Part shown: positions 1 through 64,000 of the stretch, piece after piece
How positions within the stretch are numbered: position 1 is the stretch's first letter
How the letters are laid out: the number at the start of each line of letters is the position of its first letter
DNA from: a virus
Lineage: Duplodnaviria; Heunggongvirae; Uroviricota; Caudoviricetes
Virus record (IMG/VR): IMGVR_UViG_2861084961_000001
Length of the DNA: 64,000 nucleotides
Reading direction: 5' to 3' (one strand)
Notes under the pieces: generated by a model
The model's input: only the letters and a program-made list of their open reading frames with translations
Databases searched by the model: none
Told to the model about the DNA's origin: nothing
Translations under genes and position numbers: made by a program

Positions 1-251
1 AGTTCAGGTTGGCGTTCTTCCAGCACCATCATCATAAGACGACTTGGCTCAATACCCAGCGCCAGCGCCAGCGGACGAACCTTATCGATAGGCAAAGGAA
101 TTTTGCCACTTTTAATTAAAGAAAGGTTGTTGGCATTTTTATAACCAATAAGTCTGGCTATTTGGGCCTGACTCATAGGTGAGGATTCAATCAGCCCTGC
201 GATAAAAGCAGCATAGCGACTTTCTATAAATTCAATCTTGTTGTCAGACAT
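1..251 (-). CDS. XRE-family helix-turn-helix transcriptional regulator, partial (runs off window start)
   Basis: Reverse-strand ORF starting at ATG 251-249 (MSDNKIEFIESRYAAFIAGLIESSPMSQAQIARLIGYKNANNLSLIKSGKIP...), HTH_XRE-like pattern; not in ORF track because it is truncated by the window edge. Confidence 0.5.
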   Translation of the reverse strand, partial: MSDNKIEFIESRYAAFIAGLIESSPMSQAQIARLIGYKNANNLSLIKSGKIPLPIDKVRPLALALGIEPSRLMMMVLEERQPE

Positions 252-502
252 TGTTACAACCTTTGCGCGTTTAATTCTCTCTGGTAAGTGCTTACCGATA
301 TTACATCAAAGGTTAGGGTTGTAAAGCTATTATCATTTTTTTCGGCAGGCACTTGTAAGACCGAGCAAAGGTCCATGCATGGAGAAAAACTAGCCCCAAA
401 TAGGTAAGAAAATTAACTTGCATCTGATATGGATGTATTCAGTATTGATACAAATTTTAGTAGTATTCCTTACCATAGTATAAGTTAGAATGGATTGATT
501 GA

Positions 503-715
503 ATGAAAACCACTATTTCCAGCCTAATCGCTCTTGAGATCGGACACGTACAGAAATTAGCTGATGAGTGTGTAGCTGACATCCTCACCGATCTACCGAA
601 TGAGCAGATTCAGGTTGGTGTGAATGACACAACTGGCTTTATATTCGAACTTAACAACAAACGCTTCACACTTCTCAATACCGGCTCCGGGTCTTTAGCC
701 ATCAGAATCTGTTAA
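503..715 (+). CDS. hypothetical small protein (70 aa)
   Basis: ORF track only; no recognisable motif. Confidence 0.3.
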   Translation: MKTTISSLIALEIGHVQKLADECVADILTDLPNEQIQVGVNDTTGFIFELNNKRFTLLNTGSGSLAIRIC

Positions 716-813
716 CCCCTCTTCTCCCTGCGCGAATGGCTTAGTTCCCTGTTCGCGCAGTGCTACATTAAACACACTAGTAAATAATTTGTTTTCATAA
801 CAAAGGATTAGCC

Positions 814-2921
814 ATGTCTAAAAAACGTTCCATCAAAGAGGTTCAGGACTTCCGTGACAGTGTAAAACGAGTAGTCGCTCTCCTTTCAGGTAAAAACATC
901 CCTGTTGCAGAACGAGGGGACGACGCTTATGTACGCTATAACGATGATGGAGAGCCAATTCTCGTAAACATCCCATCAATCCCGGATAACGCAACACCGG
1001 CATTGATGAATGCTGTGCGCGGATTTCTCGATCATGAGGTTGCTCACATTTTGTTTACCGATATTCGTGTGTCCAACAAAATGAGAGAAAAAGGACGCGT
1101 TCCTTCCTGGTCACTATGGAATGCCTTAGAAGACGTGTTCATCGAGCGAAAAATGGGGCAGGTCTTTAACGGAACGAGACGTAATCTGATGGCAACTCAG
1201 CGCCTTATAATCGAAAAAGTCTTTAAACCAAAGGCTTCAGAGGCTATTGATTATTGTGGCAAAGATCAGCGCGCGCTTTTTCTAAACTTCTTTCTCTGTC
1301 CGGTTGTAAGAGCCTGGGATGGCCAAGCACCGTTCGTAGATTTCATGGATGAATACTGGCCTGTCATTGAGAAACCAATTTCATTATTAAAAGAACATGG
1401 TATCGATGTGGCCGTGCGTAACATGTCTTGCACCGAGGATTGTGTAAAGGTGGCTGCGACCATAGCTAAGATCCTCAAAGACACTGAAAGTGAAAGCAAA
1501 GGTAAGGAGTCAGCTCCGGGAAAAACTTCCGATCCTTCAGATACTGACCAAACGGATGCCTCTGGAGAAAACAATGAAGACAACGAAGATCATGAGACAC
1601 CCTCAGCGTTAGATAATCACAAATCTATCGAATCAGAATCACACAGTAAGCACAAACATGATAATAACGACAGTGATGATTCAGATAATTCTGAATCATC
1701 AGAAACAATATTCGATGATACAGAAAATGATAAAGAGGTATCAGATTCTGATGCTTCTGATAACGCGGCGTCAGAATCATTAACCGCTGACCACGAAAAA
1801 AGAAAAACGACAGAAGACGGCTCTTCAGATATTCCAACTCCGTCAAAAATGAGTCTGGAAGAGGCTTTAGAGGAGCTGGATAGCATAGAAGATGAAGTCG
1901 GAGGCATGACAGAAGATGCTCTATCCGAAACGATTAAAAGCGAGTTAACAGAAAGCTCGAAAGCGAATACAGGCCATACAATCGCTCATACGACTTCATC
2001 GGCTCGATTGATCAGGCAGAAGCCCATATCAAACGGCTTATTAAAACATTCTCCGATATTGATTTAGGAGGATATCCAATCAGCCGCTATCGCATCGTTC
2101 CTGAAGGCAACCAGCTCTTCGACAAATATATTGAAAAGCATCTTTCGTCAGGTGTTTCGTCGACGCTGGCAAAAGACCTGGAGCGAGCAATAGCAAGCAG
2201 AAACAGAGTTCAGTTTATACCGGGCCAGCGTCGGGGGCGCATTCATGGTTCTAGTATCTACAGATTAGCAATGAATGATGATCGCGTGTTTCGTAAAAAA
2301 GAAGAATCTAAAGCCGTTAACGCCTGTGTTCAACAAGTGATTGATTTATCAGGTTCAATGAGTGGTATAACGATACAATTGGCTCTTGCAAGTGCATATA
2401 CCATCGCCGATGCCCTTGATCGAATAAATGTTCCCAACATTATCACCGGCTTCACTACATTTGGTAGTCATATGGCGGCAGGAGAACTTAAGGCTGTCAA
2501 GTATGAGTTCTCTCGCTTTGAATCTTTAATGCTACCTATCATCAAAAATTGGAATGAAAAGGCAAATTCTCGCGAAGTTCGCTCACGTATGGGGTGCGTA
2601 GGCTACACATTCCCACTTCTTAATAACGTGGATGGTGAAAGCATAGCCAGCCTTGCATCGTTATTTTCTGGTCGCATGGAGGACAAGAAGATCATGCTTG
2701 TTCTAAGCGATGGCGCGCCGTGGGCTGTTGGGAGAGGTTTTGACGCTCATTTGCGTTCGGTTGCGAAGCAAATTGAAACGCAGACTGACATTGATTTGAT
2801 GGCAATTGGCATCATGACTGACGCACCGGAGAGATTTTACGCAAACCATGCCCTGGTAACGAGCGTTGATAGTCTTGGTTCATCTGTAGTTACTGAACTA
2901 TCTCGTATCATTTTGAAGTGA
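814..2921 (+). CDS. CobT-like protein: N-terminal domain, D/E/S-rich acidic linker, C-terminal vWA domain (DLSGSMSG MIDAS motif); split by a frameshift near 1935
   Basis: ORFs 814..2067 and 2271..2921; the frame of 2271 is open back to about 1938 and reads as natural protein, junction at an A-run. Confidence 0.5.
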
Positions 2922-2938
2922 TTAGAACAGCCTTAATG

Positions 2939-2959
2939 ATAAGTAATCACTTACGTTAT
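2939..2959. promoter_or_regulatory. motif A palindrome (ATAAGTAA-N4-TTACGTTAT)
   Basis: Intergenic, upstream of 3017 gene. Confidence 0.4.
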
Positions 2960-3016
2960 TTGATGGTATATTTATATAAGAAGTTGAAAGCTCATTAGAA
3001 AACAAAGGAAAAACGC

Positions 3017-3289
3017 ATGACTACTACTGCACTGCAAAATGAAAAAAATCCTTCTGATTACCTTGTTTGCAAGTGGTGCGGAAAATCATTTCACTATTTT
3101 AAGTCCCATGTAGCCAATGGTAATTGCGAGGGCATTCCTGAGTCAGTAAAAGATGCCGATCCTGACACCGTACTGAAAATGTACACAACGCAGTTTCCAG
3201 ATGAGCCAACGCTATCGAAAAAGGCACTTGATGCAATTCAAGCTAAACGTGCCGAGCAAAAAGCGAAATGGCCAAATCATCTGGCGTGA
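3017..3289 (+). CDS. hypothetical Cys/His-containing small protein (90 aa), possibly an N-terminal extension of the downstream ATPase
   Basis: ORF track; CxxC...H...C pattern; preceded by AGGAAAAACGCATG start context. Confidence 0.3.
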   Translation: MTTTALQNEKNPSDYLVCKWCGKSFHYFKSHVANGNCEGIPESVKDADPDTVLKMYTTQFPDEPTLSKKALDAIQAKRAEQKAKWPNHLA

Positions 3290-4251
3290 CCAATAGCCCA
3301 GGCTATACAGGCACAGTTGAGTACAAGACAGATCTGGTCGCAGCTCACGAACTGCTAAATGTAACGGTGAAAGAACTCGGAACAAAACGTGGGACGCCGC
3401 TCATGGTTAGCGTCAACGTCAATACGCCGTTTCCAGAGTTCGTTCCAGAAGTGAAGAAGGGATACGTATATGGCGACTTCGAACTGATCAAAGACATTTT
3501 CATGATGCTTGAACTTGGCATACCAGGCTATTTGTGGGGTCATGCAGGAACAGGCAAATCTTCATTGCCTACACAACTATGTGCTTTGCTCAATCGTCCG
3601 TTAATCCGTGCCCAACATACAGCATCAATGGAAGAGGCTCATGTTACGGGACAAATTCTGGCGCGTGATGGCTCTACGTATTTCGAGCCTGGCTTGCTTG
3701 CGCTCGCAATGAAGCATGGCTGGGTTTACCTCGCGGATGAATACGACTTTGCGTTTCCACAGATTCTTGGCGTGTATCAGCCAGTGCTGGAAGGTGAAGC
3801 GTTGGTCATCAAAGAGGCGACTCCAGAATGGCGTCGCATTACTCCGCATGAACGGTTTGCTTTCATTGGCACTGGCAACACGAACGGATCTGGTGATGAA
3901 ACCGGCTTGTACCAGGGTACAAACATCCAGAACGCCGCTAACTTTTCGCGTTTTGGCATCGTTTCGAATGTGAAATACATGAGCAAAGAGGCAGAGATCA
4001 ACATGTTGATAAATGCCGGCATCGTGGATGAATACGCTGAAAAGATGGTTAAGTTTGCCGGTATCGTTCGCGATGGATACGAAGAACACCTGATCAGTCA
4101 GCCGATTGGCCCTCGTGAACTTTTGTTGTCGGCCAAGATTGGAATGATGCGAGGCGACTTTGTGACAGGTATTGAGCGTTCTTTCATTAACAAACTCCCT
4201 TCAGCTTCTGCGCAAGCGGCACGTGAAGTTGTTCAAAAAATATTTGGTTAA
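3268..4251 (+). CDS. MoxR/CobS-like AAA+ ATPase
   Basis: Walker A GHAGTGKSS, Walker B-like VYLADEYD, about 327 aa, adjacent to vWA partner. Confidence 0.65.
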   Translation: MAKSSGVTNSPGYTGTVEYKTDLVAAHELLNVTVKELGTKRGTPLMVSVNVNTPFPEFVPEVKKGYVYGDFELIKDIFMMLELGIPGYLWGHAGTGKSSLPTQLCALLNRPLIRAQHTASMEEAHVTGQILARDGSTYFEPGLLALAMKHGWVYLADEYDFAFPQILGVYQPVLEGEALVIKEATPEWRRITPHERFAFIGTGNTNGSGDETGLYQGTNIQNAANFSRFGIVSNVKYMSKEAEINMLINAGIVDEYAEKMVKFAGIVRDGYEEHLISQPIGPRELLLSAKIGMMRGDFVTGIERSFINKLPSASAQAAREVVQKIFG

Positions 4252-4430
4252 TCGTGCGTAAAGGATGTTTCGGCTCTCTTATCGCTGCTTCTGAAACTGG
4301 CAAGGCTTGTCTGGTGTGTCCAGACAAGCCCGATTGTCACCAATCAGCAAAAGAAGTTGCGATTTCGATGTATGGGAAGTTCGTAGGCTTCCCCAATGAC
4401 AAAATCAAAAAACCAGAAAGGTAAAAACAC

Positions 4431-7400
4431 ATGAAGGCTCTGATGGTTCGAACTGACTTCTCTCTTGGGGAGTCGGCTCTAAAAGCAGAAAACGCGGTGA
4501 AGATTGCCAGAGAAGCTGGCTACACCGCTGTAATTTCGGCAGATAGCATGAATATTGCGAGTGTTATTCCACTACAACGTGCCGCTGGTGACGACATGGC
4601 GGTTATTTGTGGTGTGAAACTAAACATTGTTGATGATCCCACATACGAGCACCGGGCTAAACTTGCTAAAGAGTCTATGGGATGTATGGAATCATTAGAG
4701 CGTGGGCGGAACTACTCCTTTACCGCTCTAATTAAAAATGAGCAGGGATATCGAGACATCTGCGAACTAATGACGGCGGCCAACACACGAGAACAGTTCT
4801 ACTTTGTACCGCGTCTCTCGCTCGAACAGTTGGTTTCTACATATGCCAAAGGCAACATCATCCTGCTAACTTCCGACATCGGTAGCGTGTTCCAACGCAA
4901 CGATTTTGCAAAAATCATAAGCTCACTGATTACAGCGGGTGGAAAAGACAACTTCTATAGTGTGGTTTATCCGCACCCTACCCATTCTACGACCAGATTA
5001 ACGTCCGGGCGATGAAAGTCGCCAGCGCACTGAAAATAGAGCCAGTAGCGTTCTATCCCGCTTATTACGAATCGATCGACGATGCAGACATTAAAGACAT
5101 TGCGCACATGGTTACGAACAACATCAAAATCGACCAGCCGCATCGTCTGCGTATCCCCACCAGCGAGATAACGCCGTCAATTGTCGCCGCCATCTCCTTG
5201 AGGCGCTGAAAGCCTTCTCCGTTCGCATGGATGTGCCGGTAACAGCTGCAATGGCCTCAACAACGCAGGATACCATTATCGATGCCTGCACATGGCGCTG
5301 GCATGAATTGCCACCAGCACTGCCAAAGATGGCAGACGACGAGCCTGCAACTCTGATGAAACTGGCCGTTGCTGGGCTGCGTAAACGTCTTACCACAAAA
5401 GAGTTTGGCTACACACCACCGGCTTCTGAGAACAGGGTTTATGTTGAGCGACTTAAGTACGAAATGGATACGCTGACTCGCCTGGGATTCTGTGGTTACT
5501 TCCTGATGGTGCGCGATCTGATGAATCATAGTCGTGAAACTGGCATTCCCGTTGGGCCTGGTCGTGGTTCCTCTGCTGGCTCTTTGGTGGCATGGTGCAT
5601 AGGCATAACCAACGTCGACCCAATCCGTCACGGTCTTCTGTTTGAACGTTTCATCAACCCTGAGCGTCTCGACTTGCCGGATGCGGATTTGGACTTCAGC
5701 CAGGCACGTCGCCATGAAGTGATCGAGTATCTGAATGAACGCTACGGCGAAGATTACGTTGCGGGTATTCCGAACTTCACATATCTGGGCGCAGCCTCTG
5801 CACTACGTGACACCGCTCGTATTTATGGTGTGGAGTCCGCAGATATGGCGGTATCAAAGAACTGAAGAACGTCGAGGATGATAGCCTTCCATTGGAAGAA
5901 CTGCGCGAACAACTGGCAAGTCTCGACAAATACGCAACAAAATATCCTGATGCATTCAATGCAGCCTGCAAGTTACAAAGCCTTATGCGTGGCTTTGGTA
6001 GACATGCGGCAGGGATGATCGTAGCAGGTGTTCCTCTGACAGAACGTACACCGGTTGAACGACGTGGTGACGCGCGTTGTATCGCATTTGACAAGCGTTA
6101 CTGCGAGGCTATGGGCCTAATTAAGCTGGACGTGCTTGGCCTGGCAACTCTCGATTTGCTCGATAGTGCAAAACGCTACATAAAAGAGAACACAGGTGAA
6201 GATATCAATCTTGATGCCATTTCTCTTGAAGATCGCAAGGTGCTGGATGGTTTTGCTGCTGGGTACACTCAAGGTGTTTTCCAGCTTGAATCAGGCCCAA
6301 TGCGCAAGCTGCTTAAAGATTTAGGTGGTGGAATTGAGCCAATGAGCTTTAAAACGGTCGTCGCTACGACTGCGCTCTTCCGGCCGGGGCCAATTCAGTC
6401 AGGCATGTTGGATGACTATGTTTCTGTAGCCAAAGGCTTTATGAAGCCGGAATCATTACACCCCGTTCTTGATGAACTTACCGCAGAAACAAATGGCGTG
6501 ATTCTCTATCAGGAACAGACGATGAACGCGACTCGATTGCTTGCTGGCTTCACAATGGCTGAAGCTGACGGTGTTCGTAAAGCGATCGGCAAAAAGGACA
6601 TGGAAAAATGAAGAGCATGGGCGAGAAGTTCATCGTTCAGGCTCAAGCTGGCTGGATAGACGTTGAGCTGGAAGATGGCACTACACAGCGCATTCACCGT
6701 GCGGAACATTTTAAATGCGAAGACGGAACTCTGAAAACTGTCGAAGAGGCACTTGAGTACGGCGCAAAACTACCTATAAACGCAGTACGCGTTACAGCGT
6801 CACATCCAGGGCTATCAGAGATGAAAGCGAAGGAGATCTGGACCGCATTCGAAAAAAATGGAGCCTACCAGTTCAACAAATCACACTCTGTTGCTTACTC
6901 CTTAATCAGTTATCAATCTATGTGGTTGAAAACTCATTATCCCGCAGAGTTTTCGCTGCTGCTCTCACTATTCTTGGCGAAGATAAACACCAGGGGCTGG
7001 TTAAAGATGCGCTGACCTATGGTATTCGCGTATTGCCACCAGACGTTAACGTGTCATCTAACCGAATCGAGATCCGCACGCTTGAAGATGGCAGCCAGGT
7101 GCTGTATGCGCCCTTCTCTGCTGTGAAGGGGTGTTCTGAGAATGGCTGCCAGGCCATCATGAGAGCGCGAGAAAGGGTTGGCGGCAAATTCGAGTCACTG
7201 GCGCAATTCGAAGAAGCTGTCGAGAAACGTGCCTGTAATAGTCGAGTGCGCGAATCACTGCAAAAAGTAGGTGCGTTTGCGTCCATAGAGCCAGGTAGTC
7301 TGCCAGCAACTGATCCAGAGCGTCTCCGCGACCAAGCAGAATTGATGGGAAACCTTGTCATAGATGCAGTTAAAGCCTCACGTCCGTTTGAGATGAACCC

Positions 7401-7506
7401 CAAACGTTCGGCTGAGATTAACGTGCTCATGACACGGATGGCGGCTGAAATGGGCTTAGGTGATGAACTAATCCGCCCAGCATTGGTATTAAGCCGAAAA
7501 TCATGA
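4431..7506 (+). CDS. dnaE: DNA polymerase III alpha (DnaE-like), fragmented into six ORF pieces by frameshifts
   Basis: PHP domain at N-terminus; motifs GIPVGPGRGSSAGSLVAWCIGIT, GHAAGMIV, KLDVLGL, GVFQLES, ALFRPGP, ILYQEQ, YQFNKSHSVAYSLISYQSMWLKTHYPAEF in successive ORFs 4431..5015, 5012..5209, 5227..5865, 5892..6611, 6608..7015, 6922..7506. Confidence 0.75.
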
Positions 7507-7943
7507 TCATTCTGGACAATGCGAACGGCAATGATGCTCGAACCGGTTACTTCATGGAGAACGGATACGACGATTTTAAGGCCAAGCTATTGACGGCTGG
7601 AGATTTACGCATGGGCGATCTCTATGTCACAGGCGTTTGCAAAAAGGTGAAAGACAAAGAAAAGGACTACACCAAAGACGAGATCGGCCAGTTCACCGAC
7701 TTTATGCGTGAAGAGATCAATCTGGTGCGTCCGACCTATGTGCTGACGTGTGGCAGCCGGGCAACGGCATTGTTTAACAACAAAAACAAGCCATCCGATT
7801 TGGTCGGCAGGAAGGAGTATCTTCCAGACCTTGACGTTACTGTCTTTTACGGGTTTAACCCCAACATTCTTTACTTCAGACCTGAAGAGGGAGAACGACT
7901 AGAAGCGATATTAGCCGACGTAGCAGAAACTATTAAGACGTGA
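7503..7943 (+). CDS. uracil-DNA glycosylase-fold (family 4-like) protein, possibly fused to DnaE in the true sequence
   Basis: Weak pattern match to UDG family 4 blocks (YVTGVCKK, LVRPTYVLTCGSRATALF, FYGFNPNILYFRP); no Fe-S cysteines. Confidence 0.35.
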   Translation: MIILDNANGNDARTGYFMENGYDDFKAKLLTAGDLRMGDLYVTGVCKKVKDKEKDYTKDEIGQFTDFMREEINLVRPTYVLTCGSRATALFNNKNKPSDLVGRKEYLPDLDVTVFYGFNPNILYFRPEEGERLEAILADVAETIKT

Positions 7944-8046
7944 TCCAATAAACATGGCCATAAAGGCCATGTTTTCCCTTATCCCCTCACATCCCCCTAT
8001 CTTCAAGCTCATTGCCTCATCATTACAATGATATAATCAATACAAA

Positions 8047-8502
8047 ATGATAAGTGATAAGGAAATGCGCATGATCGCCGATATTTACGAGAAAATAATG
8101 TCTGATCTCGAGTTTGACCGAGACAATCTGGAAGAAGTCTGGCGTAGACAACCCCGCCTGTTGATGGAATATGGCTCAAAACTCGCTCATGCAGAAAAAA
8201 GTGTCGCAGAGGCAAAACTTAACCTTGAAGCTGTTGAAGCAAAGCTATACGACACAGAGCGTAAGAACTTGAGTATGAACGGCATTAAGTTCAACGAGTC
8301 TGTACTGGACGCTAAGGTTAAAACAAACCCACAGTATCTGTCTAAACGGCAGAAGTTGGATGAAGCACGGCACATCGCAGACATATACAAACATGCTGTC
8401 GCCGCCTTTTCGCATCGCCGAGACATGATCGTTCAGGCGTCGAAGATGGCCATTGTTGAATTGGAGCGATTAGGCTCCGAACGCTTTATTACTCCCCGTT
8501 GA
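8047..8502 (+). CDS. hypothetical protein (151 aa), coiled-coil rich
   Basis: ORF track; no motif. Confidence 0.4.
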   Translation: MISDKEMRMIADIYEKIMSDLEFDRDNLEEVWRRQPRLLMEYGSKLAHAEKSVAEAKLNLEAVEAKLYDTERKNLSMNGIKFNESVLDAKVKTNPQYLSKRQKLDEARHIADIYKHAVAAFSHRRDMIVQASKMAIVELERLGSERFITPR

Positions 8503-8619
8503 TTTTTGATAGATAATAAGTAAGTACTGATCTATCATTGAGCAGCTCGAAAGAGCCACGAATGAACGAAAGCCCAACGCGCATAGCGCCATCGGCCAAA
8601 TCACAACAAGGAGAAACAC

Positions 8620-9648
8620 ATGTCTAAGACATTACTTGATTTGCTTAACAAAACTCGTGAAGACATTGCCGCCAAACGTGGTAACAACGTTGATCTGACT
8701 CGCTTAAAAGATGGCGTCAACTATATCCGTATCTTCCCGAATAAGGACGACCCAAACGGTAAGTTCTTCCAGACTTTCGGTATGCACTACGTTAAGTATC
8801 AGAACGAGGACGGTAAAGAAGCAACCAACGCTTATATTTGTGAGCAACATACTCACGGTCGCGCTTGTCAGCTATGCGAAATGGTGATGGAAGGTCGCGC
8901 TCGTCACAAGGGTAACAAAGCAATGGAAGAACGCATCGGTCAAATGCGTGCCACTCCTCGCTACCTGGTCAACGGCATTCTTTCAGCTCGTGAGGATTTC
9001 GCCGATGCAGAGAAATGCCAGTTAATCGAACTGCCTTCCACTGTATTCGATGATATCTGCAAAGCAATCACCGAAGACATCGCTGATGATATCGGTAATC
9101 CACTGAGCAAAGAGGAAGGCTACGCATTCCTGATTAAACGTACTGGCTCTGGTCGCGATACCAAATATGACGTCTCGCCTAAGCGTAAAGTCTACAAAGG
9201 CGATATCGAAGATAAATTCTGGAATACCCAGCATGATCTGATCGCATACGCAAATCAGGCTGATGAAACTCGTCTTCTCTCGACAGTTCGCACTATGGGC
9301 CGTCTGATTGGCATCGCAGCACCAACTGCCTCTGCATCTGCACCAGCAATTTCCTCTACCGCGAAAACATCGGCCGCGGCACTGCCTGGATTTGGCTCTG
9401 TCACTGGTCATACGGAGGGTGCGACTGCTGTAGCAACCGCTCACACCCCAGCATCTGAACCAACCAGTCTGGTTGATGAAGAAATCCTCCGAGCCGTTGA
9501 AACTGAATTTAAACCAGAGGCAAGTTCCGCTGCCGTTGCCGTATCAGTCAAAGAGTCTGAAGCAGTCGCAGCGACATCTGTAGCAGCCGCATCTGCGACG
9601 GAAGATGAAGGTCTGGATGATCTACTGAGAGAGCTTGACTCTCTGTAA
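8620..9648 (+). CDS. putative ssDNA-binding protein (Zn-binding Cys/His cluster, Ala-rich linker, acidic C-terminal tail)
   Basis: CEQHTHGRACQLCE cluster and terminal EDEGLDDLLRELDSL; AGGAGAAACACATG start context; position among replication genes. Confidence 0.35.
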   Translation: MSKTLLDLLNKTREDIAAKRGNNVDLTRLKDGVNYIRIFPNKDDPNGKFFQTFGMHYVKYQNEDGKEATNAYICEQHTHGRACQLCEMVMEGRARHKGNKAMEERIGQMRATPRYLVNGILSAREDFADAEKCQLIELPSTVFDDICKAITEDIADDIGNPLSKEEGYAFLIKRTGSGRDTKYDVSPKRKVYKGDIEDKFWNTQHDLIAYANQADETRLLSTVRTMGRLIGIAAPTASASAPAISSTAKTSAAALPGFGSVTGHTEGATAVATAHTPASEPTSLVDEEILRAVETEFKPEASSAAVAVSVKESEAVAATSVAAASATEDEGLDDLLRELDSL

Positions 9649-9666
9649 TCCCATTACGTGACCAGT

Positions 9667-9693
9667 AAGGCGTCTACGGACGCCTTACTTTTT
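9667..9693 (+). terminator. rho-independent terminator hairpin AAGGCGTC-TACG-GACGCCTT followed by T-run
   Basis: Perfect 8-bp stem plus ACTTTTT directly after the 8620..9648 stop. Confidence 0.55.
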
Positions 9694-9708
9694 GGAAGGA
9701 ATGTACCG

Positions 9709-10653
9709 GTGAATTATCTCTTCGTAGATGGCAATAGCCTGGGTTATTACCACCAACAATCTGACAAATTGCACAACGGCGAAATGGAAGTACAGGCTGC
9801 TTTCGGCTTTGTTAAGAACGTCCGTCGTTATGCCTCCATCCTCCATGCCCGACCTATGATTCTTTGGGATGGATTTAGTGACAAGCGTCGCGACTTTTAC
9901 CCGGACTACAAAGCAAATCGCGACGACGATCCTGATATGAAAAAGATGAAGGAAGGCTTTGCTATCCAGAAGCCATACATCCTCAAAATGATGACCGCGC
10001 TTGGAGTTACCCAACTCATTGCAAAAGATGCAGAAGCGGATGATCTGGCCGGGCTGCTGGTATCCCGCATGGCACCGCAGCCAACCGTTGAACACATCTA
10101 TCTGTTAACAGGCGATAGCGACTGGCTTCAGTTAGTTCGTGAAAACGTAAGCTGGGTAAGCCTGCGTGAAGACGCCAAAAACAAGCAGGTTAATTTTGAG
10201 CAATTTGCGAAGCTGACAGGATTCGCCACGCCTCGCGCATTTTTGGAAGCAAAAGCATTACAAGGCGATAACTCGGACAACATTAGCGGTGTTGGTGGCA
10301 TTGGTGCTGGCGGTGCGAAAGAGCTGCTGCATGAATGGGGAAGTGTCGCAACGATGGTACGCGGCATCAACGACGGCTCAATCGTGGTTAATAAAGGGCG
10401 TCATAAGACCGCCTTCAACAAACTAGCGAAGAATGCCTTCAACGAGAAAACAGGCTGTCGAATGCTCGAAGCGTTCAAGAGAAACATCACGCTAATGAAC
10501 CTGATTGAGACGAAGTTTCCGCCTACCGAAATCGAAACAATCAAAGGCAATCGTGACGTGAAAGCATTCGAGCAACTGTGCTACGAGCTGAATTTCCGTT
10601 CGTTCCTTGAAGACCTTGAAGTGTTTGTTCTTCCATTCGAAAGGTATTGCTAA
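9709..10653 (+). CDS. 5-prime to 3-prime exonuclease / flap endonuclease (PIN plus H3TH)
   Basis: LFVDGNSLGYY, DGFSDKRRDFYPDYKANR, LLTGDSDWLQL, GDNSDNISGVGGIG; start moved to in-frame GTG 9709 after the terminator with GGAAGGA RBS (track ORF 9658..10653). Confidence 0.65.
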   Translation: MNYLFVDGNSLGYYHQQSDKLHNGEMEVQAAFGFVKNVRRYASILHARPMILWDGFSDKRRDFYPDYKANRDDDPDMKKMKEGFAIQKPYILKMMTALGVTQLIAKDAEADDLAGLLVSRMAPQPTVEHIYLLTGDSDWLQLVRENVSWVSLREDAKNKQVNFEQFAKLTGFATPRAFLEAKALQGDNSDNISGVGGIGAGGAKELLHEWGSVATMVRGINDGSIVVNKGRHKTAFNKLAKNAFNEKTGCRMLEAFKRNITLMNLIETKFPPTEIETIKGNRDVKAFEQLCYELNFRSFLEDLEVFVLPFERYC

Positions 10654-10919
10654 TGCTTAAATCGATTATTAATGGCGCTACAACCACCCCTGCCCAACTG
10701 GCAAAAGAGATTGTCTTTTATCACGGTGAGTACGCTGTCATCGCACTGCCGTCAATTCTAGGCACTGCCGGAATGAAAGCGACAGATCGCGAGTTTGGAT
10801 TAGTCAGCGAGCAGGTCGTAAAAATCCTCGCTCGTGTATCCAGACTCCTTAACCACGATGCGATTGTATTCGACGAATCCGCCGCTTTAAAACGAATCAA
10901 CGAAACAAAAGGAGCCTGA
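10647..10919 (+). CDS. hypothetical protein (90 aa)
   Basis: ORF track. Confidence 0.35.
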   Translation: MLMLKSIINGATTTPAQLAKEIVFYHGEYAVIALPSILGTAGMKATDREFGLVSEQVVKILARVSRLLNHDAIVFDESAALKRINETKGA

Positions 10920-10921
10920 TC

Positions 10922-11995
10922 ATGGCAAAAGGAAAATCCGCACTGGCACTTGCTCTGAAAAAGAAAATCGGTAGCAACGACGAAATTCAGAAAGTAACTC
11001 ATTGGATTGACACAGGCTTTCCTCCGTTAAACAAAGCTATTTCCGGTCGTTACGATGGCGGTTTCCCATGTGGTCGTATCGTCGAAGTATTCGGGCCGCC
11101 AAGCGCGGGGAAAACTTTTTTGGCAACGGCAGCAATGATCTCCGCTCAGAAACAAGATGGCCTGGCGGTATTCCTCGATCATGAGAACAGTTTTGACGTT
11201 GGCCTGGCTGTCGCCAATGGTCTGAACGCAGATGAGGATGACGGCCAGTGGGTATACAAGCAGCCTGATACCTTCGAAGACTCTGTAGAGTTGATCGGCA
11301 CAATACTTAAATTGGTACGTGATGAAGAGCTTATCCCTGAATCAGCACCTATCTGTATCGTGGCTGACTCACTTGCGTCTATGGTTCCGAACTCCAAAGC
11401 CGAGAAGTTCGAAAAGATGGCTGAAGGCACTGCCAAAGACAAAGATCAGCTAAACATGAACGACAATACGGCGCTGGCTCGTGCAACGAGTGCGAACTTC
11501 CCCACTCTGGCTTTGTGGGCACGCAAATACAACGCCTGCATCATCTTCTTGAATCAGGTTCGCACAAAAATCGGTGTAATGTTTGGCGACCCTACTACGT
11601 CACCAGGCGGCGATTCACCGAAGTTTTACGCTTCTGTGCGCATCCGTCTCGGTGCATCGGTGATGAAGGATGGTAAAGAGAAGATCGGTCAGGACGTAGG
11701 CGCAGAGTGCATCAAAAACAAAGTTGCACCACCGTATGGCAAATGCACCTGGAAATTCTACTTCGATCCTACTCGTGGCCTCGACGTTATCGAGTCGCTC
11801 GTCGAGTACATGCTGGAAGAAGGATACCTGCCAAAGAACGCCAGCGGTCGAGTAGAAATTGGTGACAAGAAATACACCAAATCACAGATCGTCGAGATGT
11901 ATCGGGAGAAGCCACTAGCTGAAATCATTGCAGCTTTACAGGCAATCGACGACCGGAGAGCAAAAGATACCCCCACCGAGTCAGTAGAAGGGTAA
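10922..11995 (+). CDS. RecA-like recombinase
   Basis: Walker A GPPSAGKTFLA, 357 aa, RecA-like layout. Confidence 0.6.
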   Translation: MAKGKSALALALKKKIGSNDEIQKVTHWIDTGFPPLNKAISGRYDGGFPCGRIVEVFGPPSAGKTFLATAAMISAQKQDGLAVFLDHENSFDVGLAVANGLNADEDDGQWVYKQPDTFEDSVELIGTILKLVRDEELIPESAPICIVADSLASMVPNSKAEKFEKMAEGTAKDKDQLNMNDNTALARATSANFPTLALWARKYNACIIFLNQVRTKIGVMFGDPTTSPGGDSPKFYASVRIRLGASVMKDGKEKIGQDVGAECIKNKVAPPYGKCTWKFYFDPTRGLDVIESLVEYMLEEGYLPKNASGRVEIGDKKYTKSQIVEMYREKPLAEIIAALQAIDDRRAKDTPTESVEG

Positions 11996-11999
11996 ACAC

Positions 12000-12026
12000 A
12001 AGGCGTCCATAGGACGCCTTTTTTAT
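12000..12026 (+). terminator. rho-independent terminator AGGCGTCC-ATA-GGACGCCT plus T6
   Basis: Directly after the recombinase stop. Confidence 0.6.
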
Positions 12027-12039
12027 CTCTTGAAAATAT

Positions 12040-12055
12040 ATAAGTACTTACTTAT
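12040..12055. promoter_or_regulatory. motif A palindrome (ATAAGTA-CT-TACTTAT)
   Basis: Intergenic, upstream of 12088 gene. Confidence 0.4.
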
Positions 12056-12087
12056 TATTTTCGCATAACAACCACATAGGAAAACAC

Positions 12088-12288
12088 ATGATCAAAATCT
12101 ATCTATTGGCAGTAGCCACAGGCCTTTCTGTGGCTCTCATCTACGGATTACTGGTTCCGTCGCTGATTTCTGCAAAGAGTGATTTGGCCGTCATGCTTGG
12201 AGTTCTCGTTGGTTTTGGCACTCCTGTAATCGGTCTTATTGCTGGTCGTAAGTTTATTAACTCATTAATCAAAGCAAAGGGGAAATAA
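12088..12288 (+). CDS. small membrane protein (66 aa, two hydrophobic segments)
   Basis: ORF track; hydrophobic composition; AGGAAAACACATG start context. Confidence 0.4.
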   Translation: MIKIYLLAVATGLSVALIYGLLVPSLISAKSDLAVMLGVLVGFGTPVIGLIAGRKFINSLIKAKGK

Positions 12289-12291
12289 GTA

Positions 12292-13121
12292 ATGAAGAAA
12301 GGTTTACTTGCAGTTGCTCTGGCGGCTATTTGCACAATGGGTCTTACTGGCTGTGATCGCGTGGAGCCTGGATACGTTGGCATCAAAGTAAACAAATTAG
12401 GTGAAGACAAAGGGATTGGTGAAGTGGTTGGCGTTGGTCGCCAATGGACAGGTCTTAACACCGAACTTTACGTATTCCCGACCTTCAAACAAATGAAGAC
12501 CTACGACGAGCCGTTCACATTCCAGATGAGTGACGGTACTGCTATTGGTCATAAAATTGGCGTTGCGTATCTGGTTAATCGTGACAAGGTAACGACGGTG
12601 TTCCAGACCTATCGCAAAGGCGTAGACGATATCACCGAATCAGATCTGCGTCAGAAAATTGCCGACTCTCTAAACCGTTTGGCCAGCCGTATGACCACTG
12701 ACTCATTTATCGACGGTGGTAAGGCGCAATTGCTGGACAACGCACTGAAAGATATTCAGAAAGAGATGTCTCCGGTTGGTATTGAGGTACTGAGCCTATC
12801 ATGGGTTGGAAGCCTGATTACCCAAAAACCGTCATTGAATCTATCAACGCCAAAGTAACGGCTAACCAGCGTACTCTGCAACGTCAGCAGGAAGTCGAAC
12901 AACGTAAAGCTGAGGCGAATATGCTGCGTGAACAGGCTAATGGTGAAGCTGATGCTATTCGTGCTCGTGCGCAAGCAGAAGCAGACGCTATTCGTCTGCG
13001 CGGTGAAGCTCTGCGTCAAAACCCGAACGTTATGGAACTGGAAGCCATCAATAAATGGAATGGCCAGTTACCGCAGTACATGACTCAAGGGGCTAACACT
13101 CCTTTCATTACAGTGAAATAA
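12292..13121 (+). CDS. SPFH/band-7 domain lipoprotein (frameshift near 12810-12850)
   Basis: Lipoprotein signal MKKGLLAVALAAICTMGLTGC (lipobox LTGC); C-terminal Ala/Glu/Arg-rich coiled coil AEANMLREQANGEADAIRARAQAEADAIRLRGEA typical of SPFH proteins; ORFs 12292..12858 and 12801..13121. Confidence 0.5.
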
Positions 13122-13139
13122 CTCTCTTTAAGAAGATCA

Positions 13140-13163
13140 GGCGTCCAGTTGGACGCCGTTTTA
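13140..13163 (+). terminator. rho-independent terminator GGCGTCCA-GT-TGGACGCC plus T-run
   Basis: Perfect stem plus GTTTT. Confidence 0.55.
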
Positions 13164-13216
13164 TTCTCGTTATTATCACACACAAGAAAACAATTTGTTA
13201 AAAGGTTAAGTTAATT

Positions 13217-14041
13217 ATGCCCAACCACATTACAAACGAAATCCGAGTCATAGGTGGTACAAATAAACAACGCTTAGATTTCATACGTGCCATAACTAAC
13301 AAAAAAGGTCTAATTGACTTTAATACCATTTGCAGACGTCCGAAAAGTATAGAAATGGAAGAAAACAATCATATCAGGCGCATGGCCTCTGCAATGGCGG
13401 GCGAAACAGTTTACGACTACATGTTCGGTGAATTAAAGACTCCAGAACAGGTCGAATTAGCTATGCGTGAATCTGGAATGACACGCAAGGAAATTCGCAA
13501 AATCAAAGAGCAGGCTCTTATGCGGCTTGAGAATTATCGTCGCTATGGCTATTACTCATGGTTTGACTGGTCGCGAGCTAATTGGGGAACAAAATGGAAT
13601 GCCTACAACATCGAAATGCCCGTAAAACGTATCCCTACACGTATTAAGTACGGCCATAATTTCCGCCATACACACGTTCGAGCATATGCAAAACGAATCT
13701 ATAAAAAACGTCTTGCAAGACATGCCGCAACTGGTGGTGAGTTGGTGATTCGCTTTGAAACAGCCTGGTCTATGCCAAAACCAATTTATCAAGCGATGGC
13801 TAGAAAGTTCCCGCACCTTGAATTTGTAATACGTTATGCAGACGAAGACTTCGGCAATAACTGCGGATTCATTTTACTTCGCAACGGCAAATGGGAATAT
13901 GACTACATTGCACCGGCGAATAACGAACAATCGTCAGAAGAAAAAATCAAATGGCGCAAGTTCGCCTTTGAGTTATGTTGTCCTGGTATTACTCCACAAG
14001 AATACGGTCTAAATGAAGAATACGAATACGCCGGATATTAA
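13217..14041 (+). CDS. hypothetical protein (274 aa)
   Basis: ORF track; no assignable motif. Confidence 0.45.
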   Translation: MPNHITNEIRVIGGTNKQRLDFIRAITNKKGLIDFNTICRRPKSIEMEENNHIRRMASAMAGETVYDYMFGELKTPEQVELAMRESGMTRKEIRKIKEQALMRLENYRRYGYYSWFDWSRANWGTKWNAYNIEMPVKRIPTRIKYGHNFRHTHVRAYAKRIYKKRLARHAATGGELVIRFETAWSMPKPIYQAMARKFPHLEFVIRYADEDFGNNCGFILLRNGKWEYDYIAPANNEQSSEEKIKWRKFAFELCCPGITPQEYGLNEEYEYAGY

Positions 14042-14166
14042 AAAATTGTCATTTAGCTTTACGCATGAAGCATAGAGGTTAATAAGATGAAAAGAAAATT
14101 GAAGAACCAAAAACAACCCTTAATAAACATGGGGAAAAAATTCAAACACATCCAGCGTTCGGTCTT

Positions 14167-14826
14167 GTGAAAACAAGCCGTGTTAGCACAACTGGCATTC
14201 GCCTATTTGATTCAGAACTGGAACATAGAGACTATATTGAAATAGGCGTTTACGAGGCAGAGCTGTCCTTAGACAATGAACGAACCCGGCCACAAAGAAG
14301 TAGCAATAGACGGCCTTTAGTTGAAATTAGACTTAGCCAGGCACAATGGGCTGCTATGGTTAGCAGTTTTGGTGTGGGCGAAGGTGTGCCATGCACTATT
14401 TCATATAAAACCATTGGCGACTCAATTAGAGTTCATGATATTGCCGAGCAAAAAAGTATTCGGCAAAAATTCAACGATCAAATAAAGGCAGCTACGAATA
14501 GTGAGATTGATCGACTTAATCAGCAAGTTTCAGAGCTAGGTGAGCTTGTGAAAAAAGGAAGAGCTGGAAAACGTGACCTTGAAGAACTATATAGAAAACT
14601 TGCATCTGCTGTAGCTAACCTTCCTGAAAATCTGTGCTTTGCTACCGAATTAATGCAGGAGCAAATGGATGAAATTGTCTCATCTGGAAAGGCGGAGATT
14701 GAGGCGTATGTTGCAGGCACTGTTATGCGTAAAGGATTAGCAGCATTAGGTACAGAATCATGCATTAACGATGATCCTACAGTCTCTATCACCAAAATGG
14801 AAAGCGGTAAAGAATTACTGCCATAA
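14167..14826 (+). CDS. hypothetical protein; true start probably ATG 14087 with an A-run indel
   Basis: Frame is open from 14086; ATG 14087 sits one frame off next to an A-run. Confidence 0.4.
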   Translation: MKTSRVSTTGIRLFDSELEHRDYIEIGVYEAELSLDNERTRPQRSSNRRPLVEIRLSQAQWAAMVSSFGVGEGVPCTISYKTIGDSIRVHDIAEQKSIRQKFNDQIKAATNSEIDRLNQQVSELGELVKKGRAGKRDLEELYRKLASAVANLPENLCFATELMQEQMDEIVSSGKAEIEAYVAGTVMRKGLAALGTESCINDDPTVSITKMESGKELLP

Positions 14827-14893
14827 ATGTATCTGAGGTACTGACAATGCTTTTAATTCAACCTGGGTTCGGTTTAAAGATAAAAAAGGACAT

Positions 14894-15235
14894 ATGTTTG
14901 GTGAGAGAGATTCCAAACGAAAAATTCTGTCTATTCGATTGCCATTTATCACCATTCATTGGTTAAACAGAGAGTCAACCGATTATTGGTATAAATGTGC
15001 AAGAGCAGCATTTAACGACCCTGACTGGTTTATAGAAAACCACCACGCGGTTCGTCAGGCAAAAAGAAAGGCAAATACGACATATATGAAGGCATATCAG
15101 GATGCCTGGGAAGAACATCGTGGTCGATACCAAAAAAACATTGAAAAACTTGAATCTGAAAATATGGACCTAAGAAGAAAACTCGGTGAAGCACGGCGAG
15201 ATATTGAAGCATATAAACGTCTTGTATCGGAGTGA
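14894..15235 (+). CDS. hypothetical protein (113 aa)
   Basis: ORF track. Confidence 0.4.
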   Translation: MFGERDSKRKILSIRLPFITIHWLNRESTDYWYKCARAAFNDPDWFIENHHAVRQAKRKANTTYMKAYQDAWEEHRGRYQKNIEKLESENMDLRRKLGEARRDIEAYKRLVSE

Positions 15236-15397
15236 ATATGACTTTACATTGTTTTTCAAAGGGCATTGCTTTTCACTATACAGAAACAGAAATAATAATG
15301 GGGCATTCTACATATGTAGTAAATGTGGCAGAACAAAATATCTTCCAGATGTCAAATTTGAAGGTCCTTAAATGTTTGCATTAAATGGGCAATACAG

Positions 15398-15814
15398 ATG
15401 ATCGCAACAGACTTTTCTAAATTAAGTGATTTTGAAATTAACAGACGAGTATGTGAGGCTTTAGATATGGAGGAGTATTTCTTCATACCTGATGACGAAG
15501 CAGATTTCGATTCGGAGATCCCCACTGATGAAAGAGGTCCTGTTTGGCAAACGTCAAAAAGGGATATTAATGGCTTCCGTGCTTCAAACGGAAATTGCTT
15601 CAATCCTTGCAACAATCCGGCAGACGCAAAGCCTATTATCGTAGAGAATAGAATTGGCATCATTCCAGCGCCAGAAAATGGATTATGGAAGGCTGCGCAT
15701 AGAAAGGTTGGTAACGATAATACTCCATACCATATGACTCAAAATGTAAATCCACTCCGCGCCGCTATGATTGTCTTTCTGATGATGAAAGAAAGTGAGA
15801 GTTGTACCGATTAA
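15398..15814 (+). CDS. hypothetical protein (138 aa)
   Basis: ORF track. Confidence 0.4.
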   Translation: MIATDFSKLSDFEINRRVCEALDMEEYFFIPDDEADFDSEIPTDERGPVWQTSKRDINGFRASNGNCFNPCNNPADAKPIIVENRIGIIPAPENGLWKAAHRKVGNDNTPYHMTQNVNPLRAAMIVFLMMKESESCTD

Positions 15815-16112
15815 TGAATATATACGATTTTTTAAAAAACCTAACACATGTGTCAGAAAAGGGTATAGACCGTCAGTCATCGATTGCTGGTCGCTATCAG
15901 CAAATAATCTCAACAATGTATTCAAAATGCATTGGGAGTTTCTTTGTGAAGCGCGCGGCGTTCTCGACATGACAGTCAGAGAAGCAATTATCTGGATTCT
16001 TTGGTTTCCGGTAAGAACATTTATGACTCTGACGTACCCATTTACCTTCTGGATTTGGGGAACCGTCCTTTATTTCATATTAAAAGGAGAAGTAAAACAT
16101 GGCAGCAATTAA
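15795..16112 (+). CDS. hypothetical protein (105 aa)
   Basis: ORF track. Confidence 0.3.
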   Translation: MRVVPINEYIRFFKKPNTCVRKGYRPSVIDCWSLSANNLNNVFKMHWEFLCEARGVLDMTVREAIIWILWFPVRTFMTLTYPFTFWIWGTVLYFILKGEVKHGSN

Positions 16113-16524
16113 GAAACTCTACGATGCCGCAAACGCGGCTCTGAATGTTATTGATGATGAAGTATCAAAAGGCTTTCCTGAACCTGATTGGGCGCATCAG
16201 CTACGAAACGCTATCGCCGAAATGAAGCCACCAGCTCCGACCACCGACGAGACAGACTGGCAGCGATTTATCCGTATGTACGCTCAGGAAATAGGTCCAA
16301 CGCCAACGGCAGAGCAAGCAATGCTGCTGAAATACTTCAAAGAGGCGGGAGAGGATTTACCAATTGATGACTCAGCATATTGGTTCCACTGCGCATGGCG
16401 TAAATATGACGTGATATTCACACAAGGCATGGGGAGCAAAGATATGGTTGTGTGGCATCTACTCCATATAGACACAGCCGTTGACAGAGTTATTGAACAG
16501 TTTTTCCCTAAACAAGAAGATTGA
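16099..16524 (+). CDS. hypothetical protein (141 aa)
   Basis: ORF track. Confidence 0.4.
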   Translation: MAAIKKLYDAANAALNVIDDEVSKGFPEPDWAHQLRNAIAEMKPPAPTTDETDWQRFIRMYAQEIGPTPTAEQAMLLKYFKEAGEDLPIDDSAYWFHCAWRKYDVIFTQGMGSKDMVVWHLLHIDTAVDRVIEQFFPKQED

Positions 16525-16579
16525 TCGCCTATTCATAACTAACAAAATAAGTAAACACTAACCACAAAAGGAAAAACAC

Positions 16580-16855
16580 ATGAGAGTTTTAGTTCGAATC
16601 GTTACCAGCACTGTCTATGACGTGTTTCCGCTTTTTATGGTCAAAGCCGATGGCCTTAACGACGAAGAAACTGACGCACTGATCCAGCGTATTCTCGTTG
16701 AATATACAGGTCATGACGCTGATTCAGTGATGGTTGATGATGATGGTGTTTGTTGGCATAACGGCAACTGTTGGTACGTAGAAGAGACTCAACAAATCAG
16801 TGATGAAGATGCCGCACATCTTGAGCGTATTCTAAGCATCAGCACTTTTGAGTGA
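16580..16855 (+). CDS. hypothetical acidic protein (91 aa)
   Basis: ORF track; AAAGGAAAAACACATG start context. Confidence 0.4.
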   Translation: MRVLVRIVTSTVYDVFPLFMVKADGLNDEETDALIQRILVEYTGHDADSVMVDDDGVCWHNGNCWYVEETQQISDEDAAHLERILSISTFE

Positions 16856-17069
16856 GTTTACAGTAAAATTTATATAAGTTAGTATCTACCTATCATGAAG
16901 ATTTTATTGAATACTTGTTGCTCATCGTGTCAATAGCTTTTGTCATCGACTGCATTTTCACTGGTGTCATTCGTAAAGTCTTTTCCCCGGTGAACGACGT
17001 AGTCATAAACGCTTTGGCTATCGTGCTCGTATTTAATTCAGCATTTGATGTAATCAAAGAGGTGGCAGC

Positions 17070-17405
17070 ATGAAGGCCATCCCATTCGCGCTGTTGTTCC
17101 TTTCTTCGATCGTTGTGGCCGACACCACTGTTTATCAGTGTGAAATGTCTGTAGCCGACGTTAAGAATGGCGCTCTTACCGACGTCATAAAAGCACCATA
17201 TGGAGCGATGGTCGTAGACAGCGGCGACCAGTTCTATGTTGTGCGTGACGATCGAGTATTGTCATCCCCATATCTCACAAACCGTAATGGCAAATTAACC
17301 GGCGTCGGAGAAGACCACTTCGTATACAACAAATACAAGGGCTTCTATGGCGTTCACGCTTCTCAGCAAAGCTACCTTTTCGATGACTGCAAGGAGGTTG
17401 GATAA
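17070..17405 (+). CDS. secreted protein with N-terminal signal peptide (111 aa)
   Basis: MKAIPFALLFLSSIVVA signal-like N-terminus. Confidence 0.45.
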   Translation: MKAIPFALLFLSSIVVADTTVYQCEMSVADVKNGALTDVIKAPYGAMVVDSGDQFYVVRDDRVLSSPYLTNRNGKLTGVGEDHFVYNKYKGFYGVHASQQSYLFDDCKEVG

Positions 17406-17617
17406 TGGCATTAACACTAGCAGGTCTGGAAATCGAGAAAACAAGCGGATACTGGCGTGCTAAGGGTTTCAAGCAGCCTGGCGTTCTTGAGCGTCTGGAG
17501 CGTGAAGATGGGTATATCGTCCACCAGCGGCGTGAATGGCGCATGTACGATCCAGAAACAGGAAAACTGACTACAAAAGCCGGAACACTTTGGGGTCTGT
17601 TAAAGAAAATACACTAA
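17405..17617 (+). CDS. hypothetical protein (70 aa)
   Basis: ORF track; followed by hairpin GACTGCGG-CTCGTT-CCGCAGTC at 17627-17648. Confidence 0.35.
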   Translation: MALTLAGLEIEKTSGYWRAKGFKQPGVLERLEREDGYIVHQRREWRMYDPETGKLTTKAGTLWGLLKKIH

Positions 17618-17663
17618 ATGCAAACTGACTGCGGCTCGTTCCGCAGTCATATTTCATAGTCGT

Positions 17664-18195
17664 CACCGCTGACAGCATACACAATCAACTGCCGCTGATA
17701 GCATATCGAGAGTCTATCTCACCGCTCACAGCATACTTTACTCGATTTTTACCGCTGACAGCATACTTAAGGCATTGCATGAATAATGTGTACCGGTATG
17801 GGTATAACCAGAACAAAATTACCGCTGGCAGCATACGAAGGTCTGACATATGCCATTAATTACCGCTGATAGCATATCCAAACAAAATTCCTCAATAAAA
17901 CACCGCTGACAGCATACGTTCTATCAGGGAGCAGCAGGCAATAAATGCCTTTCACTACAAGTAATCAGCGCAATGGCAATAGAATGTTAGTGAGCGCAAA
18001 CCTATATGGAATGCACTCTTCGAGGTTAGTAACCACTGGGGAGGTATAAAAGAGCATTGAGTGGTGATAGATGATTTACCGCTCACGGCATACGTTCATC
18101 TCACTATACCGCTGGTAGCATATCTTTAACCGTTCACAGCATACTTTTCAGAAAAATAGCCGCTGATAGCATACATTTCACCGCTGACAGCATAT
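17664..18195. repeat. iteron array: 12 direct copies of CCGCTGACAGCATAC-like 15-16 bp repeats downstream of repA (incA-like copy-control locus)
   Basis: Copies near 17666, 17692, 17722, 17752, 17822, 17863, 17903, 18079, 18109, 18130, 18160, 18181, same orientation. Confidence 0.8.
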
Positions 18196-19288
18196 CAAAG
18201 CAGTTTGAGACTATTGGAAAGGATCTCAATCATCTTGATATTTTCAGGCGTCAAATTCTGTGAAAGTTCGGTTATCTTATTGATAATGTTCTGTTTGGCA
18301 TCAATTTCCCCGGCTTTCTCATCTGGTTTTTTGGGTTCGATGTCTTCAGGTTTTGGCGGTGCGACTTTGAGTTTTGGATTGCGGCTGTGAATCTGGATAT
18401 AGATCGACCGCCCTCGCTTAATCTCGCTGTATTCGAGATAACCCAAATCTTGGAGAGCTTTTAAGCCGTTACGTATAGTCTGATTCTGCGAGCTGACATT
18501 CCTGCTACTCAAATTGAGTCGCGCACGCAATCGAGCAAGCGATACCGGCGCAGGCTTGGTTGGAAGACTTTCGATGAAGGTGTACAGAGCCTGTGCTGTT
18601 TCTTTGCGTGGTAGCTTATTGATAACCTTTAACTGTAAAAGAACCTTATGGTCAAAGCGATATAGTTCGGCCAGCTTCGGTTCTGCATAGAACACCACCG
18701 TATCTTTCTGCTCGTTGTAGTCCACGCTATTGATGAGGTGCACCATCAGAAGCGAGATCTTGTTAGAGCCGTCGACATTCTTTTCTTCATACGTTCTCTG
18801 GAAAGACAGAGTGGTACGCATAATCTTCAAAAGACTGTTTGTAAGCCGGTCGCGGAGTGTTTTGCGGATCTGTGACGATGGATAGCCACAAAACTTCGCA
18901 AATTTCGTGATGCTTAACTCGACACGACCGTTAGGTTCGCCGTATTCTGCCAGCGAACGCACAACGCCCACCCACGTTTTGAAATCATGATCCATGTCGA
19001 GACGAGGACCGGTTATCTTGATATCGGAATAGCCTTCAGAACGGGCTACTTCGAGCTGAACAAGCTCCTTTGAAGCATCGATCTCATTTGGCTTGTTACG
19101 CTTGCTGTATTTTGTCCCTTGAGCGTTGGCACGAACAACCCCAGCCGCATCAACGCAATTGGTTGGACTGTATTGTTGCTATTAGGGACAAGTTCCCCTG
19201 TGTACAATTCAAGGGAACCTTCTTCAAAGTTGTCGAGATTATCTTCTACTTCTTTGTTATTTTTACCTTTTTTATTTTTTGTGGACAT
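18195..19288 (-). CDS. repA: RepA replication initiator (P1 RepA / RepFIB family), one frameshift near 19125-19140
   Basis: Blocks match recalled P1 RepA: NSNNTVQPIALMRLGLFVP, KITGPRLDMDHDFKTWVGV, LPRKETAQALYTFIESLP, HSRNPKLK; ORFs 18195..18995 and 19046..19408 in different frames. Confidence 0.8.
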
Positions 19289-19309
19289 GTGGACACCTTT
19301 GTCATTCAA

Positions 19310-19410
19310 CCGCTGACAGCATACTTGATTTGCCGCTGGCAGCATACCAAAAACAGTTGGCAGCATACGGCGAACCGTTGACAGACTATCAATTACCGCT
19401 GGCAGCATAC
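19310..19410. repeat. five iterons of the same family spaced about 21 bp upstream of repA (origin)
   Basis: Copies near 19310, 19334, 19354, 19374 (degenerate), 19396. Confidence 0.8.
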
Positions 19411-19450
19411 ATGAACATGGCTTCAGACCAGTCGTGGCGCGGCTTACAGC

Positions 19451-19523
19451 GATCGGGGATCTTATTTGATCTATACAAGGATCTATCTATGGATCTCTTT
19501 ATTAGGATCTATCCTGTGGATAT
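19451..19523. promoter_or_regulatory. origin-associated cluster of six GATC sites in short repeats plus DnaA-box-like TGTGGATAT
   Basis: GATC at about 19451, 19458, 19468, 19480, 19492, 19506; TGTGGATAT at about 19515-19523. Confidence 0.55.
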
Positions 19524-19608
19524 GTAATAATTAAAACAGGCATTTACTACCTTCGGCGCACCTGGTGGGTTATCGTTGCCTCGGCTAACAATCACAGAAA
19601 AATGACAT

Positions 19609-20253
19609 ATGGATCTAAAACGCACGCGCTGGGTTCGTCGTCTTGAAGACGGCTCCTACACTATCGAATCAAATTCCAACCTGAATAAGCAGAAGCTGCT
19701 TTGTGACATCTGCGGTATAGCGGCGAAGTGCCCGATCTACGAAACCAGAATTAAACTTGATAAGGCTGGTGTGAATTTTCATTTAAACAGTTGCATCAGG
19801 TACGTTCCATTGCTCGCATTTCGTAAACCGATCATCGGATTGGATGCCCCCTACTTCAACACACTCCGTTCAGGTGTGACGTGGCGAGATCGTTTATCAC
19901 CAGACAAGCTGATTTGCCTTGTATCCGCAGACACAGGGAAAATCATCCGTTTTGGGAAAGTAGACAAGGTTTACTCAGGTCCAGTAGACGAAATGTTGCG
20001 GAAACACAGCCGGTTTAATCATCTCTGTATGGGGGGTGAGAAAATCGAAAAGGTGGAAGAAGTGATCCGTAAATCCTACGGACACTTCCTGACCAAAGAT
20101 AGCCTGCTCACCGCAATCTACATCAGACATGTAAAACGTGAGTTCGACCTCGAATACCACAGTGAAGAAGAGCTTAACCTTGTTGACCCACGTCCAAAAG
20201 CTGGCGTCATAAGCATAAACGCAGCGCGTAAAAAGCCCACTGACGCGCTGTAA
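19609..20253 (+). CDS. hypothetical protein (214 aa)
   Basis: ORF track. Confidence 0.4.
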   Translation: MDLKRTRWVRRLEDGSYTIESNSNLNKQKLLCDICGIAAKCPIYETRIKLDKAGVNFHLNSCIRYVPLLAFRKPIIGLDAPYFNTLRSGVTWRDRLSPDKLICLVSADTGKIIRFGKVDKVYSGPVDEMLRKHSRFNHLCMGGEKIEKVEEVIRKSYGHFLTKDSLLTAIYIRHVKREFDLEYHSEEELNLVDPRPKAGVISINAARKKPTDAL

Positions 20254-20375
20254 CCCTCCAGATCGCATATTGGCGTAGATAGAATCTACGCCCCCTCAAA
20301 ATAGCTCTCATAGCGTTCTACAGTGATTCTGTCTTATTTTTAGTCATACAGACAAGCAAAGTTGCGCCACGATAA

Positions 20376-20395
20376 ATAGGTATATACTTACTTAT
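20376..20395. promoter_or_regulatory. motif A palindrome (ATAGGTA-N5-TTACTTAT)
   Basis: Intergenic, upstream of the SbcD-like gene. Confidence 0.4.
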
Positions 20396-20507
20396 AAATT
20401 TTGTATATTAAGACGCTCGTTTCATTCCTAACATACCGTTATGCATAGTTGTTTACCTTCTCATTGCTCTTAAAATTTGTATCAAAATAACCACAAAGGA
20501 AAAACAC

Positions 20508-21409
20508 ATGACTTTGCCATACGGCGTCATTTCTGACTGCCACTACCACAAATGGGATGCGTTCTCCACGACGAACGCTGAGGGGCTTAACTCCAGACTT
20601 GAAATACAGTTGGAAGCAACGAAAGAAGCAGCCATCGCCATGAAGAAGGCCGGTTGTAAGTACATGTTGGTTGCCGGTGATACATTTCACGTCCGAGGAA
20701 CTGTGTCCCCTTCTGTTTTGCATTACGTAACTGAAACGTACAAGTGGATTATCAACGAGCTTGATCTGACAGTAGTAATGCTGGCCGGTAATCACGATCT
20801 TGAAACCAACGATTCAGTATATAGCGCCAACGCAGCAGCATCGCTGAGTTCTATCGGCGTGGTAATCGTATGTGGCAAGCGCCCACACTCAATAAAAATT
20901 GGTGATGTCACTGTCCACCTGATTAGCTGGCGTAACAATCATGCGGAGCTTATCAGCGATCTGAAAGCATTACGTAAGAGCGTAGAAGGTGATAATCATG
21001 ACGTTGTTATCCATACATCCATTAACAAAGCCATTCCAACAATGCCTGACGTCGGTATCGATGCGCAGGAGTTAAAGGATATCGGCTTTCGTCTCGTGCT
21101 TAGTGGGCATTACCACAACCACAAAGAGGTCATTCCTGGAGTTATCAGTGTCGGTGCACTGACCATCAAAATTGGGGAGATGTTGGATCTCTGGCTGGTT
21201 ACATGATCGTAAACCCGGACGGCAGTTTCAGTCACTACGAAACCAGTGCGCCTAAATTCATTAACCTGGAAGATTATGTTGCCGATGATCAAATTCGCGG
21301 CAACTACGTGCGTTTCCGCGCCGTAATGAGAACGATGAAGAAGGCATTAAGTACCAGAACATCCTCAAAACAATGGGTGCAAAGGTGTTGTGTGCAACTT
21401 CATCCGTAA
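20508..21409 (+). CDS. SbcD/Mre11-like nuclease (calcineurin-like phosphoesterase), frameshift near 21195
   Basis: SDCHYH, AGDTFH, LAGNHD, SGHYHNH; CAAAGGAAAAACACATG start context. Confidence 0.65.
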
Positions 21410-21823
21410 GTCATCAATGATGGAAGGGACAGCAAGCACAACGGAAACCAGCAAAATCGATAGCCTGGGAGAGTCGGTATCTGCTTATTGCAAGATTGTC
21501 CACGATACTGACGGCGGATTTGATCTGAGCAAGTTGGATATTTTGTGTCAGGAAATCCTCACCGAAGCGGAGAGTTCGGAGGCTGTGTGAGGCAAAGTCG
21601 TTATGGGAGCTTTCGAGACTTTGCCATCACGATGAAAAGACTTGAACGAGGCCAGACGGTGATGTTTCACAAGCCCTACCCGCCACAAGGAAATCCCGTA
21701 GCGTTTTATCTTGGAAGGTTAACCAGAAAAGGCGTATTGAGGCGCAGATCCTTCCCGGCGCATACGGAGTTCAGATTGAAAGAAGGTCAAAAGCTAACAC
21801 ACGGTATCAAAGGTGTTATATGA
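21390..21823 (+). CDS. uncertain ORF fragments, possibly the C-terminal part of the SbcD-like protein
   Basis: ORFs 21390..21590 and 21545..21823 in alternating frames. Confidence 0.2.
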
Positions 21824-23733
21824 AGTTTTTAAAACTCCAGGTTGAGAATTTTATGGCTATCGCCAGCGCGGAGGTCGAGTTAGATCAGCGTGGTTTAGTG
21901 CTAATTCAGGGCATTAATAGTGATGATAGTTCCGCATCAAGTAATGGCTCTGGAAAGTCAACTCTAATGAATAGCCTGATGTGGTGTCTTTATGGCGAAA
22001 CAGCTCATGGTGTGAAGGGTGACGATGTGTTGTCTACCGACCATGAAAAGAACTGTCGTGTTGCAGTAACCATCGAGGATGAAGGCAAGAGATATGCGAT
22101 CATTCGTCACCGTAACACAAAGAGTTCAAAAATCGTCTTATCGTTCGTGGTGAAGATGGCGATATGACGAAAGGCAAAGATGCGCTGACGCAGGAGTTCG
22201 TCGAGCGTCTGATCGGTGCATCTAAAGAGGTTTTCATGGCTTCCATCTATGCGAGCCAAGAAGCTATGCCAGATCTACCTGGAATGTCCGACAAAAACCT
22301 CAAAACCATCGTAGAAGAAGCCGCTGGCGTTGACAGACTGACACGCGCCTACGCTATTGCTCGTGAACGAGCTAACGCAGCTGCCGCACGCATGGACGTG
22401 GTTAAAACCAAATTGGAGTCGACAATCTCGACCATTGAGGCAACACAGTCAGAAATTGAGTCCGCGAAAGCCTCCTCTGAATCATGGGAACAAGAGCGTT
22501 CTAAACGTTATGACGATGCCCTAGCTGGGCTGGCAAGTGCCGAAGTTGAGTTAACGGAAGTTGAACTTGAGATCCGCACTCTTCCCGAACAGATCCGTGA
22601 TACCGAGAAGGCAATCGAAAGTGAGCGCAAAAAGTTAGCCTCAAAAGAAGAACATGATGCCAAGTTGCTCAAAGTGCGTGGTGCGATAACTGATATTCGG
22701 GCAAGCATCAAAGCTACAGAAATAGTCAGGCTGATGCAATGAGCCGCGCGCGCAATTTTAAGACCAAAGCAGAAGAGGTTGGTACTAAAGTAGGATCACC
22801 ATGCCCTACTTGTGGCAAAGCCTACTGCGAAGAAGATCTATCAACGGTGAAGGAGAATTTCATTGAACAAGCACGTCAGGAAATTGGTCAGGCGAAGACA
22901 CTTGCAGAGGCAATGGCTAAACACAAAACGAATCTTGAGAAGGCGTTAAGCATTGAGTCTGCCCTTGTTAAAACGACACCTGATGTAACGGCTATCATTG
23001 CCCGGATTGAAGAGCTTACTAAACAACTTTCATCTTTGCGTCATCGTGAGAAGGAGGTTGTTGCTATTGAGTCTCTTGTGACTCGTGCTCGTACTGAGGT
23101 CGATCGTATATCAAAAGAGATTAATCCGTTTATTGCTCTTATCGCCAGACACGAAGATAACCTGGTATCCAGTAAGTCTACCTTCAAGTCCTTAAAAGAT
23201 GAGTTGAAGGCTATTCAGGAACAAACGTTGCTATTGGAAAAAGCTCGTCAGGTCTACTCTCCTGCCGGGGTGCGTTCTCATATTTTGACGTCTGTTACGC
23301 CTTTCCTGAATACACGCACTGCCGAGTATCTCAATACGTTGTCTGACGGGAATATTACTGCTGAGTGGTCGACGATGGATGTCACTAAAAAGGTGAGTAT
23401 CGCGACAAATTCAACATTAGTGTGCAGAAGAAAGGTTCAAGTAAGTCGTTCCAAACCCTCTCTGGTGGTGAGAAGCGGAAGGTTCGCATTGCGTGTTCTT
23501 TGGCATTGCAGGATCTGGTTAGTAACCGGGCGAGTAAAAACATCGATTTGTTTATCGGCGACGAAATTGACGATGCACTCGATACAGCCGGTCTTGAACG
23601 CCTCATGGGTATTCTGGAGTCCAAAGCTCGCGAGCGAGGTACTGTGCTGATTATCTCCCATAAAGAGATGAAGTCATGGTTCCGGGAAACTATTACGCTG
23701 GAAGTTAAAGAGGGGCGCAGCTATGTCGTTTAA
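21820..23733 (+). CDS. SbcC/Rad50-like ATPase, split in four ORF pieces
   Basis: N-terminal FLKLQVENFMAI...GINSDDSSASSNGSGKSTLMNSLMWCLYGE, coiled-coil middle, C-terminal FQTLSGGEKRKVRIACSLAL...LFIGDEIDDALD; ORFs 21820..22167, 22164..22742, 22739..23650, 23422..23733. Confidence 0.65.
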
Positions 23734-24465
23734 ATTAAGCCGCACGCAGTTTTTGCAGGTATTTGCAGTGATGCAGTCGATAAAACTGATCAATGGGCAT
23801 ACTTCCAATGGTGCGGCTCCACGTATTCTGTGGGGCAGCAACAATATTGACGGAGTACAATTCGCCGCGTTGCTTGGTCTAATATCCGAGACACCATTGA
23901 TGCAAAGTTTGAAATCACTACCACCTGGATGTATTGCGCCGATCCTGATTAATCCTTTTGTTGAGGGGGATATCTTCCCAACGTCGGGCCTGGGTTTATT
24001 GCATCCCATGAAACTGAAGATCTTAACATTAATAGCGAAGGGTTCTTTGGGGGAATGGGTGCGCATCACTGTATGGCTTTCACGAACCTTATTCGACTTG
24101 CCAATAAGCGGGTGGATAGTTTGGCATCTCCAGGTGATGCTTTTACTGATTTCCTTATCCAAAGGAGGGATAAAAAGTACAGTGCGGACAAACTACAGTT
24201 TATTGGTAAGTATGGAGAAATGGTAGAAATCGAACTTCAGCTCCCTCATGTTTTAGCAAACGATAGTGCAGACAGTCGGAGGCTGTTGGGCATCATGCGT
24301 CATTTCATAGCAAGTGGCGTTAAACATGCCGTAGATAAACGTGTCACGCAGGAAAATGAGTATTCAGACTTTGCAAACTATCCCCAACCAACGTTGCAAA
24401 CGGCAATAATAGCCAATTCGTTGGAGGCGAGATTATTGGAAAACCCTATATGGGGAACATGGTAA
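23723..24465 (+). CDS. hypothetical protein (ORFs 23723..24226 and 24055..24465, likely one gene)
   Basis: ORF track; overlapping frames. Confidence 0.3.
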
Positions 24466-24511
24466 GGAGACTATATGAGTAAAAAATCAGCGTAGTTGGT
24501 GTTGATCCTCA

Positions 24512-25041
24512 ATGAGTAACTTTGGGCTTGCTGTGGGCACTTTAGACCTTGAAACGGACGAACTTGAGATTCACGGCCTTACTCTTGTTGAGACTAAAGC
24601 GGGGAGTAACAAAAAGACAGTTCGTGTGAACAGCGACGATCTGCGCCGTGCCAGTGAAATATGGCGTGTTGCGAAGCCAATCATTGATAAGGCAAATATG
24701 GTTTTTTGTGAGCTACCGGTTGGGAGCCAAACTCTCGTTCGCAGACGTCTTACGGAATTTGTATCGGTGTACTTGCGTGTGTGGATAAGCCATTGATCCA
24801 GGTTACTCCAAACGAAATTAAGCATTTTGTCGGCAATAAACTTACTACATCGAAAGAAGAGATTATCCAGTGGGCTACGAAAAAACACCCTAAAGCACCG
24901 TGGCTGCGTCGTAAGCAATCTGGACAGGATGTTCTCGTGAACAAAAACGAACATTTGGCTGATGCGGTGGCTGCCATCCATACCGGTATGCAAACGGATC
25001 AGTTCCGCCAGGTGCGCGATGTTCTTAAGTCTCTCATTTGA
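24512..25041 (+). CDS. RuvC-like Holliday junction resolvase (frameshift near 24785)
   Basis: N-terminal LAVGTLDLETDE and C-terminal NEHLADAVAAIHTG resemble RuvC blocks; ORFs 24512..24796 and 24781..25041. Confidence 0.4.
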
Positions 25042-25049
25042 TTTCATTG

Positions 25050-25069
25050 ATAGGTAAGTGCTTATCTAT
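25050..25069. promoter_or_regulatory. motif A palindrome (ATAGGTAAG-TG-CTTATCTAT)
   Basis: Intergenic, upstream of nrdA. Confidence 0.4.
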
Positions 25070-25114
25070 TAACATGGGCCACTATATTTAGTGGCCCTCT
25101 TTATTTGGTGATAC

Positions 25115-27430
25115 ATGATAAGCATCGTAAAACGTAACGGCCAAACAGAGCCGTTATCCGAAGAAAAATACAACCGCGTCGTAATGTATGGCGTAGAAGG
25201 CATTCGTGGTGTAAGCGCATCCGCTGTAGCAATGGGAGCTGCGGCCAGCATTTTTGATGGGATTACCACCAGCCAGTTGCATGAGGCTTTGGTTAAATCT
25301 GCCGCTGATTTGATCTCACCAGATGCACCAAATTACTCACAGGTGGCTGCCCGCCTGAACATTTTTAAAATCCGCAAAGATGCCTTCGGTCGTTACGACT
25401 ATCCGAACTTCTACCAACACATTGTCAAGAACGTTAACAAGGGCGTTTATGACAAGGATTTGCTGACACATTATTCGTTTGAAGAGATCGAAGAACTCGG
25501 CAATTACATTAAGCCTAAACGTGACGATCTTTTTGGCTATGCAGCTACGGTGCAATTGCAAAGCAAATACCTCGTTCAAAACCGTGTTACTGGTGAGATT
25601 CATGAGGGGCCGCAACATATCTATATGCTGGTAGGCATGTGTCTGTTCCAGAATTGGGAAGACGACTGCGCTGGCAAAACACGTATGGAGATGGTCAAAG
25701 GTTTCTATGACGTTACAAGTACGTTCAAACTGTCTCTGCCCACACCAATCATGGCCGGCGTCCGTACTCCAACCCGTCAGTTCTCCAGTTGTGTGCTGAT
25801 TGAGTCTGGCGATAGTCTGAAAGGGATTAGCGCAGCTTCAGCCGCAATTATCGACTACGTTTCACGTCGTGCTGGAATTGGTATTGGTTTTGGCCGTATC
25901 CGTGCGCTGGGCAGTGAGATCCGCAATGGTGAAGCCACCCATACCGGAGTTATTCCATTCCTGAAGCATTTCCAGACGGCTGTTAAATCTTGCTCGCAAG
26001 GTGGTGTCCGTGGTGGCGCAGCAACAGCGTTTTACCCGATTTGGCATCTTGAAGTTGAAAGTCTGCTGGTGGTGAAAAATAACCGTGGTATCGATGAAAA
26101 CCGCGTTCGCCATCTTGATTACGGTGTCATGAGTAACCGTCTGATGTACCGTCGACTCGTCAGAAGCGAGAACATCACTCTGTTCAGCCCGCATGATGTG
26201 CCTGATATGTACGAAGCCTTCTTCACAGACCAGGATCTGTTTGAAAAGCTGTACCATAAATACGAAGCCGATGATTCAATTCGCAAGAAGTCAGTGCCTG
26301 CCATTGAGCTGTTCTCATCTCTGATGCAGGAACGAGCGTCCACGGGCCGAATTTATATTGCGAACGTCGATCATATTAACGAGCATGGCGCTTTCATTCC
26401 TGCTCTTGCACCTGTCCGCCAGTCAAACCTGTGTATGGAGATCACCCTACCCACCCGTCCACTGACATTTACCGACGACCCGAACGGTGAGATCGCGCTT
26501 TGCACTTTATCCGCTTTTAACCTCGGAGCCATCCGTTCACTGGAGTCTCTTAAAGAGGTGGCGTTCTATGCCGTCGCTGCACTGGATTCGTTACTGGATT
26601 ATCAAGACTATCCGATGGAGGCAGCCGAAGTGCCTGCCAAAGCTCGTCGTAGCCTGGGAATCGGTGTAACCAACTTTGCTTATTACCTGGCAAAGAATGG
26701 CGTTCGTTATTCTGATACCGCTGGCAATAAACTGGTGCATGAAACGTTCGAAGCTATCCAGTATTACCTTCTCGATGCCAGCTGCCAACTTGCTGAAGCT
26801 AAAGGTGAGTGTGACTGGTTTGAGCAGACCAAATACGCAATTGGTCAGTTGCCGATCGACCATTACCGTTCTTCATTAGACGAAAGTGGTGAAACCAACT
26901 TTGAGTTAAAGATGCCGTGGGAAGAACTGCGTGAACGTATTGCAAAATTCGGTCTTCGCAACTCCACACTGACGGCACAAATGCCATGCGAGACTTCCAG
27001 CCAGATCACTAATTCCACCAACGGCATCGAACCGCCTCGTGGACCGGTGTCGGTGAAATCTTCTAAGGACGGCATCGTTAAGATGGTCGTGCCTGAGTTT
27101 GAAAAACTGAAGGAACAGTATGAATACCTGTGGGATATGCCGGACAACCGCGGCTATCTGACAAAGGTGGCGATCATCCAGAAGTTCTTTGACCAGGCTA
27201 TTTCAGCCAATACCAACTATGACCCTTCTCGCTTTGAAGGCGATAAAGTCCCAATGATGACGCTACTGTCAGATTTGCTTCTCGCCTACAAGATGGGAGT
27301 TAAAACGCTTTACTACCACAACACCAGAGATGGGGCAGGAAAGCGTGATGACGACGAACCGCAGAATCCACTGACGCAAGCTGTAGCCGTCGAGCCAGAA
27401 GATGAGTGCGACGGAGCCTGCAAAATCTGA
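25115..27430 (+). CDS. nrdA: ribonucleoside-diphosphate reductase alpha subunit (class Ia)
   Basis: 771 aa intact ORF; N-terminal ATP-cone-like region, active-site region NLCMEITLP, C-terminal CxxC tail. Confidence 0.9.
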   Translation: MISIVKRNGQTEPLSEEKYNRVVMYGVEGIRGVSASAVAMGAAASIFDGITTSQLHEALVKSAADLISPDAPNYSQVAARLNIFKIRKDAFGRYDYPNFYQHIVKNVNKGVYDKDLLTHYSFEEIEELGNYIKPKRDDLFGYAATVQLQSKYLVQNRVTGEIHEGPQHIYMLVGMCLFQNWEDDCAGKTRMEMVKGFYDVTSTFKLSLPTPIMAGVRTPTRQFSSCVLIESGDSLKGISAASAAIIDYVSRRAGIGIGFGRIRALGSEIRNGEATHTGVIPFLKHFQTAVKSCSQGGVRGGAATAFYPIWHLEVESLLVVKNNRGIDENRVRHLDYGVMSNRLMYRRLVRSENITLFSPHDVPDMYEAFFTDQDLFEKLYHKYEADDSIRKKSVPAIELFSSLMQERASTGRIYIANVDHINEHGAFIPALAPVRQSNLCMEITLPTRPLTFTDDPNGEIALCTLSAFNLGAIRSLESLKEVAFYAVAALDSLLDYQDYPMEAAEVPAKARRSLGIGVTNFAYYLAKNGVRYSDTAGNKLVHETFEAIQYYLLDASCQLAEAKGECDWFEQTKYAIGQLPIDHYRSSLDESGETNFELKMPWEELRERIAKFGLRNSTLTAQMPCETSSQITNSTNGIEPPRGPVSVKSSKDGIVKMVVPEFEKLKEQYEYLWDMPDNRGYLTKVAIIQKFFDQAISANTNYDPSRFEGDKVPMMTLLSDLLLAYKMGVKTLYYHNTRDGAGKRDDDEPQNPLTQAVAVEPEDECDGACKI

Positions 27431-27474
27431 CATATGGTGGGGGGTATCCCACCTTCTCTTTGATTTGTAAGCCT

Positions 27475-27508
27475 TGTTTAAACAAATAAGATAACAACTT
27501 GTTTAAAC
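27475..27508. promoter_or_regulatory. motif B palindromes (TTGTTTAAACAA and AACAA-C-TTGTT)
   Basis: Upstream of nrdB. Confidence 0.4.
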
Positions 27509-27534
27509 ACATCAAAAAGCAAAAGGAAAAACAC

Positions 27535-28677
27535 ATGTCATATTCAACGTTCCGTTTGGGTGCTAATGATGCAACCAAAGAGCCTATGTTCCTCGGACAA
27601 TCTGTCAACGTGGCACGTTACGATCAGCAAAAATACCGTGATTTTGAAAAGTTGATTGAACGTCAATTGTCTTTCTTCTGGCGGCCGGAAGAAGTTGATA
27701 TTTCGAGCGATCGTATCGACTTCAACACGAAGCTGCGGGACCACGAACGTCACATTTTTCTGAGCAATCTCCGTTATCAAACGTTACTCGATTCAGTTCA
27801 GGGACGTAGCCCAAATGCAACGTTGCTGCCGCTTATCTCTATTCCTGAACTGGAAACGTGGGTTGAAACATGGTCTTTCTCTGAGACTATCCATAGCCGC
27901 AGCTACACCCACATTATTCGTGGCATGGTGGACGATCCGAGCATTGTTTTTGACGGTATTGTTACGGATGAAGAAATCATCAACCGAGCGATCAGTATCT
28001 CTGCTGAATATGACAGGCTTTATGGGATGACCTGCGAGCGCCAGTCGTTAGGTGAGAAGGAGTTTGAACGTCTGTACGTAAATGAATATGGCTGGGAGCC
28101 ATACCCTTTGCACCGTCAGCTTTTCCGCACGTTGGTGTCCATTAATGCGCTTGAGGCGATCCGTTTCTATGTAAGTTTTGCATGTACGTTTGCCTTTGGC
28201 GAACGGAAGTTGCTTGAGGGTAACACCAAAATTATGCGCTTTATTGCCCGTGATGAAGCTCTGCATTGCGAAGGAACTGAACGCATGATCCGCTTCATGC
28301 GTACCGGTCGCGAAGGTTTATTGTGGAAAGAGATTGCTGCTGATGAAGAAAATGTCATTTACGACACCATGAAATCAGTCGCCGAACAAGAAATGAACTG
28401 GGCAGACTATCTCTTCAAAGACGGTTCGATGATTGGTTTAAACGCGGATATTCTGAAGACCTATGTAAAATACCGCACCAATCTGGCTATGAATCGTCTT
28501 GGCCTGAAGGCTTTATTTCCAGAGGTTACCACCGATCCGCTGATCTGGATGAACAAGTGGTTGTTAACCGACACACTGCAAATTGCACCACAAGAGGCAG
28601 AGCAAAGCACATATCTGGTAGGTCAGATCGATTCTACCGTGGATAAGGCTTCTCTAAGCCAGTTTGCTGACCTGTAA
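27535..28677 (+). CDS. nrdB: ribonucleoside-diphosphate reductase beta subunit
   Basis: 380 aa; di-iron/tyrosyl-radical R2 pattern; start at ATG 27535 behind AAAAGGAAAAACACATG (track ORF starts at upstream TTG 27499). Confidence 0.85.
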
Positions 28678-28754
28678 ACCGATACAAAGCATTATGTGGC
28701 CTGGCAACGCTGGGCCACAATGGATCACAAGAATTAAGAAGGAACAAAACTAGC

Positions 28755-29624
28755 ATGAACTTTACCAAACTGACTGACCACCTGAAACTTGCCACCGATC
28801 GACTCATTGGATTTAAACCAGAACCATATGAGTTGCATGAAGGTCATGGTGTAGCTACTGAAAGTATTTACAAGATGGTCGATCAGTTTCATGAACTCTT
28901 CCAGCATCCGAGACGCGTTATGCCGACACCAGAGCTGCTTCGTCTCCGTGCAAGCCTGATTCATGAAGAAGCTGTAGTGGAAGGTATTCCAGCCGCAATG
29001 AATGGGGATATTGAGCAACTGCTGGATGCAATGGCCGACTTTTTATACGTTGGTGTTGGTACGATGGTCGCCATCAAAGGTGGTATTTCTACCGGCATGA
29101 CCTATTACACGCAGGAACAGAGCATTGATCGCTTTATGCAGACAATTTTTGTGCCTGGTAACACTGTTTTCGATGATATGGCAATGCCATTTCAGGAAGC
29201 TCGTGAGGCGTCATGTATGCTCGAAGAGCTGGCAGATAAACTTGAGAACAAGACTGTTAAGGATTCTGAGCTGATTCAGGAACTGCGCCGTGTCATGAAC
29301 AAAATCTATGTGGCGTGCATGATGACCTATCGACTGGCTGATTTCCTCGGTATCAATGTCGTCGAGCTGGTTGGCGAAATTCATCGGTCCAACATGACAA
29401 AATTATGGCCTGCAGATGCCGAAGAGCGTCGCCATGCTGTGGCCAACTGCAAATACGACTCTTCTGACCTGGGATTTCGCCATGCTGATGGCACCGATAA
29501 GATGATCGGTTTTCGAATTTCCGATGGAAAAATTCTGAAGTCTCCAACCTATAGTGATGTCGATTTATCCTCCTTTGTTGAGCAAGCTAAAGCCTCAGCA
29601 ATGTACGGAATGATCAAAAAATAA
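28755..29624 (+). CDS. putative MazG-like nucleoside triphosphate pyrophosphohydrolase (two-lobed)
   Basis: Weak: two helical blocks with acidic clusters (LIHEEAVVEGIPAAMNGDIEQLLDAMADFLYV and LVGEIHRSNMTKL); position in nucleotide-metabolism cluster. Confidence 0.3.
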   Translation: MNFTKLTDHLKLATDRLIGFKPEPYELHEGHGVATESIYKMVDQFHELFQHPRRVMPTPELLRLRASLIHEEAVVEGIPAAMNGDIEQLLDAMADFLYVGVGTMVAIKGGISTGMTYYTQEQSIDRFMQTIFVPGNTVFDDMAMPFQEAREASCMLEELADKLENKTVKDSELIQELRRVMNKIYVACMMTYRLADFLGINVVELVGEIHRSNMTKLWPADAEERRHAVANCKYDSSDLGFRHADGTDKMIGFRISDGKILKSPTYSDVDLSSFVEQAKASAMYGMIKK

Positions 29625-29764
29625 TTGTAGGTAGTTATCTATCTATGTATATTGTGTCGGCGCGTTAAATTTCTGAAACAACTATCCGTTTTTGGTGGCC
29701 TATGGCCACCATTTTTTTATCTATCTGGTCTTGTTCTCTCAATAAATGTAAACTCACACGATGA

Positions 29765-29780
29765 ATAAGTAATTACTTAT
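29765..29780. promoter_or_regulatory. motif A palindrome (ATAAGTAATTACTTAT, perfect 16-mer)
   Basis: Intergenic, upstream of thyA. Confidence 0.45.
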
Positions 29781-29850
29781 CTCTGTGAGGTTTTTGTGTC
29801 ACTCCTTTTGAATCGTGAGCATACGAACGGTCAGGTAACAAACGCATCGT

Positions 29851-30898
29851 ATGCAAAAGTTATTGAGACGGTGCTTAAAGCGGCGTGCAGGCTGATGATC
29901 GCACAGGCACTGGTACTTTAAGCACCTGCTACGTTCCCTCTTACTACATGCTTACTGGTGGGACTGTGCCGCTTATTTCTGGAAAGGCGGTAAATCTTAA
30001 GCCACTACTTGTCGAACTTGAGTGGTATCTGAAAGGCACGGGTAACATCCAATTTCTCAAGGATAACGGCGTGAAGATTTGGGACGCATGGGCCGATGAG
30101 AATGGTGATTTGGGGCCGGTTTACGGCAAGCAGTGGCGTCGCTGGGAAGATACCCGCATCGTGAGCCATAGTGAGTATCTGAGCAAGATCGATACGTTCC
30201 GTGAACGCGGGTACAAAGTCGAGGGATACCTGGGTATCAGTGAAGATCGCGTAGTGCTGTCCCGTGAAATCGATCAGCTACAGCGTATTGTCGATACACT
30301 GCGCACGAACCCTACCGATCGTCGCATCATGCTTAACGCATGGAACGTAGGCGAGCTTGAGGATATGAAACTGCCACCTTGCCACTTTGTCTTCTCTTTG
30401 TGGAGTCGTGAGCTTGATTTTGAAACCCGTTTAACGATGGCAACTGACATTGGTCTTCAACACAGTCGCCTCGGTTACGAGTCTATCTATACCAAGATGC
30501 TATACGATCTGGAGATGGTCGGCAGTGTTACTGAAACTGAACTGGATGAACTTGGAATCCCCAAACGCATCCTCAACTCCTGCCTCGTACAGCGTAGCGT
30601 AGACACTTTTGTTGGTATGCCATTCAATATTGCTGGTTATGGCATTCTCACTCATTTTCTCGCGAAGATTACGGGTCACATGGCCGGTGCCTTTGTGCAT
30701 TTTGGCTTTGACGTGCATTTGTACAACAACCACATGGAAGGTGTGTGTGAGCTAATGAAACGACAGGCTCCAGAGCATTCAGATCCGGTCGTTATTTTCC
30801 CTCATGAATGGTCAGAGTTGGATGATTTCAAATGGGACGAGGTTCTAATTCTTGGCTATGCCCCTCTACCGTGGATCAAGGTTCCAGTGGCGGTGTGA
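29851..30898 (+). CDS. thyA: thymidylate synthase (frameshift in first about 12 codons)
   Basis: DRTGTGTLS, DENGDLGPVYGKQWRRW, PPCHFVFSLW, QRSVDTFVGMPFNIAGYGILTH; ATG 29851 reads 14 codons then stops, GTG-started ORF 29885..30898 carries the rest. Confidence 0.85.
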
Positions 30899-30899
30899 T

Positions 30900-31313
30900 A
30901 TGGCAAGAGGTATGTATGTCTTATGCGAAATTGAAGGTGTGCTGGCAAATACCAGCCATCGTAAATCTGTATCTGACGCGGATGCAGGCCAGCTCATTGC
31001 CGGTGATGAACTCATTTTCCCCACCAGCCGTATGTTGCGTGGTTTTGCTCGCTCAGGGGCTGAAGTGGTGCTTATCAGTAGCCGCTCTGAAACTCTTGAA
31101 GCGCCCACTAAACGATGGCTGAAAGATTTTGGTGTTGATTACGACTGGCTTCATCTCGTACCGAATGGCATCAGTTATGAGAAGCATATTAAGCGCACAT
31201 TAGCGGAGCATAAAGGCGATCTGCTTATCGCTGCGCTGGTGCACGATCCTCGACTCCGTGCCGCTTTAGCTGACTCTCATCATAGACCGGTCATCTATGA
31301 GGTGGGCAAATGA
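30900..31313 (+). CDS. hypothetical protein, possibly HAD-like hydrolase fold
   Basis: ORF track 30852..31313; internal ATG 30900 directly after thyA stop; weak HAD-like blocks. Confidence 0.3.
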   Translation: MARGMYVLCEIEGVLANTSHRKSVSDADAGQLIAGDELIFPTSRMLRGFARSGAEVVLISSRSETLEAPTKRWLKDFGVDYDWLHLVPNGISYEKHIKRTLAEHKGDLLIAALVHDPRLRAALADSHHRPVIYEVGK

Positions 31314-31785
31314 AGATGATAGCTGCTGTTGGCCGTAACTATGAGATCGGCATAGCGAACGAACTGCCCTGGCGTTGTTCTACCGATCTGAAGCTATTTA
31401 AGAGACTCACCAAAAACGCCACTGTCGTTATGGGCGTAAAACGATGGAAAGTCTCAAACGTCCTCTTCCAGAGCGTCATAACCTCGTTTTGACGCGCTCT
31501 CATGGCTTTGTACCAAATGGATTCTACCCTGCTGGTGTGGATGATGTGTTGCGATTACCAGAGCCTGTGTGGGTGATTGGCGGGGAACAAATTTACTCGC
31601 TATTCATGCCGCATGTTGAAGAGATTTGGCTCTCCCACATCGGCGTTGATGTACCAAACGCTGATGCATTCTTCCCGGCAAGCATGATGCGTAACTTAGG
31701 CTTTGTGCCTGTTGAAACAGCTTATACCCAACGAGCCAGCGAGGAAGAGCCTGGCTTTTCGCAGATCGTATACAGAAGGTCGTAA
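31310..31785 (+). CDS. folA: dihydrofolate reductase (frameshift near 31440)
   Basis: MIAAVGRNYEIGIANELPWR, VVMG, LPERHNLVLTRS, WVIGGEQIY across ORFs 31310..31492 and 31444..31785. Confidence 0.75.
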
Positions 31786-32428
31786 TGGATTACCGGATTG
31801 GGATCACTGGTGCTCAGGGCAGTGGGAAAACAACCCTGGCTAAATATATCGACAAACATTACGGAATCCCTTACGTGGATGCTGGTGTCGGAAGTTTGAT
31901 GAGCCGCCTCGGTGTTCGAGTAGGTGAGTCTATGCCTCTATATGAGCGGCTTCAGATTCAAATGGAAATAGCAAAGCATATAGAGCTACTTACGCGTGGT
32001 GTTGAAGGCTTTGTTATCGATCGCACACCTGCTGATGTTATGGCCTACACGTTGGATTTGGTCGGTCATACCAATGAAGATCGGTGTATTGAGTTAGCCC
32101 TCGATATCGAAAAGTTTTGCCACAAAACTGCTATTTCAAACTTTAACGCCATTGCTGGCCTACGCCCGGAGTCGCTCTCACAGAGCGAGATTACTTGCGA
32201 TCACAACGAGCATCATTAGACCGTCTGTATGTTGCTCGTATTGATGCGTTGATGTGCGGGGAACTGACAAAAATTCACCTGCATCCGCAAAGGGGAGATC
32301 TGCAAACCTTCGTCGTTTCCAACCGATATCGCACGGTTGAAGCAAGAGCCAGATCAGTGATGAGAATGCTAGATAACGCTGTAGAAAAGATAGAAAACCG
32401 GTTCTGTGGCCGAGTGACCGTTCATTAG
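31785..32428 (+). CDS. P-loop nucleotide kinase (dNMP kinase-like), frameshift near 32200
   Basis: Walker A GITGAQGSGKTTLAKYI; ORFs 31785..32219 and 32195..32428. Confidence 0.45.
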
Positions 32429-32489
32429 AAATTGTTCGCCTCTTCTACATTGCGACAATAAAACTCTCAAAATGGGTTAAGGATAAAAA

Positions 32490-32909
32490 ATGTTTAGTGA
32501 AATGTTGCTTGAAGATGAACTGGATCGGAAAACAACAGAGGCTTTGATTCGTGTAGCGGACGAACATTCCCGGTCGCTTATGACCGATCGAGAGGCTCGT
32601 CTGGCTATTCGAGCCATATTCGAAACTGCGCAGGGGCTTGTTGGCGCACAAGTAGGTGAAGCCATTAACATCGCCATGTCTCAGTTCAGTGAAGGCAGTA
32701 AAAAGCCTCTGTTTCCTATGCATTTGATGCTGGCTGGTGGCACGGTGCTTTATATCTCTGTTTGTCTGGATAGCAACCAAATCAACATTCTCAACACAGC
32801 ATCAGGTAAGTGGAAAGATCCGATTGTCTGTGAAACCAGTGAAGAAACTTTGAAAAAAGCGGCTCAATTTGTACGTAGCGCACTACTTAAGGGCGCTAAG
32901 AAGTTGTAA
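32490..32909 (+). CDS. hypothetical protein (139 aa)
   Basis: ORF track. Confidence 0.4.
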   Translation: MFSEMLLEDELDRKTTEALIRVADEHSRSLMTDREARLAIRAIFETAQGLVGAQVGEAINIAMSQFSEGSKKPLFPMHLMLAGGTVLYISVCLDSNQINILNTASGKWKDPIVCETSEETLKKAAQFVRSALLKGAKKL

Positions 32910-32918
32910 GGAGTTCTG

Positions 32919-33475
32919 ATGACAACGATTGTTGCAGGCATCGATATCGAGTCTACGGGACTGGATTTCCTTGCTGGTCATAAAATTATTGAAATCGCAA
33001 TTACCCGCTATGAACTGGAGACACAGAGACATATTGATAGTCTGGAGATGCGTTTTAACCCTCGCAGAAACATAGATCCGAAAGCTCAAGCCGTTCATGG
33101 CATTTCATTGGAACAGCTCGCAGCTGAACCTTTGTTGTCAAATCATGCCAGCGAAATTGGCGCTTATATGGGGGCATGTAGTGCGTGGATTGCTCATAAC
33201 GGCGAAGCGTTTGATATACCATTTATTCGACACGAGTTTTCAGGGTATGGAGTAAGACTGCCAGACGTTCCTGTTATAGATACTATGTTATCGGGATTGT
33301 GGCCACAGAAGACGGTAAACGTCCCCGCCTTGAAGAGTTGGCCTTCTCTCTTGGCTTTATATACGATCATGCCAAAGCACATAGTGCCTTATATGACACA
33401 AACTTAATGATGCAATGCTTCTTTAAGGCACGTAATAAGTACGGATTTTTTAAATTACCCTCTGAAATTGTGTAA
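32919..33475 (+). CDS. DnaQ-like 3-prime to 5-prime exonuclease (DEDDh), frameshift near 33300
   Basis: Exo I GIDIESTGLD, Exo II HNGEAFDIPFI; Exo III HSALYD appears in the alternative frame after 33310. Confidence 0.65.
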
Positions 33476-33635
33476 AGCAAAAGCCTACTTTAAAGAGAGT
33501 TTAAAGTAGGCTTTCTTTTAAAGAACAGTCGCCTTTCAATCATTTCCTGCCTGTATTTAATACTTTTCCGCCTGATAGGTTTAGTCAAAATATAGCCATC
33601 GAAACGCAAATGTAACCAAACAGAAGGAGACTTAC

Positions 33636-34058
33636 ATGAGTTCGGTTGAAAATGTAATGACAAATGATGATCTGGACGAACTGACAGCTATGTTGCAATC
33701 ACTTGATGAACCGGTAAAAAAAGCTGCACAGGTTGAGAATACTGATGATATTGACGATCTGCTTCTAGGCCTCGATGCTGGCGTAGCCATGAGTTCTGAT
33801 GATGTTGCCGAAGAACTGTTCAATGAAGAAAAAGCAGGTGATTTTAGCTCCGCTTTAAATGAGTTGGAGTTAGCGCATGAGCCTATAAACGTAATTAACG
33901 CTGAAAGTGGTGAAGCTGCCGAAAATGAGCCAGAACAGTTGGGGATCATTGAGGTTGAAGAGTGTGTTGAGGTTAATGATGAATTAAAAGTTCAACAGTC
34001 AAATGATAGCAATACAAATAAAAAGCTCGTGCTGCAAGAGGTCCTCGTTTTACTTTAA
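33636..34058 (+). CDS. highly acidic protein (140 aa)
   Basis: Very high D/E content, strong RBS GAAGGAGA. Confidence 0.4.
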   Translation: MSSVENVMTNDDLDELTAMLQSLDEPVKKAAQVENTDDIDDLLLGLDAGVAMSSDDVAEELFNEEKAGDFSSALNELELAHEPINVINAESGEAAENEPEQLGIIEVEECVEVNDELKVQQSNDSNTNKKLVLQEVLVLL

Positions 34059-34216
34059 GTGATAAAGATGATTCGTTTTTCAATAAAGCAGGCTTAGAAA
34101 AAGATATTTTCTTAGACGCTTATGAAAACGCGCCTGTCAAAGCGAAGGATAAGATATTAAACCTTCTTAATTGGTTTAGCGGAGGTCCAGATATTAGTGT
34201 TTACACGGTAATTTCC

Positions 34217-34444
34217 ATGAGACACCTTCTCACAGAAAAGAAGGCTACAAGTAATAGTATTAAGATTGCTTTAATGAGCAATCCAGAAAAACCGTATCCG
34301 CTTAACACTGCGTCAACTCAGGCTGGGCAAATGATGGCTGTATTTCCAGCTACAGGAATTGCCGTTAGAGACGGTGGAAATCTAACATTGAACGAAGAAT
34401 CACCGATCGTTAAGAAGTTTGTCGCGGAGTACACTATTGGATGA
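34217..34444 (+). CDS. hypothetical protein (75 aa)
   Basis: ORF track. Confidence 0.35.
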   Translation: MRHLLTEKKATSNSIKIALMSNPEKPYPLNTASTQAGQMMAVFPATGIAVRDGGNLTLNEESPIVKKFVAEYTIG

Positions 34445-34518
34445 CGTTCCCCTACTGAAAATAAAGCCCATAGAGAGCTTTATAGTGCTGGGTAAGCTAA
34501 CCCATACCCAGCACCACA

Positions 34519-34566
34519 AAAACGCGCCAGAGAGCTTCTTGTTCGCATTTCTGGCGCGTTTTATTT
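34519..34566 (+). terminator. terminator hairpin AAACGCGCCAGA ... TCTGGCGCGTTT
   Basis: 12-bp inverted repeat with T-rich tail. Confidence 0.5.
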
Positions 34567-34597
34567 GATTGCCATACATAAAATCAAATGCAAAAAT

Positions 34598-34617
34598 AGG
34601 TAATCACTTACCTATTG
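34598..34617. promoter_or_regulatory. motif A palindrome (ATAGGTAA-TCAC-TTACCTAT, perfect arms)
   Basis: Immediately upstream of the Dam-like methyltransferase start. Confidence 0.45.
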
Positions 34618-34626
34618 AGAAAGAAG

Positions 34627-35220
34627 ATGATTGCAGCCGAAAAAATCAAACAGCGAAAGCGCGACAACTCTCTTCGTGACCTCTGGAGAACACCTGATTG
34701 GCTGTTTTCTGCCATTCAACGTTATCTTGGGGTGACATTTGATGTTGACGTTGCCTGCAACAAGGACAATGCAAAGCTGCCTAATTTCATAGGCGTTGAG
34801 CGTGATGCTTTGAAATCTGAATGGGGACAGCCAGGTACAATTGCCTTCCTCAATCCACCCTACTCCAAAATCTCCCCCTGGATTGATGCTGCTATACGTG
34901 AGCAGGCTCGCGGAGTTACAACAGTGATGCTAATTCCTCAATCCCTCGATACAAAGTGGTATGAGCGTGCAACAGAGTATGCGAATGAGACGATTATTCT
35001 GTCTGGTGGCCGCGTAGCGTTTGTCGAGCCTGACGTCAATTTGGGTCAGGTAGAAGTAAACATCAACCCCGGTGGCAGTATGCTCGTTGTTTTTCGAGGA
35101 TTCTGTCAGGACGCTGGGCACTCTATAAGCAAGATCCCTTTGGACGTAATGAAAAGTCTGGGAGGGTATGATCCTGCGAATGTGGTCAGGAAAAAAAGAC
35201 CATCAAAGAAGGCTGCTTAG
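34627..35220 (+). CDS. DNA methyltransferase, NPPY motif (likely N6-adenine, phage Dam-like)
   Basis: FLNPPYSKISPW; start ATG 34627 (track begins at an alternative start 34615). Confidence 0.55.
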   Translation: MIAAEKIKQRKRDNSLRDLWRTPDWLFSAIQRYLGVTFDVDVACNKDNAKLPNFIGVERDALKSEWGQPGTIAFLNPPYSKISPWIDAAIREQARGVTTVMLIPQSLDTKWYERATEYANETIILSGGRVAFVEPDVNLGQVEVNINPGGSMLVVFRGFCQDAGHSISKIPLDVMKSLGGYDPANVVRKKRPSKKAA

Positions 35221-35405
35221 TTTGTTCTGGCGAGTGTAATTAACCTGCTTCTGTATATAAATAACTACATATTAATTATTAATATACGGAAGCAGGCTGT
35301 TTTGTATCAGAGACTCCCAGACCTGAACACCACTACAGAATCCACTAGAACCCCTTCTCAGACGCTTTAAAATCGATTTTATGAACCACTTTAAGGAAAA
35401 CTAAC

Positions 35406-35636
35406 ATGTCATACCCGACCAATGTTGTTGCGCTCGTAGAGAGCGATTTTCTGGCTAAGGCTCGTGAAATGATGAAAGATCGCGAGCAGGCTTTCAACTT
35501 GTACGAATGGGCAATTAAGTGCTTGCATCTTGGGGAGCATCGCGAACTTGTTGAACAGCTTTTAGGTGAGTTGATCAACGAGGTGTTTGCCTTGAATGTT
35601 CAACTACATGGTCGAGAAAATAACCAATCGAAATGA
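35406..35636 (+). CDS. hypothetical protein (76 aa)
   Basis: ORF track. Confidence 0.35.
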   Translation: MSYPTNVVALVESDFLAKAREMMKDREQAFNLYEWAIKCLHLGEHRELVEQLLGELINEVFALNVQLHGRENNQSK

Positions 35637-36217
35637 TAGATAAGTACAAACTATTCATAAGATGGATTGTAAGTGCTAAGATCTGATAGTTTCCAGTCGT
35701 AGACTGGAGACTCGACCTGATGGGTGGGGGTAAGCGTCACTGGCGTCAGGTTTAAAAAAGCTCACTACCAGCGTAGAACCGGTGCCGTTTAGGTGTCGGG
35801 GAAGGGGGAACCAAAGTGAGCGGAGACAAGGGTCACTTTATGATTGTCGAGTCTGGGATGTTTCGAGAGGTTGAATCCAGTACTCCCCTTCATAAAGTGT
35901 GGGAAGATCTCGGTTCTGGGGTGCTGTCATCCATAACTTCCCAAGTCTAAGCTGGCAGTAGACTTAGACCATAGCTTTTCAGGTTATGAAACGACCAGGT
36001 TGGTGAGGAATTTTATACTCACCTCCCTGGGAGAGTATTACCTGAAAAGACAACCTCTCACTTCGTTCGAGGTGAACTTCACTCACTTCGTTCGTTCAGT
36101 TCAGGTTTATAAAAACCTGTACTGGGAAGTAATTTGTTTATTTTAATAATTATTACACGCACGCGTGTGCGCACGCGCGAGGAAAAAATCGGCGCGGCGC
36201 TTGATTCAGGAGTTTAT

Positions 36218-36808
36218 ATGACGTCGAAGACACCAGCCCGGTCGCAAGCAAAAACTCGCAAAAAAGACAAAAACAAAAATTCTCCCCGCACCAATCCCAC
36301 AACGCCTGTCGTAGAGTTCAATCCCCAGCTTAAAACCGTGAAAATCTTCAGTGATGGCTCTTGCCTTAAAAATCCGGGTGGCCCGGGCGGTTACGGTATA
36401 GTTCTCCAGTATCGTGGTGAGGAACGCGAGTTCTCAGATGGTTTTCATAGCACCACCAATAACCGCATGGAGATGATGGGGGCACTTATCGGGCTGGAGC
36501 GTTTGAAATATCCATGCAACGTTATTTTGCACTCTGATAGCCAGTATCTGAAAAACGGCATGACACAGTGGATGAAATGGTGGAAACGCAATGGATGGAT
36601 GACTTCTGACAAAAAACCGGTAAAGAATGTTGATCTGTGGAAGCGTCTGGATGAGGCCGCAAGTCGACATAATGTTCGCTGGAAGTGGGTTAAAGGTCAC
36701 GCCGGGCATCGTGAAAATGAAATATGTGATCGACTCGCGAAGATCGCAGCTTTTTCCGCAGCAGATATGCCTCACAAGAAAGATATTGGTTTTGTTTATA
36801 ACAAGTAG
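36218..36808 (+). CDS. rnhA: ribonuclease HI with about 45-aa basic N-terminal extension
   Basis: [91 protein letters not shown]; ATG 36218 inside track ORF 36134..36808. Confidence 0.85.
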
Positions 36809-36827
36809 TAAGTAAGTGTTTACCTAT
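36808..36827. promoter_or_regulatory. motif A palindrome (GTAAGTAA-GTGT-TTACCTAT)
   Basis: Intergenic, after rnhA. Confidence 0.4.
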
Positions 36828-36956
36828 CATTTTAAATCATGTATCTTATCGGCGTCAGGATGACAATGTGTCGGTAAGACACAGTTCCAGGATGGAACGA
36901 GAAAGGCGGCTGGCAATCGCCAGCCGCAACTCTTTCTGACACTGGATGGAGTCCAC

Positions 36957-37464
36957 ATGGCACGTCAAACCTATTTCACTTCTGCAACTAAACGTCCTCG
37001 TTCTTTACGTCAAATTTTGGCCGAATTATTTAGCGGTCGTGTTATGTCACGTCTTGATGAACTAGAGACTACCGTTCGGTTGCTGAATGAACGTTTAGAT
37101 AATCAAGCGTCAGTTGTTGCGAACGTGGGGGCGATTGTTGCCTCTGGTTCTTCACGCGAAGCGAAAAGTACACGGCCTTTAGTGAAGGAGAAAAACAACA
37201 AGGACAGTTCGAATGGAAAATTTTCAAAGAAAGAGGCTGAAACCAATGGCCTACGTTCTCATTATAGTTTCACTGGCGACGGTAGCCGTTCCAGCCGGCC
37301 AGAGCCTTTTGATGCCGGATTCATCCATCACCACACCTTCGTCGACGACAATTACCACCACTCCAGTGGAGCGTCCTGTCACTCTGGATGGGATGGCGGT
37401 GGATGCGATACCTCAAGTTCATCCAGTTACTCAGGATCATGCTGTGACTAAGGCGGTTGTATGA
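36957..37464 (+). CDS. hypothetical protein(s) with C-terminal transmembrane segment; frames 36957.. and 37213.. probably one gene
   Basis: ORF track; hydrophobic AYVLIIVSLATVAVPAG in second frame. Confidence 0.3.
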
Positions 37465-37649
37465 ACTGGTTTTCAAATCACTTTGGAAAAATTTGGCTGG
37501 CAATTCTTGCCCTCATGGCCGCCGGTTGGGTATCGAACATTATAAAACTTGTTTGCTCTGGCGATCTCCAGTTTCAGGCTGGCATGACCTTGGCTCGTGT
37601 AGTTGGGATTTTTGTTTTTCCAGTTGGTTCGGTACTTGGTTATTTCTGA
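37461..37649 (+). CDS. small two-helix membrane protein (62 aa)
   Basis: ORF track; hydrophobic segments. Confidence 0.4.
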   Translation: MNWFSNHFGKIWLAILALMAAGWVSNIIKLVCSGDLQFQAGMTLARVVGIFVFPVGSVLGYF

Positions 37650-37704
37650 CGGCTGTTAGTGCATATGCATTGACCATCTCTGCGTAAGCAATTTATGTAA
37701 TTAG

Positions 37705-37719
37705 AAAACAACTTGTTTT
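37705..37719. promoter_or_regulatory. motif B palindrome (AAAACAA-C-TTGTTTT)
   Basis: Upstream of TerB-like gene. Confidence 0.45.
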
Positions 37720-37742
37720 GACAAATAATAAAAGGAAAACAC

Positions 37743-38167
37743 ATGTTAGGTTTCTTCAAAAAGAAAACTCGTAAAGCTGTTATCGAAGTCAAAAAATGGA
37801 GAACCGTGATGCGGTTGAGGCCACCGTGTGGGGCGCGTACATGATCTCCTATGCCGACGGCACATGTGACGCAAAAGAAATTGCCATTCTTGAGAAGACA
37901 ATTGCAGCTCTGCCTGCGTTTTCTCCGTTTGCTGGTGAAATTGCCCAAATGAGCGCCAATATCCGTGCTCGTTACGAAGCGTCCCCTCGTTCTGCTAATG
38001 CACAGGCTATTCGTGAGCTGTCTGATATTGCGGGTACTCCAGAGGCGGTCGATGTTCTGTGTCTGTGCCTTGATATTGCCGATCAGGACGGCATTGGTGA
38101 ACAAGAAGAGCAGGCACTGAAAAAGATCGCCCAGGCGCTTCAGTTGTCACTGGATGCTTATCTCTAA
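37743..38167 (+). CDS. TerB-like domain protein (frameshift at an A6 run near 37790)
   Basis: TerB-like helices with acidic motifs (DGTCDAKEIAILEKTIAAL, LCLCLDIADQDGIGEQEEQALKKIAQAL); ATG 37743 behind AAAAGGAAAACACATG is out of frame with ORF 37796..38167. Confidence 0.45.
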
Positions 38168-38328
38168 TGCTTGAGAGATTCCGGCTTGTGATCGTCATTG
38201 CTCTTCTGGTGATGGCGGTGTTGGTGGATTTACGGGAAAGATGATGTCTGTCATTTCTGATGGCGTCCTCATTGGTTTGGCGATCTACTTCGCTTATCCG
38301 TTAGTTCGTAAAGCAAAGTGTTAATGAC

Positions 38329-38352
38329 AAGGGCCAAATGGCCCTTGTGTTT
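38329..38352 (+). terminator. rho-independent terminator GGGCCA-AA-TGGCCC plus T-rich tail
   Basis: Hairpin after two small hydrophobic ORFs. Confidence 0.5.
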
Positions 38353-38431
38353 CGTTGACCGAAATAGAGAGTTTGCACCTTTACGTTTAGCTTGCTCCCC
38401 TTTTATGCCACATCACAATAAAGCCAATAAG

Positions 38432-38445
38432 AAAACAACTTGTTT
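38432..38445. promoter_or_regulatory. motif B palindrome (AAAACAA-C-TTGTTT)
   Basis: Upstream of 38464 gene. Confidence 0.45.
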
Positions 38446-38463
38446 AAGCATTAGGAAAAACAC

Positions 38464-39030
38464 ATGTGCAAGAAATGCAAAGCGATAGCTGATGAACAAA
38501 ACGCCTTATTCGAAGAAATGGATGCTAATGAACTGGTCAAAATGTTAGCCATTCTTCGAGGAATAGAAGACGTTTCCATATTTGAGAGAGTGGTTACAGC
38601 ACTTAATTTTGAGTCCACCTTTGAAGAGCCAACTCAGGTTGTAGCTTTAGCACATCATTTCGGTGTTCATTATCTTGCTGAAAAAGAGAGAGCTGATAAG
38701 TTGCAAGCGACTTTGGATATGGTGAGCGAGACTCAAGGAACTCATGACGGTAACAAAAGTGAGACGATTATTGCCAGCAAAGATCGTGAAATTGCCGGGC
38801 TTAAATCCTCTCTAACGATGTTGATGTCTGCAATTAACCTTATGTCTTCTAAAGCAGGTTATAAAATGCCATCACTAAACAGCGACGATCCGATGGCCGT
38901 TCGCCAGCTTTTAGGTGCAATGGCCGACCAGCTCGACGACACAAAGAGTCGCCTTGAAGACATGATGCGGGAGCTCACGCATCGCCATGACTTGAATAAG
39001 CAGCCACACAAAACGCAATACGCACTCTAA
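38464..39030 (+). CDS. hypothetical protein (188 aa)
   Basis: ORF track; AGGAAAAACACATG context. Confidence 0.45.
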   Translation: MCKKCKAIADEQNALFEEMDANELVKMLAILRGIEDVSIFERVVTALNFESTFEEPTQVVALAHHFGVHYLAEKERADKLQATLDMVSETQGTHDGNKSETIIASKDREIAGLKSSLTMLMSAINLMSSKAGYKMPSLNSDDPMAVRQLLGAMADQLDDTKSRLEDMMRELTHRHDLNKQPHKTQYAL

Positions 39031-39047
39031 TACTGCACCAGTCGACA

Positions 39048-39069
39048 GGGGGCGAAAGCCCCCATTTTT
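39048..39069 (+). terminator. rho-independent terminator GGGGGC-GAAA-GCCCCC plus T5
   Basis: Perfect stem plus ATTTTT. Confidence 0.6.
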
Positions 39070-39127
39070 ACGCCTTAAATCTGCTGTAACGCCTATGAAT
39101 GCAGCTTTTATGCCTTTTCAAGTTTGC

Positions 39128-39173
39128 GATAATTACACCAATAAGAAAACAAATTATTTAATGGTGTAATTAT
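39128..39173. promoter_or_regulatory. 12-bp perfect inverted repeat ATAATTACACCA / TGGTGTAATTAT enclosing a degenerate motif B; right arm overlaps the methyltransferase start codon
   Basis: Arms at about 39129-39140 and 39162-39173; ATG at 39172. Confidence 0.4.
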
Positions 39174-40857
39174 GAATACAGCCCTTTCCATCATCGACGA
39201 TGCCAGCTCAAACACGGCTATCGACTATCGTCAGGAAATGAATGTCATCCACGAAATCGTGGACGAGTGCGAGAAAGAGATCGCCTTCATGTATCAGGTA
39301 CACGACTTCGTTTATGGCGACGAACGCCACAACATGATTAATCGCCTGCTGAGACTAAACCATCGACCAGATGAAGATCGCTCGCGTTTAAATCGAGGTT
39401 GGTTGGATAAAGTTGATCTGGAATGGGTGAAACAGAATATTTGGGCCGAGTACTGGAGGAAGGTCACGGACATGACTAACGTTTTGCTGATCATGCCAGC
39501 TTCCCGTCGAGATGAGTGGCGCGAGCAGTTTATAGAGGGCAAACAGGAAGTCATCAAAACTGACAGAACCGGCTACCAGATGAAGGTTAAAGAGTTCGTT
39601 GGTGTACCGGAGTTCAAAGCAGAAACGGTCATACCCACGATGCTTAATTTGCTGAATGACAGGCACAAATATCTCTCTGAGCGCGTGTATGGCTTGTTTA
39701 AGGCGCTGAGTCCTGCGCACAAGACAAATAAGACAAACGGTTTCAGCGAGCGTCTGATAATCGCTGACTGCATTTCTGATTTCTGGCGGGACAGCGTTAG
39801 CGTGAACTATCGCAAAGAGGACTACATCGACGATCTGCGTGTCTTGCTTCATTTCTTCGCGCACAAAGAATTTATTACCATCAACCGCACTGCTGAGGTG
39901 CTATCAGCTGCGTATCGGGCAAACGACTGCCAGACCGGTGACTGGATGAACGTCGATGGAAATCTGATGCGCGTGAAGATGTTCAAGAACGGCAACGTTC
40001 ACTTTGAAATACATCCTGACGTGGCCTGGAAGTTGAATGAGGTGCTGGCTTACAGTATGCCTGCTGCAATCCCCGCGCCATGCCGAACTGCGCCAAAAAC
40101 ACGGGCACCAAAGCAGTTCGGTTTAATCCAGAAGACGATCTCCGTGCCGGTTCGCACTGCGCTTCGTGACGGGCGATTGAGCAAAGACAAAGGCGTATGG
40201 TACTTCTCTGATTCAGCTCTCCAGAAGTCGCAGGTGGAAGAGCTTGAGCGCACACTGAGCTTCATTGGCGGCGTGCAGGAGAAAAAGCACTGGCAGTTCC
40301 CGTATGACATCGGCCATACGCTAAATACGATTGTGGCTACCGGTTTAATACCGGATACAAAATCACACCAGTTCTACCCTACCCCACGCTTGATTGCTGA
40401 GTACGTTGCCAGAGCCACTGAATTGAAGCCTGGTGAGAAGCTGCTTGAGCCTCACGCCGGACGTGGGGATCTTCTGGCCTATATTAACGCCGATCTGGAA
40501 GATGTTACCTGCATAGAAATCGCACCTCTCTTCGCTGATATCCTGCGTGGAAAAGGGTATACGAACACGATTTGCTGCGACTTCATAAAGTGGTCTGAGG
40601 ACAACGCAGGTTATCAGTTCGACAAAATCGTTATGAACCCGCCGTACTCGCTTGGTCGTCATAGGGAGCACACGATGGCTGCGCTGGGGCATCTGAAAGT
40701 CGGCGGGCGTCTTGTAGCAGTATTGCCGGGCACTGCGCCAATACTGGACTGGATGACGATGGATAATTACGTTTATGCCAGAGGGAAGTCGTTTACCAAC
40801 GAGTTTGAAGACACAGGGATCACAGTCAGCGTATACGTTTTCAAACGCGTTAAATGA
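39172..40857 (+). CDS. DNA methyltransferase with about 400-aa N-terminal domain of unknown function and C-terminal NPPY-type catalytic domain
   Basis: LEPHAGRGDLL (SAM-binding-like) and DKIVMNPPYSLG; 561 aa intact. Confidence 0.6.
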   Translation: MNTALSIIDDASSNTAIDYRQEMNVIHEIVDECEKEIAFMYQVHDFVYGDERHNMINRLLRLNHRPDEDRSRLNRGWLDKVDLEWVKQNIWAEYWRKVTDMTNVLLIMPASRRDEWREQFIEGKQEVIKTDRTGYQMKVKEFVGVPEFKAETVIPTMLNLLNDRHKYLSERVYGLFKALSPAHKTNKTNGFSERLIIADCISDFWRDSVSVNYRKEDYIDDLRVLLHFFAHKEFITINRTAEVLSAAYRANDCQTGDWMNVDGNLMRVKMFKNGNVHFEIHPDVAWKLNEVLAYSMPAAIPAPCRTAPKTRAPKQFGLIQKTISVPVRTALRDGRLSKDKGVWYFSDSALQKSQVEELERTLSFIGGVQEKKHWQFPYDIGHTLNTIVATGLIPDTKSHQFYPTPRLIAEYVARATELKPGEKLLEPHAGRGDLLAYINADLEDVTCIEIAPLFADILRGKGYTNTICCDFIKWSEDNAGYQFDKIVMNPPYSLGRHREHTMAALGHLKVGGRLVAVLPGTAPILDWMTMDNYVYARGKSFTNEFEDTGITVSVYVFKRVK

Positions 40858-40876
40858 TAGGTAAATACTTACTTAA
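40857..40876. promoter_or_regulatory. motif A palindrome (ATAGGTAA-ATAC-TTACTTAA)
   Basis: Intergenic, upstream of 40919 gene. Confidence 0.4.
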
Positions 40877-40918
40877 TTTATGTAAGAATGTAGTAACTAA
40901 ACGATAAGAGAAAAACAC

Positions 40919-41623
40919 ATGAGCAACCTCCAGTTAGAGCATTTTAACGTCACAGGCCATTCCGATTTTCCTTTCAAGTTTACATTGAAAGGTTATGCGG
41001 AGGATGCGGTAGGCCAGATCATTATTGATAAAGGTATCGTTAAGTTTGAGGGGAATTTTGATGAATCCGCGAAAACATTCATAGACTTCGTTGCCAAACG
41101 TTGGAGCGAGCAATGGAAAGACCTGGAAAAGCGCGCCAATGAGTTTGATCGGTTCATGGATGCAATGGATACAGCAAAAGAGGCTCTGGCTGCCGGGACT
41201 CCGTTAGATCTGGAGTCACTTTTCAACGGCACAATGGCCTCTGCGATGTTCGCCACCATGTTCGCGGGTGAGTTCGTCCGCAGCGGTGCCAAAAACTACC
41301 TTGAGCTGGATTACAACGTCCCTGAAATTGGCGATTTCGTCGTTACCATCCAACGAAAAGAAGGTAAGACGCCAGGTGAACGCGTCGCAGAACTTGAGGC
41401 CGTTGTGGAGCAGCGTAACGGCGAGTGCGTTCGTTTGATCAACGAACGTAATGCTCTTCGTGAAGAAAAAATATGCACAGGTAGCAATACACGTAATGCA
41501 GCGGATATCTACTTCCAGTTAGTTGAGGAATGCCAGATTCCACCAGGTGGCTCTCTTGTCGATTACGTCAGACATTTAATGGCGGAAGTTAACTCCAGCC
41601 ATAAAGATGGTGAGGTGCGCTGA
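40919..41623 (+). CDS. hypothetical protein (234 aa)
   Basis: ORF track; GAGAAAAACACATG context. Confidence 0.45.
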   Translation: MSNLQLEHFNVTGHSDFPFKFTLKGYAEDAVGQIIIDKGIVKFEGNFDESAKTFIDFVAKRWSEQWKDLEKRANEFDRFMDAMDTAKEALAAGTPLDLESLFNGTMASAMFATMFAGEFVRSGAKNYLELDYNVPEIGDFVVTIQRKEGKTPGERVAELEAVVEQRNGECVRLINERNALREEKICTGSNTRNAADIYFQLVEECQIPPGGSLVDYVRHLMAEVNSSHKDGEVR

Positions 41624-42003
41624 TGTTTGGCATTGATGCACAGCGTATAGCAGCTTTTGCAAAAAGCCCTCTTGATAATCCCTTGTCTCGTAGTGAGCAA
41701 ATGGAGCTGGCAAGGCTTTTTCTTCACATTCAAAAACAGGCAGACGTTTTCAATAACATGCCTGATCAACCTATTCTGGATGGTCACATCCAGATGGTCA
41801 TTAACAGTCATGAGAAAGGCTGGGCTGCAATCGTCCCCTGCACAATTACATACAAGTTGGCGAAAGAGGTTCAAGAGTTTCGAAAAGCCAGTGTCGAATC
41901 GGAGTCTACCAAAGCCGCAATAAACACTCTTATTCGCATGGGGTTCACATGGGACGGTGGAGTTTACTGGCAAGCACCTCAACCCATTTTATCCGGCAAT
42001 TAG
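41623..42003 (+). CDS. hypothetical protein (126 aa)
   Basis: ORF track; start overlaps previous stop. Confidence 0.4.
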   Translation: MFGIDAQRIAAFAKSPLDNPLSRSEQMELARLFLHIQKQADVFNNMPDQPILDGHIQMVINSHEKGWAAIVPCTITYKLAKEVQEFRKASVESESTKAAINTLIRMGFTWDGGVYWQAPQPILSGN

Positions 42004-42062
42004 GCGCTACAAATCCTTCTGCATGAATAAATAAAGGCCATAACTTATGGCCTTAAATAAAT

Positions 42063-42113
42063 TGTTTTCTACCTTTTCTTATTTGTGAAAATAACCACAA
42101 CTAGAAAACAACG
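42063..42113. promoter_or_regulatory. motif B half-sites as inverted repeat TTGTTTTCT ... AGAAAACAA
   Basis: Upstream of the HD-hydrolase gene. Confidence 0.35.
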
Positions 42114-42122
42114 GAGTTAAGA

Positions 42123-42764
42123 ATGTCTAGTATTTCCGAAGCTCATATGTTCGCCGCTGGCGCTCATGGTGGCGTTGGTCAGAAAAGAAAATATACCGGC
42201 GAAGACTACATCAACCACCCGGTTGCTGTACGAGAGATTGTTGCATTGCATGACGGAACCGTGGATATGCAAATCGCGGCGCTTCTGCATGATGTGGTCG
42301 AAGACACCCATGTAACCATAGAGATGGTTCGTGATCACTTCGGTGAGCGCGTAGCTGAAATGGTTCAGGCTCTGACCAACATTGCAAGGCCAGAAGACGG
42401 CAATCGAATACAGCGTTTCATCATCAATGTCCGGGAGCTGGAGCAAAATCTCGACATGCAGACGCGCATGATCAAGCTGGCTGACCTGCTCGACAATACC
42501 TCTTCTATCGTGAGTCGCGATCCTGAGTTTTCAGCTATCTACCTTGCAGAGAAAGAGCTGATGCTGGACGTACTTTTTAACGGGAAGGAGATTGGTGCCA
42601 ACGCTGATGTTGTCGAGTACATGGAGAGGATAGGTATAGAACACCCGTTGCTATTAAGCGCAATGGCGAAAGTCACTGAAGGTATTGCGCTTCTGAAACC
42701 GGAACACATCAAACGTTATGAAAAACACAAATCGCTGATCTGGAGCGCGTGGGAGGCTGCATGA
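42123..42764 (+). CDS. HD-domain phosphohydrolase resembling the RelA/SpoT (p)ppGpp hydrolase domain
   Basis: AHGGVGQKRKYTGEDYINHPVAVREIVAL...AALLHDVVEDT matches the SpoT-type HD signature; 213 aa, no synthetase domain. Confidence 0.55.
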   Translation: MSSISEAHMFAAGAHGGVGQKRKYTGEDYINHPVAVREIVALHDGTVDMQIAALLHDVVEDTHVTIEMVRDHFGERVAEMVQALTNIARPEDGNRIQRFIINVRELEQNLDMQTRMIKLADLLDNTSSIVSRDPEFSAIYLAEKELMLDVLFNGKEIGANADVVEYMERIGIEHPLLLSAMAKVTEGIALLKPEHIKRYEKHKSLIWSAWEAA

Positions 42765-42907
42765 AGGTAGAAAAAATAGATGTTCTTTCCTTTGTGCTGA
42801 CGGATCTGGAACGTCTCGATCCGGTTCGAGTGATGATTGAAAACTACGAACCTGGTAAGGGAAGAATCACCATCACCTGCTACGGAAAAGCGTGGACTGC
42901 GGCTTAG
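42761..42907 (+). CDS. small ORF (48 aa) coupled to HD gene by ATGA overlap
   Basis: Read from sequence; below track length cutoff. Confidence 0.25.
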   Translation: MKVEKIDVLSFVLTDLERLDPVRVMIENYEPGKGRITITCYGKAWTAA

Positions 42908-42913
42908 TTTGCT

Positions 42914-43303
42914 ATGGGCGGTGATGATGTGCAGACGTTCATCAAGCGAGTTAGCAACGACTATCTAATCGACAATTTCGACCCTCAACTGCTAAGCACG
43001 GTCGACGATGACAACGATGCAAATCTGCTTTTCGTGAAGTCAGAAATCATAAAGTTACGAAGAGAGAGAGAAATCGACGCCGTACTAGCTCGTGAAATGT
43101 GGGACGAGGCGGAAAACGCCGATGACGTAAAAGAAAGCTGCTGTTGTTTCGGCGTCGGTAACAAACTGTTGAATCTCTTTGGTGATGATCCGTGGTATGC
43201 CGACTGGCCAACTGTACCAAACCCGAAATACCAGTATCTGGAACGCATTGTGAACGCGGTACGTGAAGGGCTGAAAGAGTTAGACAAGTTAGAGGCATCG
43301 TAA
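42914..43303 (+). CDS. hypothetical protein (129 aa)
   Basis: ORF track. Confidence 0.4.
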   Translation: MGGDDVQTFIKRVSNDYLIDNFDPQLLSTVDDDNDANLLFVKSEIIKLRREREIDAVLAREMWDEAENADDVKESCCCFGVGNKLLNLFGDDPWYADWPTVPNPKYQYLERIVNAVREGLKELDKLEAS

Positions 43304-43758
43304 TGAGAGAGAAAATCAAGAACCCGGTCGTCGTATTGTATAAACGGGAAACCAGCGATTCTTATGCGGTATCCATCACTGATGGAAGCCAGAACATGCA
43401 CGATGGTCTGCTAATGGCCGCCGTATCTCCTGATGATTCGGACTACCCTTTCGCCACTTTCGCTATGGTTGGTTACTACATGGCTGCCGAAATTGAGAAG
43501 TTGCGGGCGCAGAGAGACGCATTAGCGGCGGAGAATGCAGCCCTGAAAGAATCTGAGCGAGCATTCGATGCGATGTGTGCCGAGGAACACGGAGATAATT
43601 GGGTTAGCGAATTAACGGAGACTCCAGCCACCGATGCTTTTCTGGCTGAAGTACGTGCGCAGGGCGTGGAGATGTTTGCGGAGTGTGCATACACACTTGA
43701 ACATCATGATCACGCAGTAGCTTTTGCCGCCGAGCTACGTAAAGGAGATAGACAGTGA
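43303..43758 (+). CDS. hypothetical protein (151 aa)
   Basis: ORF track. Confidence 0.4.
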   Translation: MREKIKNPVVVLYKRETSDSYAVSITDGSQNMHDGLLMAAVSPDDSDYPFATFAMVGYYMAAEIEKLRAQRDALAAENAALKESERAFDAMCAEEHGDNWVSELTETPATDAFLAEVRAQGVEMFAECAYTLEHHDHAVAFAAELRKGDRQ

Positions 43759-44228
43759 GTGAGATTAACTACCTGGCGTTACGTGAGCGTTATTCACCAA
43801 AACCAGCGCCTAGATGCTCTGTTTGTGGCGAGGAAATGTCAATACAGCGCATATCTGGAGCACATGTCGTTTATGCCTGCTCCGGTGAGGGTGATGACGG
43901 ATATTTTAAGATAGGACGTACTTTTGCAGACGAACATTATGAAAAATCACGCGTAACAGTAGTTGATGATAGTGATCCCGATGTGATTGCACTGCTGGAA
44001 GAACTGGATAAAAGACGACATTACATCGGACGTCTTGAGCAGGAGAACGTAGAGATGGCCCTAACGCTTGAGAAGCTGCGTGTTGAGATGAAGGCAGCCA
44101 AATCAAAACTCAACGAGCAGCGTGAGTATTACGAAGGTGTTATCTCGGATGGAAGCAAGCGCATAGCCGCTCTTCTTTGCAAGGACAATCTTGTCAGCAC
44201 CACGAACATTGAAGGTGAAAGAAGATGA
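43755..44228 (+). CDS. hypothetical protein (157 aa) with N-terminal CxxC...C cluster and coiled coil
   Basis: ORF track. Confidence 0.4.
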
Positions 44229-44548
44229 CCACATCGCATTCTGCTATTACCCAGGAAAAAGCCTTCAACATACTCGAACGACTAGAGACGCTCGCTACGG
44301 AGGAGGAGATATCCCTGGAGAAACTGGTTGAGTTCAGCCGTGTGATATTGCGTCGCAAGAACGATATGGAGCGGCTGACATCTGGCGCTCCATCCTTATC
44401 AGCCAGGCGAACACTTTGTTGCAGCTTCTGCAACAAATCCCAGTACGCCGTCAAAAAGTTAATTGCTGGGGACGCCGTTTTCATCTGCGACGAGTGTGTG
44501 GATGTGTGCAACAGAATTATCCGGGGAGAGAAAGAGGGATCAGCATGA
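44225..44548 (+). CDS. small protein with ClpX-type zinc-binding domain at C-terminus
   Basis: [35 protein letters not shown] matches the ClpX N-terminal C4 zinc-finger pattern. Confidence 0.5.
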
Positions 44549-45096
44549 AATTTTCCAAATTTTCTGAGTCGGTGAATCGTATTTTGTCCAACAACCACAG
44601 CCATCGTCGCGATATGGATGTAACGATCGTTGTTCATTCGCCTGGTCGCATCGGTTCAACACCATCAGTTGAGGTTCAGTCAATTCAGGCGGGTTTTGAT
44701 TGGGATGCCGGGCAAGTGATGATTTTTCCAGCACAGCCACTGACCACGCTAACACCGGAGCAGGTTGCTGATATTACTGAAAGTGTGCACAAAGGCCAGT
44801 CATGGCACGCGTATCAGGAATACAAGAAGCATAAAGAGCAGTTGGAAAAATTGTCGATGGAGTTGGAAGCCGCTAAACAGAGGGAAAAAGATCTGTTTAT
44901 GGAAAATGTTCGACTTAAGTCAGGTATAGCCGGTCTGATACACCTCGGTATTCGATATGCGGATGTCGAGGTCATGAAAATAGCTGGAGATGCCCAGCTT
45001 TCTACTCCCTGTACTGACAGCATCATAAACAGTATTGCATCAGGCGTTTTCACCAAAGAGGGTCAGCATGATGAGAACAGTAGAAGTTCGCGCTGA
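44545..45096 (+). CDS. hypothetical protein (183 aa)
   Basis: Internal ATG 44545 overlapping upstream stop inside track ORF 44416..45096. Confidence 0.4.
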
Positions 45097-45256
45097 AGAT
45101 GTAACCCCAGGCGATGTGGTCATAACATCTAAAGGCAAACGATGTGCGGTTAAATCTTTCTGGATGAACGGTGAAAAAGTGACTCTGTTCGGTACGGATG
45201 GTTCCGAAACTGATTATGACTACGACGAATTGCTTGTTGTTGAGAGAGCTACCTAA
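45068..45256 (+). CDS. hypothetical small protein
   Basis: Track ORF 45035..45256, RBS-supported internal start. Confidence 0.3.
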   Translation: MMRTVEVRAEDVTPGDVVITSKGKRCAVKSFWMNGEKVTLFGTDGSETDYDYDELLVVERAT

Positions 45257-45792
45257 TGACCACCTTTACCAAAGAACAGTTAATCTCCCATGCACGCGAA
45301 AGCGTTAGTTATCTGGAAGACTTGAAAGGACGTGTTAGTAAAGAAGGAGCGGACTGCAAAGTTGTTCATGAGATGGTTGAACGAGATCTAAAACTGGCTC
45401 GAATTGCGCTGACCTCACTGGAGGCAGAGCCAGTGGCGTGGCAGGTAACACTCACAAAAAACGATCAGGAATCAGTCTCTATTATTTACCGTGACTGTGC
45501 AGAGAAAGATACATGGGTTCGGATATATGAGTCACTCGGTTCTGTCGCACATGTTGCCCCGCTTTACATGGCGCAGCCAGAACCGTCGAAGGAGGAGAAA
45601 GGACGTTCAGTCATCCAGGGTAAAGCCGATAATTCACCATTGCCGCGCTACCAGGTTATCGAATTAACAATGCTGGTTAAACAATTGGTCAGCCAACTGA
45701 AAAAAGCAAAACCTGATTGCAAATTACCGGATAGGGCGATGGATTATCTTTTGCGGAACGGACTGCTAAGTGTGGAGGATGCCTTACGATGA
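45256..45792 (+). CDS. hypothetical protein (178 aa)
   Basis: ORF track. Confidence 0.4.
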   Translation: MTTFTKEQLISHARESVSYLEDLKGRVSKEGADCKVVHEMVERDLKLARIALTSLEAEPVAWQVTLTKNDQESVSIIYRDCAEKDTWVRIYESLGSVAHVAPLYMAQPEPSKEEKGRSVIQGKADNSPLPRYQVIELTMLVKQLVSQLKKAKPDCKLPDRAMDYLLRNGLLSVEDALR

Positions 45793-46067
45793 TTGAAATG
45801 ACAAAAGAAGAACTAACACAGGCAACAAAGGATTACGGAAAAATGCACATCGCACATCGTATGGCGAATGTGTTACTGGCCTTGTCTGAACAAAAGCCAT
45901 CTGCGTTTGTAATGAAAGATGATTTGGCCGATCCGGCAATTGTTTCGACTCCGGCATATTTAGATATTGAGGATGCGGAACAAAAAACGATTGGGATATT
46001 GTCGCGCTTTATGCCGATCCCTTTCCTGTCATCGGCGACACTACTGCTCTTGTGGACGATATTTTAA
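45789..46067 (+). CDS. hypothetical protein (92 aa)
   Basis: ORF track. Confidence 0.35.
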   Translation: MIEMTKEELTQATKDYGKMHIAHRMANVLLALSEQKPSAFVMKDDLADPAIVSTPAYLDIEDAEQKTIGILSRFMPIPFLSSATLLLLWTIF

Positions 46068-46375
46068 ACATTCTCGCGCTTCTTGAGGCTGGCGATTGGT
46101 CAGAACATTGCACTAAAACGGAGTTAGGCGGTCGGCTTGAAAGAGAGATTACACAACTTATTGGTGATGCCCAAAATGATTTGTCACCTGAGCATCTCCC
46201 CTGCGATGTAGTCCTTGTGCCAGGGATGAGGATACACGAAGGCGTCAGAACGAAAACATTATTAACCGCATTACAGAGAAGAGCCGAACTAAGCTCGCGG
46301 ATAAAGTTGATGCCATCCAAAATATTTGATGTCGTCAAATTTACGCCATCGCAACATACTGAGAGAGATAAATGA
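46052..46375 (+). CDS. hypothetical protein (107 aa)
   Basis: ORF track. Confidence 0.35.
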   Translation: MDDILNILALLEAGDWSEHCTKTELGGRLEREITQLIGDAQNDLSPEHLPCDVVLVPGMRIHEGVRTKTLLTALQRRAELSSRIKLMPSKIFDVVKFTPSQHTERDK

Positions 46376-46998
46376 GCACGGTAGCGAAAGATCTCACAGA
46401 AGATATTCTCAATGAAATTATTGTTGGTGCAAATACCTCGCTTGAGCAACTTCTTGCGTTAGCACTGAGAGCCGAACGTCGAGACAGAAATCGTTTTTAT
46501 GAGCGATTACCTGGGAAACGACCAGATAGATCAGATGAAGAAGGTTGCGATATAGACTACATGGAGCCTTCAGAGATTTATCAACTTGGTAAAGATGACG
46601 GCTGGAACGCTTATCACGATGCTGTGATGAAGTTGGATGAAAAAGTTAAACCTCTTTCTCGAACGGTAGATCACGGTTTCCGCGATAACTGCGAATGCTC
46701 TAGTTGCCAGACCACGGCCCGTATTTGTTCCGAATTGACAGATAAATCCAGCCTAATCTACGAAGTTAATGTAGGCGGTAATACATGGGTCGAATGCACA
46801 AGAGCTGCATACGTAAGAGCAAAAGACAAGGGTGAATTAACCAGAGTTGTTGCCCATCACCCAAATAATGAGCTTAAAGATCACCAAATTCGAGAACTGG
46901 TGAACGAGTTGAGGGATATTGCGGTTCAGTACCACGGAACGCAGCAATTGCGGGAGAAGATTGCCAGAGCAGTGAACAACTCAGTCCGTAAAAAATAA
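46372..46998 (+). CDS. hypothetical protein (208 aa)
   Basis: ORF track; followed by hairpin AGGCCCCAT...ATGGGGCCT at 47006-47030. Confidence 0.45.
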   Translation: MSTVAKDLTEDILNEIIVGANTSLEQLLALALRAERRDRNRFYERLPGKRPDRSDEEGCDIDYMEPSEIYQLGKDDGWNAYHDAVMKLDEKVKPLSRTVDHGFRDNCECSSCQTTARICSELTDKSSLIYEVNVGGNTWVECTRAAYVRAKDKGELTRVVAHHPNNELKDHQIRELVNELRDIAVQYHGTQQLREKIARAVNNSVRKK

Positions 46999-47440
46999 GC
47001 AATAGTACGATAAAGAGGCCCCATGCTCTTGATGGGGCCTGTAGCAACTAGCGTTATGGACGCTGGTTTACGTACTCAATGATCGCTTTGATAATCGCGA
47101 ACATCGGCGGCACGATTTTGAACAGTAAGTTAACCATAACAGGCCTCACTTAGTTTTATCGCGCCTAGCTGCAAATACCTTTGGGCTTGCCTTTGCAGTT
47201 GCAATATCTGTAGTCGCCAGATACTTACGGCACGATTTCGAGTTAAGGTAAGGTTTTAGAGTCACCAAAAACCTGGACTTAAATCTTCTTTGAGAACAAC
47301 GATGTTTAGTAAATGGTCATTATTACCTGGTATGACCACTCAACGTTTCTTGATGAATCCAGTACATTCGGTTAATCTTAATTCAGTCGCCAGATACTTA
47401 TGGCTCAGGAACAGAGCCGCAAACTCTGTTTCCTTTTAAA

Positions 47441-47469
47441 AAGCCCAGCCTAGTCAACTGGGCTTTTTA
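47441..47469 (+). terminator. rho-independent terminator AAGCCCAG-loop-CTGGGCTT plus T5, preceded by a second hairpin at about 47408-47433
   Basis: Stem-loops with T-run inside a 760-bp non-coding stretch. Confidence 0.5.
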
Positions 47470-47763
47470 ATGTCTATTTTTAACCCAATGAACCTTCAAT
47501 ACCGCAACATCAGTGTCTTGCGAATTAAGATAGTGTGTATAGGTTATACATGCAAGTGCATAACTCTGTGGATAACTCAGGAAGGAAAAAGTAGCTTCCG
47601 CGCAATTTAGGCCAGACAAGGCTTTCGCAAAAATCAACGGAGAGAAAAAAATTTGTTAAAAATAACGTTTGTTGGAATTGTATATATTTATGCCTTTCAA
47701 TAGTTAGCATCTTATTAACATCTTTTTTAAGAGATAGAGTTCAAAAATATATAGCTTCAACAT

Positions 47764-47783
47764 ATACTGTATGCATATACAGT
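47764..47783. promoter_or_regulatory. LexA (SOS) box TACTGTATGCATATACAGTA
   Basis: Perfect CTGT-N8-ACAG palindrome about 17 bp upstream of the umuD-like start. Confidence 0.7.
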
Positions 47784-47800
47784 ATTAAGAGGCGAGTATT

Positions 47801-48190
47801 ATGGGCTTCCCTTCTCCTGCGGCGGATTATGCTGAGAGCCGTATTTCTCTTGATCAGCAGATAATTAGACATCCTTCAGCGACCTACTTCTTGAGGGCAG
47901 CTGATAGCCATCATCGTGAGGGAATATTGCAGGGTGCATTGCTGGTGGTCGATTCCTCACTCACTCCTGTTGATGGATCTCTTCTTGTATGTGCTCTGGA
48001 TGGGGAATATCGCGTAAAAAGATACCGGAAGTATCCACGTCAGCATCTGGAGGATTTAAGAACTGGTAAGAAGGAAGCATTGCCAAAGGATGATGATGGA
48101 TGCACGGGCAGCAATGCCGTGTTTGGTGTGATCACTCACATTATCAACGACGCAAGAAGTGGCGAGTTTGATGATTGTCCTGTGATGTAG
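47801..48190 (+). CDS. umuD: UmuD-prime-like protein (S24 peptidase fold, begins at the position matching the UmuD cleavage product)
   Basis: MGFPSPAADYAESRISLDQQIIRHPSATYFLRA...DGEYRVKRY matches the recalled UmuD core from residue 25 onward. Confidence 0.65.
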   Translation: MGFPSPAADYAESRISLDQQIIRHPSATYFLRAADSHHREGILQGALLVVDSSLTPVDGSLLVCALDGEYRVKRYRKYPRQHLEDLRTGKKEALPKDDDGCTGSNAVFGVITHIINDARSGEFDDCPVM

Positions 48191-48201
48191 GAGAACTGTT
48201 T

Positions 48202-48222
48202 AGGTGGTGCATTGCACCACCT
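48202..48222. terminator. perfect palindromic hairpin AGGTGGTGCA-T-TGCACCACCT between convergent umuD-like and mrp
   Basis: 10-bp perfect stem; T-run on plus strand. Confidence 0.45.
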
Positions 48223-48227
48223 TTTTA

Positions 48228-49328
48228 TCACACTGCGCGGAATGCGATTTCGCCAGGTATTACTTCACCTTGCCAATACATTTGGGCAGCAACGCGATCT
48301 GCGAGGTCACGATAAATAGCCGTAAATTCGCTATCTGGACGACTAATAACGGTTGGTGTTCCGTTATCCAGATCCTCACGAAGAGAGATATGAAGTGGCA
48401 TTTGGCCTAACAACTGCGTGTTGTATTTCTCGGCCAGTTTCTGTGCGCCACCGGTGCCAAAAATTGGCTCGTGATGACCGCAGTTACTGCAAATATGCAC
48501 ACTCATGTTTTCGACGATACCTAGTACCGGCACTTCGACTTTTTCGAACATCACAATGCCTTTCTTCGCATCGATCAGCGCGATGTCTTGCGGCGTAGTT
48601 ACCACAACCGCACCAGTTACAGGAATGTTCTGCGCCAGCGTCAATTGAATATCACCAGTGCCCGGCGGCATATCGAGAACGAGATAGTCCAGATCAGGCC
48701 ACAGTGTTTCCTGCAACATCTGCATCAGCGCCTTGCTGGCCATCGGTCCACGCCACACCATTGCATTGTCGTCGGTGACCAGATAACCAATAGAGTTGGT
48801 TGCCAGGCCATGAGACATGATAGGTGCCATGTGAGTACCGTCCGGTGAGGTTGGACGTTGGTTTTCCGCACCCAGCATGGTTGGAATTGATGGACCGTAG
48901 ATATCGGCATCCAAAATACCAACTTTCGCACCTTCAGCAGCCAACGCCAGTGCCAAGTTTACTGCTGTGGACGATTTGCCTACACCGCCCTTGCCTGAGC
49001 TGACGGCGATGATGTTCTTAACGCCATTAATGCCTGGTTGGTTTTTGACGCGCTTAAGCGTGGCAATGTTGTACGACAGCTTCCAGTCGATAGCCTTTGC
49101 GCCAGTGATACGGAGCAGATCACCACTACATTGCTCTTTCAGGTCTTCAAAAGGCTTATTCCACACGAAAGGCATGATTAGTTCGACATGCAGTGTGTCA
49201 TCCATCAACGCAACATGGTGTAACGCTTTAAGCGTAGTCAGGTTGTGCTTCAGGGTTGGGTGCTGAAAATTAGCCAGCGTACCGGCTACCATTGCTCTCA
49301 GGGCATCCGGCGATTTGGACTCGCTCAT
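48228..49328 (-). CDS. mrp: Mrp/ApbC Fe-S cluster carrier ATPase, intact, host-type
   Basis: 366 aa; deviant Walker A SSGKGGVGKSSTAVNLA, CxxC motif; near-identical to recalled E. coli Mrp. Confidence 0.9.
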   Translation of the reverse strand: MSESKSPDALRAMVAGTLANFQHPTLKHNLTTLKALHHVALMDDTLHVELIMPFVWNKPFEDLKEQCSGDLLRITGAKAIDWKLSYNIATLKRVKNQPGINGVKNIIAVSSGKGGVGKSSTAVNLALALAAEGAKVGILDADIYGPSIPTMLGAENQRPTSPDGTHMAPIMSHGLATNSIGYLVTDDNAMVWRGPMASKALMQMLQETLWPDLDYLVLDMPPGTGDIQLTLAQNIPVTGAVVVTTPQDIALIDAKKGIVMFEKVEVPVLGIVENMSVHICSNCGHHEPIFGTGGAQKLAEKYNTQLLGQMPLHISLREDLDNGTPTVISRPDSEFTAIYRDLADRVAAQMYWQGEVIPGEIAFRAV

Positions 49329-49485
49329 CCCGTCTCCTTTATTTTAATTTGCGCAATTGTCGCCTTGTAGTGTACTCCAGCTACGACATTTAATCATTTA
49401 TGAGAAATGCTGTTATCACATGGCAGACATAAGGCCATTTTGTTACTATCAAGCCCCTTTTCACTACAAAGAAGTAATGCCTACT

Positions 49486-51519
49486 ATGACCCAAGTCGCG
49501 AAGAAAATTCTGGTGACGTGCGCGCTGCCGTACGCTAACGGCTCAATCCACCTCGGCCATATGCTGGAGCACATCCAGGCTGATGTCTGGGTTCGTTACC
49601 AGCGAATGCGCGGCCACGAGGTTAATTTCATCTGTGCCGACGATGCCCACGGTACGCCGATCATGCTGAAAGCACAGCAGCTTGGTATCACACCGGAACA
49701 GATGATTGGCGAAATGAGCCAGGAACACCAGACTGATTTCGCAGGCTTTAACATCAGCTATGACAACTATCACTCGACGCACAGCGAAGAGAACCGCCAG
49801 CTGTCTGAGCTTATCTATACTCGCCTGAAAGAGAACGGTTTTATTAAAAACCGCACTATCTCTCAGTTGTACGACCCGGAAAAAGGCATGTTCCTGCCGG
49901 ATCGTTTTGTGAAAGGCACCTGTCCGAAATGTAAAGCGCCAGATCAATACGGCGATAACTGTGAAGTTTGCGGCGCGACCTACAGCCCGACTGAACTGAT
50001 TGAGCCGAAATCGGTAGTTTCTGGCGCTACGCCGGTAATGCGTGATTCTGAACACTTCTTCTTTGATCTGCCCTCTTTCAGCGAAATGTTGCAGGCATGG
50101 ACCCGCAGCGGTGCGTTGCAGGAGCAGGTGGCAAACAAAATGCAGGAGTGGTTTGAATCTGGTCTGCAACAGTGGGATATCTCCCGCGACGCACCTTACT
50201 TCGGTTTTGAAATTCCGAACGCGCCGGGTAAATATTTCTACGTCTGGCTGGACGCACCGATTGGCTACATGGGTTCCTTCAAGAATCTGTGCGACAAGCG
50301 CGGCGACACTACCAGCTTCGATGAATACTGGAAGAAAGACTCCACCGCCGAGCTGTACCACTTCATCGGTAAAGATATCGTTTACTTCCACAGCCTGTTC
50401 TGGCCTGCCATGCTGGAAGGCAGCAACTTCCGCAAGCCGACCAACCTGTTTGTTCACGGCTATGTGACGGTGAACGGCGCGAAGATGTCCAAGTCTCGCG
50501 GCACCTTTATTAAAGCCAGCACCTGGTTGAATCATTTTGACGCTGACAGCCTGCGTTACTACTACACCGCCAAACTGTCTTCGCGCATTGATGATATCGA
50601 TCTCAACCTGGAAGATTTCGTTCAGCGCGTGAATGCCGATATCGTGAACAAAGTGGTTAACCTGGCCTCCCGTAATGCGGGCTTTATCAACAAACGTTTT
50701 GACGGCGTGCTGGCAAGCGAACTGGCTGACCCGCAACTGTACAAAACCTTTACTGATGCCGCTGAAGTGATTGGCGAAGCATGGGAAAGCCGCGAATTTG
50801 GTAAAGCTATCCGTGAAATCATGGCATTGGCTGACCTGGCTAACCGCTATGTCGATGAACAGGCTCCGTGGGTGGTGGCGAAGCAGGAAGGACGCGATGC
50901 CGATCTGCAGGCGATTTGCTCTATGGGCATTAACCTGTTCCGCGTGCTGATGACTTACCTGAAACCGGTACTGCCGAAACTGACAGAACGTGCGGAAGCA
51001 TTCCTCAATACGGAACTGACCTGGGATGGCATCCAGCAACCGCTGCTGGGCCATAAAGTGAATCCGTTCAAAGCACTGTATAACCGTATCGACATGAAAC
51101 AGGTGGAAGCATTGGTGGAAGCGTCTAAAGAAGAAGTGAAAGCTACTGCCGCGCCAGTTACTGGCCCGCTGGCAGACGACCCGATTCAGGAAACCATCAC
51201 CTTTGACGACTTTGCCAAAGTTGACCTGCGCGTGGCGCTGATCGAAAACGCAGAGTTTGTTGAAGGTTCTGACAAACTGCTGCGCCTGACGCTGGATCTC
51301 GGCGGTGAAAAACGTAATGTCTTCTCAGGCATCCGTTCCGCTTATCCAGACCCACAGGCACTGATTGGCCGTCACACCATTATGGTGGCTAACCTGGCTC
51401 CGCGTAAAATGCGTTTCGGTATCTCCGAAGGCATGGTGATGGCTGCTGGCCCCGGCGGGAAAGACATCTTCCTGTTAAGCCCGGATGCTGGTGCTAAACC
51501 TGGCCACCAGGTTAAGTAA
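49486..51519 (+). CDS. metG: methionyl-tRNA synthetase, intact, host-type
   Basis: [29 protein letters not shown] (HIGH-type), KMSKS, C-terminal tRNA-binding domain; start at ATG 49486 inside track ORF 49357..51519. Confidence 0.95.
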
Positions 51520-51540
51520 TTAAGCAACCATTCTTCACAA

Positions 51541-51566
51541 TGCCCGGCAATACGCTGGGCATTTTC
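51541..51566 (+). terminator. rho-independent terminator after metG
   Basis: TGCCCGGC-AATAC-GCTGGGCA plus TTTT. Confidence 0.6.
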
Positions 51567-51602
51567 ATATAGACACAATCCCTTCTGACTTTAACAAACC
51601 CT

Positions 51603-51668
51603 AAAACAATTTGTTTTCTGCCTTTTGTTGATTGAGATAATAAGCCACATAAGAAAACAAATTGTTTC
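51603..51668. promoter_or_regulatory. two motif B palindromes (AAAACAA-T-TTGTTTT and GAAAACAAATTGTTTC)
   Basis: Immediately right of the metG terminator, upstream of 51681 gene. Confidence 0.45.
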
Positions 51669-51680
51669 GGAGTGGTTGAA

Positions 51681-51980
51681 ATGTTGAACATTACCCAAGC
51701 CTACCAGGTGGCATTGATCAGTTCATCTCATACATCAGAGGAAGATGCTCGCCGATTCATGATCGCAAGCAATGAGCTGGATTGGGTTTCGCAAATTGAC
51801 GGCGGTTGTATTGTCCACGCCGGGTTACAGGATGATGTCTGGAAAGACGACTTGCGTCGATATGGTATATCCGAAGGCGCGATTGCTAACATTCAGAAAG
51901 TACTTGATGTAGGCTTTGACTCTGTACATTTTGATTGTGGTGCGCCGGTCGTTGAAGGGCTTGAGTGCTGGAACTGGTAA
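51681..51980 (+). CDS. hypothetical protein (99 aa)
   Basis: ATG 51681 within track ORF 51672..51980; motif-B sites upstream. Confidence 0.4.
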   Translation: MLNITQAYQVALISSSHTSEEDARRFMIASNELDWVSQIDGGCIVHAGLQDDVWKDDLRRYGISEGAIANIQKVLDVGFDSVHFDCGAPVVEGLECWNW

Positions 51981-52025
51981 CAGATATTAAAGCATTGGTA
52001 GTTTGTTTTTAGGATTATCAAAGAA

Positions 52026-52759
52026 ATGAAAAAGTTGAAAAGTTTAGAAATCCCTGGGACTGGTTATAAATTCTTTATGGACAACGCGGAGTGTGCGCCT
52101 AACGCGTTGGAAAAAATACAAAGTCTTATCAACAGCCTTACTGAAGAAGCGAAAGAACTGAAGAGCGAGGCGACAAAGGACAATACAGCTAAAATCCAAT
52201 GCTTAAATCTCGTCTCTTATTGTTTATATCAAGTATCCAAAACACTGATTAAAGGCAATATCTATTACGACGATGAAGACACCTCGACACCTGAAGAAAA
52301 GATAGCGATGAAGAACTCTATGAAGATATCTCTACTAGTGCGGGTCACGCTGCCTTCGATGCTATGGGTAAATCGTCAGGCATCAGATCATTTGTTGAAC
52401 AGAACAATTCGACAATAATGATTGAGTACTGTGAACAAACAAGCTCCAAGGCCATACATGTTCTTCACGATGTTGCTGCAGGGGTTCGTTGTGAGGCTGA
52501 AGCGGTAAGAAAAGATGTATTTGGTGCAGACAGTAATACCGTGAAAGCGTTTATCAACAGTGCTCTGCTAAATTCTTACTCAAACCTTATAGTCAATGCG
52601 GCACTATGCGCAAATTCAGGTGAAGAACACATTGTCATAACCGAAACCAAACATGAGCATCAACAGTCACCAACCATAGAAGAGGTAACTGCATTGGCTA
52701 TCAAACAGGCGAGTGAAATTAGTGATGAAATTCTCTCTCTGCTAAACAAAACTAGGTAA
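52026..52759 (+). CDS. hypothetical protein (ORFs 52026..52418 and 52364..52759, probably one gene)
   Basis: ORF track; overlapping frames. Confidence 0.35.
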
Positions 52760-52869
52760 AACATTGATAATGGCGGTCACAATTTGATTCTTTTCTATAA
52801 GAATCCGTTGATCGCCACTACTCCCCTTCCATACCTGCAATCACATCCTTAAATATCAATAGGTTGTAG

Positions 52870-53660
52870 TTGTTTATACAAACAAGAAAACAACTGAATA
52901 ACAGATCAACGAAACGTCAACGCTTTCACCCGATTTGGTCTAAAAAATTGACGTTTTCACACATCACTTCTTATACCCGCAATCCTACGCAGCAGACAGC
53001 GCCACAGCGTCCAATTTTCACCACAGACGACCCAACACACCACCAACAAAAACACACGCTCAAAATCGCTCTCGTTGCGTTACATAACCATATAAACAAC
53101 TTATTTTCAGGCATAACAAAACAACTAAATAACACATACGCAATTCCCAAAAACAACCAACCTCTTTATTGCAGGCTACCGAAAAGACCCACCTCTTCTT
53201 CCCAGGCTACCGGACAACCAACCTAACTTTCACAGGCAATCCGAAAACATTCATGCGCGCGATACCCACGACACGCCATTCCCCAAACAGCGAAGAAACA
53301 CCTGAACCACCGAAACCCCAACGAAGCCTGTAACCGCAAGGATTCTCTCAATCCCAAAAGACACGAAACATAACAATCACGGGAAACGCCATTACCCAAT
53401 ACACGAATAACTACAAAAGCCTTTCACACACTCCAGACAAACAACTCAAACACAATAACGAAAGGAATCGCCCACCTGCCATTACTCCATACACGGAGAA
53501 GAACAAGCACCAAAACGACGAGAACATCCCACAGAAGAACCACCGCAAAACTAACGAAACCATTTACACCGACAGAGAGAACAACACACCCAATTCACCA
53601 ACAGAATTAGTCGCCGTATAGAACGTTCTGGAAGGAGTGAGCATTAACGTCCATAGAGAG
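52870..53660. repeat. strand-asymmetric CA-rich non-coding region containing CAGGCTACCG-type direct repeats
   Basis: Plus strand almost free of G or T runs for about 800 bp; only ORF there is low-complexity; repeats near 53170, 53200, 53235. Confidence 0.45.
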
Positions 53661-53779
53661 GTTGAGACAGATAAAACACGAAGAAAACACAACATGTATA
53701 GCGAAGAAGCCAGGTATGTATAAGTGGGGAGGGAAGGAGGGGTGTCGCCTCCTTTTTCGTATTTATTCAACTCCTGATT

Positions 53780-53960
53780 TTATCCCCCGTAACACCCCTA
53801 CGGTCAGCCTTCGGTCCATACAGGGAAAGGCTGCATCCCGCTACAGAAACGGCTGGGTTGCCTTTGGGGAACGGCTGGAGGTTTTCAGGGAAACGGTCGA
53901 GTTGCCTTTGTGGATTTCGGGAAAAGGCTCGATGCCGGTTCAGGAACGGCGGCGTACCGG
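53780..53960. repeat. array of about six GGGAAACGGCT-like direct repeats spaced 22-30 bp
   Basis: CAGGGAAAGGCTG, CAGAAACGGCTGG, GGGAACGGCTGG, GGGAAACGGTCG, GGGAAAAGGCTCG, CAGGAACGGCGG. Confidence 0.45.
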
Positions 53961-54286
53961 TATAGCGAGAGGGAGAGTTGCGGCTACCCACCTGTAATGT
54001 GCGGGAAGAAGAGAGGCGCTCACGTGCAGGCGGACTTGCTTACCGCTGGATTCCCTCTGAATGCCCAGCTACAGCGTAATTGTGCCAGACAGCCAACGGG
54101 TCACGATCGATTTCAGTAGGTTTTCGGGGAGAGGATTATTCTGTCCACCAGCCACCTTCGGCCACTAAATCAGAATAATGTAAAAAGTGTACTCGGTACT
54201 GAACCTGAAAACTCACTGCCAAAACCACATTCACCGGAATAAAATCCTTTTTCGCCTGTGCGTTATTGCGATAATAACACCAACAA

Positions 54287-54301
54287 GAAAACATGTTGTT
54301 T
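54287..54301. promoter_or_regulatory. motif B palindrome (GAAAACATGTTGTTT)
   Basis: Upstream of 54314 gene. Confidence 0.4.
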
Positions 54302-54313
54302 AAGGATTGCTTT

Positions 54314-54643
54314 ATGTTTGCACATATCGACATCAACCAAATTAAGAAATTGACTCAAAAAGAGTTTGACCAGTTCTATGAGCTGGAAGGTTGGTCTTCC
54401 ACTCTGATTAATTCAAGATGGGTGCTGGAGCTGATGACTCGTGATGACGCACCTGCTTTGATGATTAGCGACCTGGGTGAAGATGCTGACTTTATGGATA
54501 TGAGCGAATTTTGTGTGGACACATACAACCGCAGCCAGAAGTACTACTTCACATGCGATAGCGAGAATGACGTGATTTCTAAGGTCTATCTTCACCTCGT
54601 CCAGCATTGGGACGTTCAGGAGTTTCTTGAGGTATTCGCGTAA
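54314..54643 (+). CDS. hypothetical protein (109 aa)
   Basis: ATG 54314 inside track ORF 54293..54643; motif-B site upstream. Confidence 0.4.
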   Translation: MFAHIDINQIKKLTQKEFDQFYELEGWSSTLINSRWVLELMTRDDAPALMISDLGEDADFMDMSEFCVDTYNRSQKYYFTCDSENDVISKVYLHLVQHWDVQEFLEVFA

Positions 54644-54769
54644 ACCAATCAAAGCCAGCATTGCTGGCTTAATTTCTCTATAGCCGCAGGGAGGAACCTG
54701 CATATCGCTCATGCACCTGATCAATATGCTTTGTAGCCGTTTTCTTACTGGTATTATTTACGCCATTGA

Positions 54770-54783
54770 GAAAACAAGTTGTT
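54770..54783. promoter_or_regulatory. motif B palindrome (AAAACAA-G-TTGTTT)
   Basis: Upstream of 54796 gene. Confidence 0.45.
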
Positions 54784-54795
54784 TACGGAGTTGTG

Positions 54796-55107
54796 ATGAA
54801 AAAATCATTGGTTCTTGGTCTGGACAAAGACCAGAAGAGAAAAGAGAAGCCTGCACTGGTTGCTCAATTAACTTTGCTGGACATCGTTGCCAATGGAACC
54901 TCTATTCGTCTGTTCCGTGAAACAGCGGTGTCTTTCGATAAAAACACCTTTACTCGTTATGTAATGAATGTTCGTCGCCAGCGTGGAAAAGGCTGGGTGG
55001 CATTTCAAAGAATGTGGCCGGAACATCAGCTCGAACTGGCTTTGATGGAAGTTAACCGCGTGGCCCAGCAAGAAATTCAGAGAGCATCAGTGATGGCAAT
55101 AGCCTGA
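54796..55107 (+). CDS. hypothetical basic protein (103 aa)
   Basis: ATG 54796 inside track ORF 54766..55107; motif-B site upstream. Confidence 0.4.
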   Translation: MKKSLVLGLDKDQKRKEKPALVAQLTLLDIVANGTSIRLFRETAVSFDKNTFTRYVMNVRRQRGKGWVAFQRMWPEHQLELALMEVNRVAQQEIQRASVMAIA

Positions 55108-55140
55108 TAATGTGCAAGTGGTAATTAGTCGACAGTACGA

Positions 55141-55171
55141 CAGCCCCGCCATCCTTACGGGGCTTTTTTGT
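55141..55171 (+). terminator. rho-independent terminator CAGCCCCG-loop-GGGGCT plus T6
   Basis: Stem plus TTTTTT. Confidence 0.6.
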
Positions 55172-55233
55172 ATTGTAAGTACATACCTACGACTATAAAA
55201 TAGAAAAATAACCAATACACTACGGAGAGTGAA

Positions 55234-55629
55234 ATGACCGTTAAACGCGAAAAACTGACAGTTGATGTTTACTATGCCTCTGAAACTGCCGAAGGTAAGA
55301 ATGTGGCAAAAATCACCGTTGTTACGTACAACACCGAAACTGGTGCCGAAGTCCAGGCCAGTACGATCGTGCGTAAAGGTGATGCCTCCGGCGGCGAGTA
55401 CGCGACTCAATACCAGTCCATTCTCGATGCAACTGACCCACTGCTGCTGAAAATCGAGAACTACTTCCGCCAGGTTGATGAAGAGGTGTTTGAAACCATG
55501 ATGAGTATGGTTAATTCCGTATTCACCTCCAGCCTGAACACTAGCACCACCTGGATTGGCCAGTACGGTCTGCGCATTACCTCCGGCATTCCTGCTGACA
55601 CCTTAATCCCTGAAAGCGTATTCGCTTAA
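55234..55629 (+). CDS. hypothetical protein (131 aa)
   Basis: ORF track; RBS GGAGAG. Confidence 0.45.
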   Translation: MTVKREKLTVDVYYASETAEGKNVAKITVVTYNTETGAEVQASTIVRKGDASGGEYATQYQSILDATDPLLLKIENYFRQVDEEVFETMMSMVNSVFTSSLNTSTTWIGQYGLRITSGIPADTLIPESVFA

Positions 55630-55638
55630 TCCTCTTTA

Positions 55639-55664
55639 AATGGCGCGTAAACCGCGCCATTTTC
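55639..55664 (+). terminator. rho-independent terminator AATGGCGCG-TAAAC-CGCGCCATT plus TTC
   Basis: Perfect 9-bp stem. Confidence 0.55.
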
Positions 55665-55673
55665 TTATGCCCG

Positions 55674-55690
55674 ATAACAATTTGTTTTCT
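55674..55690. promoter_or_regulatory. motif B palindrome (AACAA-T-TTGTT)
   Basis: Upstream of 55747 gene. Confidence 0.4.
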
Positions 55691-55746
55691 GCCTTATCTG
55701 ATTTGTGAAAATGATTTCACTGAAGCAACTTAATAAGGAAACCATC

Positions 55747-56121
55747 ATGGGACTTGATATCTATATCGAGACGCAGCCTAAAAACGATCTGAATAACGAG
55801 GCATCCAGAAAGCGGGTTGCTTACTTCCGTAAGTTCAATGCGCTCGTTGGGTGGATGGAGCGCAACGTAGGTGAAGTCGAAAATTGTGAGCTTTTAGAAT
55901 TAACGATGAATGACATTTGTTTTCTGAAGGCTCATTTGATGCACATAAATGAAAGTAATTGCGAAGAGTACTTGCCTACCCGGGAAGGTTTTTTCTTCGG
56001 CAGTCAGGAGTACGATGAAGGTTACTGGCATGACGTGGATAAGCTGAAAAAACTTGTGGAAGACCTGATCATGAACCACGACTTTCACAATAACAGACTG
56101 ACCTTCTGCGCCTGGTGGTAA
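55747..56121 (+). CDS. hypothetical protein (124 aa)
   Basis: ATG 55747 inside track ORF 55705..56121. Confidence 0.4.
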   Translation: MGLDIYIETQPKNDLNNEASRKRVAYFRKFNALVGWMERNVGEVENCELLELTMNDICFLKAHLMHINESNCEEYLPTREGFFFGSQEYDEGYWHDVDKLKKLVEDLIMNHDFHNNRLTFCAWW

Positions 56122-56124
56122 ATA

Positions 56125-56268
56125 TGGGCGATTTCAAGAAACGCCTGAAGGAAAGAGCCGAGATGGTCAGAAAGCGAAACGCCTATTCTGTCATCAGATA
56201 CGCAAGGCAGTTTAGTCGCAACAACAAATCAGTTGAGGAAAAGATCCTTAGCGTAATCGGGCGATAAT
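56125..56268 (+). CDS. small basic ORF (47 aa)
   Basis: Read from sequence; followed by hairpin AAGACCACC-AGCAT-TGGTGGTCTT at 56273-56296. Confidence 0.25.
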
Positions 56269-56436
56269 TATTAAGACCACCAGCATTGGTGGTCTTAAAT
56301 GACCATCCTGTTTCCCGCAGGCTAAAAACACCAACCTCTTACCTCCAGGCAACCGACAAACCCACCTGTTCCCGTCAGGCTACCGCAACTTTCCACTTTG
56401 ACGCCTTATTCGTACAACGATAATTAACGCCAACAA

Positions 56437-56451
56437 GAAAACAATTTGTTA
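56437..56451. promoter_or_regulatory. motif B palindrome (GAAAACAATTTGTTA)
   Basis: Upstream of 56472 gene. Confidence 0.4.
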
Positions 56452-56471
56452 TTTACGATAAGGAATTAATC

Positions 56472-56954
56472 ATGAATTTTATCGCTACTGTAAACGCACC
56501 CGCACATGGCAATATCGCTGTAACGTTCTCTGACATTGAAAAACGAGTACTTGGTGCCTGGCGTCACAATGAGACGGTAGAACTGTCAGCACAAGAAAAA
56601 TGCATTATTGCACGCGACATCATTGGCAATCGTCGTTACTCGCGGGTATTTGAGAAAGCGTATGTGGTAAATTCTGGATTCGGAACGTTCGTCTTTCCGG
56701 TGCGCTCCGGGCGATTCTGCCAGTCCAAGCTGATTGAGTTCGCTACGCAGATTTCTGTCTGGATTAAAACTCAATCGTCGTTCAAATTTTCCGACGATGA
56801 AGCAGTATCGCAGGGGATGCGGATCGCCAACAATGCAATTAAATGCAAAAACATTACGTATACCGCTGGCGTTGATACATGGAAACTGTTTTGCGCTAAC
56901 TTTATGCTGAATGTATACGCAAGCAACCGCATCCACATCCTTGATGGCGTGTAA
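56472..56954 (+). CDS. hypothetical protein (160 aa)
   Basis: ORF track; motif-B site upstream; followed by hairpin AGGGCC-AGAAAC-GGCCCT. Confidence 0.45.
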   Translation: MNFIATVNAPAHGNIAVTFSDIEKRVLGAWRHNETVELSAQEKCIIARDIIGNRRYSRVFEKAYVVNSGFGTFVFPVRSGRFCQSKLIEFATQISVWIKTQSSFKFSDDEAVSQGMRIANNAIKCKNITYTAGVDTWKLFCANFMLNVYASNRIHILDGV

Positions 56955-57570
56955 CTGAGAAGAGGGCCAGAAACGGCCCTTTCTCTATAGCCACCAGCTG
57001 CCGCAGGGAAATTTTCAGAAACGGCGAGGAACGTATTCATGAGCCGACGGGAAACGGCCAGGATTTTTTTCGGGAAACGGCTGTATTCGCCTTTATGTAG
57101 AAAAACATCGGGAAGCTGGTGGAATCCAACCAGCGGTTGTCGGACAGGTGAGCGGGGAAAATTATAATGACTTTCGTCGCCTGAGACATCCAGATTTCTT
57201 TCGTAGCATAATCACATACGTGATTAAGTGGTGTGATTATGTGAAAAATCACGCGCACATAATACGCGATCGGACACAGAACAAAACAAAATGCCGATCC
57301 GCACCGACAAATACACGCTGATCACATAGCAAGACTAAAAGCCAATGATTAACCATACTCTATAGCGCAATATAACGCGCTTTAAGCGCGTTAATGTGTT
57401 AAGTAATGGGTATGTACTGGCGAGGATATAAAAGCGCGACTATGGCGTTATTTTGGCGCTTATTTTTATGTTGTTGGAGTGAGTTAAAGACAATAAATAA
57501 CGCGCCAATGATGGCGCGTTATGGTGGGAGTATTGGAAACGAAAAAAGCGCCCATAGTGGGCGCTCGATT

Positions 57571-57798
57571 TTATTTATGTAAACTGATTTCAAATCCCAT
57601 TTCTACGAACGCTTTTAACATTAAAAATATATCAGCGTCGTTCACGTCTGCTTTTTTTCGCTCCTGGTCGCTCAATAAGTCAATTTTGCGCGTCGTTTCA
57701 TCTATAAGCTCAACAGATCCAGCGTAACCAGCGATCCCAGCAATATCATTAACACAATATTCATTGTGGACGTTAACGCCAGCGATAAGAACAAACAT
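57571..57798 (-). CDS. hypothetical protein (75 aa)
   Basis: ORF track; followed on minus strand by hairpin AGCGCCCA-TAG-TGGGCGCT and T-run. Confidence 0.35.
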   Translation of the reverse strand: MFVLIAGVNVHNEYCVNDIAGIAGYAGSVELIDETTRKIDLLSDQERKKADVNDADIFLMLKAFVEMGFEISLHK

Positions 57799-57819
57799 GA
57801 TTAAGCTCCTTAAAAAAAA

Positions 57820-58023
57820 TTAAATAGAATTTTGAAGTTTTCCGATTAATGCGCTTAAGCGTAAGTATTCACGTTTGCGCTTGCAATCTCGCTTGCTGTT
57901 AAGCAAATCAGAAAACGTAAAATTTAATTGGTCGCGTTGCGCGATCAAATCATCGATTAATTCCAGTTTGTAAGCGCGATACTTTGCGCGATATTCCGCG
58001 CGGATCTTGTCATAGCTGACCAT
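57820..58023 (-). CDS. hypothetical protein (67 aa)
   Basis: ORF track; strong AAGGAG RBS. Confidence 0.35.
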   Translation of the reverse strand: MVSYDKIRAEYRAKYRAYKLELIDDLIAQRDQLNFTFSDLLNSKRDCKRKREYLRLSALIGKLQNSI

Positions 58024-58070
58024 TTTAAAGCTCCTTTAAAGCGCCCATAGTGGGCGCTTGATTCCATTAA

Positions 58071-58720
58071 TTACGCTTTGAAAGCATCAGCTAGATAATT
58101 GTAGAAATCATTCTTGATAAAGCGATATTGCTGCGTACCAGCTTTGGCGCTTCCCATTCCTTTGACTTTCTCAACAAGTCCAAGACGTTCGCAAAGATTG
58201 ATCAACTGGTTGGCTTGAGTATAGCCAGCGTCCAATTTAATTTCGCACGCTTTTTTAGCTTCATTCATCAAATCGAAAACAGCGCCATTAGTGAACGTGT
58301 CGATCTCGTCGTTAATCATATCGATTAAAGCGAATACACGAGATCCAGACATATCAGCGACGGAATAAACACATTTACCAGCTTTAATGGATTTAACCAG
58401 ATAAACCAGTTTTCCAGTGAATAACTATTAGTCATAGCATCACGGAAAAATACTTCTGGCGCTTGTTTGCTTGCTTTAATCGCATAGTAGAAAACAGAGC
58501 ATAATTTTTCGTCTTCTACAGCGTTTACAACGTTGTTGATGAAGTAAGCAAGTTTAGTGGTCGCAGCTTGCATATTTGCTTTGTCTGCTTTAGTGTGCGT
58601 ACCATTTTTATAATGTTCGTTATATGTTTGAGTTGCCAGATCTGCTTTTTCGCGCAGCTCGTCGGATACAATAGATGCAGCTTCAATGATGGACTTTTTA
58701 GAAATGATAATGTTAGCCAT
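58071..58720 (-). CDS. hypothetical protein (ORFs 58325..58720 and 58071..58352, probably one gene)
   Basis: ORF track; overlapping frames. Confidence 0.35.
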
Positions 58721-59001
58721 GATAATTTTTCCTTATGTAAATTTAAAATTTATTGTCGTTAGCGTCTTCGCTTTCGACGAGTTCAATTATCGATATGCGA
58801 AAAAAGATTGCAAGTATTTTTTTTAAATTTTTTGCAGGGATGAAAGTCCTAGAAATAAAAGCGAGATCGTCGAAGGTGTTCCCTAAATAAATAATCGATT
58901 CCGGCTTTCGACCTTATATATTTAGGTTGTTTGATTTATAGATATAAAGAAGTGATGTGAAAAATAATAACCGGACTTAGCCGGTTATTAACCTTATAGA
59001 T

Positions 59002-59310
59002 TTATTGAACAGACTCTACAGCCTTACGATTGGTGTCAAATAGCGCATCAACGAACTGTGCCGATGACTCGCTAGATTCGCAATCCAACATTGCCCGTTC
59101 TTCATTTGCCACTTTCTTACACAGTTCCACATTCTCACCTATCGCTTTTCCTGCTTTTACGGCTGCCGAAAATTGATACATGCAAACTGATACATTCTGA
59201 GATGTTGAGCACACGTCATTCATCAGCGACTGAATGACAGGCTTATAGTCCATTGCATTTGCTGCAACTGAGCAAAGTAAAAAAAATGGTGGTAACAATA
59301 TCGATTTCAT
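59002..59310 (-). CDS. secreted Cys-containing small protein with signal peptide
   Basis: MKSILLPPFFLLCSVAANA signal-like N-terminus. Confidence 0.4.
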   Translation of the reverse strand: MKSILLPPFFLLCSVAANAMDYKPVIQSLMNDVCSTSQNVSVCMYQFSAAVKAGKAIGENVELCKKVANEERAMLDCESSESSAQFVDALFDTNRKAVESVQ

Positions 59311-59353
59311 AACTCAAAAAGGCAAAATTCGCTCAACCCAATCGAACAAATAA

Positions 59354-59836
59354 CTATTTTTCTACCGTTCTCGACACGTAGTGTAACCTGACAAGCATCT
59401 GCGCCTGCTGACACCCCTCAATTTCACGGCCATCCGCCATGTACACTCTTATAGATTTGTTTGCTTTATAGGCTTGGTTGCAAATAGCAAAAAAATCGCG
59501 GCGTGATGGCCGATTATCGACATAATCAGGATGAACTGTTAATCGACCTTTGAAATCGTGAGCGATACTGTCAACCACACCTGATTCAATTGTACTAATG
59601 CGTTCAAGTGGGAGCCTTATACGATTTTCTTTGTCAAAAGGGGCTGGGCAAAGGTCAACTTTGTTACGAGATGGCATGAGGCCATAAACGTACATGCAAA
59701 ACGCCTGGCCATCTTCCAGAGTGGCCCTTACAGGAATTTGTTCTCTGCGCCAGAACATCAGTAGTTTTTCAACGTTAGTGTAATCTCGCGGCCAGAGTTC
59801 AGCTTGGATACCGTAGGTAATATCTTTGGTTGTCAT
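59354..59836 (-). CDS. hypothetical protein (160 aa)
   Basis: Internal ATG 59836 directly after the upstream stop inside track ORF 59354..59914. Confidence 0.4.
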   Translation of the reverse strand: MTTKDITYGIQAELWPRDYTNVEKLLMFWRREQIPVRATLEDGQAFCMYVYGLMPSRNKVDLCPAPFDKENRIRLPLERISTIESGVVDSIAHDFKGRLTVHPDYVDNRPSRRDFFAICNQAYKANKSIRVYMADGREIEGCQQAQMLVRLHYVSRTVEK

Positions 59837-59840
59837 GTCA

Positions 59841-60305
59841 TCACAGAGTTGTTGGCAGAATGTCGATGTCGCCAGAATTGCTGGTGAACACCCTGAACGC
59901 TTTTGTGTCTCCATTCTTCAGAGTCGTTTCTCGCTCTTGACGAGCGGGGTTTAGAGCACATAAACCTGCACCTTCAAGAGATGCACCCACAATTAATTCT
60001 CCGGCATTTAAATGGAAAGTCGCTTTTTCGCCTGTAGCCAGTTTTGCGACAGTTTCGCCGTTGATGAAAATGGAAGCATCACATCCAGCTCCTACAAAAC
60101 CTGTGTCTCTCATTACCACCAACGTAGCTGGCGCTGCGCTTTGATACTTGAACACTTTGGCCTGCGGTGCTGGTTTGGCGTCATGGATTGATATTGGGCG
60201 TGATTGGCACGCGGTAAGCATCAACACTGGTAACGTTAGTAGAGGGAGAAGCGAGTATTTCATGATAGTTTTAGAACAGAAAGTGAACAGTATGGGAGAC
60301 TTCAT
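59841..60305 (-). CDS. lipoprotein (lipobox LTAC), Gly/Ala-rich beta-type
   Basis: MKYSLLPLLTLPVLMLTAC signal with lipobox; RBS AGGGAGA before ATG 60305. Confidence 0.5.
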   Translation of the reverse strand: MKSPILFTFCSKTIMKYSLLPLLTLPVLMLTACQSRPISIHDAKPAPQAKVFKYQSAAPATLVVMRDTGFVGAGCDASIFINGETVAKLATGEKATFHLNAGELIVGASLEGAGLCALNPARQERETTLKNGDTKAFRVFTSNSGDIDILPTTL

Positions 60306-60331
60306 CTTTGTCTCCCTAATTGATAGCGTGA

Positions 60332-60610
60332 TTATTTTAATCTGCTTAATAGCGTTTCGAGATCTTCCTTTGTCATATTAGAGTTCTCATAGATACGCAT
60401 GATTTTCTCACGAGTCTTAGCGGAAGCCCCGACAGAAGATATAACCTTGTCAAAGTCGGCCATTGTCAATTGTTCCAGAATGGTATTTATGACTTCAGCC
60501 TTAGACATTTTGATATTTTTTTCTTTTAGTTTCACTTGAAACTTTCCAAGTTTGTCATTGGCCTTATCAGACAATGCTACCTGACAGTAAGTTGTTTTCT
60601 TTTCACTCAT
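60332..60610 (-). CDS. hypothetical protein (92 aa)
   Basis: ORF track. Confidence 0.4.
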   Translation of the reverse strand: MSEKKTTYCQVALSDKANDKLGKFQVKLKEKNIKMSKAEVINTILEQLTMADFDKVISSVGASAKTREKIMRIYENSNMTKEDLETLLSRLK

Positions 60611-60612
60611 AA

Positions 60613-62172
60613 CTAATCTCGTTTCAGAACCCCAAAATCGAATGCTCCATCAATAGGCAATACACCTTCTGCAAAGCCAGGTGTGGTGTCGATGATGTGT
60701 TTTCGCTCATAAGAGTGAGACAACAGGTATTTGTTGCTAATGTCAATGAAATCAGTGATAAAACACACGTTTGCCTGATTTTTTTTGGCTCGTAAGCCAC
60801 GACCGACACGCTGTCTCATTTCAACTTCTGCTTTCCCACCACCAGCAAGAATGACCGCACCAACGCTTGGCACATCAACACCAACATCCAGAATAGTCGA
60901 GCCTATTAAAACATCTATTTCACCAGACGCTAAACTGTTCAGCTTTGCTTGCCTTGTCGTCTGGTTAGATTCCCCATAGATGAAATCAACTCTAAGACCT
61001 GACTCCTTCATCATCTCCATCAGGATTTGCCCGTGGCGTTTAAGACGAACCAGAGTCATGCAGTTGAGTGAATGTTGCTTATAAAGCAATGCCTCGCGCA
61101 CTATGGCCTCGTTACGTCCCAAATTATACACGATCCCCAACTGATAAGCCTTTTGGTAGGCGGTGCTCATACCAACTCTAAAATTGAGGTGTTTGTTGGC
61201 AAGTTCGGCCTTGATTCTGGCCTCGTCTGGTTTGTAGGCAACTTTATGATAAAGGAAGTACGGCTTTGCCAGAATGCCTCGATCAATCAGGTACTTTTCT
61301 GTGACTTTAATTTCAATTCGCCCGGCCACCGCCATCAGGCGCATGTTGGCTTCCGTCGAATCCTTCATGAACGGCGTGGCTGTAAGCGCCAGACGATAGT
61401 CTGCGTTCACACATAATCTGGCGATGTCATAGAAATTTGAGCCTGAAGACTCATGCGCCTCTTCCAGAATAAGAAGAGAGACACTTGAAAGGAAGCGTTT
61501 CACCAACTCCCGACGTTTGAGGTGGTAGCTCTTCTTATCTGGAGTTGCATCGCGTGGTGGTTCTTCAAGGAAACTTGCCAGAGTTTGAACTGTAGCGACG
61601 TTGATATGTCGTGATACCTGGAACTCACCCGAGCCAATTACTCCAACCTTTTGGTCTTTTAACCACGGTTCGCCATTTTCGGCGCGGTAGTCGATGGATC
61701 TCTGGAAGTTTTCGGCCATCTGAAACATCAGAACAGAGCGGGTTGTTAAAAATAATGTCATTCGACCGATACGTGCAGCTGCTTTGCAGGCAACATTAGA
61801 TTTCCCGCCACCAGTAGCGATCTGCGCAATCATCATTCCCTCGCGAACTAGCGTTTCCACAGTCTGATCCTGATACGCATAATCAGGATTGTATGGGAAT
61901 GGGTTAACCGCCGGATTTGGCTTTCCAAGCGCCGGGGCTTTGTCTTTGCGGATATGAACACATTTGATGCCCGCCTTGTTCAAGTTCGCCGCTACAGGCT
62001 TGGCAAAGCCAGCAGGGAACGAGTTTTTACTCCAGTTGAACATTGTGCTTGTGCCCTTCCAGTCGCCAGTCTCGACTTCGTAGCTCAACATCTGTTGCAC
62101 CAGTTGCTTTACCTTGTCATCTGCGCCAGAAATAAGCGCATTAACTGCGTTAGATACAATCCGAACAGTCAT
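60613..62172 (-). CDS. superfamily-2 DNA/RNA helicase
   Basis: Motif I ATGGGKS, motif II LEEAH, motif III TATP, motif VI QRVGRGLR; 519 aa intact. Confidence 0.7.
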   Translation of the reverse strand: MTVRIVSNAVNALISGADDKVKQLVQQMLSYEVETGDWKGTSTMFNWSKNSFPAGFAKPVAANLNKAGIKCVHIRKDKAPALGKPNPAVNPFPYNPDYAYQDQTVETLVREGMMIAQIATGGGKSNVACKAAARIGRMTLFLTTRSVLMFQMAENFQRSIDYRAENGEPWLKDQKVGVIGSGEFQVSRHINVATVQTLASFLEEPPRDATPDKKSYHLKRRELVKRFLSSVSLLILEEAHESSGSNFYDIARLCVNADYRLALTATPFMKDSTEANMRLMAVAGRIEIKVTEKYLIDRGILAKPYFLYHKVAYKPDEARIKAELANKHLNFRVGMSTAYQKAYQLGIVYNLGRNEAIVREALLYKQHSLNCMTLVRLKRHGQILMEMMKESGLRVDFIYGESNQTTRQAKLNSLASGEIDVLIGSTILDVGVDVPSVGAVILAGGGKAEVEMRQRVGRGLRAKKNQANVCFITDFIDISNKYLLSHSYERKHIIDTTPGFAEGVLPIDGAFDFGVLKRD

Positions 62173-62217
62173 AAACCTCTTTCCTTAGTGCCTTTTGTAT
62201 GTTATTTGGCTATTATA

Positions 62218-62237
62218 ATAAGTAAGTGATTACTTAG
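62218..62237. promoter_or_regulatory. motif A palindrome (ATAAGTAA-GTGA-TTACTTAG) in the divergent helicase / ParB-like promoter region
   Basis: Between 62172 (minus-strand start) and 62255 (plus-strand start). Confidence 0.4.
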
Positions 62238-62254
62238 TGGATTGTAGCAATAAA

Positions 62255-62935
62255 ATGGATGTAAAAATCACGATTTTGCAGGTTGATGTTGCCAACCTTC
62301 GCCCGAATACCTGGAACACCAATTCGGTTGGTGCGCAGAATTTTGAAAAACTGAAAGGTTCTATCGAAAAATTGGGCTTTTTTAAGCCAATTTTGGCTCG
62401 TGAACTTGAAGATGGATTTTTTGAAATCCTCGGCGGCGAACATCGCTGGCGTGCCGCTATTGAGCAAGGAATTTCAATGGTTCCAGTGCTTTCTGTGGGC
62501 AAAATTAGCGATGTCGTAGCTAAACAGATGTCACTGGTGGACAACGAGCGATACGGTGAAGACGACCAAATCGCATTGCAACGCTTCATTGAAGAAATTC
62601 AGTCAGAACTTGACTATCAACTGTCTGAAATCGCCCCGTATGACGACGAAATCTCGATGGTTTTAGCAAAAGAGGCGGCAATCGACCTTGAAGCACTGGA
62701 GGCGTTGTCTCGTGGTAGTGATGAGCCTGTCGATACCGACAAACGAGAGAAAACCGAACGTGTGGGGGCGGAACATCAGACCATGCGCTTCAAAGTAACT
62801 TTCGATGCGTCAGATCGTGTTGCAGAAACCATAAAAAACATCATCAAAGAGCAGGCTATTAACACCGGTAATGAAATGGAGAACGCTGGTGAGGCTCTGG
62901 TGTGGCTGGTCGACTACTACAAGGAGCGTATGTAA
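62255..62935 (+). CDS. ParB/Srx-fold nuclease-domain protein
   Basis: LRPNTWNTN...GFFKPILARELEDGFFEILGGEHRWRAAIEQGISMVPV; ATG 62255 within track ORF 62237..62935. Confidence 0.55.
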   Translation: MDVKITILQVDVANLRPNTWNTNSVGAQNFEKLKGSIEKLGFFKPILARELEDGFFEILGGEHRWRAAIEQGISMVPVLSVGKISDVVAKQMSLVDNERYGEDDQIALQRFIEEIQSELDYQLSEIAPYDDEISMVLAKEAAIDLEALEALSRGSDEPVDTDKREKTERVGAEHQTMRFKVTFDASDRVAETIKNIIKEQAINTGNEMENAGEALVWLVDYYKERM

Positions 62936-63602
62936 TGACCAAAAAGTTTGAAATCGTATATCGCGACCCGGCAGATCTTATTCCCTATGAGATGAATGCC
63001 AAAAAGCATGATGAACAGCAGATCCGAGATCTGGCCGCAGCCATTAAAAGCGCGGATTTGACCAGCCAATTACGGTCGATAAGAACGACGTAATTATTAC
63101 TGGCCACGGCCGCCGTGAGGCTGCAATTTTTGCTGGACTTGAGCGCGTACCGGTTATTGTTCGCGATGATCTCAGTGATGACGAGGTTCGTGCGAAGCGC
63201 CTTGAAGATAACCGACTTGCCAGCATTGATTACGATGCAATTAAGCTACAGAAAGAACTTGAGTCGCTTGTTCTGGACGATATCGAGGTTTTCGGCTTTG
63301 AAGAGCGGGAGTTGAATGTTCTCGTTGGCAGCATGACAGAAGAAATGGACACCGACTCGCTAGTTATCGATCTGGGCGAAGAAACTAAACGACAGAAGGA
63401 TGAACACACCGAGATCAGTCGTGAAGTTGCAGCGGAAGAAGTACGTGTTGTCGACGTATTGGGCTTTAAAACGCTCCCTGCTGGCTCTGCCATTGTTGTT
63501 GGTGATTTGCTTGCCCACATGGAAGAAATGACGGGAGAAAGCGGGGTAGACGCATTTGTGGCATATGCGGAGAAGATCTCTTCCGGGGAGATGGCTGCAT
63601 GA
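62935..63602 (+). CDS. second ParB-like domain protein (frameshift near 63050)
   Basis: IVYRDPADLIPYEMNAKKHDEQQIRDLAAAIKSA then, in the other frame, FDQPITVDKNDVIITGHGRREAAIFAGLERVPVIV. Confidence 0.5.
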
Positions 63603-64000
63603 GCAAATACATCATCAACGTATCGTTTCAGACACGCGTAAATAAAACCACGCGCACGTTGGAAATCGCTGAGTCGTTCGGGCTTGGCCTGGACGAAAAA
63701 GAGTGGACGCTTTACGACAATCTGGAGCTGGAAGTGAAGCAGGCGATGTGGTGTACATCACCGGCCAATCCGGTTCAGGTAAATCCGTTGTGTTGCGCGA
63801 GTTGCAACGCCAGATGAAGGATGAAGGGCTTTCTGTAGCTTCTATTGATGACTTTACCTTCGATAATGAGGTTAACGTCATTGACCAACTGGGCAAAACT
63901 ACCAGTGATGCGCTTGGGTTGTTATCTATGGCAGGTCTGAACGATGCATATCTGTTTGTTCGCAAGCCTTCTGAAATGTCAGACGGTCAGAAATATCGTC
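63599..64000 (+). CDS. P-loop ATPase (ABC-like), partial at window end, frameshift near 63745
   Basis: Walker A GQSGSGKS and SDGQKYR in the frame following ORF 63599..63817. Confidence 0.4.

Follow-up and report, generated by a model that had tools for sequence, protein, structure and literature searches.

The stretch of DNA analysed here (64,000 nucleotides, hereinafter the window, to which all positions refer) comes from an SSU5/pLF82-like phage-plasmid and appears to encode, at 47006-47468, a type I toxin-antitoxin module with the layout of dinQ/agrB. The probability of this assignment is estimated at about 0.85, the activity of the module being predicted by analogy with characterized systems of this layout. 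The ORF for a small peptide, the gene for a small RNA (sRNA), the RNA structures and the co-evolving complementarity between the two transcripts were all computed in silico. The module occupies the left part of an intergenic gap that consists of two parts, namely, the candidate toxin-antitoxin module and, at 47551-47800, the leader of the humD gene.

Genomic setting and distribution

The gap is bounded by a gene for a hypothetical protein on the left (46372-46998, plus strand) and by humD on the right (47801-48190, plus strand), and element-borne copies of apbC (mrp) and metG are located 3' of humD. Over the gap stretch, the window is 99% identical to Escherichia phage Cyrano, an SSU5-like phage-plasmid (PMC9928086), and identities of 92-99% are seen in about 100 E. 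coli plasmids, pECOH89 among them, whose sizes range from 100 to 135 kb. Positions 47006-47468 correspond approximately to 88,520-88,980 of the Cyrano record OV696614, onto which strand-specific RNA-seq reads of LF82 (GSE154648) have been mapped (PMC9928086). The module is present in about 100 PLSDB plasmids, and the 1-kb stretch containing it is found in 113 of the 5,426 complete E. coli genomes. In every record examined, the gap is free of annotated features; among all search matches, AP024133.2 is the sole plasmid that lists a 'hypothetical protein' there.

In a blastn search, the central 300 bp has matches with 68-83% identity elsewhere, i.e., in Citrobacter and Enterobacter phage-plasmid-like replicons, a 261-kb Klebsiella IncFIB plasmid, a Kosakonia MOBF conjugative plasmid and two metagenome contigs; one viral metagenome contig is among the carriers. 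In each of these relatives, the module occupies an unannotated gap of 0.8-1.5 kb and the neighboring genes differ; in some of them it lies close to rep genes (repA or repB). The alignment of the lineages resolves into three conserved blocks that correspond to the toxin ORF, the toxin leader and the sRNA gene. One metagenome relative (L016) possesses the toxin half and lacks the sRNA half. It is also the only real match among the nine that a pattern scan for the leader hairpin detected in metagenome contigs; the same scan yielded two chance matches in genome contigs and zero matches in viral contigs. Judging from these contexts, the module is portable between unrelated backbones.

The candidate toxin gene

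The toxin ORF (47137..47054, minus strand) consists of 27 codons plus a stop codon, encodes the peptide MVNLLFKIVPPMFAIIKAIIEYVNQRP and is intact in 10 of the 10 lineages. It is preceded by the Shine-Dalgarno (SD) sequence GUGAGG (47144..47149, minus strand), 6 nt 5' of the AUG, and an SD-like GAGG or AAGG is found 5' of the toxin ORF in every relative. A terminator scan identifies a Rho-independent terminator of the toxin mRNA (47006..47040, minus strand), with a stem-loop at 47016-47040 followed by CUCUUUAU; in the alignment, the relatives have a GC-rich hairpin with a U-run at this position, of a different sequence. The peptide is 25-28 residues long in every lineage. Substitutions in the ORF fall mostly at the third codon position, with dN/dS of about 0.05-0.3 (0.035/0.51 in the comparison with pECOH89), and the plus-strand frame that overlaps the ORF is broken in relatives. 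By these substitution patterns, the toxin ORF is a real coding sequence under purifying selection. The preliminary description of the region saw no credible ORF here, a view that does not survive the comparison with the relatives, every one of which keeps this minus-strand ORF with its start codon, SD sequence and stop codon, with dN/dS far below 1.

The peptides fall into two paralogous types, MV.LL.KI.PP... and M.LL.LKLAHP..., which occur in tandem in four lineages. Searches of Pfam, NCBIfam and PHROGs with the toxin peptides detect no family, with DinQ recognized as a control. Among 1.8 billion representative proteins, a 31-residue form of the peptide is found in only two clusters, both denoted 'hypothetical protein'. 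Two other reading frames were considered and rejected. The plus-strand ORF at 47302-47439 (45 residues) spans the sRNA promoter and the 5' half of the sRNA, a segment that is variable and rich in indels between lineages, and the plus-strand ORF at 47079-47153, antisense to the toxin, is in relatives either disrupted or without a start codon.

Leader and promoter of the predicted toxin mRNA

The RNAalifold consensus of the leader includes a hairpin, H1 (CUGCAAA...UUUGCAG, 47169-47198, minus strand), and a long-range helix formed by a 5' arm, AUCGUGCC (47229-47236, minus strand), and a 3' arm, GGCGCGAU (47158-47165, minus strand). H1 shows a compensatory replacement of C-G by U-A in Kosakonia (CUGCAAA/UUUGCAG to CUGUAAA/UUUACAG) and contains a G·U pair that is valid on the minus strand only. 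The predicted target site of the sRNA (47204..47236, minus strand) comprises copy 1 of a direct repeat (47212-47231, extending to about 47235) and the 5' arm of the long-range helix. In the predicted fold, copy 1 would form a hairpin (47204-47224) and present its loop, GCGACUA, to the 5' end of the sRNA. The 5' end of the leader forms another stem-loop, SL-A (47251..47274, minus strand), with the loop UUGGUGA, which is invariant in nine lineages; its stem covaries, the observed pairs being AGGUUUU/AAAACCU, GGGG/CCCC and GACAC/GUGUC. The leader structure is conserved on the minus strand; read from the opposite strand, its G·U pairs would become A·C.

A PWM scan identifies a candidate promoter for the toxin mRNA (47283..47313, minus strand), with the -35 element TTTACT (47313-47308), a 19-nt spacer and the -10 element GAAGAT (47288-47283). 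A promoter-like site is present just 5' of SL-A in every lineage (PWM scores of 4-10), with a poorly conserved sequence, and a consensus promoter scan detects no promoter on the minus strand. Thus, the toxin promoter at 47283-47313 is predicted to be weak. There is no LexA box at this promoter, the nearest one being the humD box at 47765-47784.

The leader also includes one of two CGGCACGATTT modules (47108-47121 and 47228-47241, 13 of 14 positions identical). The preliminary description had already pointed to these modules, and they are indeed present, although a 14-nt repeat of this size arises in 6% of shuffles and is not significant alone. Of the two copies, the one at 47229-47236 provides the conserved 5' arm of the long-range helix. 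In the full-length fold predicted for the window's own version of the module, the copy within the ORF (47109-47116) can replace 47229-47236 as the partner of 47158-47165, an alternative pairing that would enclose the SD sequence and the AUG. This alternative helix outperforms shuffled sequences solely in the window and in the Enterobacter/Klebsiella lineage and may represent either a lineage-specific switch or chance.

The predicted sRNA gene

The predicted antitoxin is an sRNA of 84 nt (47385..47468, plus strand) that consists of a 5' antisense region identical with copy 2 of the direct repeat (47385-47404), a stem-loop, SL1, with the loop CCGCAAA (47408-47433), and a terminator (47438-47468) followed by a T-run. 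The two consecutive stem-loops with a T-run had been noticed in the preliminary description, which named a small RNA as one of the options for the region; the predicted gene, which ends at about 47468 and has a promoter in an invariant position and covarying stems, supports that option. The promoter (47350..47378, plus strand) consists of the -35 element TTGATG (47350-47355), a 17-nt spacer and the -10 element TAATCT (47373-47378). In each of the eight lineages scanned, this site has the highest score on the plus strand, and the promoters of the lineages are of the sigma-70 type (TTGAAG or TTGATG, 17 nt, TAAGCT or TAATCT), with the -10 element ending exactly 6 nt before repeat copy 2 in all eight. 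The length of the sRNA is 84-86 nt in every lineage.

The stretch with the two stem-loops folds at -31.2 kcal/mol (z = -5.0). In the alignment, 93.7% of the cells in the sRNA stems are paired, compared to 83.9% in shuffles, and both-sided changes are observed in 12 of the 21 pairs, with 5.7 expected (0 of 500 shuffles), although shuffle statistics of this kind overstate independence because the lineages are related. Controls in which the stems are slid collapse, and the G·U pairs of the stems are valid on the plus strand only (A·C on the other strand). A search of the whole window against Rfam at gathering thresholds and a tRNA scan yield no matches. A second, AgrA-like sRNA starting from copy 1 was considered and rejected: no stem-loop with a terminator is found behind this copy, and our own sRNA model matches the repeat only, with 20 bits.

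The direct repeat and the complementarity of the two predicted RNAs

The two copies of the 20-nt direct repeat AGTCGCCAGATACTTA(C/T)GGC (copy 1, 47212-47231; copy 2, 47385-47404) are identical in 19 of the 20 positions. The preliminary description was right about these repeats and slightly off on the spacing, which is 173 bp from start to start, not about 176 bp; across the lineages, the copies are 152-179 bp apart. The repeat occurs in exactly two copies in the window and in none of 100 shuffles, and when the region is shuffled 300 times with dinucleotide composition preserved and up to one mismatch is allowed, the longest repeats average 11.7 nt and reach 16 nt at most, far short of the 20 nt observed. 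Copy 1 is located in the leader of the minus-strand toxin mRNA and copy 2 forms the 5' end of the plus-strand sRNA; therefore, the two RNAs are complementary over 20-24 nt.

The copies change together across eight lineages, e.g., GUCGCCAGAUACUUA in the window, GUCGCCGGUUAACAAC in Klebsiella and GCUGGCAGACACAUAC in Kosakonia. In the 24-pair duplex between the sRNA and the leader, 95.8% of the cells are paired and 12 of the 24 pairs are changed on both sides (0 of 500 shuffles), with about 30-37% paired in slid controls. The cognate duplexes have energies of -38 to -49 kcal/mol across the lineages; for the window sRNA, the value is -38.5 kcal/mol versus a mean of -17.2 (sd 2.7) in shuffles. The Klebsiella and Kosakonia sRNAs form their own cognate pairs at -48 to -49 kcal/mol and reach about -20 to -38 kcal/mol on the leaders of other lineages, and the sRNAs of other lineages reach about -19 to -38 kcal/mol on the Klebsiella and Kosakonia leaders.

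The coevolution of the copies alone could reflect the action of a DNA-binding protein, but the direction of the differences between the copies argues against this possibility. Differences of the C>T or A>G type, which are compatible with G·U pairing, number 18, compared to one in the opposite direction and four transversions, and in the core of the repeat (positions 2-20), the ratio of compatible to opposite differences is 9 to 0. The C>T and A>G differences are compatible with G·U pairing only if copy 1 is read from the minus strand and copy 2 from the plus strand. Going by this pattern of changes, the purpose of the repeat is to make two divergently transcribed RNAs complementary.

Alternative interpretations

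The ORF, the sRNA and their pairing could all be real and the peptide nevertheless be a small membrane protein that is not a toxin, e.g., a membrane modulator or an exclusion factor. Such a function would fit with the facts that the in silico evidence bears on the RNAs and the ORF rather than on toxicity, that no toxin family matches the peptide and that L016 possesses the ORF without the sRNA gene. We consider it unlikely in view of the point-for-point match to proven type I systems, which extends to the peptide of 25-28 residues and the combination of a weak toxin promoter with a strong sRNA promoter, as well as to the long structured leader and the trans-acting sRNA with a 5' antisense region (PMC12365149); furthermore, the module moves between plasmid backbones, often beside rep genes, as stability cassettes do. 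Very unlikely is the possibility that a protein binds the repeats as DNA sites (iterons, operators or a partition site), with the hairpins being terminators of the usual kind. The proximity of the region to repA or repB in some relatives is compatible with this interpretation, and the joint change of the repeats would also be consistent with a single protein binding both sites, but there are just two copies, 152-179 bp apart, protein binding does not predict the excess of G·U-compatible differences between them (18 versus 1), and copy 2 always starts 6 nt past the -10 box, with copy 1 embedded in a conserved RNA structure. An iteron-type origin, with at least three clustered repeats beside a rep gene, was rejected given that the 64 kb contain only two copies and that no rep gene is adjacent in the window.

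The phage-plasmid shares P1-like genes, and a small structured RNA with short repeats nearby is reminiscent of phage immunity RNAs of the P1 c4, P4 CI or N15 CA type, which act on their own transcript; such an RNA would control antirepressor or lytic genes. This explanation is highly improbable: direct repeats on one strand would not allow a single transcript to pair with itself, the wobble pattern requires transcripts from opposite strands, no match to the Rfam C4 family is found in the window, the downstream sequence is the humD leader rather than a gene of the icd or ant type, and the module is present also on conjugative plasmids. Finally, the preliminary description suggested a recombination site used in the acquisition of the host-derived apbC(mrp)-metG block, i.e., a scar or attachment-type site at the block boundary. 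The region is indeed near the block, and short duplications can flank insertions, but this origin of the repeats is hardly credible. The two copies do not flank humD and the block but lie together on one side of them, inside a self-contained module, and pHNAH968 has the whole region at 95% identity with no apbC at that position. The module is also found in Citrobacter, Enterobacter, Klebsiella and Kosakonia plasmids and in a viral metagenome contig where humD-apbC-metG is not adjacent. The comparison with relatives that lack the mrp-metG block, which had been proposed as a check, argues against the repeats marking an insertion boundary, the pair being retained in pHNAH968 and in unrelated plasmids without humD-apbC-metG nearby.

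Relationship to known type I systems

The region has two of the three features that define type I systems, namely, a small ORF for a hydrophobic peptide that evolves as a protein and has its own translation signals, and an sRNA gene with its own promoter and terminator whose product is complementary to the toxin mRNA; the third, a toxic effect of the peptide that the sRNA neutralizes by base pairing, is predicted. The divergent gene order and the direct repeat that provides for antisense pairing between the 5' end of the sRNA and the leader correspond to dinQ/agrB. This architecture is shared by the experimentally validated systems dinQ/agrB and dqlB/agrB of pOXA-48 (PMC3567139, PMC5066626, PMC12365149), the latter of which is a post-segregational killing module (PMC12365149). 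As in the dinQ/agrA-agrB locus of E. coli K-12, the toxin gene has 27 codons and is oriented away from the sRNA gene; the sRNA has a length of about 82-84 nt, with a 5' antisense segment, one stem-loop and a terminator; the complementarity stems from a direct DNA repeat that is read in opposite directions; and the target is located in a long structured 5' UTR, away from the ribosome-binding site. Unlike dinQ, which has two sRNA genes, the module has one; its toxin promoter lacks a LexA box, its antisense region is shorter (20-24 nt versus about 31 nt), and it is located on plasmids and phage-plasmids.

At the sequence level, the relationship is far less apparent. The best Rfam match to the window sRNA is AgrB (RF02891), which aligns over the full length to 47390-47471 with a score of 27.6 bits (E-value of 0.025), below the gathering score of 40. 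The AgrB model finds no match in six other lineages, and true dql loci score 57-63 bits. Conversely, our own covariance model of the sRNA gives real plasmid agrB genes 24-27 bits and a bare terminator 30 bits, so that homology of the window sRNA to AgrB is only suggestive. The DinQ/DqlB protein models NF041472 and NF041473 do not match the toxin up to an E-value of 10 (the DinQ control scores 54 bits), and hhalign compares the toxin to DinQ/DqlB with a probability of 1.9%. An nhmmer comparison of the whole-module profile with five dinQ/dql loci detects no similarity in the leader and weak matches in the 3' half of the sRNA (E-values of 0.05-0.5). Membership in the dinQ/dql family is recognized by close sequence similarity of the 5' UTR (PMC5066626), which the leader of the module does not show. 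These comparisons suggest that the module is a new family with the dinQ/agrB architecture, whose sRNA is possibly a very distant relative, rather than a member of the dinQ/agrB family.

With dqlB/agrB of pOXA-48, IncL/M, IncI1, IncX and other plasmids (PMC12365149), the module shares the status of a plasmid cassette that is often located near rep and a trans-acting sRNA that pairs with the toxin 5' UTR; as with the gap described here, the one that holds dqlB/agrB in pOXA-48 was unannotated before its description (PMC12365149). The terminator loop of the module sRNA, CCUCACCAG, resembles CUAAUCAG or CCUCAUCAG of the dql family. The leader sequences, however, are unrelated, and DqlB is a peptide of 31-32 residues (MINLLIIVLRAV...) that shares with the module toxin only the M-[IV]-N-L-L N-terminus, with no profile similarity.

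The zorO/orzO, tisB/istR-1 and shoB/ohsC systems also resemble the module in having a small hydrophobic toxin peptide and a divergent sRNA that is complementary, over about 18-23 nt, to the long 5' UTR of the toxin mRNA at a site well before the SD sequence; their regulation involves leader structure or a ribosome standby site (PMC5397157, PMC4147584). Unlike tisB, the module has no SOS box at the toxin promoter and, in contrast to zorO, tisB and shoB, some relatives of the module carry two tandem paralogous toxin ORFs on one leader; the module toxin also matches no toxin family. OrzO-P (RF02083) has no match in the window, and the sRNA of an Enterobacter relative scores 34.2 bits, compared to the threshold of 60. 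With hok/sok and par (Fst), the module would have in common the presumed role in plasmid maintenance, which combines a stable toxin mRNA with an unstable antisense RNA. The complementarity in par of pAD1 is created by convergently transcribed direct repeats. In contrast to hok/sok, the sRNA of the module does not overlap the toxin mRNA in cis, there is no mok-like leader ORF, and the toxin is half the size of Hok (about 50 residues in Hok/Gef); neither Hok (Pfam) nor sok (Rfam) has a match in the window.

Proposed mechanism and implications

The following scenario, inferred by analogy with the characterized systems, covers transcription of the two genes, the toxicity of the peptide, the difference in stability between the RNAs and the way in which the toxin is repressed. 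The weak promoter near 47283-47313 would give rise to a minus-strand toxin mRNA of about 270 nt, with a structured leader of about 140 nt that contains copy 1, the 27-residue hydrophobic peptide encoded in the 3' part and the end at the terminator 47016-47040. The strong divergent promoter at 47350-47378 would produce the 84-nt sRNA, with copy 2 as its first 20-24 nt. Given the opposite orientation in which the copies are transcribed, the sRNA would pair through its 5' end with a site in the toxin leader that precedes the start codon by 65-90 nt; pairing would probably begin at the loop of the target hairpin. The duplex would be expected to prevent synthesis of the peptide, either through cleavage by RNase III or through re-folding of the leader, occlusion or blocking of a standby site, as in dinQ/agrB, zorO/orzO and tisB/istR-1. 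Upon loss of the plasmid, the unstable sRNA would decay first, the stable mRNA would be translated, and the membrane peptide would kill or arrest the cell, i.e., cause post-segregational killing.

A more far-reaching proposal, which we regard as possible rather than probable, is that the module represents a new family of type I toxins, as opposed to a diverged DinQ/Dql, encoded in a cassette that moves between phage-plasmids and conjugative plasmids and has features not described in the known E. coli systems. Under this proposal, a single sRNA would control a leader with two paralogous toxin ORFs, in several lineages, and the code that matches sRNAs to their targets would have diversified into specificities that do not cross-react. 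If so, competing elements could fall into exclusion or incompatibility groups defined by these specificities. In addition, the invariant loop UUGGUGA of SL-A, which is complementary to the 3' end of 16S rRNA, could serve as a ribosome standby site.

Phage-plasmids similar to SSU5, pLF82 and pECOH89 are common in E. coli, and a stability cassette in an unannotated gap would help explain their persistence. The study of Cyrano lists the type II toxin-antitoxin components KacT, RelE and HicAB, and the candidate module is absent from that list (PMC9928086). The module would add a toxin family that is missed by the current protein and RNA libraries, and the sRNA covariance model (R1) could let annotation pipelines capture the sRNA. 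It would also be a clean example of a trans-antisense pair built from a direct repeat and divergent transcription. Plasmid-curing and anti-plasmid strategies need to reckon with such modules, as the work on dqlB/agrB of pOXA-48 has demonstrated.

The humD leader

The right part of the gap is a separate element, a P1/P7-like humD leader (47551..47803, plus strand). The segment 47551-47802 is 82% identical to the corresponding segment of P7 and 77% identical to a P1 region with two DnaA boxes; in the window, DnaA boxes are found at 47555-47563 and 47567-47575. They are followed by the humD promoter (47740-47768, plus strand), a perfect LexA box, TACTGTATGCATATACAGTA (47765-47784), and the SD sequence and ATG of humD (ATG at 47801, plus strand). 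The humD leader is a separate, ordinary regulatory region. The preliminary description also offered plain promoter and terminator structure as an explanation of the entire stretch, which holds for the right-hand third, with its humD promoter and LexA box, and fails elsewhere.

Putative toxin gene and its leader

In four lineages (loci L005, L006, L021 and L022 of the relatives), one leader is followed by two paralogous toxin ORFs in tandem, each of which has a separate Shine-Dalgarno sequence; the toxin ORF of the window is of the distal type only. The loop of the 5' stem-loop in the leader (window 47251-47274, minus strand) has the sequence UUGGUGA, which is invariant in all lineages and is complementary to the AUCACC of the 16S rRNA 3' end. 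This loop may be a ribosome standby site. A metagenome contig (L016, OLHG01029296.1, reverse complement) possesses the toxin ORF, the leader and the repeat copy located in this leader, with homology ending at the -35 box of the sRNA and unrelated coding sequence thereafter; this locus represents either a toxin without an antitoxin or a chimeric assembly.

The humD leader and its surroundings

An adjacent pair of DnaA-box-like sites, AGTGCATAA and the perfect TGTGGATAA, is located upstream of humD (window 47555-47575). The segment that holds this pair shows 77-82% identity to P1 (about 86.4 kb) and to P7 (91683-91917), and the P1 counterpart is annotated as "two predicted DnaA boxes". A short palindrome, TGTATAGGTTATACA, occupies window 47534-47548, past the sRNA terminator and ahead of these sites. 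Further downstream, a perfect LexA box, TACTGTATGCATATACAGTA (window 47765-47784), overlaps the -10 element of the humD promoter (47740-47768), and accordingly, humD is presumably under SOS control, as in P1. The humD leader occurs twice in phage P7: a degenerate version (L003, 4180-4235), which consists of half a LexA box and AAGAGGCGAGTATTAT, is located immediately upstream of an IS903 and about 2.5 kb ahead of the real LexA box and humD of this phage. This version looks like a remnant of a rearrangement.

In the viral metagenome contig L033, a perfect LexA box, TACTGTATATGCATACAGTA (1680-1700), is found about 550 bp past the module, adjoining genes for DinI-like and LexA-like proteins. The location of the module beside an SOS-regulated gene in both this contig and the window may be a coincidence.

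Other sequences near the module

About 250 bp of conserved non-coding sequence come after the module in the viral contig and in the plasmids from Citrobacter, Enterobacter and Kosakonia (L004, 4290-4580; L005, 4340-4600; L022, 3560-3800; L033, 2230-2030, minus strand), with conserved stretches in the order …GAGTATTCTAGTA…AGAGTTGATTTT…AAATTGAGGTTG…ATGTCAATAAT…GAAAAAAAAT…. This block is missing from the window, and a comparison with Rfam yielded no match to it. On the humD side, the host-derived apbC-metG block is variable among these phage-plasmids, given that the close relative pHNAH968 (L027, 2195-2431) carries a DUF4145 gene in place of the apbC that is present in the window and in most relatives.

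What the first reader, a model, noticed from the sequence alone, without database searches (positions are those of the whole stretch)
47764..48190. SOS-controlled UmuD-prime-like gene at the left edge of the host block
A perfect LexA box lies about 17 bp upstream of a gene whose product begins where mature UmuD-prime begins, i.e. it would not need RecA-mediated cleavage. This resembles the HumD arrangement of phage P1 and would couple host DNA damage to element-encoded mutagenesis functions.
Basis: partly seen in the sequence, partly recalled or inferred. Interest (0 to 1): 0.5.

Follow-up and report, generated by a model that had tools for sequence, protein, structure and literature searches.

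The report
LexA-controlled humD gene on a phage-plasmid
This is an ordinary, already catalogued copy of humD, the phage-P1-type gene for a ready-made UmuD' subunit of error-prone DNA polymerase V. It sits behind a LexA (SOS) operator on an SSU5-like phage-plasmid of E. coli.

Summary
A LexA box (TACTGTATGCATATACAGTA, 47765-47784) lies 16 nt upstream of a 129-codon ORF (47801-48190). It overlaps the -10 of a sigma-70-like promoter. The product begins MGFPSPAADY, exactly where mature UmuD' begins.

The gene is more than HumD-like: it is a HumD orthologue.
- It gives a full-length hit to the NCBIfam equivalog "HumD family" (217.7 bits, cutoff 120).
- It is 90.7% identical to P1 HumD, and a 100% identical copy lies on a public E. 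coli plasmid.
- RefSeq already names near-identical copies "HumD family translesion DNA polymerase".

The LexA box recurs upstream of 11 of 13 homologues in unrelated contexts. In published RNA-seq, the 99%-identical copy in phage-plasmid Cyrano rises about 30-fold inside macrophages, a genotoxic setting, while its neighbours stay flat.

The window is not an element next to a chromosome. It is an SSU5-like phage-plasmid throughout, and the "host block" is only a captured apbC-metG pair (48228-51519). There is no umuC in the window, so the gene must work with host UmuC.

Two family features seen in passing may be undescribed. The C-terminal tail EFDDCPVM is invariant and absent from UmuD. The protease serine is often replaced by threonine.

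Verdict: real, well explained, already known, low interest.

The parts
47551..47764 (+). Upstream non-coding segment homologous to the P7/P1 upfN-upfO region. It contains a DnaA-box consensus TGTGGATAA at 47567-47575 and abuts the LexA box directly. The hot and lxr genes that separate the two in P1 are absent here.
   Evidence: 84% identity to P7 and to P1-like records; alignment. There is no similarity to P1 lxr.
47740..47768 (+). Sigma-70-type promoter-like site: -35 TTCAAA, 17-nt spacer, -10 TATACT.
   Evidence: Consensus scan, 9 of 12 matches. This is a prediction only; the number of such sites in the region does not exceed chance.
47765..47784 (.). LexA operator (SOS box) TACTGTATGCATATACAGTA, overlapping the -10 hexamer and the likely transcription start.
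   Evidence: Unique in the window, 0 of 100 shuffles. The same or a near-identical box lies upstream of homologues in P1, D6, phiKO2, HK140, an Enterobacter phage, Hafnia phage Pocitis76 and prophages of Klebsiella, Enterobacter and Trabulsiella. The P1 site is annotated as a LexA binding site.
47787..47792 (+). Shine-Dalgarno sequence AAGAGG, 8 nt before the ATG. The in-frame stop TAA at 47786-47788 just precedes it.
   Evidence: Read directly from the sequence.
47801..48190 (+). humD: a 129-aa pre-processed UmuD'-like protein. Ser36 and Lys73 correspond to UmuD Ser60 and Lys97. The family-specific C-terminal tail GEFDDCPVM is residues 121-129.
   Evidence: NCBIfam NF051876 HumD family, 217.7 bits against a cutoff of 120, covering 1-129 of 129. 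Pfam Peptidase_S24. PDB UmuD' E 6.8e-23. 90.7% identity to P1 HumD and 99.2% to Cyrano CYRAN_98. 100% identical copy on NZ_CP081792.1.
48202..48230 (+). Intrinsic terminator: a 9-bp stem (6 G-C pairs), 3-nt loop and a TTTTTAT tail. It lies between the humD stop and the stop of the convergent apbC gene.
   Evidence: Terminator scan. RNA fold -15.3 kcal/mol, z = -3.95. It lies outside both the P1 homology and the chromosomal apbC homology, which starts at about 48228.

Best explanation
The feature is a self-contained, monocistronic humD cassette carried as accessory cargo by an SSU5-like phage-plasmid of E. coli. The cassette consists of a promoter with an overlapping LexA operator, a ribosome-binding site, a 129-codon gene and a terminator. 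In undamaged cells, host LexA sits on the operator and holds transcription down. After DNA damage, RecA* triggers LexA self-cleavage and the gene is derepressed. The product is made directly in the shape of UmuD', starting at the residue that follows the Cys24/Gly25 cleavage site of UmuD. It therefore skips the slow RecA*-dependent maturation step, and it lacks the N-terminal arm of UmuD. HumD dimers are then expected to combine with the host's own SOS-induced UmuC, plus RecA-ATP, to form a polymerase-V-like translesion enzyme. That enzyme would let damaged element and host DNA be copied at the price of mutations. Shown here: the sequence anatomy, orthology to P1 HumD, conservation of the operator across the family, absence of a partner polymerase gene in the window, and stress-induced transcription of a 99%-identical copy in published data. 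Inferred: LexA binding at this site, partnership with host UmuC, and the benefit to the element.
For: Family identity: NCBIfam equivalog HumD, full length, 217.7 bits against a cutoff of 120. Identity to HumD is 90.7% for P1 and 89.9% for D6, and about 70% to phiKO2 gp23. The P1 record annotates humD as 'functionally complements E. coli UmuD'' and its box as a LexA binding site. The title of McLenigan et al. 1999, cited, states that HumD is a functional UmuD' homologue that facilitates SOS mutagenesis.

Start point: the alignment begins at UmuD G25, and an in-frame stop lies 5 codons upstream. Of 120 family representatives, 109 start M-GFPSP. The longer calls all have a Met or another start-compatible residue immediately before GFPSP.

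Operator: it is unique in the window and absent from shuffles, and it overlaps the -10. Both half-sites are conserved in 11 of 13 homologues whose upstream DNA is otherwise unrelated.

Expression: Cyrano CYRAN_98 has log2 fpkm of about 7.2 in LB, 11.3 in macrophages at 1 h and 12.2 at 6 h. CYRAN_97, 99 and 100 stay flat. The paper describes the macrophage as a genotoxic, SOS-inducing environment.

No partner polymerase: tblastn with UmuC against the window gives a best E of 1.5, and no SSU5-like or P1 records appear among the listed phage UmuC hits.

Relaxed nucleophile: the Ser60-equivalent is S in 75, T in 43 and A in 2 of 120, while Lys is kept in 117 of 120. This fits a protein that no longer has to cleave itself.
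Against: Nothing here shows LexA binding, or UmuC binding by this particular protein. The promoter call is a weak consensus match (9 of 12), and the region has no more such sites than shuffles do. CYRAN_98 is already about 15-fold above the Cyrano background in overnight LB, so repression is leaky or stationary phase is partly SOS-induced. The macrophage induction has not been shown to depend on LexA, and a few other Cyrano genes also rise. From memory of McLenigan 1999, P1 HumD complemented well only when overproduced, so the physiological role could be something other than mutagenesis. The invariant C-terminal tail, absent from UmuD', hints at an additional function that this model does not explain.
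Confidence: 0.88

Rival explanations
1. HumD is mainly a modulator of the host damage response rather than a mutagenesis factor. As a UmuD'-like dimer, with or without UmuC, it would bind RecA filaments, the beta clamp or Pol III. That would slow replication or inhibit RecA-mediated recombination during SOS, protecting or favouring the phage-plasmid. The invariant acidic C-terminal peptide would be the docking motif.
For: The tail E-F-D-D-C-P-V-M is conserved at 108-117 of 120 sequences per position, more strictly than the protease serine. It is absent from UmuD and is kept through synonymous codon changes. It is predicted disordered, with pLDDT below 50 for residues 120-129. These are the marks of a short linear interaction motif. 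The element also encodes its own RecA-like and gp32-like proteins. P1 humD is dispensable for lytic growth.
Against: No partner has been identified or can be tested here. P1 HumD is reported to substitute for UmuD' (and the paper title). The two roles are not mutually exclusive.
Confidence: 0.08
2. HumD is the SOS-sensing trigger of prophage induction. In this view it is a LexA-controlled antirepressor that inactivates the element's lysogeny repressor, by analogy with Tum of phage 186 or AntC of N15.
For: It carries the only good LexA box in the 64-kb window. Cyrano virion production rises 39-fold with ciprofloxacin. The protein is small and LexA-controlled, as known antirepressors are.
Against: The family is an orthologue group of UmuD', with the P1 member reported to act as UmuD'. 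The same cassette sits in phages with quite different immunity systems: P1, N15-like, lambdoid and P22-like. The candidate Cyrano repressor CYRAN_45 is only 129 aa, too short to carry an S24 domain for heterodimerisation, and lies outside the window. tblastn with UmuD finds no other S24-like sequence in the window. About 44 kb of the element is outside the window and could hold the real switch.
Confidence: 0.03
3. It is an active S24 peptidase or a LexA-like transcriptional regulator, as some database names say ('LexA family transcriptional regulator', 'S24 family peptidase').
For: There is a Pfam Peptidase_S24 hit. Ser36 and Lys73 are retained in this copy. Some sources use these names.
Against: There is no DNA-binding domain. 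The protein is 129 aa and the LexA model scores 29 bits against a cutoff of 110.95, matching only the C-terminal domain. There is no cleavage-site arm to cut. The GDSM motif is ADSH here, and the Ser is Thr or Ala in 45 of 120 relatives.
Confidence: 0.01

Closest known systems
HumD of bacteriophage P1 (with its LexA site shared with lxr)
   Same: Both are 129 aa and 90.7% identical. Both have the same MGFPSP start, the same Ser/Lys positions, the same C-terminal tail, a LexA box 16-19 nt upstream, and no adjacent umuC.
   Different: The carrier is an SSU5-like siphovirus phage-plasmid, not a Punavirus. There is no divergent lxr and no hot gene upstream. Downstream, phd-doc is replaced by a terminator and a captured apbC-metG pair. 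The central 4 nt of the box differ: GCAT here, AAAT(G) in P1.
gp23 of phiKO2 / gp26 of N15 and the prophage-end humD-dinI modules of Enterobacteriaceae
   Same: These are the same family at 65-72% identity. The 20-nt LexA box is identical in phiKO2 and in Klebsiella and Enterobacter prophages. The start and the tail are the same.
   Different: In those elements the box is shared with a divergent dinI gene, or precedes a small upstream ORF, and the gene sits after tail-fibre genes next to att/int or sopAB. Here it stands alone.
E. coli UmuD / UmuD' (polymerase V accessory subunit)
   Same: The fold family and alignment are shared over UmuD residues 25-139 at about 42% identity. Ser60 and Lys97 equivalents are present, and both genes are under LexA control.
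   Different: There is no 24-residue N-terminal arm or cleavage site, and no umuC in an operon. HumD has a 1-residue deletion and ADSH in place of GDSM at the nucleophile, an extra loop near residues 97-105, and a 10-12 residue conserved C-terminal tail. It scores below the NCBIfam UmuD subfamily cutoff, 86.6 against 110.
Plasmid and phage umuDC-type operons (MucAB, ImpAB, RumAB; phages vB_SosS_Oslo, ENT39118)
   Same: They are mobile-element-borne, SOS-related UmuD homologues at 37-48% identity.
   Different: Those encode full-length, cleavable UmuD-type proteins together with their own Y-family polymerase. This one is pre-cleaved and orphan.

Membership tests
HumD family (NCBIfam NF051876, equivalog) | Full-length match to the family model above its curated cutoff | tested here: met
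   217.7 bits against a cutoff of 120, residues 1-129 on model positions 1-129.
HumD family | Protein begins at the position of UmuD Gly25, so there is no pro-peptide and no Cys-Gly cleavage site | tested here: met
   Alignments. An in-frame stop at 47786-47788. 109 of 120 family representatives start the same way.
HumD family | LexA operator in the promoter region | tested here: met
   Sequence-level only. The box is at 47765-47784 and overlaps the -10. It is conserved in 11 of 13 relatives.
HumD family | LexA actually binds and represses; the gene is SOS-inducible | not testable with these tools
   Support is indirect: about 30-fold induction of the 99%-identical Cyrano gene in macrophages.
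HumD family | Orphan gene, with no cognate umuC-type polymerase gene alongside | tested here: met
   tblastn with UmuC against the window gives a best E of 1.5. The neighbours are a non-coding segment and apbC. The roughly 44 kb of the element outside the window was not examined directly. Related phage records do not appear among the listed UmuC hits.
HumD family | Dimerises, binds UmuC and RecA filaments, and complements UmuD' in vivo | not testable with these tools
   Reported for P1 HumD (annotation; McLenigan 1999 title). Not tested for this protein.
UmuD (autoproteolytic Pol V subunit, NCBIfam NF007621) | N-terminal arm with a RecA*-dependent self-cleavage site, and a score above the subfamily cutoff | tested here: not met
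   86.6 bits against a cutoff of 110. UmuD residues 1-24 have no counterpart.
Peptidase S24 (Pfam PF00717) | S24 domain with a Ser/Lys dyad | tested here: met
   39.8 bits against a cutoff of 23.3. Ser36 and Lys73 are aligned. The Ser is not conserved across the family, with T or A in 45 of 120, so catalysis is probably not required.
LexA repressor (TIGR00498) | N-terminal winged-helix DNA-binding domain plus an S24 domain | tested here: not met
   29 bits against a cutoff of 110.95. Only model positions 91-166 are matched.

The most novel reading that the evidence does not exclude
HumD proteins may be more than pre-cleaved UmuD'. The whole family carries an invariant, predicted-disordered acidic C-terminal peptide, [G/A]-E-F-D-D-C-P-V-[M/I], that UmuD, MucA-type and RumA-type proteins lack. 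The peptide is conserved more strictly than the protease nucleophile. It resembles, from memory only, the C-terminal tip of SSB (D-F-D-D-D-I-P-F). It could therefore dock HumD, or a HumD-UmuC complex, onto a protein that normally reads the SSB tail or onto another replisome or repair partner. That would give phage-plasmids and prophages a distinct way to steer or hijack host translesion synthesis.
Probability: 0.1. Interest if true: 0.5.

Novelty: already known. Interest (0 to 1): 0.12.

Why it matters
It matters little as a discovery. The gene, its LexA control and its UmuD'-like nature were described for P1 in the 1990s. A curated NCBI model exists for the family, and near-identical copies on E. 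coli plasmids already carry the HumD name.

The useful outcomes are corrective and contextual. (1) The window is an SSU5-like phage-plasmid throughout, not an element abutting a chromosome. (2) humD travels as a compact operator-plus-gene cassette among unrelated phage and plasmid backbones: P1, D6, N15-like, lambdoid, P22-like and SSU5-like. The cassette copy with these flanks is in about 2% of complete E. coli genomes (109 of 5426), and some humD-related match is in 820 of 5426. (3) Public RNA-seq shows the cassette strongly switched on inside macrophages. That bears on stress-induced mutagenesis in a Crohn's-disease-associated E. coli strain.

Tried and rejected
- Remnant of the UmuD N-terminal arm upstream of the ATG. 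tblastn alignments in relatives appeared to extend to UmuD residue 11, but they run through the TAA at 47786-47788 and across the LexA box, so they are an artefact.
- An lxr homologue divergent from humD, as in P1. There is none. The upstream DNA is unrelated to lxr and instead matches the P7/P1 upfN-upfO segment.
- umuC or any Y-family polymerase in the window. None was found.
- Other SOS boxes in the window. One weak 3-mismatch site lies at 36392, and a CTGT-N8-ACAG with a GC-rich spacer lies at 54910. Both are consistent with chance.
- Known RNA families in the window, including the 800-nt gap upstream. There were no Rfam hits at gathering thresholds.
- HumD as an S24-domain antirepressor. 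This is weakly disfavoured; see the rival explanations.
- AlphaFold model. Confidence was only moderate (mean pLDDT 67.9). I did not run a fold search because the sequence match to crystallised UmuD' is already decisive.
- The primary papers McLenigan 1999 (PMC94175) and the P1 genome paper (PMC523184) are not held in the library. What I say of their content beyond titles and GenBank annotation is from memory.
- Source of the apbC-metG block. E. coli chromosomes are the closest at about 90% nt identity, and no species representative comes closer. The donor remains unresolved.

Full report
**1. What is in the sequence**

At 47765-47784 the + strand reads TACTGTATGCATATACAGTA. Both 8-nt arms are perfect inverted repeats of the LexA half-site. 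Eighteen of 20 positions match the consensus TACTGTATATATATACAGTA. It is the only site in the 64-kb window within three mismatches of that 20-mer, and none of 100 dinucleotide-preserving shuffles produced a match (related scans).

A sigma-70-like promoter (TTCAAA, 17 nt, TATACT) occupies 47740-47768, so the operator overlaps the -10 hexamer and the probable transcription start. AAGAGG at 47787-47792 is a ribosome-binding site 8 nt before the ATG at 47801.

An in-frame TAA at 47786-47788 excludes any longer N-terminus. The ORF runs to 48190 and encodes 129 aa. It is followed by a strong hairpin with a T-run at 48202-48230, which folds at -15.3 kcal/mol with z = -3.95. The unit is therefore a complete monocistronic cassette.

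**2. What the protein is**

- Pfam places it in Peptidase_S24.
- NCBIfam gives a full-length hit to the equivalog model "HumD family translesion DNA polymerase": 217.7 bits against a cutoff of 120, positions 1-129 of 129.
- It falls below the cutoffs for autoproteolytic UmuD (86.6 against 110) and for LexA (29 against 110.95).
- Against solved structures, the best match is UmuD' (1umu_A, E 6.8e-23). Query residue 2 aligns to residue 1 of the crystallised mature UmuD' chain.
- tblastn with E. coli UmuD matches only 47804-48157, covering UmuD residues 25-139.
- The protein is 90.7% identical to P1 HumD, 89.9% to D6, 99.2% to CYRAN_98 of phage-plasmid Cyrano and about 70% to phiKO2 gp23.
- A 100% identical copy lies on the E. 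coli plasmid NZ_CP081792.1.
- RefSeq already labels several copies 97-98% identical at the DNA level "HumD family translesion DNA polymerase", as do many UniRef and NCBI entries.
- Ser36 and Lys73 align with the UmuD catalytic Ser60 and Lys97.

**3. Where it sits**

The window is not an element next to a chromosome. It matches E. coli plasmids of 100-120 kb and the phages Cyrano, CMS-2020a and PhiR41_1 at 95-99% identity, and Salmonella phage SSU5 more distantly. These are SSU5-like phage-plasmids.

Phage-plasmid genes continue on both sides of the cassette:
- nrdAB, thyA, a dfrA51-like gene and Ea22-like genes upstream;
- hypothetical genes, a UvsW-like helicase and ParB genes downstream.

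The "host block" is exactly two genes, apbC (48228-49328, minus strand) and metG (49486-51519). Their similarity to the E. coli chromosome is about 90% at the nucleotide level. It starts at the apbC stop codon and ends at the metG stop codon. SSU5 itself has none of humD, apbC or metG in the syntenic interval, so these genes are accessory cargo of the E. coli lineage.

Similarity to P1 begins at the LexA box and ends at the humD stop. The 214 nt just upstream (47551-47764) match the P7/P1 upfN-upfO segment that in P1 lies before hot. Relative to P1, hot and lxr are missing here.

**4. Is the LexA control credible?**

I examined 13 homologues in other contexts:
- P1 and D6;
- the N15-like phiKO2 and two Klebsiella linear prophages;
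- the lambdoid phage HK140;
- an Enterobacter phage and two Enterobacter prophages;
- a Trabulsiella prophage, a Citrobacter contig, Hafnia phage Pocitis76 and the P22-like APC_JM3.2.

Eleven have both CTGT and ACAG half-sites in a 20-mer matching 15-19 of 20 consensus positions. The box lies 16-44 nt before the start codon, or about 260 nt before it when a small ORF intervenes. Two have one degenerate half. The flanking DNA is otherwise unrelated, so this is a phylogenetic footprint. In P1 and phiKO2 the site is annotated as a LexA binding site.

Published RNA-seq for E. coli LF82 carrying Cyrano gives the following log2 fpkm for CYRAN_98:

| Condition | Replicate 1 | Replicate 2 |
|---|---|---|
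| LB | 7.44 | 6.94 |
| Medium control, 1 h | 9.56 | 9.89 |
| Medium control, 6 h | 9.14 | 9.03 |
| Macrophages, 1 h | 11.37 | 11.30 |
| Macrophages, 6 h | 12.12 | 12.31 |

The flanking CYRAN_97, CYRAN_99 (apbC) and CYRAN_100 (metG) do not rise (PMC9928086 S1 Table). The authors describe the macrophage as a genotoxic environment with a documented SOS response, and they show that Cyrano is induced 39-fold by ciprofloxacin.

This is consistent with SOS control, but it does not prove dependence on LexA. Basal expression in overnight LB is already about 15-fold above the Cyrano median.

**5. How it most likely works**

Established knowledge of Pol V:
- UmuD must be cleaved at Cys24/Gly25 on RecA* filaments to give UmuD'.
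- UmuD'2 binds UmuC, and with RecA-ATP this forms the active mutasome.
- umuDC is repressed by LexA.

HumD is synthesised already in the UmuD' form, so the only control left is transcriptional, through LexA. No Y-family polymerase is present in the window or among the listed UmuC hits in phage records related to this element. The partner must therefore be host UmuC.

Family statistics fit a protein that no longer needs self-cleavage. Among 120 cluster representatives at 66-98% identity, 109 begin M-GFPSP, and the longer calls look like mis-called starts. The nucleophile position is Ser in 75, Thr in 43 and Ala in 2. The lysine is kept in 117.

Functional equivalence to UmuD' rests on P1 HumD, through the GenBank annotation and the McLenigan et al. 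1999 title. The details I recall of that paper are from memory, because the paper is not in the library. These are dimerisation, binding to UmuC and RecA filaments, and good complementation only at high copy number. P1 humD is dispensable for lytic growth (PMC10695390), as expected for an accessory gene.

**6. Rivals**

- A modulatory role, acting on recombination or replication through RecA, the clamp or Pol III, is not excluded. It could coexist with mutagenesis.
- An antirepressor role in induction is unlikely. The same cassette sits in phages with unrelated immunity systems, and the candidate Cyrano repressor is a 129-aa protein outside the window.
- The database names "LexA family transcriptional regulator" and "S24 peptidase" are domain-level labels. 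The protein has no DNA-binding domain.

**7. Something possibly new, seen in passing**

All HumD-family proteins end in a tail, [G/A]-E-F-D-D-C-P-V-[M/I], that UmuD lacks.
- Each position is conserved in 108-117 of 120 representatives, more strictly than the nucleophile.
- The residues are kept through synonymous codon changes.
- AlphaFold2 predicts the tail to be disordered, with pLDDT below 50 for residues 120-129.

These are the marks of a short linear interaction motif. Its resemblance to the SSB C-terminal tip is from my memory and is untested.

**8. Verdict**

The feature is a known gene of a known family in a known regulatory arrangement, and it is already correctly named in public annotation. 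Novelty: already known. Interest: low.

Noticed in passing
window 48228-51519: A captured apbC (minus strand) and metG (plus strand) pair sits inside the phage-plasmid, trimmed to the two genes and their shared intergenic region. It is about 90% identical at the nucleotide level to E. coli chromosomes, 87-88% to other Escherichia-like genomes and 82-84% to Citrobacter and Salmonella. It occurs at 224 plasmid places among complete E. coli genomes and is absent from SSU5. In Cyrano RNA-seq, the apbC copy is about 9-fold above background in LB and the metG copy is low. Why a phage-plasmid keeps a diverged second methionyl-tRNA synthetase and an Fe-S carrier is unexplained.
   Followed up: partly
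window 48161-48187 (HumD residues 121-129); alignment A3: The family-specific C-terminal tail GEFDDCPVM is absent from UmuD and nearly invariant in 120 representatives. It is conserved through synonymous changes and predicted disordered. It looks like a docking peptide, and its partner is unknown.
   Followed up: partly
window 47903-47911 (HumD residues 35-37); The S24 nucleophile motif GDSM is ADSH here. Across the family the Ser position is Thr in 43 and Ala in 2 of 120 representatives, while the adjacent His (107 of 120) and Arg39 (invariant in the 94-sequence alignment A3) are conserved. The active site appears remodelled rather than simply decayed.
   Followed up: partly
window 47551-47764: The non-coding DNA abutting the LexA box is 84% identical to the P7/P1 upfN-upfO segment and contains a perfect DnaA box (TGTGGATAA, 47567-47575). 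P7 retains the right half of this LexA box and the same ribosome-binding site, but its humD is truncated next to IS903. This shows the same cassette variant circulating in the P1 family.
   Followed up: partly
window 46999-47550: About 550 nt have no ORF of convincing length and no Rfam hit. A terminator-like hairpin lies at 47447-47464 (+) and another at 47016-47040 (-). The stretch is conserved in Cyrano (99.5%) and CMS-2020a (93%). Its function is unknown.
   Followed up: no
window 8620-11995: The element encodes its own gp32-like single-strand-binding protein (8620-9648), a 5'-3' exonuclease (9658-10653) and a RecA-family recombinase (10922-11995). Whether the element's RecA-like protein can serve HumD/UmuC or affect LexA cleavage is an open question.
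   Followed up: partly
window 29796-30895 and 31310-31782: The thyA gene and the dfrA51-like trimethoprim-resistant DHFR gene each align to the pRM9131-1 proteins in two different reading frames. These are apparent frameshifts, near 29885 and 31436. They could be real pseudogenes or assembly errors.
   Followed up: no
L003 1181-1884; L004 910-1890; L093 371-1081; L094 and L095 2181-2884: In N15-like and lambdoid prophages, the humD homologue lies at the prophage end after tail-fibre genes. It is paired divergently with dinI, another SOS gene, and they share one LexA box. In HK140 and a Trabulsiella prophage, a 79-aa ORF of unknown function sits between the box and humD.
   Followed up: partly
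phage records H33-H39 (e.g. FJ188381 60195-60439): Many Stx2-converting and lambdoid phage records carry only the C-terminal two-thirds of a humD-like gene (residues about 45-128, 54% identity), unannotated and at the extreme end of the record. In HK140 the annotated putative attP overlaps the 3' end of the humD homologue. This suggests that integration sites lie within or beside this gene.
   Followed up: no
window 54910-54925: A second CTGT-N8-ACAG (CTGTTCCGTGAAACAG) has a GC-rich spacer and poor flanks. Two such matches in the window are within chance expectation (12 of 100 shuffles), so it is probably not a LexA site.
   Followed up: no
window 814-2067 and 3268-4251: CobT-like and AAA_5 (CobS-like) proteins are encoded on the phage-plasmid. 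In Cyrano the equivalents are annotated as cobalamin-related genes. They were not examined further.
   Followed up: no

Follow-up and report, generated by a model that had tools for sequence, protein, structure and literature searches.

We found that an E. coli phage-plasmid carries a second, intact metG gene together with an adjoining apbC (mrp) gene. Both lie in a 3.4-kb cargo cassette at positions 48191–51595 of the window, i.e. the whole analysed stretch of 64,000 nucleotides. The cassette is an old, lineage-wide passenger of this element; fresh capture and assembly error, the two explanations put forward by the sequence-only reading, are both not supported. We interpret it as an auxiliary set of genes that is self-contained and has long been kept by the element.

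The host element and the cassette slot

As judged by sequence comparison, the host element is an Escherichia-adapted phage-plasmid of the SSU5/pHCM2 type from the Cyrano/pLF82 group, which bears out the earlier suggestion of a mobile element with host-type apbC and metG genes. The flanks are 96–97% identical to Escherichia phage Cyrano and CMS-2020a, and for the window from 40 to 60 kb as a whole the identity to both is 96%. The identity of the 40–60 kb region to SSU5 is 84% across 23% of its length, and SSU5 was found to lack the apbC-metG block in a comparison with the window. The part of Cyrano that is homologous to the window is annotated with RepA, Pol III alpha, RNR, ThyX and further genes, and tail, lysis and ParA genes are annotated outside of it. 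Cyrano is SOS-inducible, forms virions and is present at ~5.5 copies per cell (PMC9928086).

The limits of the cassette were taken from an alignment to pTB212, a sister phage-plasmid with other cargo. The alignment breaks at 48190/48191, directly after the humD stop codon, and resumes at ~51596. In the same slot pTB212 holds a DUF4145 gene instead of apbC-metG, and the encoded protein shows a weak match to PD-T7-4. From this comparison, the stretch from the humD stop codon to the next palindrome-controlled promoter is a variable cargo slot. Homology of the block to K-12 is confined to positions 48232–51520, roughly from stop codon to stop codon.

The conserved left neighbour is humD (47801–48190, plus strand), which encodes a UmuD'-like S24 peptidase (NCBIfam NF051876, 217.7 bits, cut-off 120). 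The protein has the same accession, WP_000506720.1, in most plasmids examined. Just 5' of humD a LexA (SOS) box, TACTGTATGCATATACAGTA, was read from the sequence (47765–47784, plus strand); it fits the LexA consensus CTGT-N8-ACAG. The homologue of humD in Cyrano, CYRAN_98, rises from log2 ~7 to ~12 in macrophage samples (PMC9928086).

A GC-rich hairpin (48202–48222) in the gap between humD and apbC was matched by the terminator scan on the plus strand. It folds with -15.3 kcal/mol on the plus strand and -15.8 kcal/mol on the minus strand (z ~ -4). Since its U-tract is found on the plus strand only, it mainly terminates humD and could at most act for apbC in addition, as a bidirectional terminator. 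A second hairpin followed by UUUU (51539–51563, plus strand; -16.9 kcal/mol, z = -4.45) is located 3' of metG and is a likely intrinsic terminator, although its T-run did not reach the threshold of the terminator scan. It has no homology to the K-12 metG terminator; the homology to K-12 stops at 51520.

The backbone restarts with an element promoter/operator module (51604–51667, plus strand) containing two AAACAANTTGTTT palindromes (51604–51616 and 51655–51667). This module is kept in pTB212 and is similar to the module at 42055. The palindrome occurs 14 times in the window (0.5 expected), on both sides of the block (at 42055 as well as at 51604 and 51655) and not once inside it; the block is indeed flanked by element DNA with shared palindromes, as had been noticed before. 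The right neighbour of the cassette is a DUF5983 gene (51672–51980, plus strand; Pfam PF19419, 42.6 bits, cut-off 27). The GC content is ~50–52% in the block, ~40–41% in the adjacent kilobases and 45.8% in the whole window.

The apbC and metG genes and their products

Both divergent genes are intact, as the sequence-only reading had stated. The apbC gene (48228–49328, minus strand) encodes a P-loop ATPase and iron-sulfur cluster carrier of 366 amino acids. It was assigned by the equivalog NF008669 (759.3 bits, cut-off 348), with residues 2–366 on profile positions 5–369 of 369, and by Pfam PF10609 (342 bits). The deviant Walker A motif GKGGVGKS is found at residue 112 and the C-terminal, cluster-binding CXXC motif (CSNC) at residue 280. 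The protein is 94.8% identical to Mrp of K-12 (19 of 365 residues different). Three N-terminal residues are missing in comparison with K-12, and the 18 fixed substitutions are mostly located in residues 1–70. On these grounds the plasmid ApbC is predicted to have the ordinary role of an Fe-S cluster carrier.

The metG gene (49486–51519, plus strand) encodes a methionyl-tRNA synthetase (MetRS) of 677 amino acids with the C-terminal tRNA-binding domain. The start codon of K-12 metG corresponds to its ATG at 49486; the TTG at 49357 in the list of open reading frames was rejected as a mere upstream extension. Residues 4–677 match NF001100 (1019.8 bits, cut-off 587) on profile positions 3–676 of 676, and TIGR00398 and TIGR00399 are likewise over their cut-offs. 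The Pfam domains are tRNA-synt_1g, Anticodon_3 and tRNA_bind. The signatures HLGH (HIGH, residue 22) and KMSKS (residue 333) are present together with the zinc-knuckle cysteines CPKC (residue 146) and CEVC (residue 159). The best solved structures are those of E. coli MetRS (PDB entries 1F4L, 1QQT and 1P7P), and residues 1–551 align end to end with 1F4L and 1QQT.

The plasmid MetRS is 98.8% identical to the K-12 enzyme (8 of 677 residues different), with a DNA identity of 94% to E. coli metG. Just three residues are fixed against K-12 (T319, I442 and K538), each of which is the common residue in other Enterobacteriaceae (46–74 of 81 species). No plasmid-specific residue was found among the copies compared with K-12 and these 81 species. 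The enzyme would thus be expected to carry out ordinary charging of tRNAMet and tRNAfMet. The near-identity to the enterobacterial versions that the sequence-only reading had proposed holds for both proteins, but not for the DNA of the block, which is just 88.3% identical to K-12.

Distribution of the cassette

The search for the same insertion in related phage-plasmids, proposed by the sequence-only reading, was productive. The cassette lies between humD and the DUF5983 gene in 226 of 5426 complete E. coli genomes (~4%), and the full 5.8-kb context including the same junctions is present in 114 complete E. coli genomes. Among matches in PLSDB, 200 of 207 hold the full block; the carriers are non-mobilizable plasmids of ~105–115 kb from E. 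coli, E. fergusonii, E. albertii and Shigella, and the position of the cassette is identical in plasmids of all four hosts. The block was found at 223 plasmid places, compared with 247 for a backbone marker. It is also present in four phage records, one of them from a phage propagated on K-12 MG1655. The plasmid-type ApbC peptide is encoded by 48 contigs from IMG/VR and metagenomes, and in each of them it lies in the phage-plasmid backbone.

The chromosomal locus is kept in each of the 5426 E. coli genomes, including all 226 carriers of the cassette, and no convincing chromosomally integrated cassette copy was found in the E. coli records examined. The block is 87.8–88.5% identical to each of the 5426 chromosomes and 95–99% identical to the other plasmid copies, with no intermediates. 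The plasmid-borne copies form an allele family separate from the chromosomal one. All 11 cassette copies examined are intact, and their segregating sites are overwhelmingly third codon positions. The sole 'broken' copy that we saw belongs to an assembly full of single-base indels.

Divergence and probable gene conversion

The two halves of the cassette differ in their distance to K-12. For apbC we obtained dS = 1.57 and dN = 0.035, with a depth in dS comparable to that between E. coli and Citrobacter or Salmonella, and 157 nucleotide differences from K-12 are fixed among the plasmid copies. For metG the values are dS = 0.30 and dN = 0.006 with 22 fixed differences. In the phylogenies apbC forms a long branch at the base of Escherichia; metG is nested inside Escherichia as sister to E. 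coli. Relative to all chromosomes sampled, apbC and the promoter region show ~20% divergence and a shift towards AT: GC3 of apbC is 0.53, compared with 0.60–0.68 for chromosomal orthologues and 0.39–0.50 for most flanking genes. The matches listed in the chromosome scan for a donor included no chromosome of E. albertii, E. fergusonii, E. marmotae or E. ruysiae, and an unsampled donor with a near-identical apbC may exist.

Within metG, positions 49980–50307 (plus strand, metG nucleotides 495–822) form an E. coli-chromosome-like tract. Of its 10 informative sites, 8 have the K-12 state (permutation p <= 0.005), and the sliding identity to K-12 is 96–98%, compared with 91–94% elsewhere in the gene. 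Significantly clustered K-12-like tracts were observed in six of the 11 plasmid metG copies. This clustering probably reflects gene conversion from the host metG, and the tract in the window is a probable patch of this kind. The cassette offers a clean natural case of gene conversion from a chromosome to a paralogue on a mobile element, in which apbC, itself largely unconverted, serves as an internal control.

On the plasmid stem of apbC, pN/pS is 0.15, much like the 0.13 of the Escherichia stem. The pN/pS within the plasmids is very low (0.007–0.012), a value that overstates selection on the plasmid, because much of the polymorphism looks imported from chromosomal alleles already filtered by selection.

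With these data the two explanations offered earlier can be weighed. A chimeric assembly, in which chromosomal apbC-metG was misjoined into plasmid sequence, appears practically impossible to us. With 94% identity between its plasmid and chromosomal copies, metG can mislead an assembler, and one IMG/VR contig (L114) resembles such a chimera. However, the block of the window is the plasmid allele, with 88% identity to all E. coli chromosomes and 96–99% to other plasmids, and the two junctions recur unchanged in hundreds of independent sequences, namely the 114 complete genomes, ~200 PLSDB plasmids, the phage records and the 48 contigs. A recent capture from the present E. coli host chromosome is extremely improbable as well. 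The near-identity of both proteins to K-12 and the position of metG as sister to E. coli would fit such an event. It is contradicted by the gap of 12% at the nucleotide level to all 5426 chromosomes, by the dS of ~1.6 and the 157 fixed differences of apbC, by an intergenic region of 72–75% identity and by the same-site cassette in plasmids of four host species. The comparison with K-12 that had been suggested as a check, with 88.3% identity, and the low GC3 of apbC point in the same direction.

Intergenic region and expression

The divergent intergenic region (49329–49485) is assigned as a donor-derived promoter region. A simple sigma-70 scan yielded no promoter-like site in it, so the assignment is based on conservation with chromosomal loci. 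The metG-proximal block (TACTAT and the 5' leader) is conserved with these loci; the distal part is closer to the layout of Citrobacter werkmanii than to that of K-12. Overall, the region is 72–75% identical to its chromosomal counterparts. Among plasmids it is strongly conserved: the segment 49100–49490 was found in 226 E. coli records and is at least 99% identical in 209 of them. The cassette thus has its native divergent intergenic region and a hairpin at each end, and it is placed between phage transcription units. Complete apbC and metG genes, the native promoter region, bracketing terminators and no operator palindromes make it a self-contained transcription unit.

The expression data are those of the 97%-identical Cyrano in strain LF82. 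In LF82 lysogens, CYRAN_99 (apbC) is expressed 9-fold over the prophage background, and CYRAN_100 (metG) reaches 16 normalised counts against a background of ~10 (~1.6-fold) and drops further in macrophage samples (PMC9928086). Since CYRAN_100 is barely over background, a dosage benefit from MetRS in lysogens is not evident.

Comparison with known systems

The closest counterpart on chromosomes is the mrp(apbC)-metG locus of K-12 (b2113-b2114) and of other Enterobacteriaceae, with the same genes, divergent order, domains and motifs. K-12 also shares the metG-proximal promoter and leader. The cassette differs by its location on a phage-plasmid, where the chromosomal neighbours yehE and yehF are absent, by its terminators, by a DNA identity of 88% and by the lower GC3 of apbC. 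The same cassette at the same site is present as CYRAN_99/CYRAN_100 in Cyrano (pLF82 of the AIEC strain LF82; OV696614), with 97% DNA identity and proteins that are 100% (ApbC) and 99.9% (MetRS) identical. The differences are only allelic and include other metG conversion patches. In the description of Cyrano, the apbC homologue figures among the morons under the name 'septum site-determining protein'; metG, MetRS and tRNA synthetase are absent from the main text, and MetRS appears only as the product of CYRAN_100 in S1 Table (PMC9928086). We found no paper that discusses the cassette.

Like prophage morons and auxiliary metabolic genes, the cassette is autonomous cargo that extends from a terminator to the next phage promoter, and the slot resembles a moron hot-spot, with other cargo (DUF4145) in relatives. 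The apbC copy of LF82 was expressed at the level of the transcriptomic moron criterion, whereas the metG half is not moron-like in expression (PMC9928086). Unlike morons, the cassette contains duplicated essential or housekeeping genes of the host instead of defence, virulence or niche genes.

Giant viruses and huge or jumbo phages (e.g. Microcystis phage MaAM05 with its metG, and the 630-kb megaphages) also encode a MetRS, presumably for translation support. Huge phages with synthetases and tRNAs were reportedly described by Al-Shayeb et al. in 2020. The MetRS of such viruses is distant (24–30% identity), and its gene is one of many translation genes in a very large lytic genome. Here, in contrast, a temperate phage-plasmid of 108 kb carries a near-copy of the enzyme of its own host and an Fe-S carrier. 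The plasmid-borne, mupirocin-resistant IleRS MupA is likewise an extra synthetase in cells that keep the chromosomal copy (PMC9437257). Such resistance paralogues have moved far from the housekeeping enzyme in sequence, unlike the plasmid MetRS. A MupA-like, inhibitor-resistant second synthetase was rejected: the only three residues fixed against K-12 are each common in other Enterobacteriaceae. A MetRS without any lineage-specific residue gives no hint of inhibitor insensitivity.

Possible role of the cassette

Based on these results we regard it as likely that the cassette is a real, old cargo kept by the plasmid lineage, serving as an auxiliary supply of MetRS and ApbC, with metG patched from the chromosome. 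It would have been captured long ago from a chromosome of the Escherichia lineage and then inherited within the plasmid lineage. Every host is a merodiploid that keeps its own chromosomal apbC-metG. The apbC half and the promoter region, now ~20% diverged, would have drifted towards the AT-richer plasmid composition. The metG half would have been patched repeatedly by gene conversion from the resident chromosomal metG, so that plasmid metG stays E. coli-like. Extra MetRS and ApbC supplied at plasmid dosage (~5 copies per cell, more once induced) would favour the lysogen or phage production; we infer that the cassette benefits the element in this way.

Several other readings have to be considered. 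A useless cassette could persist as a neutral hitch-hiker through linkage to the backbone and continual repair by chromosomal conversion, which would agree with the low transcription of metG in LF82 lysogens, the largely imported diversity and a MetRS devoid of plasmid-specific residues. We consider this unlikely: apbC is too diverged for upkeep by conversion alone, yet intact in 11 of 11 copies, the one broken copy coming from the indel-rich assembly, and its stem pN/pS of 0.15 matches that of the chromosomal lineage. In addition, the non-coding promoter segment is beyond chromosomal repair but at least 99% conserved, and cargo turnover in the slot of sister plasmids implies that useless cargo could be lost. 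It is very unlikely that the cassette is a counter-measure module, with extra MetRS (and ApbC) as a buffer against toxins or defence systems hitting the charging of Met-tRNA. A candidate opponent is the AtaT-like GNAT toxin of the same plasmid family, which would acetylate aminoacyl-tRNAs including Met-tRNAfMet. CYRAN_26, the toxin of Cyrano, closely matches AtaT (PDB entries 6GTS and 6AJM; E = 1e-79), AtaT acetylates Met-tRNAfMet among other aminoacyl-tRNAs (PMC7595197), and Cyrano also has three tRNA genes. However, pTB212 keeps the same DUF1778/GNAT pair without the cassette, so toxin pair and cassette show no specific co-occurrence. By reasoning, surplus MetRS would not clear acetylated aminoacyl-tRNA, and PADLOC returned no match for MetRS and only a weak P-loop match for ApbC. 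Equally little speaks to us for the idea that the value, or main consequence, of metG is to provide 2 kb of near-identity for recombination with the host, through which the element could integrate, mobilise the chromosome or shuttle metG alleles from one Escherichia species to another. The clustered tracts do show exchange from chromosome to plasmid, and these plasmids circulate across the four hosts named above. But the chromosomal alleles fall into a tight band of 87.8–88.5%, with no large plasmid-to-chromosome transfer visible, no convincing integrated copy was found, and the retention of apbC would be left unexplained.

The auxiliary-supply reading could be extended to an insurance function, although we think this improbable. 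As a selected module, plasmid MetRS and ApbC would then cover for host copies that are switched off or under attack, so that the charging of Met-tRNA(fMet) and the maturation of Fe-S proteins could continue. The triggers might be stress, toxins or defence systems directed at tRNA or synthetases, or the element's own AtaT-like toxin. Phage production or survival of the lysogen would be secured, and metG sequence would be shuttled between Escherichia species via gene conversion as a by-product.

About 4% of completely sequenced E. coli have an intact spare of an essential synthetase and of an Fe-S carrier on a transmissible phage-plasmid, and the reason for this has apparently never been asked. 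If beneficial, the cassette would make the element a rare temperate one that keeps a near-copy of core host translation machinery; elsewhere, such translation genes have been known chiefly from huge phages. The question of benefit is directly testable, because pLF82/Cyrano and PhiR41_1 are workable in the laboratory. Typing by metG, the mapping of reads and assembly may also go wrong because of the paralogue. A public viral contig, L114 from IMG/VR, already looks chimera-like, with plasmid-type and chromosome-type pieces of apbC together.

Sequence and gene content of the cassette

The apbC (mrp) gene is located at positions 48228–49328 on the minus strand (a 366-residue open reading frame) and metG at 49486–51519 on the plus strand (677 residues). 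When aligned to the corresponding locus of E. coli K-12, metG starts at ATG 49486; a TTG at 49357 represents only an upstream extension. Both products match their NCBIfam equivalog models over the full length, MetRS with 1019.8 bits against NF001100 (cut-off 587) and ApbC with 759 bits against NF008669 (cut-off 348). MetRS contains the HLGH and KMSKS signatures as well as the zinc-knuckle cysteines CPKC and CEVC, and it aligns end to end with solved structures of E. coli MetRS. ApbC carries the Walker A loop and the CSNC motif. The protein identity to K-12 amounts to 98.8% for MetRS and 94.8% for ApbC. These data confirm the sequence-only reading insofar as it had described two intact genes with products close to the enterobacterial chromosomal ones. 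The likeness needs correction for the DNA, however, which is just 88.3% identical to K-12, with homology extending from 48232 to 51520, i.e. approximately from stop codon to stop codon. Both enzymes are likely to be active.

A terminator of its own had also been ascribed to each gene. This probably holds for metG, where a strong hairpin at 51539–51563 (−16.9 kcal/mol) followed by UUUU is found 3' of the gene. The hairpin between humD and apbC (48202–48222), however, is primarily the humD terminator because its U-tract lies on the plus strand. With a native divergent promoter region, hairpins at its ends and no operator palindromes of the element, the cassette is a self-contained unit.

The host element

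Between 40 and 60 kb the window is 96% identical to the Escherichia phages CMS-2020a, Cyrano and PhiR41_1; Salmonella phage SSU5 is a more distant relative. Cyrano is the phage-plasmid pLF82 of the adherent-invasive strain LF82, is present at approximately 5.5 copies per cell, and is induced by genotoxic stress with production of virions (PMC9928086). The annotation of the homologous stretch in Cyrano comprises RepA, DNA polymerase III alpha, recombination genes, ribonucleotide reductase, ThyX and DHFR.

The palindrome AAACAANTTGTTT occurs at 14 sites in the window (0.5 expected), spread from 782 to 56451, for example at 37706, 38433 and 54772. The sites are always intergenic and promoter-like and belong to repeated modules 5' of many plus-strand genes. 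AAACAANTTGTTT is thus probably the operator of a single element-encoded regulator. As noted from the sequence, such palindromes are found on either side of the block (42055, 51604 and 51655). The block itself contains none. A near-consensus LexA box, TACTGTATGCATATACAGTA, is located at 47765–47784 directly 5' of humD. The approximately 800 bp upstream of humD (47000–47800) contain no convincing ORF and are variable among related plasmids.

Occurrence and insertion site

A chimeric assembly, in which the plasmid and the block had been joined wrongly, was one of the two options raised by the sequence-only reading. It is refuted, since the junctions are common to hundreds of independent assemblies. 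In 114 complete E. coli genomes, plasmids of about 108 kb carry the whole 5.8-kb context (47000–52800) with 97% identity. The block by itself (coverage at least 80%) occurs in 200 PLSDB plasmids, nearly all of them non-mobilizable and 105–115 kb in size, from E. coli, E. fergusonii, E. albertii and Shigella. A degenerate search of IMG/VR and metagenomes with WNKPFEDLKEQC, an ApbC peptide specific for the plasmid allele, matched 32 IMG/VR and 16 metagenome contigs, and phage-plasmid backbone flanks the match in all 48. Both genes are also present in four phage records, including PhiR41_1 (stated host K-12 MG1655). In the complete E. coli genomes the block occupies 223 plasmid places compared with 247 for the DUF4942 gene, a backbone marker, so that about nine out of ten E. 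coli plasmids of the Cyrano/pLF82 type hold it. Of the 5426 genomes, 226 (4.2%) contain the promoter segment specific for the plasmid. It is virtually certain that the cassette is real, old and lineage-wide.

The sister plasmid pTB212 (NZ_CP033252.1), which lacks the cassette, delimits the insertion. Its homology to the window ends directly after the humD stop codon (48190) and restarts at about 51596 at the palindrome/promoter module, which defines the cassette as 48191–51595. In pTB212 and three other sister plasmids (~91% identical) a reverse-oriented DUF4145 gene is found between humD and the DUF5983 gene; its product weakly matches PD-T7-4, a candidate defence protein. SSU5 has neither humD nor the block, and a search for an empty site with both flanks joined gave none. 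The slot is a typical accessory-gene hot spot between a terminator and the next element promoter.

Elsewhere in pTB212 (records L144/L146) there is a yeh-type chaperone-usher fimbrial operon, 67–75% identical to chromosomal yehDCB, the left neighbours of mrp-metG on the chromosome. It may be the trace of a once larger capture or a coincidence. In a variant plasmid (IMGVR_UViG_2606217110_000013) the cassette (51536–48214) is retained and adjoins window position 42165, the segment with humD and the ead/Ea22 genes (42166–48213) being deleted. A 198-kb conjugative IncC / rep_cluster_488 cointegrate (NZ_CP146657.1) holds the cassette together with humD, adjoining a type I restriction-modification gene. 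Fusion of the phage-plasmid with conjugative plasmids is evidently possible.

Divergence from the chromosomal locus and history of the cassette

When 5426 complete E. coli genomes were searched at high sensitivity with the window block, every one of them proved to contain the chromosomal apbC-metG locus, with 87.8–88.5% identity among the matches listed. By identity band, 5421 records fall between 80 and 90%, two between 90 and 95% and 216 between 95 and 99%. The two main classes imply that the hosts are merodiploid and that the plasmid allele forms a lineage of its own. A 438-kb plasmid with 90% identity (pNJS001-2) was considered as an intermediate allele and rejected, as it consists of plain chromosomal yeh-apbC-metG DNA filed as plasmid. 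The plasmid-specific promoter probe, used to look for chromosomally integrated copies, matched chromosomes just weakly and partially.

The two genes differ in their distance from K-12. In sliding windows the DNA identity is 79–89% for apbC and 91–98% for metG, and dS is 1.57 and 0.30, respectively. For comparison, apbC of K-12 is separated from Citrobacter or Salmonella by a dS of 1.15–1.35, and metG of K-12 from Escherichia sp. E1V33 by 0.28. Differences from K-12 that are fixed in all 11 plasmid copies compared number 157 nucleotides in apbC and 22 in metG. In neighbour-joining trees apbC forms a long branch at the base of Escherichia, and metG falls within Escherichia beside E. coli. The GC3 of metG (0.61) equals that of E. 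coli; that of apbC is 0.53, compared with 0.60–0.68 in its orthologues from Escherichia, Citrobacter and Salmonella and 0.39–0.50 in most flanking plasmid genes. For apbC, 50 derived changes fall on the plasmid stem (30 GC to AT, 9 AT to GC) versus 17 on the Escherichia stem. The intergenic region is 72–75% identical to K-12, and its distal layout is of the Citrobacter werkmanii type, not of the K-12 type. Six of the 11 plasmid copies contain significantly clustered K-12-like tracts in metG, with 29 of 31 informative sites K-12-like in pAVS0747-B and 8 of 10 in the window metG at 49980–50307.

A capture by a mobile element, as the sequence-only reading had proposed, is therefore real, but not a recent one: the E. 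coli chromosomes listed lie near 88%, plasmid alleles at 95–99%, and apbC has reached a dS of 1.57. The simplest reading involves three steps. A contiguous locus would have been captured once, long ago, from a chromosome of the Escherichia lineage. Long residence on the plasmid would have followed, its signal being kept in the apbC half and the promoter region. The more conserved metG would then have been gene-converted repeatedly by resident chromosomal copies, and we regard such conversion as likely. No donor emerged from the search with WNKPFEDLKEQC, whose matches in IMG/VR and metagenomes lie in phage-plasmid contexts only. In a species-level genome scan with MetRS (at least 80 species among the matches listed) the best chromosomal match listed was 88%, and no chromosomes of E. 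albertii, E. fergusonii, E. marmotae or E. ruysiae were among the matches listed.

Intactness and selection

Eleven cassette copies, taken from three host species, were compared, and all of them have humD, apbC and metG intact. Third codon positions account for the overwhelming majority of segregating sites (apbC 69 of 76, metG 211 of 236), and pN/pS among the copies is 0.007 for apbC and 0.012 for metG. These ratios are not relied on alone, since much of the diversity appears to be imported by recombination from selection-filtered alleles. Four observations are independent of them. Polarised changes on the apbC plasmid stem (29 synonymous, 14 non-synonymous) give a pN/pS of 0.15, indistinguishable from the 0.13 obtained for the Escherichia stem by the same procedure. 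Among the 226 records with the 391-bp promoter segment, which is too diverged for chromosomal repair, 209 reach an identity of at least 99%. Only three MetRS residues are fixed relative to K-12, each the common state in other Enterobacteriaceae, and these residues give no hint of a changed or inhibitor-resistant enzyme. Finally, the apparently broken metG of pAMPD01 reflects sequencing errors rather than a pseudogene, because that assembly is full of single-base indels scattered over coding and non-coding sequence.

Expression and possible role

In LF82 the apbC copy of Cyrano (CYRAN_99, annotated as septum site-determining protein) is listed among the morons and is expressed 9-fold over the silent prophage background, at about the level of the putative repressor (PMC9928086). 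The MetRS gene CYRAN_100 reaches 16 normalised counts, where the background is about 10, and lies lower still in macrophage samples. The humD homologue is strongly up in these samples, which fits the LexA box 5' of the gene. Neither metG nor MetRS occurs in the main text of PMC9928086.

The cassette is host-derived auxiliary cargo on a temperate element, encoding a standard MetRS and ApbC at plasmid copy number beside the chromosomal genes. The apbC gene, clearly transcribed in lysogens, would supply an extra Fe-S carrier, and metG extra MetRS. Transcription of metG, weak under the published conditions, may increase in faster-growing cells or when the plasmid replicates following induction, and lysogen fitness or phage yield might gain. 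Such a specific physiological benefit is a tentative proposal. That the cassette is a neutral hitch-hiker seems improbable.

An attractive alternative is that the cassette buffers an AtaT-like GNAT toxin, which the plasmid family encodes together with an antitoxin (PDB 6GTS, 6AJM, E = 1e-79), because AtaT acetylates Met-tRNAfMet among other aminoacyl-tRNAs (PMC7595197). The cassette-less pTB212, however, has the same toxin pair, and there is thus no specific co-occurrence. The metG gene could also serve as a homology anchor for recombination with the chromosome. The chromosome-like tracts in plasmid metG support this in the chromosome-to-plasmid direction only, whereas the chromosomes listed stay in one class at ~88% identity and yielded just weak, partial matches to the promoter probe. 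As auxiliary cargo the cassette is common, conserved and readily tested, with no pointer so far to a new mechanism.

Comparison with known systems and misleading records

The closest known case is the identical cassette of Cyrano/pLF82, annotated there but not analyzed. In the literature searched we found no discussion of this cassette, or of metG or apbC on SSU5-type plasmids. Elsewhere the only phage-borne MetRS proteins found are distant homologues, encoded by very large phages (MaAM05, 630-kb megaphages). Plasmid resistance synthetases of the MupA type are diverged paralogues (PMC9437257), unlike the cassette MetRS.

Several phage-filed records (CAKLQF020000011.1, CAKLQH020000007.1, OQ572407.1, OR850913.1), some with ordinary host chromosome at mrp-metG, could pass for independent captures. 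Acinetobacter phage MD-2021a is plainly host chromosome, with dcd, pfs and emrB around mrp-metG. The record of Pseudomonas phage Y5, UNVERIFIED and without annotation, shows the native arrangement, and "S.Kent 1-2-1" is just 5 kb long, a fragment. Short "phage" records from Salmonella, Listeria and Staphylococcus likewise resemble pieces of host DNA. The apbC-metG region of CP170191.1 ("Enterobacter hormaechei strain B56 chromosome") is 100% identical to K-12 MG1655 over 3.3 kb; this record is probably mislabelled or contaminated. IMGVR_UViG_2671181056_000013, in which plasmid-type cassette pieces lie beside a chromosome-type apbC piece (82.9% identical to the window), has the appearance of a chimeric assembly that arose through the shared metG.

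Further features of the element

No tRNA genes were found across the window. Cyrano has genes for tRNA-Asn, tRNA-Thr and tRNA-Ser, which fits a modest translation-support theme; its AtaT-like toxin/antitoxin and tRNA genes are located at 28190–29024 and 39021–39268 of Cyrano, both outside the window. An Rfam search of 44–56 kb gave no match, and no tandem repeats were found at 52.7–54.4 kb. Approximately 400 non-coding nucleotides at 53230–53610 are extremely A/C-rich and G/T-poor on the plus strand (GC skew −0.19 and AT skew +0.33 at 53–54 kb); they might form a leader that is unstructured or of the Rho-utilisation type. A 33-bp stretch of the DUF4942 methyltransferase-like gene (39847–39879) matches a "CRISPR" feature of the E. 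coli AST85 chromosome (NZ_AP043644.1) at 100%, which suggests that an E. coli CRISPR spacer targets the Cyrano-type phage-plasmid family.

Follow-up and report, generated by a model that had tools for sequence, protein, structure and literature searches.

Phage P1 lives as a plasmid, and its C1 repressor acts at many dispersed operators, asymmetric 17-mers that stand before many separate, often monocistronic units and keep them silent in the prophage. In IncP (RK2) plasmids, KorA and KorB control a global regulon by cooperative repression through palindromic operators at many replication, partition and accessory promoters, some of which carry two sites. Hyperplastic regions of T4-type phages reportedly contain 'PeSL' cassettes, described by Arbiol et al. 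in 2010, in which a recurring early promoter and a stem-loop enclose each small orphan ORF, and these modules mark the borders at which genes are gained and lost. The morons of lambdoid phages, said to have been described by Juhala et al. in 2000, are autonomous units with their own promoter and terminator between conserved genes.

Here we describe a region of small genes from a window of 64,000 nucleotides (the whole stretch of DNA that was analysed), which is ∼97% identical in DNA to the E. coli phage-plasmid Cyrano/pLF82 (OV696614; SSU5 supercommunity) and which, by its sequence, is an SSU5/pLF82-type phage-plasmid. The region shares features with each of the systems above. Like P1, the element has one site scattered before many separate units; the site, however, is a symmetric 15-mer at two fixed positions (-38 and +14) and is also found ahead of the terminase operon and parA; the repressor is putative whereas that of P1 is known. 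Palindromic sites at replication, partition and accessory promoters, in places two to a promoter, recall the IncP regulon, but the site sequences are without similarity and the ParB-like genes of the element are silent in the lysogen. As in PeSL cassettes, repeated modules bracket small orphan ORFs at borders of gene gain and loss, and the element also has T4-like recombination genes (UvsX/RecA, UvsY, UvsW and gp32-like); unlike T4, it is a temperate phage-plasmid, its modules include a repressor-type palindrome, and recombination is read from breakpoints only. The units resemble lambdoid morons in their autonomy. They differ in that most of them stay unexpressed in the lysogen; their operator is that of a regulon to which core genes also belong, their GC content is typical, and some of them are themselves core. 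We consider it probable, though well short of certain, that the region consists of a succession of short transcription units, insulated by terminators, most of which are held off in the lysogen by a repressor acting at a common operator.

A palindrome shared by many transcription units

The 15-bp palindrome AAAACAAnTTGTTTT precedes five of the genes that we number g1 to g8, with sites at 51603 and 51654 (g1), 54288 (g3), 54771 (g4), 55674 (g6) and 56438 (g8). Searching with AAAACAAnTTGTTT(T) at one mismatch or fewer gave 21 strand-hits across the window, where shuffles predict 0.26, and the palindrome was found at 14 gene fronts within the window. It is not confined to the region and also stands before the genes at 782, 13187, 27491, 37705, 38432, 39146 and 42055. 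The strong sites all lie 18–80 nt upstream of + strand starts, either at a constant 13 nt from an upstream GATAAT (type B) or overlapping the -35 region (type A), so that the centre falls at ∼+14 or ∼-38 relative to predicted extended -10 promoters (TGnGATAAT); double sites are 51 bp apart. Cyrano has 19 sites, including those of terS (two sites), parA, a helicase gene, nrdB and cobT; the palindrome is not annotated there, and no description of it was found in the searchable literature. SSU5, pHCM2, pMT1 and Klebsiella elements retain both the orthologous sites and the 51-bp spacing of double sites, and so does a very divergent relative, in which identity of g8 has fallen to 33%. Because the RNA hairpins that the palindrome could form are nearly unstable (0 to -1.8 kcal/mol only), we argue that it acts as a DNA site. 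On this sequence evidence the palindrome is a family-wide control site before ∼20 transcription units, and its layout is that of a repressor operator.

Organization of the region

A preliminary description had listed five to six small genes, starting at 51681, 54314, 54796, 55234, 55747 and 56472, each with its own palindrome and most with their own terminator, and had seen no recognisable motif in any. All six ORFs exist and have Shine-Dalgarno sequences, but g2 and g7 had been overlooked, and the palindrome accompanies five of the six, being absent from 55234 (g5). Hairpins do follow g3, g4, g5 and g8, but there is no terminator behind g1 or g6; across the region, stable hairpins of -11 to -21 kcal/mol were found 3' of metG, g2, g3, g4, g5, g7 and g8. 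The statement on motifs was nearly correct, the exception being g1, which matches Pfam DUF5983_C (E 7e-11). Every cassette gene bar g7 was assigned to a PHROG family of unknown function, and the corresponding Cyrano genes (CYRAN_101–111) are annotated as hypothetical proteins. Neither structure nor profile searches assigned a function to any of the cassette proteins; host takeover or anti-defence is our guess. The GC content of the cassettes is not atypical for the element. Genes, modules, repeats and hairpins given below are on the + strand.

The first gene, g1 (51681..51980; 99 aa; DUF5983 C-terminal domain; phrog_5003), is preceded by an exact type-A palindrome, AAAACAATTTGTTTT, followed by CTGCC (51603..51617; centre ∼-38), then by an extended -10 predicted from sequence reading (TGA GATAAT, 51633..51641) and by a type-B site from the palindrome search (51654..51668; centre ∼+14). 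The two sites are 51 bp apart, and the double arrangement recurs in SSU5 and pHCM2, whose g1 homologues are 43% identical. The coiled-coil protein gene g2 (52026..52759; CYRAN_102), which has no palindrome of its own and is confined to the E. coli lineage, is frameshifted in the window because an A-run at 52297 has lost 1 nt (A5 to A4), whereas in Cyrano it is an intact single gene of 244 aa. A hairpin of -16.9 kcal/mol follows (52772..52816).

Positions 52760–54290, inside the supposed string of cassettes, are instead a conserved, ORF-free stretch of ∼1.5 kb. Its A+C-rich tract (52820..53700; A+C 70–77% on the + strand) is 67% identical to SSU5 and pHCM2 across 1.2 kb, has the same skew in all relatives, and contains an orthologously conserved palindrome (53094–53108). 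Frame-specific conservation was looked for in this tract and none was seen, nor was there an Rfam match; CYRAN_103, annotated within it, is silent in lysogen RNA-seq of Cyrano (PMC9928086). Three direct repeats of ∼30 nt, ACCmACCT-N10-CAGGCTACCG, form the first copy of the family D1 (53150..53246), and an intrinsic-terminator-like hairpin with a T-run ends the tract (53731..53757). About six 22-nt repeats with the core GGGAAACGGC follow (53820..53950), a motif restricted to 53.8–54.0 kb and 57.05–57.08 kb.

The promoter-operator module of g3 (54267..54302; TGC GATAAT at 54267–54275, type-B palindrome at 54288–54302) is 90% identical to an SSU5 module that precedes another gene (SSU5_111), and the homology stops at 54302. 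It is followed by g3 itself (54314..54643; 109 aa, acidic, phrog_7645) and a hairpin (54652..54670). The g4 module (54749..54785) combines TGG TATTAT (54749–54757) with a type-B palindrome (54771–54785); the 70 nt upstream of g4 match SSU5 and Klebsiella at 83–87% identity, the coding DNA at 69%. The product of g4 (54796..55107; 103 aa, basic, phrog_5125) is conserved at 62–64% in SSU5, pHCM2 and Klebsiella and at 52% in the divergent relative, and the gene ends at a strong intrinsic terminator with a GC stem and T6 (55141..55170). The promoter of g5 is sigma-70-like (TTGTAA-17-TAAAAT; 55173..55201) and has no operator, as is also true of the g5 homologues in SSU5 and the divergent relative; g5 (55234..55629; 131 aa; phrog_2473) is closed by a terminator hairpin of -14.7 kcal/mol with a TTTTCTT tail (55638..55662).

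The g6 module (55674..55712) consists of a type-A palindrome (55674–55688), CTGCC and TGT GAAAAT (55704–55712). Downstream lie g6 (55747..56121; 124 aa; phrog_7971) and, translationally coupled to it and without its own palindrome, g7 (56124..56267; 47 aa, basic; CYRAN_109). The terminator hairpin after g7 (56272..56297; single copy) contains the Chi complement CCACCAGC (56277–56284). A second D1 array of three ∼30-nt repeats (56296..56389) lies upstream of the g8 module (56398..56452), in which TTGACG (56398–56403) and GATAAT (56419–56424) are followed by a type-B palindrome (56438–56452). After g8 (56472..56954; 160 aa; phrog_1641; a core gene of the SSU5 supercommunity) come a hairpin (56957..56985), another Chi complement (56991) and further 22-nt repeats of the GGGAAACGGC type, in a second cluster (57010..57090).

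Expression in the lysogen

We used published RNA-seq data for Cyrano, the 97%-identical relative (Misson et al. 2023; PMC9928086, S1 table), which are possibly not strand-specific and do not include an induced lytic sample; the moron cutoff in that study is 49 normalised counts and the phage median 9.8. In the lysogen, g1, g3, g4, g6 and CYRAN_110 had 5.7–12.8 normalised counts and g8 had 25.5 (2.6× background), and only CYRAN_102 (g2) and CYRAN_109 (g7) among the cassettes were called morons, each at 6× background (PMC9928086). The median of palindrome genes was 7.45 against the phage median of 9.8, with parA alone over the cutoff (49.8, ∼5× background; PMC9928086, S1 table). Palindrome genes rose 4–30-fold in macrophage or medium conditions, and the ParB-like genes were silent in the lysogen (PMC9928086). 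Levels of neighbouring cassette genes in Cyrano were very unequal (PMC9928086), which, together with own promoters and mostly own terminators, supports the earlier proposal of individually transcribed units.

Regulation of the palindrome units

In the explanation that we favour, most units would be transcribed by host sigma-70 at extended -10 promoters (TGnGATAAT) expected to be active on their own, and would be kept off in the plasmid-prophage state by a putative element-encoded, dimeric DNA-binding repressor at the palindrome, bound at ∼+14 and/or ∼-38. With double sites 51 bp apart, cooperative binding or looping would be possible. One operator would thus serve ∼20 units genome-wide, including replication, partition and late genes, and the cassettes would be expressed after infection or induction; the exceptions would be g5, with its operator-less promoter, and g2 and g7, expressed in lysogens. 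We infer where transcription starts, that the factor represses and does not activate, and that looping occurs. That parA carries an operator and yet reaches ∼5× background, and that g8 stands at 2.6×, counts against repression. Unproven candidates for the regulator within the window are a FljA-family protein, a 92-aa protein and a split homologue of CYRAN_113. The CI-like repressor beside the integrase appears to use operators of another sequence (GGTAAGnnCTTACC).

The preliminary description had labelled the genes moron-like cargo, that is, independently acquired accessory genes expressed in the lysogen from their own promoters to the benefit of the host. Own promoters and terminators, the lineage restriction of g2, g3, g6 and g7, the passage of g2 and g7 over the moron cutoff and the conservation of the operator-less g5 promoter across lineages agree with that label, but most cassette genes are silent in the lysogen and are thus not classic cargo morons. 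The palindrome genes show background or near-background levels, it is precisely the two genes without their own palindrome that are expressed, GC content is element-typical, g8 is core in 801 plasmids, and core lytic and maintenance genes are driven by this promoter-operator too, its regulon covering terS, parA, the helicase gene and nrdB. An operator common to ∼20 units would make the cassettes part of the repressed programme of the element; that they are lysogenic-conversion cargo we regard as unlikely. An activator site or phage-specific promoter element, switching units on after induction, is still less probable: lysogen silence is equally expected if an activator appears only upon induction, the -35 regions depart from the canonical form and have GTTTTCTGCC in common, and the divergent relative keeps the half-site AAGAAAACAA at +1 even where its partner is missing, but most sites are centred at ∼+14, downstream of the predicted start, which is unusual for an activator, the extended -10 elements are normally activator-independent, and the site-bearing parA is expressed in lysogens.

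Two further possibilities concern the identity of the binding factor. FljA of Salmonella blocks translation of fliC mRNA, the step at which FljA-type regulators act (PMC2652032). A gene for a FljA-family protein (59354–59914, - strand; PF03614, E 3e-67), conserved in all relatives, lies 2.4 kb from g8. With their position between predicted -10 and Shine-Dalgarno sequence, type-B palindromes would be transcribed and could be the target of this protein in the mRNA leader. When the g8 leader is aligned with gaps to three 8-kb Salmonella/Citrobacter loci, its best match falls exactly on the flagellin leader (score 31; shuffled mean 22, maximum 27–32), yet the resemblance is missing from g8 leaders of relatives, the g1, g3 and g4 leaders do not match, and an ungapped PWM from 20 sites fails to single out the fliC leader. 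Type-A sites at -38 would be upstream of the transcript, the palindrome is essentially unstable as an RNA hairpin, and the FljA-like protein is 32–78% conserved while the site is invariant; we give this mode of action little credence. Binding by an Enterobacterales host transcription factor, with host state gating the regulon, seems very improbable. That the site is invariant in elements of Escherichia, Klebsiella, Salmonella and Yersinia is what one would expect of a conserved host factor, but we know of no host operator consensus that matches the palindrome, and the site density on the element suggests a dedicated regulator.

Distribution and cassette exchange

Comparison across relatives supported accessory status for part of the set: g2, g3 and g7 occur in the E. 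coli lineage only, and g6 in E. coli and Klebsiella only. Against it, g4 and g5 are retained in most lineages, and g8 is conserved core, present in 801 plasmid records, among them those of Y. pestis pMT1 and S. Typhi pHCM2, the kind of conservation that the preliminary description had itself named as contradicting its reading. Homology with SSU5 breaks at 54302, 54725, 55698 (inside the g6 module) and 56314. These breakpoints coincide with the edges of modules, which therefore resemble joints of recombination: promoter-operator and terminator modules may double as short homologies for swap, gain and loss of cassettes. Cyrano, which otherwise has the same genes, carries an extra cassette, CYRAN_110, between g7 and g8; absent from the window, it is flanked by two copies of a 34-bp terminator that is present there once.

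Organization of the cassette region

The DNA at 51600–57000 matched ∼150 plasmids of E. coli, Shigella, and E. albertii (100–125 kb) over its full length at 97–98% identity, and it also matched the Escherichia phage Cyrano (= pLF82 of E. coli LF82, OV696614), a phage-plasmid of the SSU5 type. The 'host block' of apbC/mrp and metG to the left of the cassettes (48228–51519) is part of these phage-plasmids themselves. Both genes (metG encodes methionyl-tRNA synthetase) are full-length host-type copies, found in essentially all E. coli-type relatives; 47801–51519 also encodes a UmuD-like S24 peptidase with no DNA-binding domain, and macrophage samples show strong up-regulation of its Cyrano counterpart. 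The remaining window carries replication, recombination, and nucleotide-metabolism genes (repA, PolIII alpha, nrdAB, thyX, and others) together with UvsX/UvsY/UvsW/gp32-like genes.

The six small genes of the preliminary description, starting at 51681 (g1), 54314 (g3), 54796 (g4), 55234 (g5), 55747 (g6), and 56472 (g8), are real ORFs, each with a Shine-Dalgarno sequence, but two further genes had been overlooked. One is g2 (52026–52759, + strand), the counterpart of a 244-aa coiled-coil protein in Cyrano; relative to CYRAN_102 it is disrupted by a 1-base deletion in an A5 run at 52297, so that g2 is a pseudogene here unless the missing base is a sequencing error in the homopolymer. The other, g7 (56124–56267, + strand), encodes 47 aa and is coupled to g6. 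Nor is 51600–56990 an unbroken string of cassettes, since 52760–54290 is conserved ORF-free DNA. The GC content over 54–57 kb is 0.45–0.46, the same as in the remaining window.

A palindromic promoter had been assigned to each of the six genes. Five of them do have the palindrome on the + strand: g1 (two sites, 51603 and 51654), g3 (54288), g4 (54771), g6 (55674), and g8 (56438). The exception is g5, which has a sigma-70-like promoter (TTGTAA-17-TAAAAT) lacking the palindrome, as do the g5 homologues of SSU5 and of a very divergent relative. Stable hairpins are located behind metG, g2, g3, g4, g5, g7, and g8, with none behind g1 and g6. A predicted promoter and a hairpin flank g3, g4, g5, the g6–g7 pair, and g8, with g1 lacking the terminator.

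A palindrome shared by dispersed promoters

The palindrome, AAAACAAnTTGTTT(T), gave 21 strand-hits at ≤1 mismatch in the window, versus 0.26 expected by chance, and occupies 14 gene-front sites. Besides the cassette genes, the module lies in front of cobT (782), a CYRAN_58 homologue (13187), nrdB (27491), a TciA-like gene (37705), a CYRAN_87 homologue (38432), a DUF4942 methyltransferase gene (39146), and an Eae-like gene (42055). Scanning of the Cyrano genome after reassembly returned 19 such sites, nearly all of them 18–80 nt 5′ of + strand starts; two belong to the small terminase gene and one each to parA and the helicase-primase unit. Sites of this architecture occupy orthologous positions in Salmonella phage SSU5, S. 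Typhi pHCM2, Y. pestis pMT1, and a Klebsiella element, and they persist in a Klebsiella element so divergent that the g8 protein is only 33% identical. The module of g4 is 83–87% identical, compared to 69% for the gene behind it. A search of viral contigs with the 16 specified bases of the operator lacked the specificity to be useful.

Two arrangements of the module were distinguished. In type B the order is (T-rich / GCCTTTT) ... TGn-GATAAT, 13 nt (aCaCCAAyAAG), AAAACAAnTTGTTTA, Shine-Dalgarno sequence, and ATG, which places the palindrome centre at ∼+14 of the predicted start. In type A a terminator hairpin is followed by AAAACAAnTTGTTTTCTGCC, ∼18 nt, and TGn-GA(T/A)AAT, and the centre is at ∼−38. 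Relative to the predicted −10 element, the palindrome thus has a fixed spacing, either 13 nt downstream or over the −35 position (both from predicted starts). Double palindromes exactly 51 bp apart occur at g1 and at several promoters in SSU5, pHCM2, and pMT1. Most module promoters combine a TGn extended −10 with a poor −35 element, and sigma-70 promoters of this composition normally do not need an activator.

Outside the window, the leaders of the small terminase genes contain two palindromes 25 bp apart and, behind them, a GC hairpin that ends in a T-rich tail (Cyrano segment 1–134; pMT1 segment 17862–17940; pHCM2 segment 18168–18246). The late operon may be controlled by both the shared operator and (anti)termination.

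Expression of palindrome-preceded genes in a lysogen

Per-gene normalised RNA-seq values for Cyrano were taken from Misson et al. 2023 (PMC9928086, S1); they describe a 97%-identical relative as LB lysogen, in medium, and in macrophages, without an induced lytic sample, and may not be strand-specific. In the LB lysogen the phage median was 9.8, and 49 was the authors' cutoff for morons (PMC9928086). Most counterparts of the cassette genes were below this cutoff: CYRAN_101 (g1) at 7.5, CYRAN_105 (g3) at 12.8, CYRAN_106 (g4) at 12.2, CYRAN_107 (g5) at 17, CYRAN_108 (g6) at 5.7, and CYRAN_111 (g8) at 25.5, with CYRAN_110 at 6.7 (PMC9928086). Only CYRAN_102 (g2, 57) and CYRAN_109 (g7, 58) exceeded it, and these are the only cassette genes that were called morons (PMC9928086). 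Neither of these two has its own palindrome. The suggestion that the cassettes are moron-like cargo is therefore not supported for g1, g3, g4, g6, and g8; moron-like behaviour applies to at most three genes, g2, g7, and perhaps g5. The possession of a promoter and a terminator of its own is consequently insufficient for annotating a gene as a moron.

The same pattern extends over the Cyrano genome, where palindrome-preceded genes had a lysogen median of 7.45, with only parA reaching 49.8, and were 4–30-fold up in medium and macrophage samples. The regulon targets are thus silent in the lysogen of this 97%-identical relative, with parA as a partial exception. The unequal levels of adjacent genes argue against a single operon and for the separate transcription units that had been proposed, except that g7 is coupled to g6. 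We favour the view that the cassettes are under operator control and belong to a repressed programme of the element itself.

Different explanations of the palindrome were considered. An activator binding at the palindrome would account for the silence in lysogens equally well, but fits poorly with the +14 positions and the extended −10 promoters. If the palindrome were instead a target within leader RNA, neither the sites at −38 nor the negligible stability of the RNA would be explained: the predicted RNA fold of the palindromes is worth only 0 to −1.8 kcal/mol. On this value a role as an RNA hairpin was rejected, and the palindrome is most simply read as a double-stranded DNA operator. The protein bound there might also be a host factor, for which no candidate could be named. 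One operator sequence at many separate promoters is a trait shared with P1 C1-like and KorB-like regulons, and we class the system with such dispersed-operator prophage regulons, a known kind, here built from modular cassettes. The elements and their genes are already present in databases as hypothetical proteins; a description of the shared operator or of the regulon was not found in the literature searched.

Conservation and proposed exchange of cassettes

Searching with g8 by tblastn identified 801 plasmid records, from Klebsiella (345), Escherichia (218), Enterobacter (90), Yersinia (55), Salmonella (49), and others, and every homologue was located on a contig of ∼100–112 kb. The g4 and g5 genes are kept in SSU5, pHCM2, Klebsiella, and the divergent relative, and g1 in SSU5 and pHCM2. 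A narrower distribution was seen for g6, restricted to E. coli and Klebsiella elements, and for g2, g3, and g7, restricted to the E. coli lineage. The variable presence expected of accessory cargo was accordingly found for g2, g3, g6, and g7, but not for g8 and largely not for g4 and g5. CYRAN_110 occurs in all compared relatives, including pMT1, and is absent from the window.

Repeated promoter/stem-loop modules (repeat families D3 and D5) lie on both sides of each small ORF, and the modules cross-match one another at 83–94% over 30–61 nt. Breakpoints in gene content coincide with these modules. Homology to SSU5 spans the promoter-operator of g3 and ends at 54302, and the SSU5 copy of this module drives unrelated small genes; homology restarts at the g4 promoter (54725), ends at 55698 inside the type A module of g6, and restarts at 56314. 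In Cyrano, the CYRAN_110 cassette is located between two copies of a 34-bp terminator (TTAAGrCCACCA...TGGTGGyCTTAAATGAC), while the window has a single copy (56270–56303) and no CYRAN_110 cassette. From these sequence comparisons we infer that the modules may serve as recombination joints. T4-type phages have promoter/stem-loop cassettes that resemble the present ones. The block combines core genes with orphan genes confined to particular lineages, and the conserved regulatory modules are the probable sites of their exchange.

Relative to Cyrano, several segments of the window are mosaic. Similarity is patchy or lacking at 13210–16080, 17617–19422, 42097–46666, and 59004–60357, with flanks 96–98% identical, and these intervals are further sites of mosaic replacement.

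Candidate regulators

A CI-like repressor is encoded beside the integrase (N-terminus at 1–251, − strand), flanked by other inverted repeats, GGTAAGnnCTTACC, and no AAACAA palindrome was found near it. A second candidate is an FljA-family gene (59354–59914, − strand; PF03614, E 2.8e-67, 226 bits versus a cutoff of 24). Its homologues all carry PF03614, the 'repressor of phase-1 flagellin' family. A gene of this family is found at the same position in Cyrano, SSU5, pHCM2, pMT1, and the Klebsiella elements. FljA-type proteins block translation of fliC mRNA (PMC2652032). The protein may act on the flagellin of the host as a silencer, on the element itself as a regulator, or on both.

The Salmonella fliC leader sequence was confirmed in Salmonella and Citrobacter genomes. 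An ungapped PWM scan for the palindrome in the Salmonella/Citrobacter flagellin leader gave no significant match. The g8 leader of the window aligns end to end with the flagellin leader, as the best match in each of three 8-kb loci, at a gapped score that is borderline (31 versus a shuffled maximum of 27–32). Gapped alignment of the other cassette leaders to the flagellin leader gave no match, and the resemblance is absent from the g8 leaders of relatives. FljA as the binder of the palindrome is accordingly a lead only.

Further candidates include a 92-aa protein homologous to CYRAN_117 (60332–60610, − strand), encoded downstream of the UvsW helicase; CYRAN_117 is expressed at 12x background in the lysogen and is among the most highly expressed Cyrano genes there (PMC9928086). 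The CYRAN_113 homologue (58071–58720, − strand) is split into two overlapping ORFs, and is 216 aa elsewhere; its C-terminal 93 aa are 91–96% identical across genera, and the gene is silent in lysogens. The CI-like CYRAN_45 and a ParB-like pair also count as candidates.

In the broadest version of these ideas, the palindrome would be the operator of a master regulator that has so far escaped recognition; either the FljA-family protein or the 92-aa protein encoded in the UvsW operon might fill this role. Nearly every transcription unit in the whole SSU5/pHCM2/pMT1 supercommunity, with the plasmids of plague and typhoid among its members, would be gated directly by this regulator, whether the unit serves accessory, replication, partition, or late functions, and the regulator would also supply recombination joints for a trade in orphan genes. 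We consider this improbable as a whole. Should the FljA-family protein bind the palindrome, FljA, the repressor in Salmonella phase variation, would represent a domesticated relative of a phage-plasmid global regulator.

Protein functions and significance

The cassette genes had been described as lacking any recognisable motif. This holds with the exception of g1, which matches DUF5983_C; all cassette proteins except g7 are members of PHROGs of unknown function, and beyond the g1 match, no function emerged for them from Pfam, NCBIfam, PADLOC, or PHROGs. The only match of phmmer against PDB, a weak one of g3 to multicystatin (E 1e-4, no qualifying stretch), was disregarded, and the predicted structure of g5 (pLDDT 73) had no informative match. 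Our guess, for which the sole basis is the regulatory context and the fact that the genes are fast-evolving orphans, is that the cassettes encode early host-takeover or anti-defence proteins.

Phage-plasmids of the SSU5 type are common in clinical Enterobacterales (∼800 plasmid records with g8), Y. pestis pMT1 and S. Typhi pHCM2 among them, and how the lytic programme of the family is silenced is essentially undescribed. A single operator, invariant and easy to mutate, precedes ∼20 units and provides a direct experimental handle for finding the regulator, defining the regulon, and switching the elements on or off. Hypothetical genes can be re-labelled as repressed early or entry-phase genes and as candidates for host takeover or anti-defence, and the exchange of orphan genes is placed at regulatory modules.

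Other features of the spacer DNA

The ORF-free DNA includes a tract of ∼0.9 kb (52800–53700) whose strand asymmetry is extreme, with 70–77% A+C on the + strand (GC skew −0.19, AT skew +0.33), closed by a strong terminator at 53731–53757. SSU5 and pHCM2 retain it at 67% identity over 1.2 kb, with the skew kept; the Klebsiella match is partial, and a divergent relative has the same skew. All six frames look equally 'conserved' and none stands out, so that the tract is non-coding, and an Rfam scan of 51–58 kb gave no match. CYRAN_103, a Cyrano ORF annotated in this tract, is silent. The C-rich, G-poor RNA of the tract would be an ideal Rho-loading substrate; a role as origin or pac site is also possible.

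Two repeat families look iteron- or centromere-like. One consists of three 30-nt units, ACCmACCT-N10-CAGGCTACCG, at 53150–53246 and 56296–56389, and the other of 22-nt units with the core GGGAAACGGC, in arrays at 53820–53950 and 57010–57090. The 22-nt repeats were rejected as RepA iterons, being confined to 53.8–54.0 kb and 57.05 kb and not near repA. The 64 kb also contain 14 Chi octamers, versus ∼2 expected, a density as in the E. coli chromosome. These are located at 54145, 56277, 56991, and 11 further sites, 10 of the 14 in the CCACCAGC orientation, and one lies inside the terminator hairpin whose Cyrano copies flank CYRAN_110.
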